NCBI GenBank assembly: GCA_051294905.1
Contig: CM119371.1
Span: 17,858,001 to 17,922,000, forward strand
DNA: 64,000 nt
Direction: 5' to 3'
Origin: Botryllus schlosseri
Lineage: Eukaryota
In this document: positions 1-64,000 of the stretch, piece by piece
How positions within the stretch are numbered: position 1 is the first letter of the stretch
How the letters are laid out: each line of letters starts with the position of its first letter
The notes under the pieces: model-generated
Told to the model about the DNA's origin: nothing
Database searches by the model: none
The model's input: only the letters and a program-made list of their open reading frames with translations
Program-made: the position numbers and the translations under genes

Positions 1-2552
1 TCAACACTGGGATTGACTGAACATTGTTCAGAAGTCGCATGAAAATGTAAAAGTATCAAGGATCTTATATCCAAGTCCAAATCCAGGTTAAAAATAACTC
101 TAAATCCATATCCTTTCCAAATCCATGCTCATCTCTGCAACTGTGACATATTGCTCCAACCGTGATCGGTTTCATAAATAATCGCGCTAAATATTTATGC
201 TTTGACAGACTTCAACTCTGCTGTACCGATCAGGAATGGAAAAACATTCGAATCAATTTCAATGGTATCCAACATATCCAGAATCTACGTCGTCATACAA
301 CTACATTTGCATGCTCATACGTGACGGAGATAGTTCAAACGGATTATTTAATTACTATAAATCCTACCCAACGTATGGAGTGATGTGCGAGGAAGCAACC
401 TGATCATTCGTTGCAATAACTGGATAAATGCCGCCGACGAAACGTTGATCGGAGACAGTTGACCTAAATATTAACATATTGGTAATTATTAATACGGTCT
501 CGATGCAGAAATTGAAATGTTGTAGAGAGCACATGTCATAACGTCGAACAAATGACTTGAGCTTCAAATTGTTCCAATTGCTTAATGTGTACTTCTATTT
601 AGTAATCAGAGGTGGTCGGTAGCGAAGTGCTTCTATTTTTCCAAGTACTCAAGTAATTTGTCTCTACTTACAGTATACTTACTCAATAAAATCTAATTTC
701 CGCTACTTCTACTTCTGCCTCGTCATAAATTGTTATTTACTTACTTACTTTTTGCTTGTCAAATAAAAGTAATATTTTCTTCTAGTGAGAGAGAGAGATG
801 AAGAGAGACTGAGATTGAGAAATTTATATAGGCTTCAGATTTTCACTGATTACCGACCAGAATTGTATTTCTAAAAACGTGAAGTGGTATTCCAGAATCC
901 TTTCAAATGTGTTATACGGGGTGACAGTTGTCTTCTCACGAAGGTATCGCTCAACATAATTTATGTAGCTTGTTTCGAGGTTCCTTTCTCAACGCACTGC
1001 CGTCCATTTGACATGTTTCGTCGCAGTAAATATGGCCCGGTAAAACGCTGGTTCGACAGGTATCGTCATCTAGCAGGCATGGCGTGTCCTGGAAAAAAAG
1101 GTCCTTGACTTTTGATCATTAACATTGTATTAGCATAACACCATTTAATTTTTAAAAAAGTATTTGCATTTATCTGTGTACAGTACACGGTATTATTAGC
1201 TTGAGTTCTTTTGTCCGACGCACATACATGTTGAAGTATAAATGCATATGCCAGGGTTCTCAAACTCAAATGTGCTCGCGAGCCAACATCCTAGTGTTTG
1301 ATGACGCCGTAGCTCGCAGCATCGAATATGGGTTTTATATATATTTCCAGGTAAGCCTTGTTTCACTGACCTTGCAGACAATACCATATACATCGTTATT
1401 AATTTGATTGTCAATATTTATAGCCTATTCACGCTTGCAACGAAAAGTCATATTTTTGAATATTTGAATAAAATTGTTATTGACTGGGCATAAGTTGTCA
1501 TAATAATGAGTTATACACACCATGCGAGAAGACAAATATATCATGACATCAGGAAAGCTATTACGTTTCAATTTTGCAGCTTTCAATCAATCAATCAGTT
1601 TTATTAATATTTTCATCATTTCAAAAAAACCACAAAACCGAGATACAATGAAAAGATAGGAGGGTGTCGAAACGACTTGGAGTCATCTTTCGGGTCAGAC
1701 ACACACCTAGGCCAAGGCGAAGTGAAGAAGAGGCATGGAGTCAAAATAAGTCAAAATTTTGCGTTAGGTCAAAAAATTATTTACAAAGTCAACATTTTTT
1801 GTGACCCCTGCATTTCCTTTGTATCGTAGATTTTGCGCTGTCGGTAAACTGATCATTTGATATTATACAGCTTGTAGCTTACTTTATAGCCCTACCGTTG
1901 TAGACGGCCCATTGTCTGCATATTTTTTTCAATACAAAATCCATTGTTGTGAAATATTTATTCAACTAGAACACTCATTTTGAATCATAAACGGTCAAAT
2001 GAAACAATTAGGTCGACATGGCGTAGTGCGGATCGGATCGACAAATTCTCTGGTCAGACTCCAATCCTGTTGTTCAATTCTCTGGTCCGACTCCGAATCT
2101 GGATTCTTAAAATGAGCAATATCCGGTCCGAAAAACTCCCATAATAATCATCTGCCAGTACAATGCCACAAAAGGAAATTGTTTTCGTATGCTCCAAATA
2201 TCTATCGCATACCGCTGGTCGTACAAGTGCCCCAGTTCGAGAATTCCTGTCATACATAAATAATTTGCCGTAATAACGATAATATACTTAAATACTCCAC
2301 GTTCAATCAAAGCATATCAGACTTACTGGCTACCCAGTGCAGTGGCTCCCAACCCTTTTTTTAAATATATTTTAGCCCAATTTCCGATTTGAAAATATTC
2401 TGTGTCCCACCTCTAACTTTGATAGGCTGATATATAAACAAAGGTCAACATATTCGAGACCACCAGCATGAACGAAAACAACCCCCGGTCTAACCCCTAG
2501 TTAAAAAACACGGCTGTATGCTCTGTGGCCCACTTAAAACAGCGCTATATGG

Positions 2553-2921
2553 TAGGGTTACCATACGTCCTCTTTTAAGAGGATAAGTCCTCTTTTTTGA
2601 TTCTTTTAAAGTGTCCTCGGAGGCCGCCCAAATGTCCTATTTTTAGAATTAGTCCTCGTTTTTAAAATTTTGAAATTTTAGTTAGATATAGGATAAAATT
2701 CGACTGATATACAGTAAATTATCATTTTTTAAGTCAACCAACGGAGAAGTCAAGAGAAGTGTCAATTTCTGGAGTCGAGCCGAAAAAATTTCCTTTTTAT
2801 AGTCAACCAACCACAAAGTCGTGACAAATGTAACATTTTTTCCGTATTTTACTCCAGTATTGTAAGTCTGAAAATTTTGAAAAAGGGTACTCTTCCAGAT
2901 TTCCAAAATATGGTAACCCTA
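2553..2921. mobile_element. hAT MITE, TAGGGTTACCATA family
   Basis: TIRs tagggttaccata / tatggtaacccta; perfect TSD ctatatgg; nested in an older cagtggctcccaacc MITE. Confidence 0.92.
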
Positions 2922-4150
2922 CTATATGGCCCACTACTAAATGGGCCATATCCATAAGGCATGTACGCCAAAAATACCAAAAATAGCTTATTTTATCGCA
3001 TTTTCAGATTTTATTTCAGGACGTTTCGAAATCGCCATGAATTCATATTTGAATACCCGGATCAACCGTCTATAACGCTTTCGTTTGGCCTCTACCATAT
3101 CAAACAAAAGTCACCAAATGTGCAGTATCCCCTCCGTGCGATCAAACAGCGACGATAAAACCGAAACACCCATACTGCTTCTGCAATACCTAGTCCGGAA
3201 ATATCCGAAATAAATTTTAAAATAAAATCCCTTTCCCACCCTACTGCGACAAAATTGTGCAAAATCCAGTTTCATCCAAATTATGCTATGTAATCTTATG
3301 AATATACATCGTTTGCTTCCTTCTTGTCTACGCTGGTGTCGTGAGGTCGTATAATAAAGTTATCTGAAAACGACTGTTGCATCTCCTTCGATCTACACCA
3401 GTGGTTCGGAACCTTGTCTGTAGCAACCCCCCCTCAGGGGGTGATTAAGATTTTTGAAAGAGGCGGATACGCTCGGGGGCGAGACGACGGCGATGGGCTC
3501 AGGAGATGCTGAAGAAAAATGGCCTCACAGTAGATAGTATAGTAAGGACAGATGCATATATAGTAGAACAATAGTTCTATATATCCCTAAGTTCTCATTG
3601 TAAACTGACATTCGACAAAATCTGTCAAAACACAACGCTTTTCGTTGCACTCATCGCGAAATACCCACCGACCATGTTTCCATGAATGCAGTGGTTTATT
3701 TTAATTCATGTAAAATGAATTTGCGTACTTTTGGATTGCCATCTCCCCGTTATAACACTCCCGTCACACTAGCTACTCGTTTCGACACCTTCCTGTCTTT
3801 TTATTGTATCGCAGTTTTGTGGCGTTTTGAGATGATATAAAAATATTATTAAACTGATACTTATATTGATATCTCTGGTTTCTTTCCACAAAATTTCTTG
3901 AACTAGGTATCGTATTCGACAGTGCACTGCGTGTCGAAATCTAAAAGGCACTGTAGGATACCGTACAGCTTTTGAGAGTGATATGCACTTTGTACATTAA
4001 AGATGTTTTGAAGCTTTTTGGGTAAAATGATTACCGAAATAAACTTGTATTTGAATGCTACAAAATTAAATTGTCAGAATATTTCTTCTTCATCATATTA
4101 TAAGGGATGATACTGCTTAGTGTTGTTACCCATTCATGTTAAGGTTAAGA

Positions 4151-4549
4151 TAGGGTTACGATACCTCCTCTTTTAAGAGGATTTTTTTTAATTGTCCTCA
4201 GAGGACGCACAAATGTCCTCCCTTCTGAGATTATGTCCTCTTTTTTGCGAATTTAGGTTAAATATAGGGCAAAATTGGACTGCGATACGGTAAATAATCA
4301 CTAAAGTAACGCTCAAGCTGGCATTTCGTGAGCTGAGCTGGAAAGTTGACCTTTTTTAATGCTACCAACTGATAATGTGAAAGAAAAACTATATTTCGGG
4401 AGTTGAGCCAGAAAGTTGACCTTTTTTTAGTCAACCGATCACGAAGTGGAATAAATGTACCATTTTCTCAGGATTTACCTCCTGTATTGAAAGTCTGAAA
4501 ATACTGAAAAAGTGTCCTCTTTTCAGATTTCCAAAATATGGTAACCCTA
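4151..4549. mobile_element. hAT MITE, TAGGGTTACCATA family
   Basis: TIRs and perfect TSD ggttaaga. Further copies at about 7469-7785, 32861-33647 and 57607-57902. Confidence 0.9.
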
Positions 4550-7500
4550 GGTTAAGAGCTTGTCGCAGTACTAAGTTTAATATGAGCAAATCTCTACCAC
4601 CCTCTCAGTTGATTTATAGTAGGCTAGTCACACAAAGCACTAAAACAAAACCCGATATCTTACCCGTTGCCAATCACAGAGGAGAATTCTGGATGTGTTC
4701 ATCGATCTCGAACCAAATACTATGAGCTAGGAATGGTTCGAGCCCCCGAAACTTTCAGGTTAGTGTGAACGCAAACCTTTTGAACATGAACGTGAGCCTA
4801 TGACGTCACGGGACGTCATGTTGCTAGTTCCAACCCTGCATTTCCGTCATAGGTATAAAACAATGTAGGCCTACATGAATTGATACTCATGCAATATTCT
4901 GTAACAATGCTGAAATACATGCTAACTATTTAAATGTCACCCAATGTATCGACTGGAACAATCCAATGTTATCATAATTCCACGAACAGCTTTGCCGACA
5001 ATGTCGACGAGGCCTGGGCTAGACCGGGCAGATGTATTCTAAAGAGTGAACACCGATTTCTATTTGCGCCGGCACTTTTTACTAACATTTGTAACCAATT
5101 AGTTAGTTTTGAAAATAGTTGGAATCGGAGTCACGGCATTTTCACAAACTCCTACTCCAGCCATGTGATTCCGCAACTCCGACCCGCACTTTCTTGAGAG
5201 TAACTACTCAAGAAAGAGAAAATTTAATGACACTGCGTCTCAAAAGCCCTCGTTTACTATGTAATATTACTATGCATTTGAAGCAATGGTGTTAAAATCG
5301 GAAGTTACCTCATGATTGGATGTCCGTGATCAGTATATCGATTTTTTTACCTAAGACCGAGAAGATTTTGACCTAAAAAGTCAAGATTTTGTCATTGTTT
5401 GACCTAAAAAAACTAATTTGACCAAATTTTGACCTCATGTATGCAAATTAGGTGTTCTCGAGTATAATTTTTAAGTTGTACTACTTATCAGTCTTGCTTC
5501 AATTAGGATATTAAGATACGTCGACCATAACACCATGTTAGTGCGGAGCATGGACCGGAGCCGGATTGGATATCCAGCCGGATTTTTTTCAATTTGACCG
5601 GACCGCATCGGAGCCGGATCAGTACTTTTTTGATACGGCCAGAATCTTTATGGATAAGCATGACTTTTGTCATTGAGAAACTAGCAACCACACGTCAGTA
5701 ACCGCCAAGCCAATGCGAAATAAACGAGCTGTATTTATAAATTCACGGAACCACCGTACCGTACCGAATTTATGCACAGACATCACAACAGTCATTACAA
5801 TACTGACTAGCATTTTCCCTCCAGTATTCTAGTCTCGTTGTGCAGTGAAATGGCTTGTTTTATCGAAGAAAGCAATTGAAGCTCCTTATACAGAAGAGAA
5901 ACCGAAAGTCGAGGTATCAAGGGCAATGAAAATGGAATATGGAAAAATGATACCTTGCACAATCGCACCTGTGAGGGTAACTAATCTAAATGTGTTTGTG
6001 TCAGCAGTCAGCAAGAGAAGCTCAGTGGCACATCACACGTATGCACCCATGTTAAAGATAAATGGATTTTATCGAAAAAGATAGCATCAGAGCAGTGTTC
6101 GATGTCATAATTTGTGAGAAACAAATATATCTGCTGCTCCGTTGCAAAGTATTGTAGGCTTACCATACGTCCTACACCCTAACAGAGCAAGTAGTGTCAT
6201 ATCCATCTTTCTCAGGTTGTCAAACTTGGATTCATGTTGTGACGCATAAAATTTGTCAATACTTTCAGAATAGAATTTCTCTTTTAGGGTAGATACTCCC
6301 TGCGGGCCGGTCAAAATCCCTTCGCGGGCCGAATGTTGCCCGTCCCTTGTCTATCGAGTCTGCGCTAGCACTTTTCTTTCCACACTATTCCAGTGCGTTA
6401 AGCGCTTCTCCCCATCAAGTCATTGGTCTGGCCAAGCAATAACTTGGACGCTGTACTATTACGCTATTTCGAAGGTTTAAGGAACTCATGATTTGGTAAT
6501 AGCCTAGTTTACAACGCACCGTCGCGTAGCAATTTTCAATGCTCATGGAGAATTATTTTAACTTCTACAACGAACACAGAGTAGAGGTGAACATGTGTAA
6601 AGGTGTTTCAATTTTAAACCCAGCTCCGAACTACTAATTAAATTTGATGATAATATGATTTTTGAACGTGCGTCGTTAGTGGACTGCAAACCTAGTCTCT
6701 AAATACGTAGTGCAAATAGAGAAGATATCTTCAAGTAGTCGGAATAGATGAAAATGCCAAATTCTGATCCAACTGGCTGCGTGGAAATCTTGAACTGGCC
6801 ATGAGCTGGTGGCCGGCCATGATGAATTCGTATGTCTGGCCGCGAAATTCGCTGTGGCCGGCGATGAGAAACCGCTTGCTCGGGGCCGGTCATGAGATAT
6901 TGGTGGCCACATATTTTTCTGTGGTCAGGGAGTGGCCACGTGAAAGATCAGGCCGCTACTCTGAAAGTGTACCGACCTTTGCAATACACGAATCGGGTTG
7001 AATTCATGGAACGATTTGTCCGACTGTTTCCCCCGGGAAACACCGTCGAAGACCGTTGGGATGGTCTAGGGGTGTGCAACGAGTGAGTAGCGGTCCTATG
7101 GGACATACTTATTTCGAGGCCAGCCCCTCTTGCGTCGCGACACGCGTCGACGTGAAGTTTGGGCCAACATACCGCTGGAAAAACGCGGTACCAAAAACAC
7201 AAGAGGCAACAAAAGTGGGCGTAGTTGGTTCGCCAAAACTTTCGATATTGATATGCTCGGTCGTCAAAATGGTTGGCAGTCGGCACCGAATAGCCCCGTC
7301 CTTGCCATATGGGTATACAGTTGTACAAATGCGACGCGTAGAGGAAAATAGTCAACCCCAATTTGAAACCGCATGCATCAGGCATGTTTGGTAGAGCTGT
7401 GTTGTTCCCAATTGTCGTTTGCGCGTTCTCTATGTCATATATGCCCGTGAAATTGTAGCATACTCTTATAGGATTACCATACGTCCACTTTTAAGAGGAT

Positions 7501-8151
7501 TTGTCCTCTTTTTTGACTTTTTTGAAAGTGTTCTCGGAGGACGCCTAAATATCCTATTTTTTGAGAATTCGTCCTCTTTTTTGAGTATTTGGGTTAAACG
7601 TAGGTGGAAATTGGACCGAGATATGGAAAATCAGCGGTAAAATAACGGCAGACCCTTTTTTTTAGTCAACTGACCAGAAAGTCGGAAATATTACCATTGT
7701 TTTAGGATTTTACTCAAGTATTCTAAGTCTGAAAATTTTGTAAAAATGTATTCTCCTTTCAGATTCCTAAAATACGGTAATCGTATATTATTATGATATC
7801 AAAATGCAATATTTTCATACGCGAGGCTGGGGTCACGAGATGCCACTAAAACTAAATTTTGGTCGCGGTCTAAAAAGTTTCAGAAGCACTGCTTTAAGGT
7901 TATTGTACTGCTGTGAACTTTCAAGTTATATTGAGCTAAAGAGCTGAACACGCGGTATCGTGACTTTCTTTGCTCTTCTGATTTACACGCGGGACTGAAA
8001 ATGTAAAATTGAAGAAGAAAATAGAAGAAAAACAACACAATTTGGAGCGGCATATCATAAGGTAGCTGAGTGCCTTTTTCCTGAATTTTCCTGAACTTAT
8101 TTGCGTCCGTGGCGCACAAGACCTTAACAGGTGATAAGTGCCACGGAAAAC

Positions 8152-8923
8152 TGCAGCTACCGAATATACATGGAGACACAATAGGATTGGTCACTACATT
8201 CATCTTGGATTATGCAAACATTTTTGCATCAACAGATCGACAAAAAATTGGTATGATTACAGCCCAGCACCCAGTAACAGAAAACGACCAAGTAAAGATT
8301 ATGTGGGATGTGCCAGTTATAACTGACCGCGAAATCAGGAGCAACCGCCCGGATATGATAATCAAACTAAAAAAGAGAAGCGAATGCTTATTCATCGAAC
8401 TGGCCGTCCCAGCTTATCAAAGCATACTGCAAAAGCAATCGGGAAAATAATCGAAATACGCAGATCTCAAAATGGAATGTGAAAAAATGTGGCGATGCAA
8501 AATAAACATTGTGCCGCTAGTCACTGGCGCTACTAGGGCCGTAAGCAAAAAACTCATGAGACATATCCAACAAATTCCGGGAAACTTTCGATTCGACATG
8601 ATCCAAAAGATCGCGTTATTGGGCATTGTGCATATTTTTCGGAAGGCCTTGACTGCGCCACTGGACTAAAATTACACATGTGAGCGTGAATCACAGCATA
8701 ATTTCTGTAATTTCGATTCTACATTTTCAATCATCTCTACCTCTGCTCTGCAACCTCTTGCAGCTCTAATTCTTCATCTACCGTAATTCTGAAATCTGAC
8801 CTCTTCGTATATTGCATAGGAATAGTAATTTGACTGTATTAATGAAGTTTTAATCTCGTCATTTTCCTTTGGGGATTACGTGTGTATTGACCAGTTTTAC
8901 TGTGAATAAAGAAAATAATAATA
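8152..8923 (+). mobile_element. 5'-truncated R4/Dong-like (restriction-like endonuclease) non-LTR element, degraded
   Basis: EYTWRHNRIG, KIMWDVPVITDREIRSNRPDMII, IELAVP, KYADL, IVPLVTG and IQKIALLG across frameshifts; 3' UTR ends in aataataat. Confidence 0.85.
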
Positions 8924-9605
8924 AGGTAGCGAGATCACATGTGCATACTTTACTTGATAGTTTTGGAGCTTATTTTCTAAGCCATCAGGCATGTGGCTTT
9001 TGCAGTTTTTCGACTAACTGCAGCCTCCGAGACCTTTACGTCATACTCTTAAAATTGTATTTCTGCCAGCAAGAATTTTTCGCCCGCGGAAAATACGTTG
9101 TAATGTGGATAGGAGTGTTCCATGGTTGCTATAAAGACATGGCCATCCAACCACTCGAAGTACTCGTGCAAAGCCAACACTTATTTGACGGAAAACAGGT
9201 TTAGTGCACTATAATTGAAATCAAAGCGACCGAAAAAAGCTGTCAATTGATGACCTAAACCGGTCGCCAATAGCCTTGTTACAAATCTAAACAAAATATT
9301 GCTGAGTATCTTCATATTAATTGTATAACAATTTTCGGTTTGTTTGTGCGGGTGAAATTTGTTTTGTAAGAATAGTTTATATGGTGGTCAAAAAGTTTGA
9401 AATGCACTGGGCTAGAATAAGGTGTCGCTAAATTTGTGAAACACGTCCCAGCCACTATCGCCAATAGCGCCACCGATTCTGTGCCATTTGGAAACTCCAT
9501 CATGTTGTTTGGCGGCTCCACACGCCCGGGACTGCACAAGAATTCTCTTTACCAGCGATGGAGTGGGTAATGTGACGGAGGTAACGAATGAAATTAAAAC
9601 AGATT

Positions 9606-9870
9606 TCATTCGGCGACTATTCTGCCGTTGGTGTCCAAACGAAGATTCTTTTGTAGACAATCAGAATTCTCTTTTTCCGCCCATAACTTACGAACGGACA
9701 CTGACATTGGTCGCTTGGGTGGCCCTGTAATAGGGAAATCTGTTTTGTTAAGGTCCCGATATGGAACTTTGTATGCATCGTCAAGGCGTATTCCGTGCAG
9801 AAAACGGCATATTTGACAATGGTGATATCTTCTTTTATAATGCGGGTGGTGTCGCCTTTCGGTCCGCCAT
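9606..9870 (-). CDS. GT10 alpha-1,3/4-fucosyltransferase copy 1, last coding exon
   Basis: Acceptor ttttccag then (R)WRTERRHHPHYKRRYHHCQICRFLHGIRLDD...GRIVAE-TGA. The phase-2 join to the upstream exon rebuilds the GT10 YLQYFRWR motif, followed by the CxxC. Confidence 0.9.
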
Positions 9871-11334
9871 CTGGAAAACCATTGTTATGATCAATAGAAT
9901 ATATATTTGTTAGCTATACTACTGCAGTCCATATTCGTATGCAATTAAGCAACAAATCTCATATTCCATTATGTGACGCAGTCAGAAATGAAACTCGGTA
10001 TGCGGTTCTGAGTTACAGGACTTAAAGTATTGAAATTTATCAGGCCCGAATCGAGTCAGCAGACAATTAATTTGTATGTTACTAATAGTTCATTTTCGCT
10101 TAAATAGTCACAGAAATTGCATTTGATAAGAGTTTTCGTATAGTGTCACAAAGGAGGTAAATCTAGCTTCACGGTACATCCTCAAAGGATAGGTTTCGGC
10201 ATGGACCAGCAGACCAATTGTTCCCAACGTGGGCGATATCGTCTCTCAGTGGGCGATATTGAGAAAAAAGGGGGCGAAAATACGAAAGGGGGCGAGAAGG
10301 GCGGCAATTTTAAAACGTCCAGTGAGATATATTTAATTTACACTTAAAAAAACGCACGTGAAGACGACTTATTCTGCATATGACGCGAAAAAGAGTCAAC
10401 TAAACGGAAAGTAGACGTGGAGCACAGATTTTCCGAGAACCTATCACTTCAAAACATTGCCTATTTTATTAAGTTCGCCAGCGATCAGATTTAGGTGAAT
10501 AAATTTCCCGTTTATATGTCCTCTTTTGCGGATCCGCAATTATAGGAAAGAAAATTGGTGTTGAAATTGATGAAGGGGCGACGAGTCGAAAAATGTTGGA
10601 AAACACAGGGCTATAGATCATATCGTAGAACCGTCACACGCAACTCATGCCAGGTATCAGGTCTCACATCATTTCATTAGTCATTCGTGTTAGACGAGAA
10701 GATACATCTTGCAATTGTGAAAGTATACTTATAGCCACATACAACTGACTACCTGAAGCGTTCGTCCATGAAATTCACTTTTTCAACAAATAAACCTGAG
10801 TACTTTTCACGCCATTTATTTTCGACATCTCCTTGAAGTAGCTTGAGCATATTTTGTAAATGGCGGCGTGTACACCCCATTGAGTATCAATTTACGATAT
10901 CATCTCTGCATCTACTGGAGTAGCAATGCTGACTGCTTTGACCGCATCTACACTCAACTCCAAATGGTATATGAGAGTGAAGTGCCTATAGTACCCCAAA
11001 TCGTGGAAGTTGACATACATGACCAAGTAACGAATTACTGCGATGTCTTTGTACGACGATGAATAGTTACATTGATTTCAGGCTATTGCTCTTTCATCCT
11101 CAACGTGTTGTTTTAAAAATCTTCAAGTTGTGCTCGTAAACATTTGCCCAGCGATGTTTTGATCTATATGGATTATCACATCTTTACTTATGGGACCAAA
11201 ATTTATGGCGTCCGTAGCTGTGCCTTAGTAAAGTTAGCCATATATTTAAATTCACGGGATTCGAATTTGGTGAAATTCAAATTACGGTCGGGGGACTTGC
11301 ATATTATTGTTACTTACGTAAAAGTATATTTCAC

Positions 11335-11844
11335 CTGAAATATTGCAGGTAAGCGGTGTCGTTGCGATCCAAGTAGTTCAAATGGTCAATCAGATGCTGC
11401 ATAGATGGAAAGTCTTCCACGAAAATGAATCCGCTGGCGGGGATATGTGCTTCGTATACCTCTTTAGTAGAGCCCCATACAACCGGTACGACTCCGGCTA
11501 TTAAGGCACGGAAAAACTTCTCCGTCACGTAGTCTTTACAATGATAGGAATTCTCGAATGCGAAATAGAATTTGTATTGCGATGTGTATTCTATCATTTC
11601 ATTTTTCATGTAGTCATTTCGAGAAACAGGTGTTTTCCCAAAGCATCGCCCGAATGCTTCCAGCTTCAAGCCCATTGTCAGCAATTTCTTGACATACGAA
11701 AGTCTGACCACGGCCCCCGGAGTCAGATTGCAATTTGAAATTGCGATCAACGCTAGATGCTTCTTATTCGCCAGTGGCTTCTCCAATTCATTTCCGGTTT
11801 CAACTGTTGCATTTCCGTAACTCAATTGAAAATCCGAGTCTCGT
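11335..11844 (-). CDS. GT10 fucosyltransferase copy 1, catalytic-domain exon
   Basis: Open 510-nt exon between cacag and gtgaaa. Contains the alpha-1,3-FucT motif YKFYFAFENSYHCKDYVTEKFFRALIAGVVPVVWG and LNYLDRNDTAYLQYF. Confidence 0.95.
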
Positions 11845-12477
11845 CTGTGGTTGGTACAATATCGAAGTGTTAATATTGGGATACGACATCGTACAGAAGT
11901 CCAATATCATGTAACGAGCATAATTGTAGGAACATCTCACGTTTCAAACCACAGTAGGGCAGATTATGAGTCGCAATGCTTATATTTCTAATTATGATAC
12001 AGACCACATCTCATTGAAAATCAGGGCTGTGGAGTCGGTAAATTGTACCACCGACTCCAACTCCTCTCCGACTACAGACCTTTTCATTATACCGACTCCA
12101 ACTCCTACTCCAACATTATTAGAAATTAACTTACCAACTTTCATGCCACAGTGACGGTTAAATGACTATCATATAACTATTAAACATATGCAAACATTTG
12201 ATTAACGATGGCCTGCAAAATTGTTTCTTTGTGGTACAGGTCGAATTATTCACTATGCAATTAACATGAAAAGAATGCCTCTCTAAATATCCTTCCTTTC
12301 TTCATAGTTTATAAGTTTTTATAACATGGACTCTCTAATATCCTAATATGTATGAATCATTGAAACATGACTTATATCCATTCATGTATAATTAAAATGT
12401 CGATAAACAATCGAAGTGTAGCTCTTGTGTAATCGCTTTGCACTGATACGAGATATCGTCAGCGCGCCAGTTCCTAC

Positions 12478-12594
12478 CGGTAGGTTAGTGACGCGTTGAA
12501 TCCAATTTGATCAGCCTGTTGTAGCCAGTTGTCCCTAGACATATACGTTGGTGCCTCTGCGCAACGCCATATCCAATATTGATTCGGATTCCGC
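12478..12594 (-). CDS. GT10 fucosyltransferase copy 1, exon RNPNQYWIWRCAEAP...FNASLTYR
   Basis: tttcag acceptor and gtagga donor. Splicing to 11844 rebuilds the conserved TYRRDSD motif. Confidence 0.92.
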
Positions 12595-13022
12595 CTGAAA
12601 TGCAACCAAAAATGAACAAGCATAAAACAGTAACAACGCGCGGTTACGCTATTAATATTAATATTATTAATAATGCGCAACATTTCAGTGACGCTTATCG
12701 CCATTTGTGACCTTTTACATCACGATATTTGATATTGTATCGGTTCCCATTGATGCTGTAGCTGTGGATTACACCACTACGCTATCTCGCCACGCGTCGG
12801 TTGATAGTAATGATAGGCTCGAATCGGCTCCGAATTGAAACACAGAATTTACGAAATCCTGTTCAGTTGGTATGAAGTCAAGGGGAATATTCGATTTTTG
12901 AATTGCGAGGCCGGTCATCGCCTTTACGGTGTGAATGCACACTTTTTCGCTAAGAATGCAGGGAAGGTGTCTGCCGTGTGACTTTTCGCTTCTGGTCCAC
13001 CGTCAAGCATTTGGTTACTCAC

Positions 13023-13096
13023 TTCACTCGTGGAATATCTCGCAGGTTGGCTCGATCATAATGAATGATGACGACCTCAGTTCTGATGTCGCTTAT
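13023..13096 (-). CDS. GT10 fucosyltransferase copy 1, 74-nt exon ISDIRTEVVIIHYDRANLRDIPRVK
   Basis: ttgcag acceptor and gtgagt donor; phases 0/2 fit both neighbours. EVVIIH corresponds to the GT10 (D/A)VVFH motif. Confidence 0.8.
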
Positions 13097-13500
13097 CTGC
13101 AATCATATTGATATAATTGTATGTTGGCGTGCTCCTAACGACATAGTACAAGCGGACGTGGATAAGTAACAGTAGCAAAACTTCTGCCGGAAGGTTGCGT
13201 ATGTAGACCATAACTACGTGAGTGGCAAATAGGTTTAGTAACCAAATTTCCACCATGGCTTAATGTGCAAATGATGCCCCCTGCGCTTCCTGGTTGCAAA
13301 TGTTGCTTCAAAACCCATCCCAATTGGCGAAAACGAGTACCATACACAAATTCTTATAATGTAGATGTATACAAGGATTGTTTTTGCTGTAGTATTCATG
13401 TTATTTTTCGATTATACAATGGCCATTTACATAAGGCCCACATTCTTTGTCATGATTTCATAGCTGCCGACTCTTAGCGACAATAGCGACCCATTTTTAG

Positions 13501-14001
13501 TAGGGGTCGACCAATTATCGACATGGCCGATTATCGAGGCCGATATTTTATATTTTGAAAAGAATCAGAAATTTTGGAAATTTAATGCACCGTGTTCTCA
13601 ATCACGAGAAATCGACGACGCAAAGTGCAATATATGACAGATTTACTCTTGCAGAACGAGTTTAGCTGGGTAAGCATGCAGAGAAACTGTGCTCCCTGCA
13701 TCACAGTCTATCTTTTCTGGACTGATCTGCAATTCTGTATCGTATTTTGCTTTTTGGGTTATCCCAAATTTCAATGAATGTGCACAATTAAGCAATAATT
13801 CTTGTCAATTTCAGTTTTCTCGTTTGTTGTTCAGCTTTCTGTGGCATGTACAACTGCCATCTTGCCAAATATATAATATTTTTGGTGAAATTGTTCTCTG
13901 CTCCTTCCATATAAATATCGGCCTATGATATCGGTATCGGCCTTGTGAGCGAGCCGATGTATCGGTATCGGCCTGTAAAAATCAATATTGGTCGACCTTT
14001 A
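13501..14001. mobile_element. hAT MITE (taggggtcgacc termini, TATCGG repeats)
   Basis: TIRs; TSD atttttag/atttctag. Confidence 0.8.
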
Positions 14002-14805
14002 ATTTCTAGGCTTCTATAAGACTCCGCTTACGCCAGTGGTTCTCTACCTTATTGTGTTCTCGTCCCCACCCTCTTTAGACCGTCTCTAATCCCCACGGAC
14101 ACCCCGGTTTTAACTCGATTATCATGCACATGTGTTTTGTGCAAATATTAACTGTAGGCTAGTGATTGACAGCAACAAAATGACTTTTCTTGAAAAACAA
14201 AACATGGTACCATTTATGTAGAAAATGGGAAGACTCTTATTATTTCAAAGCAATTTCTGCAGCTGCATTTCTTGATAATCCTTCCCGTCGATTTGATATG
14301 AACGAGTGCCGAAATCCACAAAGATAGGTGGTGGGGTGACGAATGTAACAACAACGCTTAACGCTCCCTTCGGCTGTAATTGCAACAGATGTATATGGCA
14401 CCAAAATTGAGACACATATTTTTAATGAACATATAACGTCCAGCCTAGCCATTGCTATCTAGCAGCACATCTTAAGGATATTCTGTAATAGTGGGTATGT
14501 ATATTACAGGAGAAAATGGAATTTTGTAAGTAATTTTTTCCAAGGCCCTAATAAAACATCTGTAAACTGCAACAGCGGCTTACGCGGTCCACATGGCGAG
14601 AATGGGCCTATATATTGATAAACCTCTAAACTCGGTCGGACTCGAACCCGCAACCCATTGGTGTTGCAACTATAAATCGTACCAGTACACGATATACAGG
14701 GCTGTCGCAGGAAGTCTTTAACTGTGCCACAATTTTGAGGAGCTAAATCTCTTGCATTCCTCATAAGTCATAACGAATACGCAGAGAAACGCCGGATCAC
14801 AGAGA

Positions 14806-14975
14806 GTGGCGAGATAGCGCAGTGGTATAATCCGCAGCAGCAAGACCAATAGGTACGGGTGCGAGATCGGCACCAGAATTAGTACCACAGCGTTGAAGGT
14901 TTATCTAGGCTCCTGCTCACCACCTCATCTGCGTAAGCGGTGTCTTACAAAAAGCCTAGAAGTGGGACATGCTAT
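14806..14975 (+). mobile_element. tRNA-derived SINE family 1
   Basis: Head gtggcgagatagcgcagtggtataa; body tttatctaggctcct...gtcttacaaaaagcctag shared with the copies at 28850 and 58821. Confidence 0.8.
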
Positions 14976-16022
14976 ATTTGAGTTTGATATACCTCTGCTT
15001 TACGGTGTATATGTTGAAACGAAATGTTATTACCAAGTTTTATCTCGGAAGCGAAGAACTTCTACCTGCGCTACGCTTAGCCCCAGCTCATTAATGTACA
15101 ATGAAATCCAAAGGATCGAGGAAATGAATGAATACATGAATCTGTCAATCAATCAATAGATCAGGGGTGACCTATACCTGCGGCCGTAGAATGAAATTTA
15201 TACGGCCTTTGACACGTGGTTTAATCAGCATGTGTTGGCGGCCGTAGATATGCAATTTGAATTTACTAATTGACTCCCTAATTTTTGAGAGATTTTAATT
15301 ATTCTTCAAATTTTCTTCGCGCTGCGTGCGAGTCAATGTGACTTCATTTTTCGATGTTAATATAGTAGCGCCCTTTGCAATCTGAGCCCCACTGTACAGA
15401 TGCGAACAGCATAGGTAAATGATGCCCCCCCTCCAGATAGAAATACACACTCGGAATCGTGTCCTCTCCACTATACCTACATTCCTGATGGTATGCCAAG
15501 AAATAACAGCACGAGACAAAGTGGTTAATAACCATTTGCCCAACAAAGATGTATCATCATTTATAGATTGCCTCAAATTTTCGAAAATACCCTCTCCATC
15601 AACTCTACACTGTAATTTTTTTCATGTCGTTGAAATCAGAAAAGACAACACTTTTTTCGTCAAAAAAGATCCCACGTAAAATGTCCTAGATGATGTCGAT
15701 TGTGCTTTATATTTAGGTGTTTCCATATTTAGGTGCTTCCGTATTTAGGTGTTTCCGATCTAGGTGATACCTCACTGCGGCCTGATATAGAATACTAAAT
15801 AATCTGGCGTACATGTCGACCTCCGTTCTGTCCTCGCAATAACACTAAAATCACCTGGCGTACTCGACAATCAAACTGTTTGAATCCCGCATGGGGCATC
15901 TTATTATAAACGGAATAATGAACGTGTATGCAAATAAACATACTGCACTAAAATAAATTGAAGGCAATAGGACATGCAGCATAAATCGTAGCCGAAATTT
16001 TCCAATTAGAATATGGCAGCCC

Positions 16023-16261
16023 TACCCGCATGGAATAAACCACATGCTAAGTCCAGCTTGGAAGAATTACTTAAACTTATTACAGAATTTGTTATTATGT
16101 TACTTAATTGAAAGTATAACTCACTAAACAAATGTAGCGAGTACCCGCATGGAAATAAACCACATGCTAAGTCCAGCTTGGAAAAATTACTTGAACTCAT
16201 TACAGAATTTGTTACTATGCTACTTAATTGAAAGTATAACTCACCAAACAAATGTAGCGAG
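16023..16261. repeat. Two tandem copies of an approximately 119-bp unit
   Basis: tacccgcatggaataaaccacatgctaagtccagcttgg...aacaaatgtagcgag repeated directly. Confidence 0.92.
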
Positions 16262-16364
16262 AAAATTGACCTTATACAGGATTTGTACCATGTAACGAAC
16301 TTGTAGTACTTGTGAAGTACTGCTCAAAAAACGAATGTAGCGAGAAATCCATTCTTAGAAAGTC

Positions 16365-19300
16365 TTATTCTGAAGCATATTGTTGAAATCTGAGCAAGAA
16401 ATCGGCCAATTCGGTAGACATACATTGAGCACTTTTGTCGCCTATTACGACATGTTGGACGAAAGCCAGAAGCTGAAAATCTTTCGGATACTTTAGGTCC
16501 CAGCATAATAGCATGCCATGATATTAATCAGCATATCAAAGACCGTATCATAGTCTTGACACAAAATTCTATGGCCATCAGGTAGAATCCAGCCCTGGAT
16601 CTTGCCATTCTAGTGCTTTGCGACACCAAATGTGGAGGCTGTGATCTTTTGCAGTGGATTCGAGCATCTTGAGCCTGAAATATAAGTATTTTTTTCAAAA
16701 ATTCAAACAATGCATATGACTGTCAACAACAGGGGTGACATCTCTACACCAGTAATTCACTAAGTTATCTAGACACGCCAGACAATGAGAAAAATTTCAC
16801 GCCCACTTACCGTAATGTCACAAAAGTTTATTGCATGGAACGTTATGACTTGCATGGAACGTTATGACTGTTACTGAGAAAATTCTCAAGAATAATATTC
16901 GGACTCTATGGAATTGTAGGTAAATGGCGAGAAGAGAGAAAACTTTTTGTTATCGACCACTGCTTTCCACCCCCTTCGTATGCTTTCATGCCCCTCAGTT
17001 CAAGAACCACTGCTGCACAGTCAGCTGCATGTATCAGCGATTGACATCATTATATAAACTTAGTTATAATCAAGTACCTGTTCCACTGACAATGCAGATA
17101 CTGTGGACTTCTTTCTAGAGTTCATACTGGTGTCGGTCTTCTTCAACTTGACTCTGCCATCGGCGAGTTGCGATTTTACTTTCAGCAGATTTTTCAGTTG
17201 ATCATTCACACCAAACGTTTGGAGAATTTCACTGAGAGGGATCCCTTTCTTTGTTAGCTGAGCACGCCGGTATCCGTACAATTGCTTGAAAAGGGACACG
17301 ATATTCTGCCATCTGCGGTACTCGTTGTCGAATTCCTTTTGCAGCTGACGAGTCGCTTCTCCAACAGTCAACTTGAATCCACCTGAATGTGTAAATATTA
17401 GTAGTGACACAATACTCAAGATGGCTTGGTGCTACCGAAAACAGGGTCTGGTCTAATTTCCTACCCACAACGCTGTAATGCCCATGAACAATGCCTGTCT
17501 ATACCCACAGTACAAACTACGCTGTAATTAAAATGGCGCACATTACCGGACTATTTCTATATACTCACAGTACAAACTATGCTGTAATTAAAATGGCGCA
17601 CACCACCAGACCACTTCTATATACGCACAGTACAAACTATGTTGTAATCAAACTGGCGCACACCACCAGACCACTTCTATATACGCACAGTACAAACTAT
17701 GTTGTAATTAAACTGGCGCACACCACCAGACCACTTCTATATACGCACAGTACAAACTATGTTGTAATTAAAGTGGCGCACATTACTGGACTTCTTCTAT
17801 ATACTCACAGTACAAACTATTTTGTAATTAAACTGTCGCACACCACCGGACTACTTCTATATATTCACAGTACAAACTAGGTTGTAATTAAACTGGCGCA
17901 CACCACCAGACCACTTCTATATACGCACAGTACAAACTATGTTGTAATTAAACTGGCGCACACCACCAGACCACTTCTATATACGCACAATACAAATAAT
18001 GTTGTAATTAAACTGGCGCACACCACCAGACCACTTCTATATACGCACAGTACAAATTATGTTGTAATCAAACTGGCGCACACCACCAGACCACTTCTAT
18101 ATACGCACAGTACAAACTATGTTGTAATTAAATTGGCGCACACCACCAGACCACTTCCACATACGCACAGTACAAACTATGTTGTAATTAAACTGGCGCA
18201 CACCACCAGACCACTTCTATATACGCACAGTACAAACTATGTTGTAATTAAACGGGCGCACATTACCGGACTACTTCTATATACTCACATTACAAACTAC
18301 ATTGAAATTAACCCGGCACAAATCACCGGACTACTTCTATATACTCACAGTACAAACTACATTGAAATTGAGCCAGCGCACATCACCGGACTACTTCTAT
18401 ATACTTACAGTACAAACTACGTTATAATTAAACCGGCGCACATCACCGGACTACTTCTATATACTCACAGTACAAACTATGTACTTCTATACCCACATTA
18501 CAAACTATTTAGTAATTTACCGGACACTGCTGACACGGAAGCGTTTTTGAAGGAAGAAGGACGTTGTCTGAGAAGTCTGAGCGCTCTCAATTTCTGAGAC
18601 AGTTTCGTGTTGATATTTTTCTAGAAAAAAATGAGATGATCAGTGCAAATGAATTTAGACCAATGAGACCAGTTTACTTTACCCAGGGGGGGTTCTGTAA
18701 GGTAGATCCTAAGCACGGATACTTTTCCACAAGTGCCTTCCCAAAACTTTCGATACGATTGTTTGGTCATGTCACCATTGTTCAGGATTTGATTTGCACA
18801 CTGCTCCACTACGAGGTTGATGATTTCATAAGCTGTACGTTGCTTCACGCTAGTTCAACTTTCACACTGAATTCCGGCAAGGGCATCGGAGGATCGAGGT
18901 GCCCCATACTGCATGGTGGCTGTTAATTGATGAAAATATGAGTTGGTGTCCTACTAGAATAATGTGGATATTTACCATATCATCCAGACAGCTAAATTCA
19001 TTGCAAAATTTGATCAAATACTTACTGGCATAGCTGCTTCTGAAGAAGCTAAATCACAACGGACTGACGGCTCTACGGGCACGGTGTTATCTAAATCGTC
19101 ATTGACTGACGGCTCTACCGGCATGGTGGTATCTAAATCCTCATCGAACGACGCTTCTCCCGGCAAGGTGGTATCCGATTCAGCAATCGAGGCTGATTCA
19201 TCGGACATATTGTTTTGACCTTGATTTGTTGACAACTTTTTCCATAACTGAAACAACAAGACTTAGTTGCATGAACACATTTCAGTTGATTAGCTTCTTA

Positions 19301-19476
19301 CTTCTTGCAGATTCAACAGATGGCGCGTCACACCAATGGTGAATATTTGCCAAAAGTCTTTATTACAAGCTTGCACGTATAAATCAGACTTGGATGGTCC
19401 TTGTGACGTTTCAAGAAATTTTTTGTAATCCGATCTGAACTCCCAACGAACAGGCACAGCCAACATGATTTTTCAT
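16365..19476 (-). pseudogene. Six-exon SAMD3-like (transposon-associated) gene relic; exons 19476-19302, 19247-19026, 18919-18683, 18620-18521, 17382-17078, 16674-16365
   Basis: GT-AG junctions in compatible phases. Motifs PLPEFS, GKALVEKYPCL...W|KNINTKLSQKLR, LQKE...YRRAQL...LSEIL and MACYYAWDLKYPKDFQLLAFVQH. Several single-base frameshifts. Confidence 0.7.
17497..18507. repeat. 60-bp minisatellite, about 16-17 copies
   Basis: Unit gttgtaattaaactggcgcacaccaccagaccacttctatatacgcacagtacaaactat, in register line after line. Confidence 0.98.
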
Positions 19477-19622
19477 CTGACATTTACGACACTCTAATAT
19501 AATTATTTCTAGACAAAATGAAAAGAAAAACATTCTAGATCACAATTCGTACCACCATTGAACCCCCTACAAGATGCATCGATCACAACTGCTCACTAAA
19601 TTGTGTAGATTACCATCGCTAG

Positions 19623-19958
19623 TAGGGCTGGGCAAAATCGAGTGCCATAGTGCATCGATGGATCACGACTCATGCTTTAAGTTGAGTATTCTAGGACCAC
19701 TCAGTCATTATGACAACATAACAGAATGTAAATTGACAAGATTCAAAGCTTTTTACTATGTTTGGTACGCTGCAATACGGCCAATCAATGCTAACACAGT
19801 AGAAATAAGTATCACAACTTCAATTCCCGTTGAAAAATTGATACTCATGGCGACGAGCGTCTCATACTTCAAAATATCGTCTTTTACCAATACACTCAAA
19901 TCAGTTGAATTGATACTCATTCAAAATCCGCGTACTATAATCATTGTGCCCAGCCCTA
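19623..19958. mobile_element. hAT MITE (tagggctgggca termini)
   Basis: 12-bp TIRs; perfect TSD atcgctag. Confidence 0.9.
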
Positions 19959-19989
19959 ATCGCTAGTTACGCAATGTTTAAAGTTTGAA

Positions 19990-20560
19990 GCGAAGAGCTA
20001 TATATATAACCAACGACTGCCGAACGAGCAGACGCGAACGAAACGATGAAGCTCTCGGCGACGGCCGACGCCGGTCGGGGCACGGCTTTCTGTGCTAGTG
20101 TTCGTCGTGACCCGGGCCGTGGCGCCGACCCCGGAAGTGGCCGACCGATCCGAATCGGTTCGCGGGGCGGAACGTGTTCGCGCCGCGCTGACCGGCGCGC
20201 AAGTTCCGGATCCGCGCGAGACGTCGCGGCTGCGTAAACGACCGGTTTTCGACGGCGGGGCGGCTCGATCGAGCTGTGCAAAATTAACACTTCTACTTCC
20301 TAAAGCCGCGTTTCGCGGAGCTGGCAAGACCCGCAGCCCCATCTGACCCGCGCTCGTCTGAGGGGCAGTTCAGACCTGTCAGGCGATGACCGCAGCCCGG
20401 TTCTGCCACGTCGCCAACCAGTACTACAACGCGGCAAAAGCCCATTGATCGGCCCTCGCTCGCCACGGGGGAGAGCGATAGCCTGAGCGTCGAGCGCCGC
20501 GCTGGAAATTGGGACTCTAAATTGAAAGAGCGATAAGCTTCTAGAAACGACGGGTCATAA
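19990..20560. promoter_or_regulatory. GC/CpG-rich island, candidate promoter of the SAMD3-like gene
   Basis: Abrupt rise in GC and CpG; ETS-like ccggaagt motif; lies just 5' of the minus-strand gene. Function is inferred. Confidence 0.4.
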
Positions 20561-21317
20561 GTAAACGACAATGTGCATTGGGCTTCGAGTCGTGTCGAGT
20601 GTTCGATTATCAATGAGAACGGCGTGGAAAGTTGAAATGTATACAAATTATACATGTAGAGTGGCCACAGCGAATAAAATGTCAGTTTCGCATCGGATTA
20701 AATGTAATTGCGACAGGACAGGTATATTTTCGAGCGTACCCGTTTAATTGCGCATTTTTTATGATAATTCTGGGATGATCCACCGATCAAGGATAATCCC
20801 GGAATTATCAAAGATTTATCAAAGAAAAATTGAAATCACTCCACTTCTACGGCTTAGAATTCAAAATGCTTGGAATTCAAAATTTTCATGCTGTACTAAA
20901 TCCGCGAATATTGGTTAGAATGAATTCGAATCTGGTGTAGGTCGTTTTATCGATTTAATCACGTAACCAGCAAGATTCAGAAATAAAGGTTATTTTTCAA
21001 CAGTCCTATTGCGCATCCATTGTCACTGTTGCCGCGGCTCGACCACGACTTCACAGATATCTCATATACAATGACGCACCCCGCTTCGTATGCCGCAACG
21101 CGACCAAACGAGGTTTTAAAACTAACACATTGGGAAATGACTTCGAAACTATAAATTAACTCTTAGCGACAGGATCGTCTAATTTCAGTAAGCTAAGAAA
21201 TCATGTATCACTACACGATTAGAATCTTGAAAATTGTTACTCTGTTCATTTTTGAGTGTCCGTGCCATTGTGTTCGCCCGGCCCCAAACTACGAGCCCGC
21301 TCGCGGACGGCGGAAAC

Positions 21318-21845
21318 CAATGATGAGCATCGGAGCGGAGTCGGAGTGGATTCGGAGCGGATTCGGAGCGGAGTTTTGCCGATTTCGCGACAGTCGGAGC
21401 GGAGTCGGAGTTTACTACAGATATTTTTTCGGAGAATTTCGGAGTATTGTAACTTTTTTCTCCGATATAGTTGGATAGCTCTGACCAAAATACCCTATTG
21501 ATTATGATTACAAACCAAAACACAGACAGTTGACACCTTGTAAAGCTGTAATATGACGGGTAACATGCAAAAATGATTACCAAGTGCATAAAAATCAGCC
21601 ATCTGCACTGCAATTGGGGACTGGAGAGTAAACAATACTATGAGGCCAACCATATTATCAAATATACCATGTTGTACCATGTGTACCAAGTACCATGGTT
21701 GCCACTGTTTCGGATACTCGACGAGATTCATCGGAGTATCTCGGAGTCTGGGATTGAGCTCTTCGGAGTCGGAGGGAGTTTTCCTAATACACAAAAGTTG
21801 TCGGAGGGATTCGGAGTCTCGAAAAGCACTATCCGCTCATCACTG
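21318..21845. mobile_element. hAT MITE with TCGGAG repeats
   Basis: caatgatgagc / gctcatcactg termini; TSD gcggaaac/gcgggaac. Confidence 0.8.
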
Positions 21846-22079
21846 GCGGGAACCGCGGGATCACGCGAGAGACCTCCAGCGGATGACGCGAGCGTGCGAA
21901 CTCGAATTGCCGCGTATCGTCTCCCGCTCTCGAGGGCGTCGTGGCCTAATGGGTAAGAGCACTGTGCTTGCCTCGCCGCGCTGCCGCCGGGGCCCGAATC
22001 CCACCAAAGGCGAAAATGAAGAGCGAAAAAGTATACGGTATGGTTACGCCCTGCCATCTAGGATGATGATGAAGAAGTG

Positions 22080-23034
22080 AAAAGGGGCTTGTGGTAACCA
22101 AAGAATGTAGAAGGACAAGATGTGCGAGGTCATTGTTGCGTCACGCCACTGTTACGCAGCGGCATCCATTTTGGTCTCAAAAGACCACAAAATCAGCCTG
22201 AACCTATGCGTGCGGCTGTAGTTTTCGGTCATATTGGCAGTGATATTTATGGGATTACGCTCGCAACTGGGATATTGGACATAGAAACCAAGGTGAATTT
22301 ATGTATTTTCGTTGTCTGCTGATCGTTTTTATTTCAGATCACCCCGGACTACCACAGCAAAATTCCTTTCTGGGCTGCATCGAATTGTAGGCCTACATAT
22401 GGCGATATATTTAGAATCTCAACCTGAAGGCTACTTCTGCGAATTGTATCGTGTTGATGCAGGAAATGGAGCTAGTAAGATTCAATATTGCCGATAGTAA
22501 CTTTCCGCATAGATACTGTAACAGCATAGATCACCCACTACGATATGAAGTCACCCATCTTACAATTTGCAGCTACAAGGCCGGTGTCAGGAGAAAGATG
22601 AAGAAATTGCGCGTTATTATTATGATTAAAAGTTTATAGAGTCGTCCTTATCACCTGTTTAGGTCTTGTGTGCCACGGAATACAGTGCAAAGAAATTCAG
22701 GGAGAAAGACGAAGAAATTGCGCGGTTGAAATCGCTGGTAATGCGAAATCATTGTGAAATTAATTGTAGCATTTTGACGATACAAATACACAATGAAAAC
22801 CATACAAGATACCCAAATGTGATTAATAGCGGAATTGCACAATTTATGATCGTTTTGGAACTTGGATGTAAGCTCGGATAACAAGGAACATATGGATGAG
22901 GATAGGAAGGTTTTTTCAACAAGGATCAGATTCAGGCTTTGAAAAGAGAAGGGCAGGCCTCTGGATGCAGATGGGCCGGTGATACATTTATGTCAGCACT
23001 GAAAATCAGGTTTTCATTTGGAAAGCATGGGTAG
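22080..23034 (+). pseudogene. P-element/THAP9-like transposase N-terminal relic
   Basis: 22912-23034 reads FFNKDQIQALKREGQASGCRWAGDTFMSALKIRFSFGKHG-stop (P-transposase DQI..L...W.....ALK.RF..G..GY pattern). Upstream are coiled-coil KDEEIAR pieces and weak THAP-like CRR/MCEV traces. Confidence 0.6.
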
Positions 23035-23837
23035 TTTTTGAGCTCCAACAGTGCTTCTATATCGAATGTAAACATTCGATGGTGTAGATATCTGAGTAAA
23101 TCCTCTGATACCACGAACATTTTTATTAATTTTTTAATATGTTCTCGGCAAAAAATCACAAACAAAATATGCGACGGAATCCGACCCGAATACGCAGAAA
23201 TACAACAAAAACAACCGCCGATACCCCTGTCCGCCCGCGACAAACGCGACTACACGCGCCCCAATACGGACTGGGACGGGGCTCGTTCACTTGAGGACCA
23301 AAACGTCATTTTCGCCATAAGACTATAGTGAATTTGGTCCGAAAGTGAACGAGCCCCGTTAGTTCGCCAATTAAATCTGCGGACCTGGACGCATCGACAT
23401 TACAAATTTCGTTGAATTTCGGTTCATTGTTCATAAAGAAAAGTTCGTATTTCTGGTAAAATTACGTAAATGTCGATTTGATGGGTTATTTATGGTATTG
23501 AGGTGCGTATTTTGACTAAATCTGTGTGAAAACGTTGATTTTATTTCAATAGGTGAAAACTAGGTGTCTTGACGGTCCGGGAGTTGAGACGTGTTTTAGG
23601 TTTTATGTGTTATTGTTTCTGTTCAGTTCTTATGTTCGGTTTTGCGTGCCACTCGGTTCGCAGTTTCGAGGTGTTTTGAATGTCATGTTCTCAGTGTCAA
23701 TTTAACGCTCAAAATTAATGATTAGATTAGTATTAAGGTAATGTCGTAAAATGTACTTACTTTTCAGTTTTGATTTTGTGGTTGTAAGGAGTATTAACTG
23801 ACGACAAATTTATTCCACTCACTCAGGTCTCAGGGTA

Positions 23838-24317
23838 CACTACAAAAAAAAATCAGACAAATTTGGTCTCAATGTCTCAAATCGATTTTTTACAAAAAAA
23901 AAGTCTTAAAGACCAATTAGTCTTAAAGACCAATTAGTCTTACCAAGAACTTTATGTCTCAAAAGTAAGCCAGAAATTGATCGAAATTGGTAGCAGTGCC
24001 TTGAGGGCATCCTTTTCAGTGTTAGGGGTCTGAGCGGAGGAGGGGAAGGATGAGAGAGACCACAAATTGCAGTGTTGAGATGATCCTGTACTAAGTTTAC
24101 AAGGTATTCACTAGATATAGTTATCAAGGTACATGCCACTTACTACTCACATATAATATTCAGATCAATATATATATGGTTGTCTGAGTCGAAAATAGCA
24201 TTTATGGTGAGTGGGTAAAATGAGACCATCAGTGAGACTGAAATTGTTGAAAATGAGACCAAATCATCCTCATTTCTTAAATTTGAGACCAAATTTGTCT
24301 AATTTTTTTTTGTAGTG
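23838..24317. mobile_element. CACTA-type MITE
   Basis: About 35-bp TIRs CACTACAAAAAAAAAT(c/t)AGACAAATTTGGTCTCAA, TA on both flanks, internal GAGACC repeats. Confidence 0.9.
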
Positions 24318-25031
24318 TAGCTATAGCTGTTATAACAGCCTGGCATATTACTGCTATGCGTGAGCTATATACAGATTAGGATCGTACTTTATATCAGATA
24401 TCTATATAACAGGGTACATTAATGCTAAAGCTATTTATCTACCTTCCAATTTCTTGATATGGCGCGATGCAACACCATTACTCACCAAGAAAGTTTTCAA
24501 ATCTGCAGCACAATCAGTTCCTGTCTTGTTCCCAGCACGTTGAATCGCAAAAGAGCGAGACGGGCAACACAGAACTTACGCAAAGCGGAAAAAAAGAGAA
24601 ATTTTCTCTATAGCGCCTAGCTTTTTTCGCGGCCATGCGCTGAAAGCTCTCCTTTGTGATGCCTCAAGCGGATAATTTCGCGATTCTGGGATCTCAAATT
24701 GACAGTGTACCGGTGAATCTGATCACGTGGGCTGAGAAAGGATAAATGTATTACAGTGATATGTTAAACTACTGATATTAATGACGAAATTCATTACTGA
24801 ATCTGAAAAAAAAATTTGCGTTGCGCGTGAACATAACATAATGACATACTATGACCACTCGCGATTTCGGCGCGTATAGTAAGTCGATGTCATTGAATAG
24901 TTTAGTCCGACGATTTCTACATTTCGGGGGTGGAATAAAATAACAGACAAGCACGTGTGATTAGTTCAACGAGCACGTATGCGGCGATAATGCTAGAGCT
25001 CACATAGTTCTGTGTCCCCTGGTATACTCAC

Positions 25032-25059
25032 CCACTTGTCTGCATTGCGTACAAGACAT
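25032..25059 (-). pseudogene. GT10 fucosyltransferase copy 1, 3' half of the transposon-interrupted exon (CLVRNADKW)
   Basis: Ends at a strong gtgagt donor in phase 0, matching exon 13096. Abuts the left TIR of the 25060-31422 element. Confidence 0.75.
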
Positions 25060-27685
25060 CCCAGTAAACACAGTACAGACCAAAGATGTAGAAAGCCGAG
25101 CCCGATATAGTAGATATTAGATCTCGGCAGGTCGTAGAAAGGGGGATTTTGTGTCGACTCAATTCAATGTCTTTTCCATGTCCTTCAATAATGTAAATAT
25201 TATGCAGATGCTACAGCCTTTAAACATGGTGAGAAGAATGTAGATCCTACATTAAAAGAACATCCTGATATAATAACCTGTTTTCTACCACTGGGCATAA
25301 CCTGATCACGGCTGCGTACACACACACACACCACATTATCTACTACATATTAATCACATTTGCGGTAATTTAATTCAAAACCAATTGGCAAGTAAATAAT
25401 GCCGGTGTAAAAATGAAACGAACGAAATTACTTGTAGGGCCAAGTAGCAATGAATGAAACTATGAGAACAGTCAGTAATCAGAAGGTTTCATTGTCTGAT
25501 GATGATAATCCCTCTGGCGTTTTCTTTTCAACACCCTGTAGAAATAAAATGAAAATGACGATTATTAGCTAAGACATTCGTACTGCGAAAATGGCAGAGG
25601 TAGCGAGTAACGAATGACTCCTACATTTTTTTCACCCATACTTACTAAAATGGATTTGATTCTGGACTATTTCCACTCAAGTTTTCAAGTTTTTATTATT
25701 ATATTTTTTATTATTATATGACTAGAGAACTGACTTCAATCGCCACTTCTACTTGATTATCAAGATCAACGATGACTACTTCAGCAATCTTTGAAAACAG
25801 CCACTAACACAAAAAGAATTCTTGACTAAAATTTCTTCACATTCTGTCAAAAATGATCAATTCAACAATCCAAATGAATCAGTTATTTGGCAGCTAGTTG
25901 GAGAGATATATACTCAAGTCTAGAAAGTGGAATGATACTCTGCCTGGAAAGCTGAAGACCTAACAATATTGTGTACAGAGAACAAAACATTTGAGTGGCG
26001 GCACTGGTATAGACGTTAACAAATTATTAGAATTGACAGTAAGATAACCAGCAAGACATTAAAATGAGAATTAGTGCAGTTTCTTAGGCTGTAGTGATAC
26101 TCAGCCAGTAATTGACCTAGCAGAGAGCAAAACGTTGTAAAAAAGCGAGCGAAACCTCCGACAAATGATACGATAAAACATTAGAATCGACAGTCTTACT
26201 AGAAGCAGAATAACAATCATGAGGGGTTAGAGAACAGAAGCCCGGGAAGTGACCATCAGAAATTACTGCATACTGGCCGAACAAATCCATGACCACTAAC
26301 AAATGGTCTTTTAATAGTCAATATTGATACCAAATGACACCACCCCTATTTCACCGCAACATTTAGCAAATACAGCGCTGGCGTCAACCTTATAAAGCGC
26401 TAACCAAACGCCCATTAGTTTTCCCACCTACTACTTCGCGCTTCGCGGATGGAAATACGCATTAAAGCGAATGGACGCGAATTGTCACACTCTTGCTATT
26501 TCTGCTCCCTTTTTCTCTTCCTTCCTCTTGAGGAGAGAAACAGTCGACCGCGTTTACGGATCGTGAATTCCCGGCTTAAGGGTGATTCTTCCCCCAATGA
26601 TCAGCACCTTGAAAATTGAGAACAATGTTGTTGCAAAATGCATGACAATTTGAAAGTTACATCATTCTAATTATTCCAGTTATGGCCGTGAATCGTTGCA
26701 AGTGCGGTAACCATAAGAATTATTACTATACTTCAACTACAAATACAATATATTGTATAAAATAATTACTAATTCTTTTACGTTGATCGAGTTCCAAATG
26801 GATGAAATATGTCAAAGAATTTGCTAAATTTTTTTGTATAATTTGACAGATTCCGAAATCTTCTCAAAGTGCACCTTTCAAAATTTTGATATCAAGACTC
26901 CCAACATTTTACAATTCGAAGTTGGATGGCTTGACCAATACAAGCGAACAGTTTGTATCGCAATTGACGATTATGTAGAGAACGTTGCGAGACATGTGAG
27001 TAGGCCTACCCTAAAACGTTTCTCTGACATGGACATTAGGGCTCTTAAAAAATGACTTTTTGTTCTCAAATCGTTCTTGCTACTTGATAAAATTGTTAGG
27101 TCACCTAATTCAAGCCTACACACTAAATTTGGTTCAATTCCAACCAGTAGCCGCATTGCTACAGGAAAAGAAAGTTTCTATTTATTATATAAAAATAAAT
27201 GGAAAAAATTTGAAAATTTTCTGTTCACCCCATGAAAGTGTTAGGTTATGTATAGAAACGATGTTCATCAAATTTGGTTCGATTCAAACAAGTGGAAGCG
27301 GAGTTATTGCCATCGAAAAATTCGGATTTTAATAAAATAGTATTTACGGTGGCACCACTATAATAAATAATTAAATAATTGTGTCACGCTGTCATACTGT
27401 TTTACGCAACCGTTGTTATGCACTGCATTGTTGCTGTGTTCTGGCTCCATTGATGGTATTTCTAAATTCGACATTAATGCGTCATAATTCTCCATCTGGT
27501 TTTGAATTCAACTCTGTTTTGCTTCCTTTATAGTGCCGGTAGCTCTTTAATAGGCACGCGAAAAGTTCTTCGGGTTTCAATAACGTTTATCATGAAGGTA
27601 CTTTTAAAGCAGTATTAAAATTTTGTACCACCAACCAGTTATTTAATTACTATTTATCTTCAAAGTAAATGCTCATTTCATGAAG

Positions 27686-28173
27686 CAGGGTTGTAAGACT
27701 CGAGTCAGGATTTTCTGTTGACTCGACTTGACTCAGGTCATCTTCTCAAAAGTACGGAAATGACTCGACTCATTGCGCATGACTTGAGACTCCGACGGCC
27801 AAGACCGACATTTCATTATTATTTCAAAGAATAGTACAGCAAATCGCTATTGGGATTTCGTCTATTGATACTGGTATTTGAAAATGCGGCCAGAAACTGC
27901 TAAAAGTAAGGAAAATTCGTATATTATAAATGCGACCCACTCGATATCACAAAAAATATATAAAAAGTTGGTTTAACAAGACTTAAATTGGAAACTGAGC
28001 AGCTAACACAATGACTCTGGCTCGAGTCATAATACCATAACTCGGACTCGGCCCTCTGCTCGCTGACTTGGACTCGGACTTGACTCGGTGGTGAATTGAA
28101 AATGACTCGAGTCAAAACTATAAAAGTGAGATCGACTTGCGACTCGGAGCCTTGTGACTTGGTTACAACCCTG
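27686..28173. mobile_element. hAT MITE with GACTC/GAGTC repeats
   Basis: cagggttgtaa / ttacaaccctg TIRs; TSD tcatgaag/gcatgaag. Confidence 0.85.
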
Positions 28174-28257
28174 GCATGAAGCCTCAATAGTTACAAGAGT
28201 GGGGTGACTAGACAAAGAACACAGTGACATTTGCAGCATATCATGAATGTCTCTTAC

Positions 28258-28740
28258 TATATGTGATCTTGTTCAAATGGAGGTTGATGAAAGCGTATTT
28301 CCCATTCTTTCCGACTCTGCTATAATTTCACCAGACTGGCAACCTTCTTCATGATGCTTTTTGCTGACTGACCAATATTGTCGCCGCCAACGGTACGAGT
28401 GCAAATGTCTGATATGTCAATATAGGAACAGAATTAGTTGACTGTTCATGACCGAGCACGTTCAGAGTTGCATCTCAAAGATGCTAAAATAAGCCTAAAT
28501 ATAATCCAAGCAATACGATCGTCCACTTTGACTGACTGAATTTCTAAAAACAAATAAACATAACACCTTGATAGCTTCCACATCTTACGTTTATATATAC
28601 CGTCTGCTATCGGCAAGCATTTGAAAATAACAAAACAGATTCAACATACCACATCTCTTGCAAAGGCTTTCATTCAATATGTCATCAAACTTCTTTAAAT
28701 CCTCCTTTGTGGTGAGTGGCTTCGTTTTATCATATACAAT
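28258..28740 (-). pseudogene. Two spliced exons of a DUF4806-like transposon accessory gene (28740-28650, 28408-28258), frameshifted
   Basis: IVYDKTKPLTTKEDLKKFDDILNE... joined to ...TVGGDNIGQSAKSIMKKVA / NYSRVGKNGKYAFINLHLNKI. Canonical GT-AG with matching phase. Family assignment is from recalled motif pattern. Confidence 0.6.
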
Positions 28741-28849
28741 CTATGGCGGAATAAAAGTTTCGGATAAGTTCTAAAACGAACACAATTTTCCACACAAAAG
28801 TCAATTGCCACACGAAATGCCAAATGCTACGGTCCCATTTTACAAGGTA

Positions 28850-29045
28850 TCGCGAGGTAACGTAGTGGTACCCTCCATTATAGCTAAACACCAATGAATT
28901 GCGGGTTCGAGCCTGACACGTCGACTCCATAATTCCTACCGAAGTGTTGGCCGTTTATCTAGGCTCCTCCTCGCCATCTGATCCGCATAGCCATGTCTTA
29001 AAAAGCCTAGGAGTGGGCCGTGCTATAAGTGGGCAGATGGTTGCC
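28850..29045 (+). mobile_element. tRNA-derived SINE family 1
   Basis: B box gggttcgagcc and shared body. Confidence 0.8.
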
Positions 29046-29154
29046 GATGAACTCGGCACTTGGTGAATTCGGCCCTCGGGAAATTTTGTATTGAAGTGTA
29101 TTAACAGCTATTAATATGAATTATTAAACAAATAATAGTATTATCAAGTGATTC

Positions 29155-29764
29155 GTCAATCTTGTAAGGAGGTCAGGGCATCCGTAGATCACGCGGTCAC
29201 GACGTGATTAGATCACGGATTGCGTAGCCGCGGGAAATAACGCAGCGCTCATATACCGACCACGCGCGGTCTGCTTGGAATCGATGGCGTGAGTGACGGG
29301 CCTGTGTCGTGTAAGTTTTGAGAAGATGGATCTTGGCGTTGTATGTGAGATCGAAAATGTGGAAGATAAAGCGGCGCTTCTTCGTTTATCGATCAAGACA
29401 AGCCAGTGTTCCTCATCAACAAATGTTTCGCATGATCACGTCAAAATAAATTATTTTTTGCCTTTGGAGAGACGATTCCACTCTGGGGTTAGGGTGTCTC
29501 GATAACAGGGTTGAAGGATCCCAAGATTACGAGATCTACCGCGAGCCACGACACGTTTAAATTTCCTTTTTGATAGGCCTACTGTTAGTGTTCATTCATA
29601 TCAAATGCATTTCTAATGCGAAGGTGTTCTAGTGCCAATTCCACCAAGGGCCGAGTTCACCAAGTGAAGAGCGTCGCGTTATTTCCCGCGATTACGCAAT
29701 CTGTGATCTAATCATGCCGTGACTGTGTGATCTACGCATGCCCTGACCCCCGTACAACATTGAC
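29155..29764. mobile_element. Foldback-type element with about 95-bp imperfect inverted arms
   Basis: 29155-29250 is the approximate reverse complement of 29668-29764. Confidence 0.75.
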
Positions 29765-31422
29765 AACCACTCAAAGTGCCAAGTTCACCGGTAAACATTC
29801 CAGTAACCAATCATGGCGACCGGTACCGCTACCAGATCTACCACGGCCGAATTCACCAAGTGCCGAGTTTGTGCGGCCGAATTCACTAAGTGCCGAGTTC
29901 ACTGGTAATCGGGCGGATACGGAATGATAATAATAAGAACCGGCCTGGTGTAAAATGACCAGTGTAGTCGAACCACCACCATGAACACCACAAACAAACA
30001 AACAAACATCTAACATGGAAAAGAAATTACCTTTACAGCCTTTGACAAACACAGTTACCATATAAATCAGCAATTTAGGTCTTATTCGAAAGCAGAATAA
30101 CAACTGTTTTAGCGGACATATCAAATCAAATGTTGGAAAGTTCATGTAAATTAGCATAAAATATTATCTTACTGTGACCATATTCTATCAATATGGTCTG
30201 GCTAGCCAAATTCTCTGGGCCAACATAAACAAGCTGCGTTTGGTTTCAACGATTAATAATCTTGTCACTGGATTCGAGGCATAATGGCACTCAAATATCA
30301 AATTTTGCTTCATTAATCAACATCAAGTTGAAAATGTCCATTCTTGCACCAACTTTTATAAAATCACGAATCAGTGTTCTACAGGTATGTATCTATAAGA
30401 CTTATATACCTAGAAAATTCAAGCATAAATATTATGATATACCGTAGGTATAGATACCGGTAATTCAGATGTTTGAAGCGACTTTGACAACTAGATAATT
30501 ATAGTGGTCTAATTTCACTAAATTAGAGCCAAATGCCAGCAATATAATTGTAATCTAATTCGGAAAAAACGGTTTAGCTCTAATTCTAGCCTGGAAAAGC
30601 TGAAACTTTTCTATAGTTGTCTACACCTGTTTTGCAGAAAGTCAAACAGCTCTAGGCGTCATATACTACAGGCAATTCGAAATACCCCATAAGCTATATG
30701 CTACTGCGTATATACCTTTAACCCGCTACCTCAGTCAGTCACAATTCCTATATATTTACCATACAGAAAGAGCGAACTATGCCTGGCTGCGACCTGTTGC
30801 GCGTCAAATCTTCGTCCTGCGCGATGACGTAAAATTTGAATCGCCGAAATATTCTAGAAGTCACGCATGGATAATCATATTCCTAAACGTCCAACATCTC
30901 ACTTATTTAGTTATTCTCTGAATAAAACTATTAGCCATACTCGTTGAACATGCGAGATTACCGAAAGAGCGAATATATATATAATGAAGATCATATATAT
31001 CAGAAGAAAACAAAACTGTTCGACCTTAGAGCAACAACACGAATATACAACACCGGTGACATCCTCACGTAATAAAACGAAGGGAGAACATTGTTTTCTA
31101 ATGGATAGAACGAAGCTACCGCATGAGATCGAACAAAACCGGATGGGAATTCATCGTGATTGAATGTACCGACAAAGTCATCCTTTCTACGTATTTTAGT
31201 CATACCAGCGAGAGATAGAAAATTTGCATTATTAGGTTAACTACCGGATATAACGAAGCCTAATGCATGAGATGGAACAACACCGAGTATGAATTTATTC
31301 TGATTGAATATAACCACACGACCATCCTACTACGTATTTTAGACATTCCCTCGACACTTAGAAAATCAGAACCTAATCGAGATGATCCCGGATGATCCTT
31401 TTACGGTTTTGTGTTTGCTGGG

Positions 31423-31458
31423 ATCCCCCACATTCTCTGGGCAGATCGACCTCTGGAT
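31423..31458 (-). pseudogene. GT10 fucosyltransferase copy 1, 5' half of the interrupted exon (PEVDLPRECGG)
   Basis: cattag acceptor. Removing 25060-31422 and one AT copy gives an open 62-nt exon PEVDLPRECGGCLVRNADKW. Confidence 0.75.
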
Positions 31459-31749
31459 CTAATGAATACCATGCAAGTATTATCTAAATAGAGTTCAAAA
31501 TGTATTAGAAGTTTCCACTTTCCTATACCTATATGCTTCCTAGTAATTGTAGCCAGTCATGATCCATTGATGTAGAATTTTATACGAGCCTATAGAAGTA
31601 AAATATGCGTCATTCGTTAATGAGCATGCAGAGATGTGGCAATACTGACACCAGGATTGACTTGACTGCTGCTCTTTTAGATTAATTAGGTCTACTGTTA
31701 CATCTTATAATGCCTACTAACGTTGGTTTGAATATGTGAGATTGGTTAG

Positions 31750-32725
31750 TAGGGATGGTGTGAACCTCTGAAAGGTTCAGGTTCGTGTGAACGCGAACCT
31801 TTTTGAAAGGTTCTGTGTGAACACGAACGTGAACCTCATGACGTCACGTGACGTCATATTGCTAATTCCAACCCTATCTTTCAATGAAGTGATAGCCCAT
31901 CTTAATTTACACGATAGCTAGCGACGACTCGGGCCACATGAAAGTTCATGTTGGCGTTTTAAACGTCGCTAAATTTATCAACTAAAGCAATCAAAGGATA
32001 TAATACTCCTATAAAATCAATATCTTCCGTCACTTTTCCAACAATTTCGACGAGGACTTACCAGGGAATATAAGCTTACGCCTTAACGGTCTAGGCCTGA
32101 CCGGACAATGTATTCGGCGTCCTAGTATAGCTACATTGATATTGAGCAGAGTGTCAAACGGGTTTCGATACTTGCTACCGATATTACGCCATTAACAAGT
32201 TATGCAGCAGTAGCCAACACCTCAATCGCAAGGATTTGGTTTTAATGGTGCAGTAAAGATATGAAGTCAAGATTGACCCCCTACGCCAGCTAGATTTTTT
32301 GCACCAGAAAACGTTATCAATCACATTGATTGATAGAATAAGCACGATTCGCTGACTACGTATTTCGCTCGTGATGTTGTGTGATTGCGGGTCAAACTCA
32401 CAGCAGAGAGTCACTAAATATTCACAAACGAAAAGCTGGATATTTCGAGCAAACTTTTGTAACAAAGCAAGTAAAACTTTTGAGTTTGTCAAGGTGCATG
32501 CTCGTTCAGTGTTAAATATTAATCCTGCCAGAGCCATACATAGACGGCTCGCAGTTGAAATACAATAAATATGAACCAAAGATGCTATAATGAAGTGAAA
32601 ATTGTAATATATGAAAAAGGTTCACAGTGCAGAACCTACCAAGGTTCTGTTGTGAACGCGAACCTCTAAATTTCCGAGGTTCACACACAGAACGCGAACG
32701 TGAACCTCACGTTCACACCATCCTA
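31750..32725. mobile_element. hAT MITE, tagggatggtgtgaac family
   Basis: TIRs, GTGAAC repeats, TSD ttggttag/ttggttac. Relatives at 35772-37214, about 4728 and about 38895. Confidence 0.85.
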
Positions 32726-33124
32726 TTGGTTACTAAACCTGGAAATCGGTTTCAGCAACAACATGCAAATATAAATCAGTGATTCCGAATCGTTCTCGCT
32801 TTAACGAACCATAGTTGGCTGCGAGTCTCAAAATTTATATGAAGACCGAAGAAAAATATTTAGGGTTACCATACGTCCTCTTTTAAGAGGATTTGTCCAG
32901 TCTTTTTTGACTTTTTTAAAAGTGTCCTCGAGGGACGCTTAAATGTTCTCTTTTTGAGAATTCTGGTGGCATATAGGGTAATATTCGACTGAGATACAGT
33001 AAATCAGCTCTGAAGTAACGCTCGGGCGGCAATTTCGGGAGCTGGGGCGGAAAGTTGACTTCTTTTTAGTCAACCGACCAGGAAGTGCAGAAAAGTTCCC
33101 ATTTTGTCAGGATTTCTCTCAGGT

Positions 33125-33578
33125 TGTTTGCGATTGCGCATGTTCTTTTCTATCCTTCATTTGAGGTCGGTTTTAGAGGAATCAGTTAGTCTTTCAACTG
33201 TCCTTATTTGTATTCCATGTTTCTACTAATTGTATTTGTGAGATTTTAGTGATTTGATTGTTTGATTACTGTTTTAAACTGTCTTTTTTCGCCAGTATAA
33301 ATTGCCCTCGCTACCGTTGTCTCGTCCTCCTTTCCATCGAGCAACGGACGAGCAAGCACTATTGCGAATCTCGCTTGCATCAGCATTTTTGTACTTCTAA
33401 CAACGGAATCTCAAGTCTACATTTTTCTTCGACTGGGGTCATTTGGTTGGATTAAATAGAATACAAGACTGATACGCAAGGTTTGCCTATAGTCCACGGT
33501 AGCAGATTTCAGTGCAGCAGACAGGATTCGACGCCTGGTAAATCGGCAATCATTAGATTGGAGTGTCGCGTCGAAACA
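33125..33578. mobile_element. Probable solo LTR (BEL/Pao-like) inserted in a MITE
   Basis: TGTTT...AAACA termini, near-TSD caggt/cgggt; interrupts a MITE that is contiguous in its sister copies. Confidence 0.6.
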
Positions 33579-34383
33579 CGGGTATTGCAAGTCTGGAAAT
33601 TTTTAAAAAGTGTGCTTTTTTCAGGTTTCCAAAATATGGTAACCCTACGAATATGCCTCGCGTCGATATTTTTATAACAAGCTGGCACCGTATCCTGCGA
33701 CCAAATCCCTTTTTGCGTTCAATTCTAGCGAATGAACAACGTAATTCGCCTTTAGCCCGTCTACTTCGCCTTGTTGAGCATAATTAATCAGTCTACCAAC
33801 ACGACGCTAGAATGTAATTTCGCAATAAGGGTCCAAACAAAATCAGGGTCTGAAGAGTCAGTCATGAAATCGTATGGTTTCATCAATACAGGGTGAATAT
33901 GCTAAATCACCGGCGCTCCAAACTAGCTTCCAAATGCACGACAGGACTTGTATCGTTGATTTGAATTATGACATAATACTGGTGAAAAGAATTCTCAGAA
34001 CCTGACACAGGATTGTATTGCAGCGGCAAGGTAAAATGGCGTCAAATTGACTTTCTGATTTCATTTGTAATAACTGTTCGATAAGTGCGAGGCACGAGGA
34101 TAGTAGTAAATGCCATTATTACAGATTCACATTTGCAAGCTACTGTAACGCAAATATTTGCCCCTTCCAGGGTCGTTAAAGTATGGACCGCAAAGGGTAT
34201 AATTTTAGGTCGAAACGGTGCCAGAGCTATCAGTTGATATGTATGTAATATCTGTTGAATTTATTGCAGAAAATCCTGCAGTAGTTTTTTCAAATCTAAG
34301 GTCACTGTGTTGGGTACTATAGCCAATAAGCGAGACACACAGAAAATATGGCTTTATCATGAGAATTCATGATATTGATAAGA

Positions 34384-34838
34384 TTTGTCCGACTGTTTTT
34401 TTCTGGAAAACATGGTCGAAGACCATTGGGATGAACTAGTCTAGGGACTAGGGATGTGCAACGAGCGTGTTCAGGTCTATGAGACTCATCCATTTCGAGG
34501 CCAGCCCCTTTTTCGTCGGCTCAAATGAACACGTAAAGTTTTGGCCAACAAACTGCTGATAAAATGCGGTGCCAAAACATAAGCGTCGACAAAACCTTGG
34601 TCAGAAAATGACAGATGCTGGATGGCCATCGCATGGATATGCTCCGTTGTCGGGACGGAATAGTCCCGTTCTTGCAATCTGAGTCGACAGTAGTACAACT
34701 GCGACACGCAGGGGAATTTAATTCACTTTAATTTGAAATCGCGTGCGCCAGACATATGTTGTAAACCTATGTTGAATAAAATTGTGGGTGCGCGTTCTGT
34801 ATGTCATACATATCCGTAAAATCGTAGCAGACTACTGT
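34384..34838 (+). repeat. Diverged third copy of the unclassified interspersed repeat also at about 7015-7462 and 49891-57600
   Basis: Shared blocks ttgtccgactgttt, gaagacc.ttgggatg, tttcgaggccagccc, gtcata.at..ccgt.aaat.gtagca. Confidence 0.65.
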
Positions 34839-34869
34839 AGTATTAAAGAGCTTCTTGGAGGTACAGAAC

Positions 34870-35601
34870 TTCAATATACAATTAAATAGTATATTCATAT
34901 TGAAATGAACCCGAATATTTTCGGCTGACACTCGTCAGGGGTAATCGTCAGCAACTAGTAGAGAATTAGAAAGAACATTGTATATCAACAATCGTATCAC
35001 AAAATATGACGTCACCAGCATGAAATTTCGAATGAGAGAACGTTCAATGTACTATTTTTAGGTGATACACGAACTCCTTTTGTTGACAGAGTTTTTTTTG
35101 GTTGGTGTATTTTGATAAAAGTTGATTCCAAGGCACACAAATGGAATTGTGAACGACCTCGACCTACGATTCGAAATCGGTCGTCTCGATAATTATTCGC
35201 ACAAATCGGATTATCCAACAGATGTTTGCCGATGGCAGAATTAATGGCCTTTGATCGATCAGCATCAATCTTAAGTGGATGAGTTAAGGGTGAGCTTTTC
35301 ACATCGCGTCCACCGCACGAACAATAAAAGATGTTTATATCCATCTACCTTGGATTGGCCCCATTTCCACCCGCTTTGAAAAACAATTGATTTCTGCTGT
35401 CGGTAAATGTTACGATACAGTCAAAACCAATGTGATTTTTACAACAACACAACTGCTCCCTTCAACACGCAAAGACGTGCTTCCTGCACTTCAACAAAGT
35501 AATGTAGTGTACGAATATAGGTGCCACTGTGATTGTGGCTACGTGGGAAGAACGTCAAGACATCTGCAGGACCGCATAAACCAACATGTCCCCAGATTTA
35601 T
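34870..35601 (-). mobile_element. Penelope-like retroelement fragment (GIY-YIG region plus 3' end) with inverted 5' part
   Basis: Plus strand 35342-35601: HLPWIGPISTRFEKQ...SNVVYEYRCHCDCGYVGRTSRHLQDRINQHVP. Minus strand below about 35340: SAIGKHLLDN...LCALESTFIKIHQP. cagaac on both flanks. Confidence 0.88.
34909..34942 (-). ncRNA. Minimal type I hammerhead ribozyme motif in the Penelope 3' region
   Basis: ACCC-CUGACGA-GUGUCAGCC-GAAA-AUAU-UC-GGGU: stem I ACCC/GGGU, complete core, palindromic AAUAUU stem III; stem II is weak. Confidence 0.7.
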
Positions 35602-35771
35602 CAGAACACGTGCGTCACGCGACGCAATTTGTTGCACATCTGAACAAATGAATGTTTTATTTTCATCTCTTTTTGTATAACAATTTTCGGTTAGTTTGTG
35701 CGAATGAAATTTAATTTTAGAAAAAAGTGCGAATGAAGCTCAAAGAGGTTGAAAAGCACTTCTATACAGTA

Positions 35772-37214
35772 TAGGGATGGTGCGAACCCATGAAAGCTTC
35801 AGGTTCGTGTGGACGCGAACGTGAAACTTGTGACGTCACGTGACATCAGGTTGGTAATTCCAACCCTTATATATATCAGTGAACCGATATATAAATGTAC
35901 GTACCCGATACCTAGCGACGACTCAGGCTACATTATGCCACAATACTCGAGTACATGCTGACTTTTTAAAAGTCACAAAATGTATCAACTGAAGCAATCA
36001 AAAGCTATAATATTCCTATAAAATCAATCGCTCAATCAATCAATCCGTCGCTTTGCCCACAATTTCGAAGAGGATTTGCAAAGGAATATAAGCTTACGCC
36101 TTAACGTTCGAGGCCAGACAGGACAATGTGCTCGGCGTCTGACTATTGCGACATTGATATTGAGCTGAGTGTAAAACTGGTTTTGATACCGATATTATCC
36201 AATAAAGAAGTTATACAGTAGCCAACACCAACACCCCAATCACGCAGCTTTGTTTTTATGATGCTATAAACAAGGGCTGGCCAACCTTTTCAACCAAAGG
36301 GCCACATTCGATTAACGAAATATTGCGCGGGTCACTAGCCGCGCGAAGCGCGAACATTTTTTGAAGTTCAAAGGTCAATAATATTGTCACTTGACTATAT
36401 TGCGGGTATGTTGTATATCGCTGGGACAAGTTTGCGAGGACTGGGCTATTCGGCGCATGGACATATCGATATCGAAAGCTGCGACCAACATGCGTCAATC
36501 ATTTCGTGCCTAGGTTTCATAGTCGACTGTCTTACTACGGCCGCAAACGCAATGTCGCATGTTGAACGACACTTTGTCTCGTAATCGCGAATATAGTTCG
36601 ACTCAATCTGATACATTAGGTATTCTTCCATTTTCACAAAGGGGCAACAATATTAAAAACAAGAAATCGAGTGACAACATGTTGCTCCAAGCTTGTTAAA
36701 ATCTTTTTTAACTTTGATGAATCTATCGCAATTTATTCTGCTTTATTGTAGTGTACGAAGATGTACCAATATGTGAACGGCTGATGGATCTGTGAATGGC
36801 TGATGGATCTGTGAATGCGTCGGAACTGATATTTTAGTCATCACATCTCAAGTGTTGCGGCCAGACTAATCAAACTTTTGGTTCGCCTTGCAAGTTCACA
36901 ATCTGTGCAATCCATTTGTGATGAAATTAGAAATTTCGGAAATTACTCGCGGGCCACTCAAAACCTCCTCGCGGACCACATGTGGCCCGCGGGCCACGGG
37001 TTGGCCGGCCCTGCTATAAACATATGAAATAAAGATGGATCCCGTACGCCTGCTGGGTTTTTACATATTAGACAACAACGCCAAAGATACGGAAATGGTA
37101 GAAAAAGGTACACAGTCGAGAACCTACCAAGGTACGATTGTGCACGTGAGCCTATAAATTTCTGAGGTTCACACACAGAACGCGAACTTGAACCTCACCT
37201 TCACAACATCCCTA
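35772..37214. mobile_element. hAT MITE (tagggatgg family) containing a nested MITE at 36272-37013
   Basis: Similar throughout to 31750-32725. The inner element has gggctggccaacc / ggttggccggccctg ends and a perfect TSD ctataaac. Confidence 0.85.
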
Positions 37215-39757
37215 CTTTACAGTATACCACGCGATGGTGACAGGAATGGGAATAATACATCTCTCGTTGTACACGCAGAAATCACGTACATGCTGTTAGA
37301 TTCGGCCGTGTGACAACAGACGACGCTGGTGGTGTTTATTTCCGACTGTACCTTCTAAAAACGATCTTTTTTCTAAAGATAATCACAGTTTTCAAAGGGA
37401 AGTAAATACACAGAATATCACGGAAAAGGCGTGGTTGTTTATATACTCAATTCGGACCGGATGCATGTCCATGAAACAATGGTTTACCAGCATTGTTTCC
37501 TGCACAGCGGTAGACCAATCAGAAACACTACATTCTATGACTATTTAGGAATGTGTGACCAGAACTGATTTCTGCCTTGTTCTATGACATATATCCAAGG
37601 TAACTAAATGAGCCGATTATATGCTTGTCGTTCTGATTCTATTCCCCTAGTGTTGGAGAGGGCCAACGAGGACATAATAAGCCCCACGGCAGGTCTATAA
37701 CCAGATCAAGCTAATACCGATGCAGATACAAATTAATAAAACGTCACAAACACAAAAAATATAAATGGGAGGACGCAATAACCTCTTTTATACGTCCGGC
37801 TGCACCACTGTCTCGCTGGTCGGACGCTATACTGACGCATTCACTGTTGAATGAACAAATGAATATATATCAAAATATCAAATATTACCATCGAATCTTG
37901 TAATACACAAATAGACGTACATTAGGTGGATTGTAGCTCTCAAGGCTCAACATCCTATTCTATTAGATTTTTTGTTGCAAATCTTGAATCGTGTCACTTT
38001 GCAGTCTGTCCTGCCCATGTCCATAAAGCACCAGCAATCCACCATCATGCCGACAGCGCTATATATTTATTAGTAAAATCGGATTTCCATTCCAAGTCTA
38101 ACTGCACCTTTATACTTGATAAGCACCCTGTGGCACTTCCCTCTAATCCTGAATGATATGCCCATAGGCCATAGGTATCAGACTGTAGCGAATGATTCTA
38201 AGGACAATATGTGAGTCAAGCCTCATCAAACCCTGTCTCGGCACAAGTCACGATACATCACGGGGAACATCCACTCATAGAAGGAATTTCCGAGCTGTGA
38301 ATTCAGCACGCGAATTATCATCATCGGCCATTGTCATGGAACGAGAAGGCCGAGTATGTATGCTCTGCACGTGATCGCCCTGACCTAACGTGAAAAAGGG
38401 TGCGGAATCAACAACAACAACGGAATCCGAAGCGTTGAAGGGAGATATTAGCCCGACCCAGAAACCAGAAATTTATATATCCTCTCTGAATCAGCGTGCA
38501 TATCTCATTAATATCCAGAGTATCCACTCATATTTTGTTGGAATTTAAGATGTAACGTTTCACACGCATTCTGTACACCGATTGGGCTTGCATCAAATAA
38601 AGATCGACGGCATTCCACGGCGTGATTTGTTACGGAAACAATCGCTAAATCGTTTCCCAAGAGGCACGTGATTTATTGAATATTCCTATTCAGGAAACTA
38701 AACGGTGTATAATCTATTCAGCAGTTTAGCCACTACCCATATACACTATACAGGATGCGCGACTGTCAACATGCGAAATGTGGTGCAAAGCAAAATATAA
38801 TATCAATCCAGTATTTGAAGATATCGCCCAAATAAGGTATTATAATAATAGTACTCAGCGCGGATTTTCAATACCAGGTGATATCGATGAAATTAGGGAT
38901 GGTGTGAACCTCTGAAGGTTCAGATTCGTGTGAACGCATACCCCTTTGAAAGGTTCTGTGTGAACGCGTACCTGAACCTCATGACGTCACGTTACGTCAT
39001 ATTGCTAATTCCAACCCTACATTTCATTGAAGTGATAGCACTAGATGATAACGTACACCACGCGTCAGAAACGTTTACGGAAATTTATACGCTGGTCAGT
39101 GGTCACTCTCATTAAGCAATTTGTCAAAATTATGAATGATAGTTGGTTGCGCCGATTCCAAGAACAGGGGGAAATTTGAATCCGCGAGCAGCGATCTACT
39201 TGTAAATTTGCTGACTCTACTTTTCGTACTGCAAGATAGACAATGTAGACAGCTTCATAGCCATATGTTGCCTTCAAATACGCTTTAGCAAATAGCTTAC
39301 TGTGCACCGTGTAAAACTTGCGTTCTTAGCGTTCTTTTGTGAGTTCGACATCAACATAATTTACTGAAGTCTCAGAGATTTTCTTGATTCGGTTACTTTA
39401 TTGAGCAGCTAATCATTTGATAAATTGTGCCTATAACTTGTAGGATGTCCGGAGAAGGTGGCGTTTCAAATTGCGGCAACAGATTCATTATGAGACAAAT
39501 CATACATTTCGCATTACCTCCACACGCCCAAACAGAAATACTTTTTCAGTCGTATCTTTTTGGAATGCAAAACAATCATCTTCAACTTTTCGCTGCTTGG
39601 ATTGCTTTGAACAACTTATTATGAATGAGTTCTGACTGAAGGTATGGAAGACTAATAGCTAACTGCATATCTATAGAGGACGAATCTACCAAACCCACGC
39701 ACAAAACAGATTTTTCAAGTACACAACTGAAGTTAATGACGTTGCAGTAGTTGCCAG

Positions 39758-41206
39758 CAGAGTTGGATCAATTACATTATTTCAGTTCAATTACAATTAC
39801 AATTACAATTACTTTCATGCATGTTTCAATTACATTACAATTACAATTACTCCATGCTGAAAATATCAAATTACAATTACAATTACAATTACTCCTTGCA
39901 TGCTTCAATTACATTACAATTACAATTACAATTGCTGCTGTTGAACATGTAATTGAATAATCATAAATTCAACCGTGCTCCTTGACAACCGTAGCGTCGT
40001 AATTAACAACAATTCAAGTATTCATGTTTCATTCATGATGCGCAAATACCCGTTAATTAATAAAAAGAAAAAACGTTTTCAAACTATTCCAGTATGCAGT
40101 ATGTCGTTGAAAAAAGTATTATAATATATGCACGTGTTGGATTTGCGTATATAGTATATAATTAAAGAAATATTATTATTTTTATCGAGGGACGTAGGAA
40201 TTAGGATGAGGAGTAAAAACAAAACCGTGCTTTGTCAGATAAGACGTTATATAATATCCAGTGGTCTGGTTAGTTAGCCAGCGAAGTAACGATGCAGCAT
40301 CGTGATCTGAAATCGTATTGTAGATTGCCAACCCACGGATAGATGCGCAAGATGTGAGTCACGGATGAATGCACCGACAAACGTACTGCAGAGCCGGCTA
40401 AAAGCAGCAAACTTTGCAGTCCTAGAGCTGGCGATCCAAGCGTCCAAATTTGATGCATCTGGTCTTTATCGTAAGCTATTGATGCACTAATTCCGAAAAT
40501 ACAAATTAAAATCTCGTCAGGGCAATGTAACTGCTCCAAAATAGCCGTTTAAGGCCGACTGTTCTGAAAAGTGAGAGCGCCGCATCAGCATGACCACAAC
40601 AATGACCAATTACGCCCAGCGATTGTTCAGAACAATGCCGATTCCCAGACTTTCACGACTATTTTGGGATGGTACCATTGCCTGGAAATATACTTTTATT
40701 GCGGTATCAGTGCGATTAGGACCATACATATCAAATTTCGACGCTTGGATCGCCAGCAATTGGACTATCAATTCTGCTGCTTTTAGCCGGCTCAGCAGTT
40801 CGCTTCTCGGCGTATTTAATCGTGAGTCACGTGTTGCGAATCCATCCGTTGGTTAGTAATCTAATATTTGTATACAATGGCAGCCGAGGCCAGCATAGCG
40901 GTAAAAATAAAAAACTTCGCCTGCAAGGGCGCAGTCAAGGGCTTCCGCGAATGGATCCATCAAATTCCTTGTCGACATTTAAAGAGAATGCATTATAAGT
41001 CAATTATTTTATGTTGTGCTTGTCAGGTCTCAATAGCAATTTAATGTAATTGAAATTGTAATTATGCAAAATTTTTGTCAAATTACAATTACAATTACAA
41101 TTACACAAAATAAAAATGCTTCAATTACAATTACATTACAATTACATTGAAAAATGTAATTAATTACATTCAATTACAATTACAAATTACAATTGATCCA
41201 ACTCTG
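39758..41206. mobile_element. hAT non-autonomous element with (CAATTA)n subterminal arrays
   Basis: TIRs cagagttggatcaatt / aattgatccaactctg; perfect TSD gttgccag. Confidence 0.92.
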
Positions 41207-42587
41207 GTTGCCAGTATAAAATCACACATTCAGGCTAATTAAAATCAGGATGTTTAGTAACCGAAACCTTTCAAAATACGTGGGTCAAAATGTCATTGTA
41301 AGAATGTGATGATTACTGAAGACACTTGCTGTCAGGTGCTTGTTACTGCATTGGCTTACTTCGTTGTGTGGATTCTGTTCGTTCCTCAGTTGCGTATGTC
41401 TGTGCTCGAAAGTACGTGGACGTGTCCTGTTTGCTTGTAGTTGATTGTATAGCCTGATTTTAGTGCCTCTTCAGATGCCTTCACTCTCCCTAGTTTGAGA
41501 ACCACTGGCTAGAGAGGGGTTCCCGATTGATTGTCATTTTCAGCATTTTCGTAGTATGGTGTAATATTGGCCGGGAAACAAATGCATCATCATTAATTTG
41601 GTTGTTGCTGAGTATCATATATTGATTTACAGATTTAATAAAACATTAAAAGGCGTATTTACGTAGGTAAACCCAAGCCGTCCGTATGATATAAAAGGCT
41701 TCGCTGAGCTACTGTTCGATTTTTCTGGGTAGACGAGATTTGAAACAGATTGGTCAATATGGGGAGTGAGTTTCCGAACATTGTGTACGGTCACCATTGC
41801 CAAGGACCACTGCAGTTGTTCCTATAACCTTTCGAGATTCGCCGAATCCCACAGGCTAAACAGTGGCATTCCATTGGTTATAAAAATATGATTCTTGGGA
41901 AACTTCTTAACGTCTCATACTACATATCAGAATATAACTATTCTAAAAAACATCTCTCTTGATAGCACGATCAATTTGAAATTTACCTATTCTAACAAAG
42001 AACTCTCTTGGATGACACAATCAATTTGAGATTTATCCATTCTAAAAAACACCGCTCTTCTTCATGCCCAATCGAACAAAATAATTTCAATACATATTCG
42101 TCACCTGCGATATCTGTCACTCGACCGATCATAATAATCGGTCGACCATACCACCTGGAATTTTAAGCAGTTGCAAATTAGCGCCGACCCCCAAAAGACA
42201 CTAATACTCCGATTTACTAACATAACAGAACAGAACAGATGATATACCGAAATTACAGTTCGTAGGAACCAAATCTATACATCCGCAAATGGTGATACCA
42301 GCGCCTACAAAAACGGTCATCGGAGGTACTAATAGTTCTATCCGCTTAAAAAGCACAGTGCACAATGCGGTACACAAGAGATAAGGCGATATAGTCCATA
42401 GGAGGATACAGAAAGGATCGAGCACGGAATCAAACCGATATACAAATCGCGATGGCGGTGACTAACAATTCTAACGCATTGCATTGATTAGATATGGACA
42501 GCGGTCCTTACAGCCTTGTGCTCTGTGTACCACGACAATGGCACATCAATAGCAATTCCAACAGCTCATTGCATTTTTCTTGGCAAC

Positions 42588-42644
42588 TCCTCTCTCTCTC
42601 TCTCTCTTTCTCTCTTTCTCTCCCTCTCTCTCTCTTTCTCTCTT

Positions 42645-42686
<42 letters not shown>
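42588..42686. repeat. (CT)n microsatellite, imperfect
   Basis: About 100-bp pure pyrimidine tract. Confidence 0.97.
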
Positions 42687-42688
<2 letters not shown>

Positions 42689-44075
42689 ACTTGCTAGTTC
42701 AGCTCACGGTACTCTCTGGGCTTTTTAGGTCACTGCGATCGAGCCAACAACCAGTGGTGTCGTGACGGTGTCGCTTAGCACACTGCGCCTCTCGCTTTCC
42801 CCAGTGACTAACAAGTCACGAGGTACCAATATTATTATCCGCTCAAAAACACGATGTAAAACGCGGTACACGAGATACAATGTAGAATTGTAATCGAGTC
42901 ACGGCCTTCCGGGTCACAAGTCAATCAGCGTTTTGAAAATTTTGATCCGGCAAACTCTAGTCAGTTCCAATTCACGGCCGAGTCAGGTCCGAGTCCAAGA
43001 CGGGTTGAAGAAGGCCTAGTCCAGTGACTATCAAACTTCATTAGACATAAGTACCTTGATGATAGTGAATAATGTCGCCCCCCTCCGTATTTCATGTTCA
43101 GACATGATAAGGCTTCTACATGTCCATAGGAATCAAGTGAACTCTAAATTGAAACCATCGATTGTGACACCGCATTGTGCATTGGAATATAGAGCATAAG
43201 GCAAACACATAATAATACACAGAAATATTACACATAAATATTACCTTCTATGCCAGAGGTCTCAAACTCAAATGGGCTTGCGGGCCAATTTTCCAGTTTT
43301 GACGACCCGCGGGCCGCAGCATTTATAGGGGTATTCTATGTCTTTTCAAGTAGGCCTTATTTGGCGGGAATGAATTGTTCTATTGATAGTGAGCCGATCC
43401 AGCAGACTCACTGTAAACACATATCGTCAAAATGGGATTTACTCTTGTATCAATTTAGGCCTGGCACGAAAATAATCATCACATTTATAACTATTTGAAT
43501 AGAATTGTTGCTGTACTTGATATGTATTATCTATAAGATTTAGACACCATATGGGCGGACAAATGTATGATACCATCATAAAGGCTATCGGGTTGTAATT
43601 CTCAGCTACTATGAATATTTTGAATCCAACAGATTGATAATAGAGACTGATCTGATATCAAAACATTTTGAAGTTGAGCATTGCAATTCCAATCCAGGAT
43701 TCGGGTATACTTTTGATAAGTAGGCTATTAATCTCATGGCCAAATATCTTCAAATATAGGACCAGAAAAAATATAAATAGATGTGTCCTAGTGATTGAAA
43801 TGTCGGAACGCCGAAAGGCCCATTGCTGTTACATCGTTGGAGCGTACCACTACGGCACGGATATCTAGAAGTTCTAGATATCCCTGCACTACGGTACTCG
43901 GTACCTTTAAGCGGGCTTAATAACATGGTTCAGCGACCAAAGATGTAACTAACAGATTGCCAACGGTTGCCATAACTATACTTGCTTAGTTAGCGAAATA
44001 CCAATCTGCGACCTTCTGATCTATAACTATTCCCCTATTAATACGCGATTAGTTTGTTGCGTCCATGGTTCTAAC

Positions 44076-46552
44076 CAGAGTTAGATCAATTGTAATTTGT
44101 AATTGAGCTGAATGTAATTAATTACATTTTTTCATGTAATTGTAATTGTAATTATAATTGAAGCATTTCTATGTTGTGTAATTGTAATTGCCATTTGATC
44201 AAAATTTTGCTCAATTACAATTTCAATTACATTTTCATGGAAACCTGACAATCACAATATCAAAAAATAATCAATTAATCAATGATTTATTCGTCGCACC
44301 AGTGAAAATCTGGTACGAACCAGGATGACGGCGAGGCCTTAATAAACCAGTGTTGGGATCAACTCACTACCTTCGAGTCACGAGTAAATTCGAGTCATTG
44401 CACATTTTGACTCGAGTCAAGTCAAGTCAATCGATTTTCGAAGGTGACTCGATTCAAGTCAAGTCAGTCGATTTTCAGAGGTGACTCGAGTCAAGTCGAG
44501 TCAAGTCAAGTCAAGTCAAGTAACGAGTCAAGTCAAATTGCCTTTTCGAGGTATGAGGCGTGATTAAGTCATCGTATTTTGCTAGCTGTCTGAAATACAG
44601 ATTGAGTGGTCATTGATTTTGAACCGATGAACGAATGTAGAGTTAAATATACACGCAGGTAAGGTGCTGTATCGCTCACGTATTTGCACAGCCTCAGTTT
44701 ATAGTTACCAGCCAAAATAGAGAATAGAGAAACGAATTGATAAAATCTACTACATTGCCCTTTTGCAAATTGATATGATACAATTCGAGCCTGCGCCAAT
44801 GGTTGAGGACTATATAAACTATTTGCGAATTCAATTTCAATAAAACAAGAGGTTTGGTTAAGTTATGAACACAGAACAGAAATGGACATTTTGCTATTAA
44901 ATTACTTTACTATACTATAGTTTACGACAACGTATGCTGTCAGCTTCGCTCACTTCGTTTGCCATCAATATATCTGTGAGAGAACAATGGAGGCTCAGTA
45001 AAACGCACGATCATTGAATGATTGGTCGCTCTCACGGATTAAACCAGCGATTTGCGAACAATCCGAACATATGGACGATACAGCGATTTTTATCGACAAC
45101 GATTATATTATGACTTGAAATTGACTCGTGACTTTTGTTCCGAGTCACGAGTCAATCCACATTTCTGATACGCCGAGTCAAGTCATGTCATTTTAGCAAA
45201 GTGACTCGAGTCAAGTCAAGTCATACGAAAAGAGTGACTCGAGTCATCCCAACACTGTAGTAAACAGTCACCACATGTAATAATTAGCCTATTTACATGG
45301 GTGTTCTATGCGTGCTGCGCTATAACTAGATAATTCAGTCACGCTAAACTGTTTCCCATACTTCAGTAATCAGTAGCAACAGCAAACTTTGTGAATTACA
45401 ATATAGGCTAAACCAGGGGTTCTCAAACTGAGGCGTGCCCCGTTGGACGGCGTGAAAGAATCTGAACGGGGCGCGACGCTCCAGTGAACTGAAATCTTTT
45501 CCGCGTTTGGCCCGATTCGCCTCCGTTTTATGGTTATTGCTCGGTGTATAGTTTGAATTTCGTATTGGAGAATTATCTCTCCGTGGGACACTAAATATTC
45601 ACTGTCATAAAGGGGAAGGGGGGCGTGTCTAAAAAAGTTAGAGAACCAGTGGGCTAAACTAAATCTTAATATTTCAAAAATGGTTGAACAGCAAATAAAC
45701 TCTTCTGAAACCTGTGCTAAACCATTTCCTACACCACGGTCAAAGTTTTTTTTTAATCTCTGACCAGTACCGAGGCTTGTTGCAACAATAGCAAAATAAA
45801 AATTCAAGTTTCCAACCAAGGCTTCATCAAACTTGATGACGCATTTGTAGGGATGTTATCCCAATCTTACCTCCAATCTTGGCCATATTTACTGGGGCCA
45901 GAAACTTTTCGCACCCCAATGTTCATCAAATGCAATCCAACAGTTTCCGAGCAAGTGAAAATGTAAATGCGAAACAAAATATTGTAATTCTTAGTTATCA
46001 GGAGGTTCTTTCCTTTTGCATTTATTTTAATTTTACGCACCTTATCGGTATCATCCTTATCGCTGACGCCTTATCAATTACATTTCATTGTACTGACTCA
46101 GCTCTGAGTAGCTTAATCGTTTGATTGACATTTCACTGACTGTCCGGTAGCCTATTCGCTGTTAGTCGCTCAAACCTTTGGTCCTTAACAGTCGCTTGAA
46201 ACATTTTTCTGTGCTTGTAGTTTTCAGTACTCATGATTAGGAATATAGTTCGAATACGTTCGAGTTTTTTTTAATTAAAGGGTATTCTACATGTCAAGAA
46301 TGAAACATGAATAGCTTGAGATTGTTGCTAATTACGTCGCTACTCGCTGTCAAAGAACACCTCTTTACTGAATCAATTACCTGTTTAAAAGTAATTGGAA
46401 TTGGAATTATAATTGTAATTATTACATGATTAACAGTAATTGTAATTGTAATTGTAATTTGATATTTTTAGCATTGAGTAATTGTAATCTAATTGAAACA
46501 TGCAAGGAAGTAATTGTAATTGAATTAAAATATTGCAATTGATCCAACTCTG
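44076..46552. mobile_element. Inverted second copy of the (CAATTA)n hAT family with nested MITEs at 44348-45257 and 45414-45651
   Basis: Perfect TSD gttctaac. Inner TSDs are taataaac/tagtaaac and ggctaaac. Confidence 0.9.
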
Positions 46553-48671
46553 GTTCTAACATATTTACGCCATTCCGAGTCACTCCAAGTTCACTCGAGT
46601 CATTTTTATTTTGCCATCGAGTTAGCCCGAGTCTGAGTAATTCTAAGAAAAGTCGCGTCCAAGTCCAACTCCCAAATTTCAGTCCCGAATCGTCTAAAGG
46701 TCAGGTTTTGTCATCATGGATTGGAAATGTGGCGAAATAGTGAATCTTCCACTGCATGGTAGCGTTTGCAATTGATGTGACAGTGAAGTTTGACGAATAG
46801 TTTAAGGCTTCTGGAGCAATTTAAGATGCTCTGGTGGGCCGCGTGTTTGAGACCTCTGTCCTGTACACTCCGTGTGCAATGTGCATGCTTCCTTTTTACA
46901 TCGCCAATAGGCCAGTTGGGTGTCTGATTTCGAAGACTACTCCATGTCATTTCCACACCTTCCTATCTTTCATTGCATCACAGTCTTGTGGTGCATTGAC
47001 ATGATGAAATAGTTAGCAGTAGGAAAGTGTCTATTCGTCTGGTAAGGAACGAATAGAGTCTTTCTCAAGCTATTCGTCCGGCAGACCTGACATTCACCCT
47101 ACATGTTAGTATTCCCGAATCAGTCACTTATATATGTGTGTAGCAGTTAGCTAACCTAATGGAGCTGCCGATATGCGGCGCGAGGTTTGACGTGACGTAA
47201 TCTGAAATTAGATTGTTATATTGAAAACCGTATATCAACAACAGATTATATGCCCATCGGATGAGGTGAAAGGTCAAGTTGAATCATATTTTAGACATGG
47301 ATTTATGCATGTGATGCTAGGTCGAAAGATGGGTGTCATCAGTTTGGCATGAACATGAGCAGTGTGGTGTCATGTCATGTCTAAGCATGAAAGAGGTGTG
47401 ACCAGGTCCTAACCATTAGTACCACCAGGTTTGTTTTTATACAATGTAGGTCTGGTATCAGTCATCATCTAGCGTCGGTGTATGAATGGTACGACGCTAA
47501 AATGACATTGAAATCGTAATATATTCAGGATCATTGCCTTTATTTAAACTCGGGGGTTTGGGAATGAATTAAACTTATTCCAAGCTCAAGAAACATACCG
47601 TTCTCTTAGGCAGCTTCGCGCCCCCTTCAGATGCTTTCACGCATCCAAAATATCGATATCGTGGTAACTTTACTCGTCCTCGAGAGCACGTATTCAAACG
47701 ACCATCAGGGTCCGCGGTGGAGGATTTCTCCCTACGTCAATTCCTCCTCCCGCACATTGCGGTTGACCCAGCAAACAGGGCCTACGTTCACTAGAAGAGT
47801 GGTGTGAATGTTCAACTGGATAGTTACGTTTACAGTGCATTAAACAAAAAAGCCTAGCTAACGTCTTACAGTGCAGTAATTAGTAGGTGTGTGTTTGCTT
47901 GGTTTTATAATTTTGATTATAACATGCCATCGTTTAATGCCGACTTGTAGCATTCAAATTTAGAGTTAGGGTTGTGGCCACACAGAGGCTAGAACAATGC
48001 TTTTCAACCCGTGGGATGGCACGCACTTGTGCCCATTAAAATCGTAAACAGTTGTTACTTTTTTGAGGCGGGATTATTGCAGTGACTCCCCAACTTTTGT
48101 AGTTGCAAGGCAATTGTGGAAACTTGTTCGAGTTATGACGCACCCCTAATCATAGTTGTACAATAACTTTGTCTCGCACCAGCCGCAGAGAATTAGAATT
48201 TGCGCACTTTAGTTATTACGTAATCAAAAATCTGGTAAAGCGAGATCACGAAGGGCATAATTTTGGGTCGCCACAGCACCAGAGCGATCTGTTAATATGT
48301 ATGTATTGGTTGTTAAATTTCTTGCATATAGATTTCTTCGCGATTTCATGAATGTAGTTTATGCATATCCAAGATCACTGTCTTGTGTACAACAGCCAAT
48401 AAAGTAATAAACGAAACACGCCGAATATATGGCTTGATCATGAAAATGGAGATTGACTTTCTGGATTTCCGTGGCCATACCCTGGCCACGGATTATTTTG
48501 TGGCCGGTCCAAATATTTCGTAGCCGGCCCATGAAACCTTCTTTGGCCATAACCGAATTCCATGGCCGAATGAATTATAGCAACTTGGTATTGATGGTCA
48601 GTACTGTCCGTGACCCATTCATGGTCAAACATATAATCATTCATATACTGTTATGGACGTATGGTCTATAG

Positions 48672-49225
48672 CAGGGGCGGGAAACTTCTCCGGTCGGCGG
48701 GCCGGACTCAGGAAAATGAACTACTTGGCGGGCCGGATTACAGAATGTGTAAATTATTCGCTTATTTCTTCGCCCACAAGGAATAAATCGTATTTAATGT
48801 AAACTTGAAGTTTAAAGCATAGAGACCAACAGCAGTGATTATTGAATTTATTAACGGTAGCTGACGCAGTCAACCAGACATCTGTGGTTGGTCAAAGTTT
48901 TCAACAAGTTCTTCGAACTCTGGTTGCATGTGGTATGTAGAAACCTTAGTAAAGACTGCACGGGAACATCAGTTTCATAACGCAGCCTTATCTTGGTAAT
49001 ATTCATGGTCAAAATATGTATGTACATTATACACACCCTAACAGAACAAGTAGTCTCATATCCATCTTTCTCAGGTTGGCAAACTGGCATTCATTTTGTG
49101 ACGCATCAAATTTATAAGTACTTTCAGAATATAAGTTTTCTTTTAGGGTAGAAGCTCCCTGCGGAATGGTCAAAATCCCTTCGCGGGCCGGATCCGGTCG
49201 ACGGGGCGTATGTTGCCCGTCTCTG
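48672..49225. mobile_element. hAT MITE spanning the start of duplication copy 2
   Basis: caggggcgggaaac / gttgcccgtctctg termini; flanks gtctatag/gtctatcg. Confidence 0.75.
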
Positions 49226-50214
49226 GTCTATCGAGTCTGCGCTAGCACTTTTCCCTCCACACAATTGCAGTGCGTTAAGCGCTTACGCCCATCAAGCCAT
49301 TTATCTGACCAAGCAATATGCCAGACGCTGTACTATTACGCTATCTCGAAGGCTTAAGGAACTCATGATTTGATGATAGTTTACAACGCACCGTCGCTTG
49401 GTAATTTTTCAATACTGGGGGCGGATTATTTTAATTTCTACAACCAACACAGAATAGAGGTGAACATGTGTAAAGGTGTTTTAATTTTAAACCTAGCTCC
49501 GACCTACTCATTAAATTTGATGATAATATAATTTTGGAACGTGCGTTGTTAGTGGACTGCAAACATAACCTCTAAATACGTAGTGCAAATAGAGAAGATA
49601 TCTTCAAGTAGTCGGAATGGATGAAAATGCCAAATTTTGATCCAACTGGCTGCGTGGAAATCAAGTACTGGCCATGAGCTGGTGGCCGGCCATGATTAAT
49701 TCGTATGTCTGACCGCGAAATTCGCTGTGGCCGGCGATGAGAAACCGCTTGCTCGTGGCCGGTCATGAGATATTTGTGGCCGGCCACATATTTTACTCTG
49801 GTCAGTGAGTGGCCGCGTGAAAGATGAGGCCACTACTGTGAAAGTGTGCCAACCTTTGCATTAAACGAATCGGGTTGAATTCATGGACCGATTTGTCCGA
49901 CTGTTTTCTATGGAAAGCACCCGTGAAGACCGTTGGGATGGTTACGTCTATAGGGGTGTGCAACGAGTGAGTAGCGGACCTATGAGACAAACTTATTTCG
50001 ACGCCAATCCCTCTTGCGTCGCGACACGCGTAGACGTGAAGTTTGGGCCAACATACCGTTGGGAAAACGTGGTACCAAAAACAGTGGCGTAGCAGCCACT
50101 GGCGGTTCTGGCTCTGCGCCAGGGGCGGCAGGCTCCAAGGGGGCGGCAAACTGAGGCTGCACAGTGAGAGAGATGCCTGCATCATCGTGATGCTTTGACG
50201 ACGGAGATGCGATA

Positions 50215-50395
50215 AGGACTTTATAGTAAGGTCATCTAGTCTGCACCCCGTTTTTCTCTCCTCCGTGATTGCTGGGCGTCTAGCGGGATGACCGCGGACA
50301 CCAGTTTTCGAGTCTTCGGTATAACCCAGCCGGGGATCGGGCCCACAACCAACCGATCAAGAAGCCGGACGCATCGCCATTACACTATCTCGCGC
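50215..50395 (-). mobile_element. tRNA-derived SINE (second family), degraded
   Basis: Reverse strand shows A-box-like gagatagtgtaatgg and B-box-like ggcccgatccccggctggg followed by ataccgaagact. Boundaries approximate. Confidence 0.55.
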
Positions 50396-50937
50396 GGCGT
50401 GTAGACAGCCGCCTAAAAGAAGAGTGCTTGGTAGTCCTATAGCTGGCGTCCCGTCAGCTAAAATTTAATCAAACAGGTCTCAATCGAAAGCTAGTGTCGC
50501 GCTGATTCCGAGAACACGAAATAATATGTTAACATGGCGATGGAATCTCTCCGAAATAGCCGTCACGGCCGATTGTTCGGAGAGTTCGCAGAAAAAGGAG
50601 AATGTCTGGCGAACAAACAGAAGATGGTGGCCTCAGTGTTGTTGAAGAATTTAGACGATGCATGTTTCAAGCATAGGACATATTTAAACTTGAAGCTGAA
50701 ACTAGGTTTACCAGCATTCACCACTTAAATGATATACTTGGATTTTTGAATTCCCACGCGCTGCTGCAAAGCGAAAGTCACAATTTATCCACCAGCGCTT
50801 TTAGAAGCACTTATGACGACGAGGTGTACTTTTTGGAGTTAGCTGCGAAAATTGCCATGCCTTATACCTCGAATTAGGAATCATATAAAGCAGAAGATTG
50901 CTAGCTTTTCATACAAACCAATATAAGGCCTCTAGGA

Positions 50938-51257
50938 CAGGGGTTCTCAACCTGGGGGGCGCACCCCCGTTGGGGGGGGGGGGCGTGAAAGCATCTTAAG
51001 GGGGCGCGAAGAATCGGTCAAATGAATTTGTTTCGCGCTATGCGCGATTTATCTCCAATTCACGCGTGTTTCTCTATATATAGACCCGGTTTCTTATTTT
51101 TGAATTCTCTCATCAACAGTCATAACCTTCCATGCCATCAAACAGTCTGTTAGGGTTGCTAGCATCCCGGTTGGATCTTGTAGTATGACGATCCGAGGGC
51201 GTGGAATTTTTCACTATCCTAAAGGGGGCGTGTCTAAAAAAAAGTTGCGAACCCCTG
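50938..51257. mobile_element. hAT MITE nested in the hAT element
   Basis: TIRs caggggttc / gaacccctg; perfect TSD ctctagga. Confidence 0.9.
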
Positions 51258-51621
51258 CTCTAGGACGAACACAAATTAAGTTATAATCATATGAAGTTGT
51301 TCAACTTGAGATTTTGAAAGGGTTAAGAGGCTGGTGCGGAGCAGTGAAACCACGTTTGATCGTAGTGCAACAACGTTTGATGTTTTCCAGTGGTTGTTTA
51401 ATGCAAAGCTACTTGATTCGACACCGTATTTATGCTCGTGTCTGAAACTTTATCTGAACATTGGTGTTTCAACTGCGAGCTGTCGTCAGCTCTATCAAAG
51501 CACCGAGTCGTTCAGACAGAGGCGCTTTGTCTTTTCATTATCTAAACGTATCAGTTAATCACCAATAGATACACTAGTCAGAGTAGTCTAGTCAGTAGTT
51601 CTCCAATTCCTCTTGTAGGAA

Positions 51622-53040
51622 ATGGAGAACATGGACGCAGAAACGTCTAGTCGTATGAAGCGCAAGAAGTGTAGCGTTAAGGAAGCTGAGAGTGACTCCG
51701 ATGAAGATGGAAATGGCGCTAAGGTTATAGCTAGAGACTATGCGACTACGCCTAACAATCCAGATCCTTGTCCTAAAGTAACATCTCCTTCGCAAGTATC
51801 TTCTGCCGTACCGTCTTCCATCCCTGTCTCGGGAAATCTCAAGGTTTTGCTCAGTGGAGAGGGTAGACTAATGAAATCGTATCATCCAGACTTGGTTAAT
51901 AAGGCACTTTATGCGTCAATAGGCAGCTATGCTGATATCAAGGTTCTTCGCTCGGGTGACATCCTTATCACTTGTAACAACGAAAAGCAAGCAAAGCAGC
52001 TCCTTGATTGCACCATTTTGAAGTCCGCATCGACAACCATTAAAATTAAGACATCAATCTTTCAACCCAGACCATACGCAAGTCGCGCAGTTATCCCTGG
52101 AGTACCTGTCGAAATATCGGAACAGGAGCTCTTAGAGAGTTTTCGCAGCATGAATGTAATTCATGTTAAAAGGCTCACCAAAAAAACGAAAGATGGCACT
52201 GTTAGTACAACTGCAGTTCTGCTGTCTTTCAGCACGGTCACGATTCCACCGCACGTGATGTTCCACTATCTTCGTTTTAAAACGAGACAATATAATCCAC
52301 CGCCAACGAGATGCTTCCAATGCAATCGCTTTTGGCATGTCGCCAAGCACTGCCGCGGAAAACGTTGCTGCTCCAAATGCGGTGGCCGTGATCACACGTA
52401 TGACGACTGTTCAAACAACAAAAAATGTGTAAATTGCAACGAGGAACACAGCGCTGCATATGGTGGTTGCATCATATACAAGGAAGAAGCCAAATTTAAT
52501 GCTCTTAGAGAGGGATATCATATGTCCCTCACACAACCACAACCACAACCCAAGGAAACTCCCGAGACCATGTCCGAGTACCATGAGTCGGTAATCGTAG
52601 ACGATCCTGCCCCCAACAGACTTGACGTACACAGGATCTCAAAGCCATACCCGCAGCGGCTTAGTTATAAGAATGTACTAACCCGTGGTCGGAGTTAAAG
52701 GCCTACCACCCCACAGCCCAACGACGGTGACCTGCGCCACTGGCGACAACCACCACCTGCTCGAACTGCTGCCAACCCCACAGTCGAAACCGCATCAAGC
52801 GGGCTTGCTTCTATTGACGCCGTAGTCCTCCTTGCGCTCATTGCTGAAATCGTTAAGATAACTGTAAATGCTTGCAAATCTAGCGACAGTGGTACCGTTC
52901 TACATACTATTGTAGCCAAAGCTGCCAGCAAATATTTGGGATTTTCTGTTGACCCAGTCTCTCTGAAAAATGTCACAAAAAGCTTTGGTGAGACCGAAGA
53001 CACTCCCTCCCAGACGTCAAATGGCACTTTAAATGGATAA
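51622..53040 (+). pseudogene. LINE ORF1 (gag-like, three CCHC knuckles) with one internal TAA at 52696-52698
   Basis: Contains CFQCNRFWHVAKHC, CSKCGGRDHTYDDC and CVNCNEEHSAAYGGC. The same frame stays open after the TAA (LLALIAEIVKITVN...IVAKAASKYLG) up to a TAA at 53038-53040 that overlaps the ORF2 start. Confidence 0.85.
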
Positions 53041-56000
53041 TCACAACTCTTTAGTCATTTTACAGTGGAACTGCAGGGGCATCTATCGCAAGCTACACGA
53101 ATTTAAGCACTACTTGTCAACCTTAACCATTCAACCAGACGTTATTCTTATTCAAGAATCCCATCTTGTCCAAAAGTACACACCAAAACTAGGGGGGTAC
53201 CAACTATTCCGCCGTGATAAGACGGTGCACTCTGGCGGCATTGCCACTTTTGTTCGAGCATCGCTCAATGCCTCTCTTTCGAACAATGTCTCGTCAGCCG
53301 TTTTTGAGGTACTATGTGTGCGAGTAGGGAACTTGAACATATGCAACGTTTACATACCCCCGGACTGTGAAACTACAGCTAGTGATTTTAGGATATTCGG
53401 CTCTTTGTCATCACGCTCCATTATATGCGGCGACTTCAATGCGCACCATTCTTCATGGAGCCACTCGACAAATGCACGTGGCAACCAACTCTGCGAAATA
53501 ATGGATAGAAACGACCTTGTCCTGTTGAATTCATCGTCACCCACCCGTATGAATATTGCGTGTGATGCCGTCCATCGCTGGTCACTTCTTGATCTGTCGA
53601 TGTCGTCTCGGGACATTGCGGCGAGATGTGCCACAACAGTAACCGACCAGCTCATCGGTAGTGATCATGTTGTAGTCCAGACCACATACAATAATAGGGC
53701 GTCGTGCAATTCATCAAAACGTAGATGGGATTACAGTAAGGCGAACTGGTCAGCCTTCTCGGCTGCTGCGGATTTCCACCTCCAATCCAACTTCGTTCCT
53801 ATGGGGGAAACTGAAGACCTTCACCGCCATTTCACAAATAGCCTACTTCTAGCGGCGGGAGAGTCGATCCCACGACCGAAAATATCAACGAAAATAGCCG
53901 TACCTTGGTGGAACGTGGGATGTACCCGTGCTGTGCGCAGGAAAAGGGCTGCTTACTTGAAGATGAAACGTACGTTTCACATTCGAGACGTGATCGCCTT
54001 CAAACGCATGAGAGCCGAATGTCGAAAAACCATCCTTTCTGCTAAACGCAAATGCTGGGAGGATTTTTGTGGTACATTGGACTCCCGTACGCAGATGGCG
54101 AAAGTCTGGCACGTTATGAAATCTATGTCGGGAGTGCATACGTTCAATTCCATACCAACGCTGAAGTCGAACGGGTCTATTTCTCAAAATAACAGAACCA
54201 AAGCTAATACACTGGCTTCACACTTCGCAAAAACGAGCAGCTCCGACAACTACCCAGCAGGATTTCGTATAACGAAGGCTAACTTTGAAAACACGGTTCA
54301 TCTTACCGCTGACAACGAACCAGATCGGCACAGGAATTCGATCATAAACATCGAATTCACTCTTGCCGAACTGAATCAAGCTTTGCGTAGCCGAAAATCA
54401 ACTTCACCCGGGGAGGACTCCGTAGGGTATTCGATGTTGAAAAATCTATCATCCTCCGGTCGCACCGATCTTTTGAAACTATACAATGCATCCTGGGAGA
54501 CGGGGAAATTGCCAGTCTCGTGGAAACATGCCATAGTCTGCCCAATTGCCAAAAAGGGCAAAGATCCTACCTCTGTGGAATCGTACCGTCCTATATCTCT
54601 CACGAGTCACATTTGTAAAGTCATGGAAGTAATGGTCACCAATCGATTAAGATGGGATTTGGAGTCAAAAAATCTGATACATCCCTCACAGTCCGGCTTC
54701 CGGCGTGGTCGAAGCACCCTGGACCACATACTGCGTCTCCACGACACGATTTACAAGAATATCCATCACCAGCGATCGGTGGTAGCGGTCTTCTTAGACA
54801 TAAGTCGAGCCTACGATATGGTGTGGCGCCACGCACTTCTGTACAAACTATACCAGCTCGGTATACGCGGACACATGCACCGATGGATTACAAATTTCCT
54901 TTCTGACAGAACTTTCCAGGTGACGGTAGGAAACACTCTTTCCGACAGTTATGTACTGCAGAACGGTATACCACAGGGAAGCGTTCTCAGCCCCTTGCTG
55001 TTTGCGGTAATGATCAATGATTTACCGAGCTCGTTAGGTCATCGGTCTGAACATGCGGTGTTCGCAGATGACTGCGCTGTTTGGGATAGCGGTCTTCTTA
55101 TCCAGCCCCTCTTGTCTTCCATTCAATCATCACTCGATGTAATAAGCGACTGGTGTTCCAGATGGGGGTTTACCATCAGCAAGGCAAAGACCGTAGGCAT
55201 GCTGTTCACGAAGAAAAGGAAAATTCCTCCACTTATCTTGAAAACTGGTGACCATGAACTTGAATTTGTCGACACCTACAAATATTTGGGTATCACGTTT
55301 GACAAATTGCTTAACTATAAGCAACATATCGATACGATTTCCAAAAAGTGCTCCAACAGACTGAATCTAATCAGAGTCGTGACTGGTACCACATGGGGAG
55401 CGAGTAAAAGACCATTGCTGCAACTTTTCAGGGCGCTGATACGATCACTGATTGACTATGGGTTACCAGCATATTACTTCGCCCCAAAAAAGTATCTTGA
55501 CAAGTTACGCACCATACGAAATCAAGCTCTCCGCCTCTGCTGTGGAGCAATGCGCAGCACCCCCATTTGTGCACTTGAAGCATCATGTGACGAGCTTCCT
55601 CTCCATCTGCGCCACAAACAGCTTAGCCTTAACTATCGCTGTCACCTTAGAGGTTACCAGGCTCACGAACATCCAACATTAGGAGTGCTTGAAGACTCTT
55701 GGCAGGAGATATATAGCCTCATGAACCCAAAATTCATTACCTTCAACATCGCCACCAATGTCGAGTCTCTGAATAACCTTGTCTTGGAAAGAAAAAGTCT
55801 TCCGAATTTGCCTCCATGGCTGATTCAATCTCCTAATATTGATTTAGACCTTGCAAAAATCATTAAAAAAGATATCGCACCTCTGTCGCATAAACCCATA
55901 GTCCTGGACTTCATATTCGAACGATATAGGGATGCCTCTGAAATATACACTGACGGCTCCAAATCAGCAGAGGGAGCCGGTTTTGCCTTTACCATCCCGT

Positions 56001-56803
56001 CGCTGATGATAAACTTTTCCCAGTCGTGTTCCACTCTTAAGTCAATCTTCTCCATAGAAGCACAAGCCATTCTCCACGCTCTAAAATGGATCTGCCAGAA
56101 TGGCTCATACCAACAAACATATCTGATTCTATCGGACAGTCTGAGCGTGCTATCCGCTATGACCAACCTGCAGGCACCGCAGACGCAGAATGTTATATTT
56201 GAATGTGGTCGCTTGCTGAATCGAGTGGTTCAGAAAGGCGCCATTGTTGTCCTGGCCTGGGTACCGGGGCATGCTCATATCGGTGGTAATGAATTAGTTA
56301 ATAAATTGGCTTGGCAAGCTGCCAGGACCAATATCGAAAATACCCCTTCTCAGACGCTTCCAGAAACAATTAGCCACGCTGAGGCGAAAGCCGAAGTACG
56401 TCAATACTGTAGAGCGACCTGGAACGCCGAATATCAACGAAATGAGCGTGGAGGTCACTATCGAAATGTCCATAGATCATTGACTGATGGCCACTTTCCA
56501 TCGATGCATCGACATAGGCTTTACGAACGAATAATATTTCGGCTTCGTTCAGGCCATTGCCGCCTGAAAGCGCATTTATATAAAATTGGATGTAGCGACA
56601 CCGACCTATGCGACCATTGTACAGTACCTGATACAGTCGAGCATTTTTTGCTGCACTGCAATCGACATGATTTTCATCGGAACTTTTTAATCGACAGGGC
56701 GCGCGAGCTCAAAATCACTGCAACACTCGAAAATCTATTGATCATCCCCGAAATGTTATCCCATGTTGCAGAATTTGTTATATCTTGTGGTACTTACTTG
56801 TAA
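53033..56803 (+). CDS. LINE ORF2: APE endonuclease, reverse transcriptase, RNase H, C-terminal CCHC (1256 aa)
   Basis: APE: ILQWNCRG, IQESH, GDFNAH, SDH. RT: YRPISLTS, QSGFR, GIPQGSVLSP, FADD. RNase H: IYTDGSK, LSDS, WVPGH. C-terminus: CDHC...EHFLLHC. Confidence 0.97.
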   Translation: MDNHNSLVILQWNCRGIYRKLHEFKHYLSTLTIQPDVILIQESHLVQKYTPKLGGYQLFRRDKTVHSGGIATFVRASLNASLSNNVSSAVFEVLCVRVGNLNICNVYIPPDCETTASDFRIFGSLSSRSIICGDFNAHHSSWSHSTNARGNQLCEIMDRNDLVLLNSSSPTRMNIACDAVHRWSLLDLSMSSRDIAARCATTVTDQLIGSDHVVVQTTYNNRASCNSSKRRWDYSKANWSAFSAAADFHLQSNFVPMGETEDLHRHFTNSLLLAAGESIPRPKISTKIAVPWWNVGCTRAVRRKRAAYLKMKRTFHIRDVIAFKRMRAECRKTILSAKRKCWEDFCGTLDSRTQMAKVWHVMKSMSGVHTFNSIPTLKSNGSISQNNRTKANTLASHFAKTSSSDNYPAGFRITKANFENTVHLTADNEPDRHRNSIINIEFTLAELNQALRSRKSTSPGEDSVGYSMLKNLSSSGRTDLLKLYNASWETGKLPVSWKHAIVCPIAKKGKDPTSVESYRPISLTSHICKVMEVMVTNRLRWDLESKNLIHPSQSGFRRGRSTLDHILRLHDTIYKNIHHQRSVVAVFLDISRAYDMVWRHALLYKLYQLGIRGHMHRWITNFLSDRTFQVTVGNTLSDSYVLQNGIPQGSVLSPLLFAVMINDLPSSLGHRSEHAVFADDCAVWDSGLLIQPLLSSIQSSLDVISDWCSRWGFTISKAKTVGMLFTKKRKIPPLILKTGDHELEFVDTYKYLGITFDKLLNYKQHIDTISKKCSNRLNLIRVVTGTTWGASKRPLLQLFRALIRSLIDYGLPAYYFAPKKYLDKLRTIRNQALRLCCGAMRSTPICALEASCDELPLHLRHKQLSLNYRCHLRGYQAHEHPTLGVLEDSWQEIYSLMNPKFITFNIATNVESLNNLVLERKSLPNLPPWLIQSPNIDLDLAKIIKKDIAPLSHKPIVLDFIFERYRDASEIYTDGSKSAEGAGFAFTIPSLMINFSQSCSTLKSIFSIEAQAILHALKWICQNGSYQQTYLILSDSLSVLSAMTNLQAPQTQNVIFECGRLLNRVVQKGAIVVLAWVPGHAHIGGNELVNKLAWQAARTNIENTPSQTLPETISHAEAKAEVRQYCRATWNAEYQRNERGGHYRNVHRSLTDGHFPSMHRHRLYERIIFRLRSGHCRLKAHLYKIGCSDTDLCDHCTVPDTVEHFLLHCNRHDFHRNFLIDRARELKITATLENLLIIPEMLSHVAEFVISCGTYL

Positions 56804-58308
56804 ATCGGTTATTGACCATATTTTGGTAAATCGCTCATTTTAGTCCGTGACGCACCTGGCCTTACAGGCGAAAAGCGTCACTCATCTTTTCATCAATAAT
56901 AATAATAATAACTGCGAGCTGTGTGAGGAGCTTCTCAAAGCTCAAACTGATTAAGTATTATATATTTAGTTCTATCATGAATAATGATCGGCTATCAGCT
57001 CCATCCATTCTGTCTATAGAAAGAGACTACGTTCAAAAACTTGATTTTGAGGATATTATCGCTGCTTTTGCTTTAAGGCGGCCATTGATTTTCTATTTGT
57101 ACAATACATTCGTTCGCTATTTCTTGTTTTTATTATTTTTGGCGTCATTAACGTCAAGACGGTGAGGCTGAGAAGCGGCATATTATTTGTAATTATTCCT
57201 ATTGACAAGATTACTTGAACATCAATCTATGTCGAAATTTGATGCGGTCTACCTAGGGGGCGGCATTTTCAAGAGAGCCAGGGGCGGCAGCACATGCTGC
57301 TACGCCAGTGACCAAAAAGACAAGGGGCGACAAAACCTTGGTCAAAAGTGAGCGTATAGTTGGTTCGCCAAAACTTTCGATATTGATATGCTCGATCGTC
57401 GAAATGGTCCGCAGTCGGCTCCGAATAGTCCCGTCTTTGCCATACGGATATACAGTGGTACAAATGCCACACATGGAGGAAATTAATTAACCTCAATTTG
57501 AAACCGCGTGCATCAGACATGTTTGGTATAGAGCTGTGTTGCTCACAATTGTTGTTTGTGCGTTCTCTGTGTCATATATGCCCGTGAAATCGTAGCATAC
57601 TATTATTGGATTGCCTTGCGTCCACTTTTTAGAGGTTGGTCCTCTTTTAAGACTTTTTTGAAAATGTTCTCAGAGGACGCCTAAATATCCTCTTTTTTGA
57701 GAATTTTGGTTAAACGTACGTGGAAATTGGACCTATAGATATGGGAATTCAGCGGCCAAATAACGGCGGACCCTTTTTTTAGTTAACCAATCAGAAAATC
57801 GGGAAATATTACAATTTTTCAGGATTTTACTCCAGTATCCTAAGTCTGAAAATTTTGTAAAAATGTGTCCTCCTTTTAGATTCTAAAAATATGATAACCC
57901 TATCATATTATGACATAAAAACGCATTATCTTTGATATGTGAGGCTGAGGGGTCACGAGATGCGACTAAAACTGAGATTTTAGTAGCGGTCTAAAAAGTT
58001 TCAGAACCACTGCTTTTAGGTTATAATACTGCTGTGACTGTTCCAGTTATATAGAGCTAAAGCGCCGAACACACGGTATCGTGACTTTCTTTGCTCTTCT
58101 GATTTACACGTCAGACAGAAAATGCACAATCGAAGAAGAAAATGGAAGAAAAAAGAACACAATTAGGAGTGGCATATCATAAGGTAGCCGAGTGCCTTTT
58201 CCAGAATTTTCCTGAATTAATTTGCGTCCGTGGCACCCAAGACCTTAAGAGGCACCCAGTGGCACCCAAGACCACTGAAAACTGTTAATAATAATAACAA
58301 TAATAATG

Positions 58309-58500
58309 CCAATTCTTCATCTACTGCAATTCTGTAATCTGATTTGGACTCCATGTATTGCATAGGAATAACAATTTGACTGCATTACTGAAATTTTAAA
58401 AAATTTACTCCAATCTCGCCATTTTCCTTTGGGTGCAGGTTGCTCCCCGGATTATGTGTGTATTGACCAGTTTCTTACTGTGAATAAAGAATATAATAAT
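58309..58500 (+). mobile_element. Short 3'-UTR-only copy of the R4/Dong-like element
   Basis: Matches 61388-61565; flanked by (AAT)n on both sides. Confidence 0.75.
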
Positions 58501-58820
58501 TCAGAGTGTACCACAATCAAAATGAAACTCATAGCACAGAGGTATCAAGCAATGTTCCTTCTAATTCTTGAGGAATCTGCGTACACTCACCAACTCACTG
58601 CGCGGACCCTTGGACAGTCCATAACGACTAAAAAAAGTCGTCTCTTCGGATATTTTGTGCACAACTTGGATTTTCTGTGCGCAGAGACTGTGTCAGCACT
58701 GCGCGTTTGCACACGTGCGCAGCTTGGAGGGAAAATTGGTTTTTTTGGGGGGGTATTCATGGTGTTTGTCGACAACTATTGTCATTTACGCCAGGCCGAT
58801 ATTCTTCTTATTTTCCGTAA

Positions 58821-59008
58821 CTGCCGACTTATAGCACGGCCCACCTCTAGTCTTTTGTAAGACACCGCTGACGTGGAGGTGACGAGGAGGAGCCTAGGTA
58901 AACCTCCAACACTTAGGTATCGGAATTTGGAAGTCGACCTCGGTTGGACTCGAACCCGCACCCATTGCTGTTGCAGCCGCGGATTATACCACTGCGCTAT
59001 CTCGCCAC
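58821..59008 (-). mobile_element. tRNA-derived SINE family 1 (best-preserved copy)
   Basis: Reverse strand: A box tagcgcagtgg, B box ggttcgagtcc, shared body. Partial minus-strand copies also at about 12746-12793 and 14620-14698. Confidence 0.85.
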
Positions 59009-59580
59009 AGGGAACATTGGTGTCAAACATGCGGCCAGCGGGCCGCAAACGGTCCGCCAGACGGTTTCATCCGGCCAGCGACGCGATTCTGAAAAATTGC
59101 TGTATTATCAAGCGCATTTCTAACAAATGTTGAGATTTTAGTACGATATACTTGTCATTAAATAATCCTTCAAGACAGCAAATGTCGACCATGTTCATAA
59201 GCCACATTATAACCATCGAATAGTGGTGCTGCGGTTGCACTGTACTCACTATCAGCCACAAGTCGCTGCCATTTACACCCAAATCTGAGAGGACAAAAAA
59301 GTGCACAGTCAGTTGGATGGACCAAATCGTAGTTATTTGCAGAAGTGAAAACGTGAGTTACAAACCGGTATGTGCAGATTACCTGGAGAATATAATTATG
59401 ACACAAAAATATAATTTGAATATCTGTGGTCGCGATCCAATTTCACTTATGACTTACCGGATCCTCGGCCTCCAGAGAAACCGGAATCGCAATATAATGA
59501 TAATAAACCAAATTTCAACGTCTATGCGTTTACGGTTAAATCGCCTGTATTCCTCACAATGCATACACATGACGATATTG

Positions 59581-60394
59581 CAGGCGTGGGCAAACTACGG
59601 CCCGCGGGCCGCATGCGGCCCGCAACACCGTTTTGTGCGGCCCGCGAGAGTGAAAAGAAACTTGTTAAAAATTTTGATAAAATGATTACTAAAAATCGAA
59701 TTAATGCAACTTTTTATTAGTATATTTCAACATGATGATTCTAAGGCAGTGACTCTCAAACTGGGGGCTCGCCTCCCTCCCCCCCCAACATTGGGCCGTG
59801 AAAGCATCTGAAGGGGGCCGCGAAGCTGAGCTGGAATGAAATTTTTTTCGCGCTCCACGCGATTTACATCTAATCTTCAGTAATTGCTTTGTATTCAGTA
59901 TGAATTTCATATTCAAAAATCTCTCATCCACAGTCGTCATCTTTCATGCCATCAAACTATCCGATTCTTTCTCTGTATGCGTAGAATTAGGGTATTTATA
60001 TTTTATCTACCCACAGTAGAAGCGTGTTTGTTGCTAACATGGGTATGATGCTGTCAGCATTATGTGTCCTGGAACTAAACCAAAAGTTGAATTAGTAAAT
60101 CTATGAACAGTTCGCTGCTCATAGATTTAAATTTCAATCCTGTTCTAAGAATCGGGACAACCGACTTTCATCACTATAGTTTTGACACATTGGTTATTGA
60201 GGTCGACCAGATTATACAATCTCGCCACTGTTTCTGACGCGTCAAAGCAATGTTTGGTTTGTTTTAAATAAGCATATATATAAGAGCCATGTCCTTCATA
60301 TATGATCAAATCCCAATATTGCGTTTTGGTGCGGCCCGCGAATGGATTCAGATGTTGAATGCGGCCCGCGAGCTCAAAAGTTTGCCCACCCCTG
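59581..60394. mobile_element. hAT (Charlie/Buster-like) MITE nested in an older MITE (about 59015-60741)
   Basis: caggcgtgggcaaact / agtttgcccacccctg termini, GCGGCCCGC repeats, perfect TSD cgatattg. Confidence 0.9.
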
Positions 60395-60747
60395 CGATAT
60401 TGTCAGATTACGACAAAAACAAAGAAATCATAGCAATATGCCAATATATATCGTCGGTAACGTCGCTTTTTTAGCAGTTTATATGACTATTCAACCGATC
60501 CATCATCATGATTACGCCAATTCCATTGTTTGCGAATACAGGTCTTCATAGAATAGAACCATATGGTATGTGATATATCGTAATATATTTATATTTATAT
60601 AGGCTTGATAATTGAGCCTTCAAGTGAAAAACAAGGGCATGGATTTTGAGGTAACGATTTGGAATCATTTAACTGGTCCGGTCCGCGAGATCTCTGAATG
60701 TTCCAATCGGGCCCGCAACGCAATTGAGTTTGACACCCCTGCTCTAA

Positions 60748-61567
60748 CACATCTCATGTCCGGCTGTGGTGCACTTGCAGATACCGAATACACATGGAGA
60801 CACAATAGGATTGGTCACTACATTCATCTGGAATAATGAAAACATTTTAACATCACCACTTCGACAAAAATTGGTATGATTACAGCCCAGCACCAGTAAC
60901 AGAAAACGACCAAGTAAAAATTATCTGGGATGTACCAGTTATAACTGACCGCGAAATCAGGAGCAACCGCCCGGATATGATAATCAATATAAAAAAGAGA
61001 AGCGAATGCTTATTCATTGAACTGGCCGTCCCAGCTTATCAAAGCATACTACAAAAGGAATCAGGAAAATAATCGAAATACGCAGACCTCAAAATGGAAT
61101 GTGAGAAAATGTGGCGATGCAAAATAAACATTGTGCCGCTAGTCATTGACGCTACTAGGGTCGTAAGCAAAATACTCATGAGACATATCCAACAAATTCC
61201 GGGAAACTTTCGATTCGACATGATCCAAAAGATCGCGTTATCGCGCATTGTGCATATTCTTCAGAAGGCCTTGAATGCACCACTGGACTAAAATTACACT
61301 TGTGCGCGTGAATCACAGCATAATTTCTGTGATTTCGATTCTACATTTTCAATCATCTCAACTCTGCTCTGCAACCTCTTACAACCCCAATTCTTCATTT
61401 ACCGTAATTCTGTAATCTGACCTCTTCATGCATTGCATAGGAATAGCAATTTGACTGTATTACGGAAGTTTTAAAAATTTACTCCAATCTCGTCATTTTA
61501 CTTGGGTTCCTCCCCGGATTACGTGTGTATTGACCAGTTTTACTGTGAATAAAGAAAATAATAATAA
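60748..61567 (+). mobile_element. Duplicate of the R4/Dong-like fragment, slightly longer at the 5' end
   Basis: Matches 8152-8923 and adds HLMSGCGALADTEY (end of the CCHC knuckle). Confidence 0.85.
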
Positions 61568-62247
61568 GGTAGCGAGATCACATGTGCATACTCTACTTGA
61601 TAGTTTTGTAGCTTATTTTCTAAGCCATCAGGCATGTGACTTTTGCAGCTCTTCGACTAACCGCAGCCTCCGAGACCTTACGTCATACTCTTGAAATTGT
61701 ATTTCTGGCAGCAAGAATTTTTCGCTTGCGGAAAATACGTTGTATTGTGGATAGGAGTGCTCGATGGTTGCTATAAGACCACTCGAAGTACTCGTACAAA
61801 GCAAACACTTATTTGACCGAAAACAGGTTTAGTGCACTATAATTGAAATCAAGGCGAGGAAAAAAGTTGTCTTTTTAATGAGACACTTGATGACCTAAAC
61901 CGGTCGCCAATAGGCTTGTTGCAAATCTAAACAAAATATTGCTGAGTATCTTCATTTTAATTTTGTATAACAATTTTCGGTTGGTTCGGGCGGGTGAAAT
62001 TTGTTTTGTAAGAATAGTTCATATGGTGCCCAAAAAGTTTCAAATGCACAGGGCTAGAATAAGGTGTCGCTAAAATTGTGAAACACGTCTCAGCCACTAT
62101 CGCCAATAGCGACACCGATTCTGTGCCATTTGGAAACTCCATCATGTTGTTTGGCGGCTCCACACGCCCGGGCCTGGTCAAGAATTCTCTTTGTCAGCGA
62201 TGGAGTGGGCAATGTGACGGAGGTAATGAATGAAATTAAATCAGATT

Positions 62248-62512
62248 TCATTCGGCGACTATTCTGCCGTTGGGGTCCAAACGAAGATTATTTTGCAGAC
62301 AATCAGAATTATCTTTTTCCGCCCATAACTTACGAACGGACACTGACATTGGTCGCTTGGGTGGCCCTGTGATAGGGAAATCTGTTTTGTTGAGGTCCCG
62401 ATATGAAACTTTGTATGCATCGTCAAGGCGAATTCCGTGCAGAAAACGGCATATTTGACAATGGTGATATCTTCTCTTATAATGCGGGTGGTGTCGCCTT
62501 TCGGTCCGCCAT
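62248..62512 (-). CDS. GT10 fucosyltransferase copy 2, last coding exon
   Basis: Same length (265 nt), acceptor and stop as 9606-9870. Open frame; 9 substitutions by manual comparison. Confidence 0.9.
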
Positions 62513-63965
62513 CTGGAAAACCATTGTTATGGTCAATTGAATGTATATTTGTTAGATACTACTGCTCTATATATTCGTATGCAATTAAGCAACAAATGTC
62601 ATATTCCATTATGTGACGCAGTCAGAAATGACACTCGAGTTATAAGGCTCAAAGTATTGAAATTTATCAGGCCCGAATCGAGTCCGCAGACAATTATTTT
62701 GTATGTTACTAATAGTTCATCTTCGCTTAAATAGTCACAGAAATAGCATTTGATAAGAGTTTTCGTATAGTGTCACAAAGGAGGTAAATCTAGCTTCACG
62801 GAAAATCCTCAAACGTTCGGTTTCCGCATTGACCAGACCAGTTGTTCCCAACGTGGGCGATATCGTCTCTCAGTGGGTGATTTTGAGAAAAAAGGGGTCG
62901 AAAATACGAAAGGGGGCGAGAAGGGCGGGAATTTTAAAACGTCAAGTGAGATATATTTAATTTACACTCAGAAAACGCACGTGAAGACGACTTATTCTGC
63001 ATATGACGCGAAAAATAGTCAACTAAACGGAAAGTAGACGCGGAACCCAGATTTTCCGAGCACCTATCGCTTCAAAACATTGCATATTCTATTAAATTCG
63101 CCAGCGATCAGATTTAGGTGAATAAATTTCCCGTTTATATGTCCTCTTTTGCGGATCCGCAATTATACGAGCGAAAATTTGTGTTGAAATTGATAAAGGG
63201 GCGACGAGTCGAAAAAGGTTGGGAAACACACGGCTATAGATCATATCGTAGAACCGTCACACGCAACTCATGTCAGGAATCAGGTCTCACATCATTTCAT
63301 TAGTCATTCGTGTTAGATGAGAAGACATATCTTGCAATTGTGAAAGTATACTCATAGCCACATACAACTGACGACCTGACGCGTTCGTCCATGAAATTCA
63401 CTTTTTTAACAAATAAACCGGAGTACTTTTCACGCCATTTATTTTTGACATCTCCTTGAAGAAGCTTGAGCATCTATTGTAAATGGCGGCGTGTACACCC
63501 CATTGAGTATCAATTTACGATATCATCTCTGCATCTGCTGGAGTAGCAATGCTGACTGCTTTGACCGCATCTACACTCAACTCCAACTGGTATATGAGAG
63601 TGAAGTGGCTATAGTACCCCAAACCGTGGACGTTGCCATACATGACCAAGTAATGAATTACTGCGATGTCTTTGTACGACGATGTATAGTTGCATTGATT
63701 TCAGGTTATTGCTATTTCAGCCTTAAAGTGTGTTATAAATGTTTTCAAGATCCTCAAGTTGTGCTCGTAAACATTTGCCCACCGATGTTTTGATCGATAT
63801 GGATTATCACACCTTTATATATAGGACCAAACTTTATGGCGTCCGTAGCTGTGCCTTAGTAAAGTTAACCATACATTTGCATTCACGGGATTCGAATTTG
63901 GTGAAATTCAAATTACGGTTGGAGGACTTGCATATTATTGTTACTCCCGTAAAAGTATATTTCAC

Positions 63966-64000
63966 CTGAAATATTGCAGGTAAGCGGTGTCGTTGCGATC
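63966..64000 (-). CDS. GT10 fucosyltransferase copy 2, 3' end of catalytic exon (truncated by window edge)
   Basis: Identical to 11335-11369 (DRNDTAYLQYF), with the same gtgaaa donor. Confidence 0.88.

Follow-up and report, generated by a model that had tools for sequence, protein, structure and literature searches.

The window analysed here, 64,000 nucleotides of Botryllus schlosseri contig CM119371.1 (assembly GCA_051294905.1, positions 17,858,001 to 17,922,000), contains a fucosyltransferase gene in which one coding exon is split by a transposon and the downstream exons remain open. Is this gene dead, or does it still give rise to a product? A reading made from the sequence alone had left both answers standing, proposing either a pseudogene that had barely decayed or a gene rescued by exon skipping or cryptic splicing. 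We found that the gene (copy 1) is a member of an array formed by four tandem copies of six-exon GT10 genes (i.e., alpha-1,3/4-fucosyltransferase-type), and we conclude, with a probability of about 0.9, that it is a young pseudogene, broken twice over, in a GT10 array that evolves by birth and death.

All exons of copy 1 lie on the minus strand. Its four downstream exons, coding exon 3 (13023..13096, 74 nt), exon 4 (12478..12594, 117 nt), exon 5 (11335..11844, 510 nt) and exon 6 (9606..9870, 265 nt including the stop), have AG/GT boundaries and, as the sequence-only reading had stated, neither stops nor frameshifts, and every splice site of exons 2–6 is intact. Exon 4 gives a weak PF17039 match, below the cut-off. 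Exon 5, the largest of the four, encodes the PF00852 catalytic C-terminal domain (E = 5.6e-42) with an intact alpha3-FucT motif that is identical in all four copies; it has 52 matches in the genome and is 38–51% identical to named homologues. In the close homologue P0001, PF17039 spans residues 69–178; the best match of P0001 among solved structures is human FUT9 (PDB 8d0o, E = 5e-32), and the aligned region of FUT9 starts within the exon-2 segment.

Copies 2 and 4 are intact gene models of 421 aa. The last coding exon of copy 2 lies at 62248..62512 on the minus strand, and its remaining exons are at or past the window edge. TGA codons flagged in copies 2 and 4 proved to lie outside the coding sequence, and both models are open. 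Copies 2 and 4 share the type II membrane layout of GT10 alpha-1,3/4-fucosyltransferases (PF17039 plus PF00852), such as human FUT9 and the FUT3/5/6/9-like proteins of Styela clava and Ciona, and the array genes have the same domains and alpha3-FucT motif. Unlike those proteins, the array genes form a lineage-specific, intron-containing and tandemly expanded subfamily; copy 1 differs further in that it has no exon 1 and a broken exon 2. Given that copy 3 also carries a nonsense codon, which terminates it prematurely, loss within the array is recurrent.

The interruption itself is as the sequence-only reading described it, an insertion of about 6.4 kb. The element occupies 6,363 bp (25060..31422) and splits coding exon 2 into a 5′ part (31423..31483) and a 3′ part (25032..25059), the latter followed by a GT donor at 25031. 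Its terminal inverted repeats of 13 bp, at 25060..25072 on the plus strand and 31410..31422 on the minus strand, agree at 12 of 13 bases, and AT duplications flank them at 25058..25059 and 31423..31424. An empty site, which had been proposed as the check, is present in all three tandem paralogues: each has an uninterrupted exon with a single AT, and the matches to the left and right flanks overlap by exactly 2 bases. The exon had been reconstructed as 62 nt, and this part needs correction. The AG on which that length depended (31459-31460) occurs in copy 1 only, the paralogues having GG, and with 62 nt the exon would not match the phase of the first exon, which is phase 0. The exon instead measures 87 nt (31483-31423 plus 25057-25032), with a conserved acceptor at 31484-31485 that is common to all four copies.

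The 13-mer end motif has 776 matches in the genome, compared to 13 for a reversed control, which would amount to about 390 family members if the motifs pair up. Of 10 other, hand-picked copies, 7 are flanked by a 2-bp duplication, as are both of two sister-subfamily copies (9/12 in all); the remaining 3 of the 10 have no matching 2-bp duplication, and a 3-bp duplication was found at none of the 10. The duplicated dinucleotides across copies are AT, TA, CA, TT and GG. The longest stop-free frame of the window element is 130 aa, the longest open frames among element copies are 108–156 aa and none is common to different copies, and three element frames had no Pfam match at the cut-off. With its inverted ends, its target duplication and empty site, and dispersed copies that share the same boundaries and encode no transposase, the element is a non-autonomous cut-and-paste (TIR) DNA transposon, a member of a young, high-copy family.

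The element had been judged old on account of the diverged insertions nested within it. Its interior is indeed a patchwork of repeats 70–86% similar to other places, including the inverted arms of an inner cargo (29147..29771, 86% identical) and a subterminal direct repeat pair (31103..31366, about 120 bp, 76% identical). However, among 26 candidates scored, six other copies, on four other contigs, match all 6,363 bases at 96–98% with the identical patchwork end to end. Thus, the inner repeats, the inverted arms among them, are inherited cargo and were already in the mobilized template, rather than being a sign of aging in place. In alignments with two siblings, the window copy shows 1.42 and 1.31% substitutions, and the divergence from siblings is even along the element, the "nested" parts included. 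Over its 6,363 bases the element shows 40 changes private to it (0.6%), near the 0.5% of the gene. The two copies of the target duplication match perfectly, and the insertion is younger than the split from copy 3. The insertion is thus recent, and the sibling comparisons refute an old element that gathered its insertions in place.

To which superfamily the element belongs is less clear. It had been called EnSpm-like, and the 2-bp target duplication of the family fits the variable 2–3 bp duplications of EnSpm/CACTA elements; the termini do not, as they are CCC..GGG rather than 5′-CAC..GTG-3′. CCC ends do occur in certain animal EnSpm families. A further EnSpm/CACTA character is a DDE transposase bearing both C(2)C and H(3–4)H motifs, encoded either by the element itself or by a partner whose ends match. 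We found no transposase in the window element, nor in a 5.66-kb form that shares its ends. That form, considered as a possible autonomous partner, turned out to be a 92%-identical, non-coding sister. A PF02992 profile search of the genome returned no match, as did the equally blank control searches. For the wider clade, PMC12730594 gives CA..TG termini "in most cases," which allows exceptions, and PMC4455052 assigns elements by a match of positions 1–11 to a Repbase family that is already classified and has an equal target-duplication length. Zebrafish EnSpm-N49/N49B (PMC13189230) and ENS1_Cis of Ciona savignyi (PMC6004678) are non-autonomous CMC-EnSpm/CACTA elements that resemble the window element in that they have short inverted repeats and a 2-bp duplication, lack coding capacity, have been active recently and have mutated host genes by insertion. 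They differ in ending in CAC, and the zebrafish insertion is 2.5 kb, compared to 6.4 kb with fossil repeat cargo here. EnSpm membership is thus plausible but unproven, and it is possible, though not likely, that this CCC-ended family of 5.7–6.4 kb is moved by an undescribed transposase lineage. Literature searches returned nothing on the fucosyltransferase locus or the element family.

Exon 2 is not the only part of copy 1 that is damaged. Relative to copy 3, copy 1 has a 1,507-bp deletion with GG microhomology at its breakpoint (34030..34031), which removed coding exon 1 (213 nt, 71 aa), comprising the ATG, signal anchor and stem. The flanks of exon 1 are joined directly in copy 1 and are collinear, exon 1 matches in the genome are confined to copies 2, 3 and 4, and a scan of 13097-49000 for a replacement frame with a start and hydrophobic segment found none, while the same scan recovered exon 1 in copy 2. 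Of the features expected of a functional gene, copy 1 has neither the start codon, signal anchor and stem nor a complete N-terminal PF17039 domain. Reading through from exon 2 into the element meets a stop after 16 codons. A second copy-1-specific insertion (15608..24707; 9,100 bp with CACTG ends and a TA duplication) lies in the intron between exons 2 and 3, where copy 3 is empty. In this assembly, copy 1 carries two independent disabling lesions, the deletion of exon 1 and the transposon in exon 2.

The openness of the remaining exons does not conflict with this conclusion. Private to copy 1 are five codon changes in 350 codons, for which the probability of no stop is about 0.76, so stop-free exons are expected. 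Three of the five are synonymous and two non-synonymous, slightly more conservative than neutral (P = 0.09), which counts against the pseudogene, as do the intact splice sites and catalytic motif. The pairwise dN/dS of copy 1 (0.25–0.33) is similar to that of the intact copies, but mostly reflects shared history. Copies 1 and 3 differ by 3% in exons and by 2.5–6.3% in seven non-coding blocks (dS = 0.063), and copy 1 is a mosaic of two neighbors. Thus, the earlier description of a barely decayed pseudogene was right as to the pseudogene, and the paradox it implied disappears with a recent insertion.

Since the first coding exon is also lost and intact neighbors remain, copy 1 is best regarded as an ordinary young pseudogene. 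The array would have expanded by unequal crossover with sequence exchange among its copies. Copy 1, being redundant, probably lost its function recently, through two lesions that may have come in either order, and would then have collected insertions freely. The element was presumably moved in trans, by cut-and-paste, by a transposase encoded elsewhere; the remaining exons would be clean because only about five substitutions accumulated there, and the enzyme is probably supplied by copies 2 and 4. Birth-and-death evolution with transposon-disrupted pseudogenes is known from tandem gene arrays. With its intact and broken near-identical neighbors, sequence exchange and recent lesions, the present array shows no substantive difference from such arrays.

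A functional product of copy 1, whether through omission of the broken exon or through cryptic splice sites within the element, is very unlikely. Exon 2 is phase 0-0, so that skipping would preserve the frame, an in-frame AG is present inside the element end at 25158, exons 3–6 are open and their private changes lean synonymous. However, exon 1, from which splicing would have to start, is missing, and the AG lies in a purine-rich context. The first in-frame ATG in exons 3–6 is preceded by two out-of-frame ATGs and would give 279 aa, with the signal anchor and most of the N-terminal domain missing. A related and similarly improbable suggestion is that an upstream promoter or spliced-leader trans-splicing, which is known in ascidians, feeds the acceptor at 13096, and that exons 3–6 yield an anchor-less GT10 fragment of that length, with the GDP-fucose-binding domain and a non-Golgi role, e.g., as a nucleotide-sugar sink or regulator; if true, this would explain the slightly conservative private changes. 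Four of the 24 listed sequencing runs were compared with 24600-34400, a stretch that excludes 13096. In one raw RNA run, no joint or loose end was found at the exon halves among the matches listed, where repeat-derived records dominate, and 98% of the compared RNA reads extend into unlike sequence.

The run contigs also bear on fixation of the lesions. A contig of run X9 departs from the window sequence at the deletion breakpoint (34031), another is without the 1-kb insertion that follows 31740, in a contig of run X7 the fit starts at 31423, preceded by 70 letters that do not lead into the element, and none of the matches listed shows the element-gene junction. Together with the recent age of the lesions, this would be consistent with copy 1 being a segregating null allele, other individuals having an intact copy 1 and thus a variable number of working fucosyltransferases. 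Such a reading is compatible with the young pseudogene, from which it departs solely on the question of fixation. But the run contigs have the copy-3 letter at six positions that distinguish the window from copy 3, so they may derive from paralogues, and we regard segregation as possible and somewhat doubtful. Tandem arrays in polymorphic animals are error-prone in assembly, and no listed run contained half of the sampled words of 11200-13200, which might suggest that copy 1 or its lesions result from haplotype duplication or a mis-join. The divergence of copies 1 and 3, the mosaic structure of copy 1, the clean target duplications at both insertions and the collinear deletion flanks all argue against such an artefact, which we consider very unlikely.

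The young, doubly broken pseudogene that we favor is a clean case of a gene that died recently within an expanded fucosyltransferase array of ascidian type, in which two of the four tandem copies are broken, and in itself has little importance beyond annotation. It also illustrates that diverged repeats nested within an element date the family template, not the insertion, and the element family, being young, can serve well as a marker in population studies. Should the lesions segregate, differences among individuals in their cell-surface glycans could have their origin in this array.

The gene under study (copy 1) lies on the minus strand of the window, which is G000:C1:17858001-17922000 of the 495-Mb assembly, and its 510-nt catalytic exon matches PF00852 (E=5.6e-42). 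Genome-wide, this exon yielded 52 matches among the 54 candidates scored, and the named homologues are ascidian (Styela, Ciona, Clavelina), which makes an ascidian host probable. Three of the 52 matches are copies 2-4, which lie in tandem past the window edge and are 91-97% identical to copy 1 in this exon. When modelled with an 87-nt exon 2, copies 2 and 4 each have six exons and an uninterrupted frame for a 421-aa type II membrane protein. Two older GT10 copies are found farther along, on the strand opposite to the tandem array (loci L042-L044, G000:C1 about 18070000-18099000, plus strand); one contains stops and one is apparently open, and in the same region a last exon has been duplicated with a frameshift.

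The sequence-only reading had proposed that a transposon splits a fucosyltransferase exon, and this is borne out. A 13-bp inverted repeat (one mismatch) bounds the element at 25060 and 31422, with an AT beside each end, and the left and right flanks, searched separately, match copies 2, 3 and 4 at abutting places with a 2-base overlap; in the alignment of these copies the exon is uninterrupted and has a single AT. The boundaries proposed for a 62-nt AG/GT exon have to be revised. Only copy 1 has the AG at 31459-31460, through a synonymous change, while an acceptor 25 bases farther upstream is common to all four copies and gives an exon 2 of 87 nt in phase 0-0. This exon starts with IILAW and matches the segment after the stem of P0001, a homologue of full length.

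Copy 1 has also lost its first coding exon. This 213-nt exon, encoding the ATG, hydrophobic anchor and stem, is present in copies 2, 3 and 4; it is absent from the window, and a genome search matched only those three copies. In copy 1 its flanks are fused at 34030/34031 with GG microhomology, leaving the region 1,507 bases shorter than its counterpart in copy 3, with which copy 2 agrees at the left breakpoint. A scan of 13097-49000 found no replacement start with a hydrophobic stretch, and the identical scan recovered exon 1 of copy 2. An acceptor-like TTTYGCAG, conserved in copies 2-4, precedes the exon-1 ATG by 19 nt (about 2145 in locus L028), which suggests a 5' exon without coding sequence or a site of trans-splicing.

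The end motif of the element has 776 matches in the genome, versus 13 for a reversed control. Among ten other copies, hand-picked from paired end matches, seven have a 2-bp flank duplication and none a 3-bp one; the remaining three have flanks AA/TT, TT/TA and TC/CC. For the left end the best 40 of 299 candidates, and for the right end the best 40 of 310, are 98-100% identical (self included), values that lean high because they come from top scorers. When 26 candidates were scored over the full element, six other copies covered all 6,363 bases at 96-98%, and global alignment of two of the best siblings with the window copy gave 90/6,335 and 83/6,316 differing bases, spread evenly along the length. 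Copy 1 differs from the empty-site copy 3 by 2.5-6.3% across seven non-coding blocks. These comparisons show a young element, not the old one with nested, diverged insertions that had been proposed: other full-length copies share the inner repeats, which, given the near-identity and even divergence of the siblings, are cargo of the family's template. The longest open frames of the element copies are 108-156 aa and differ from copy to copy, and the three frames tested had no Pfam match at cut-off; on these grounds the element lacks a transposase. A 5.66-kb sister subfamily (L067 and L068) is 92% identical to the element and 98.9% identical between its two copies, both with matching 2-bp flanks; it carries a 680-bp near-palindromic cargo, and its spacing recurs in many genome-wide end-motif pairs.

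In mode of action the element resembles non-autonomous animal CMC-EnSpm transposons. In zebrafish, an EnSpm-N49/N49B hybrid that mutates ctnnb2 has inverted repeats of 15 bp and a duplication of 2 bp (PMC13189230); ENS1_Cis of Ciona savignyi likewise has a 2-bp duplication, and its ends are CAC (PMC6004678). Repbase classifies such elements by terminal match (PMC4455052). The CMC-EnSpm clade is defined by transposase motifs and has CA..TG ends "in most cases" (PMC12730594), unlike the CCC ends found here. With its 2-bp duplication and CCC ends, the element is a candidate member only. Our literature search, covering main-text passages, listed nothing on the copy 1 locus or the element family.

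Copy 1 contains two further insertions that are missing in copy 3, one of 1 kb and one of 9,100 bp (15608-24707) that has CACTG ends and is flanked by a TA duplication. The latter does hold nested inserts, because in other copies its outer parts, at 97-100% identity, are directly adjacent. Inside it are a 60-bp minisatellite (17500-18482) and, within about 20003-24320, a 485-bp unit (23836-24320) bounded by inverted CACTA-type ends of its own. Several other loci carry this unit as a direct repeat flanking a 3.5-4 kb core, like a compound transposon. An intact-looking LINE (51619-56803; ORF1 359 aa; ORF2 1,256 aa with endonuclease and reverse transcriptase) lies downstream of copy 2, and pieces of a Penelope-like fragment (34843-35680; weak GIY-YIG match, E=0.011) recur at 98-99% identity in an intron of copy 4.

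Four of 24 listed runs were compared over 24600-34400. Among the rows shown, an X9 contig diverges from the window at 34031, the exon-1 deletion breakpoint, another contig is without the 1-kb insertion, and one from X7 begins fitting at 31423 with 70 letters preceding. These contigs fit an unbroken gene, yet may derive from paralogues because they carry copy-3 letters at six diagnostic sites. No RNA data set containing the gene was listed. The RNA run compared over this interval gave mostly repeats.

The sequence-only reading had left copy 1 as either a barely decayed pseudogene or a gene still productive through exon skipping or cryptic splicing. Counting against a pseudogene are pairwise dN/dS values of 0.25-0.33 and a tally of private changes with 3 synonymous against 2 non-synonymous (neutral P=0.09), which we read as a probable mark of shared functional history. 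Exons 3-6 are free of stops because only 5/350 codons changed privately; with about 5% of point changes making a stop, the probability of none is about 0.76. The private divergence of the element, at most 40/6,363 bases versus two siblings, is of the same order. Reading through exon 2 meets a stop 16 codons into the element, and skipping to exon 3 leaves the first in-frame ATG in exon 4, after two out-of-frame ATGs, for a 279-aa product without the anchor and most of the N-terminal domain. With exon 1 gone and such a remnant left, a functional product is very unlikely; the loss of exon 1, as a second lesion, settles the case, and copy 1 is an ordinary young pseudogene.

The comparisons establish a tandem array with intact neighbours, two lesions and a young non-coding element. 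The array would have grown by unequal crossover, making copy 1 redundant; copy 1 would then have been lost recently, with the lesions in either order, and a transposase encoded elsewhere would have mobilised the element in trans. We give this account as a whole a probability of roughly 0.9. Copy 3 (L031, G000:C1 about 17969189) is probably dead too, because CG has become TG where exon 4 ends, which creates a premature TGA, formed solely by splicing, at the exon 4/5 junction. Exons 3-5 pair copies 1 and 3 at 22 sites and exon 6 pairs copies 1 and 2 at 9, with zero conflicting sites within either block, which indicates that copies 1-4 exchanged sequence and have a mosaic ancestry. Such exchange could also refresh a dead copy.
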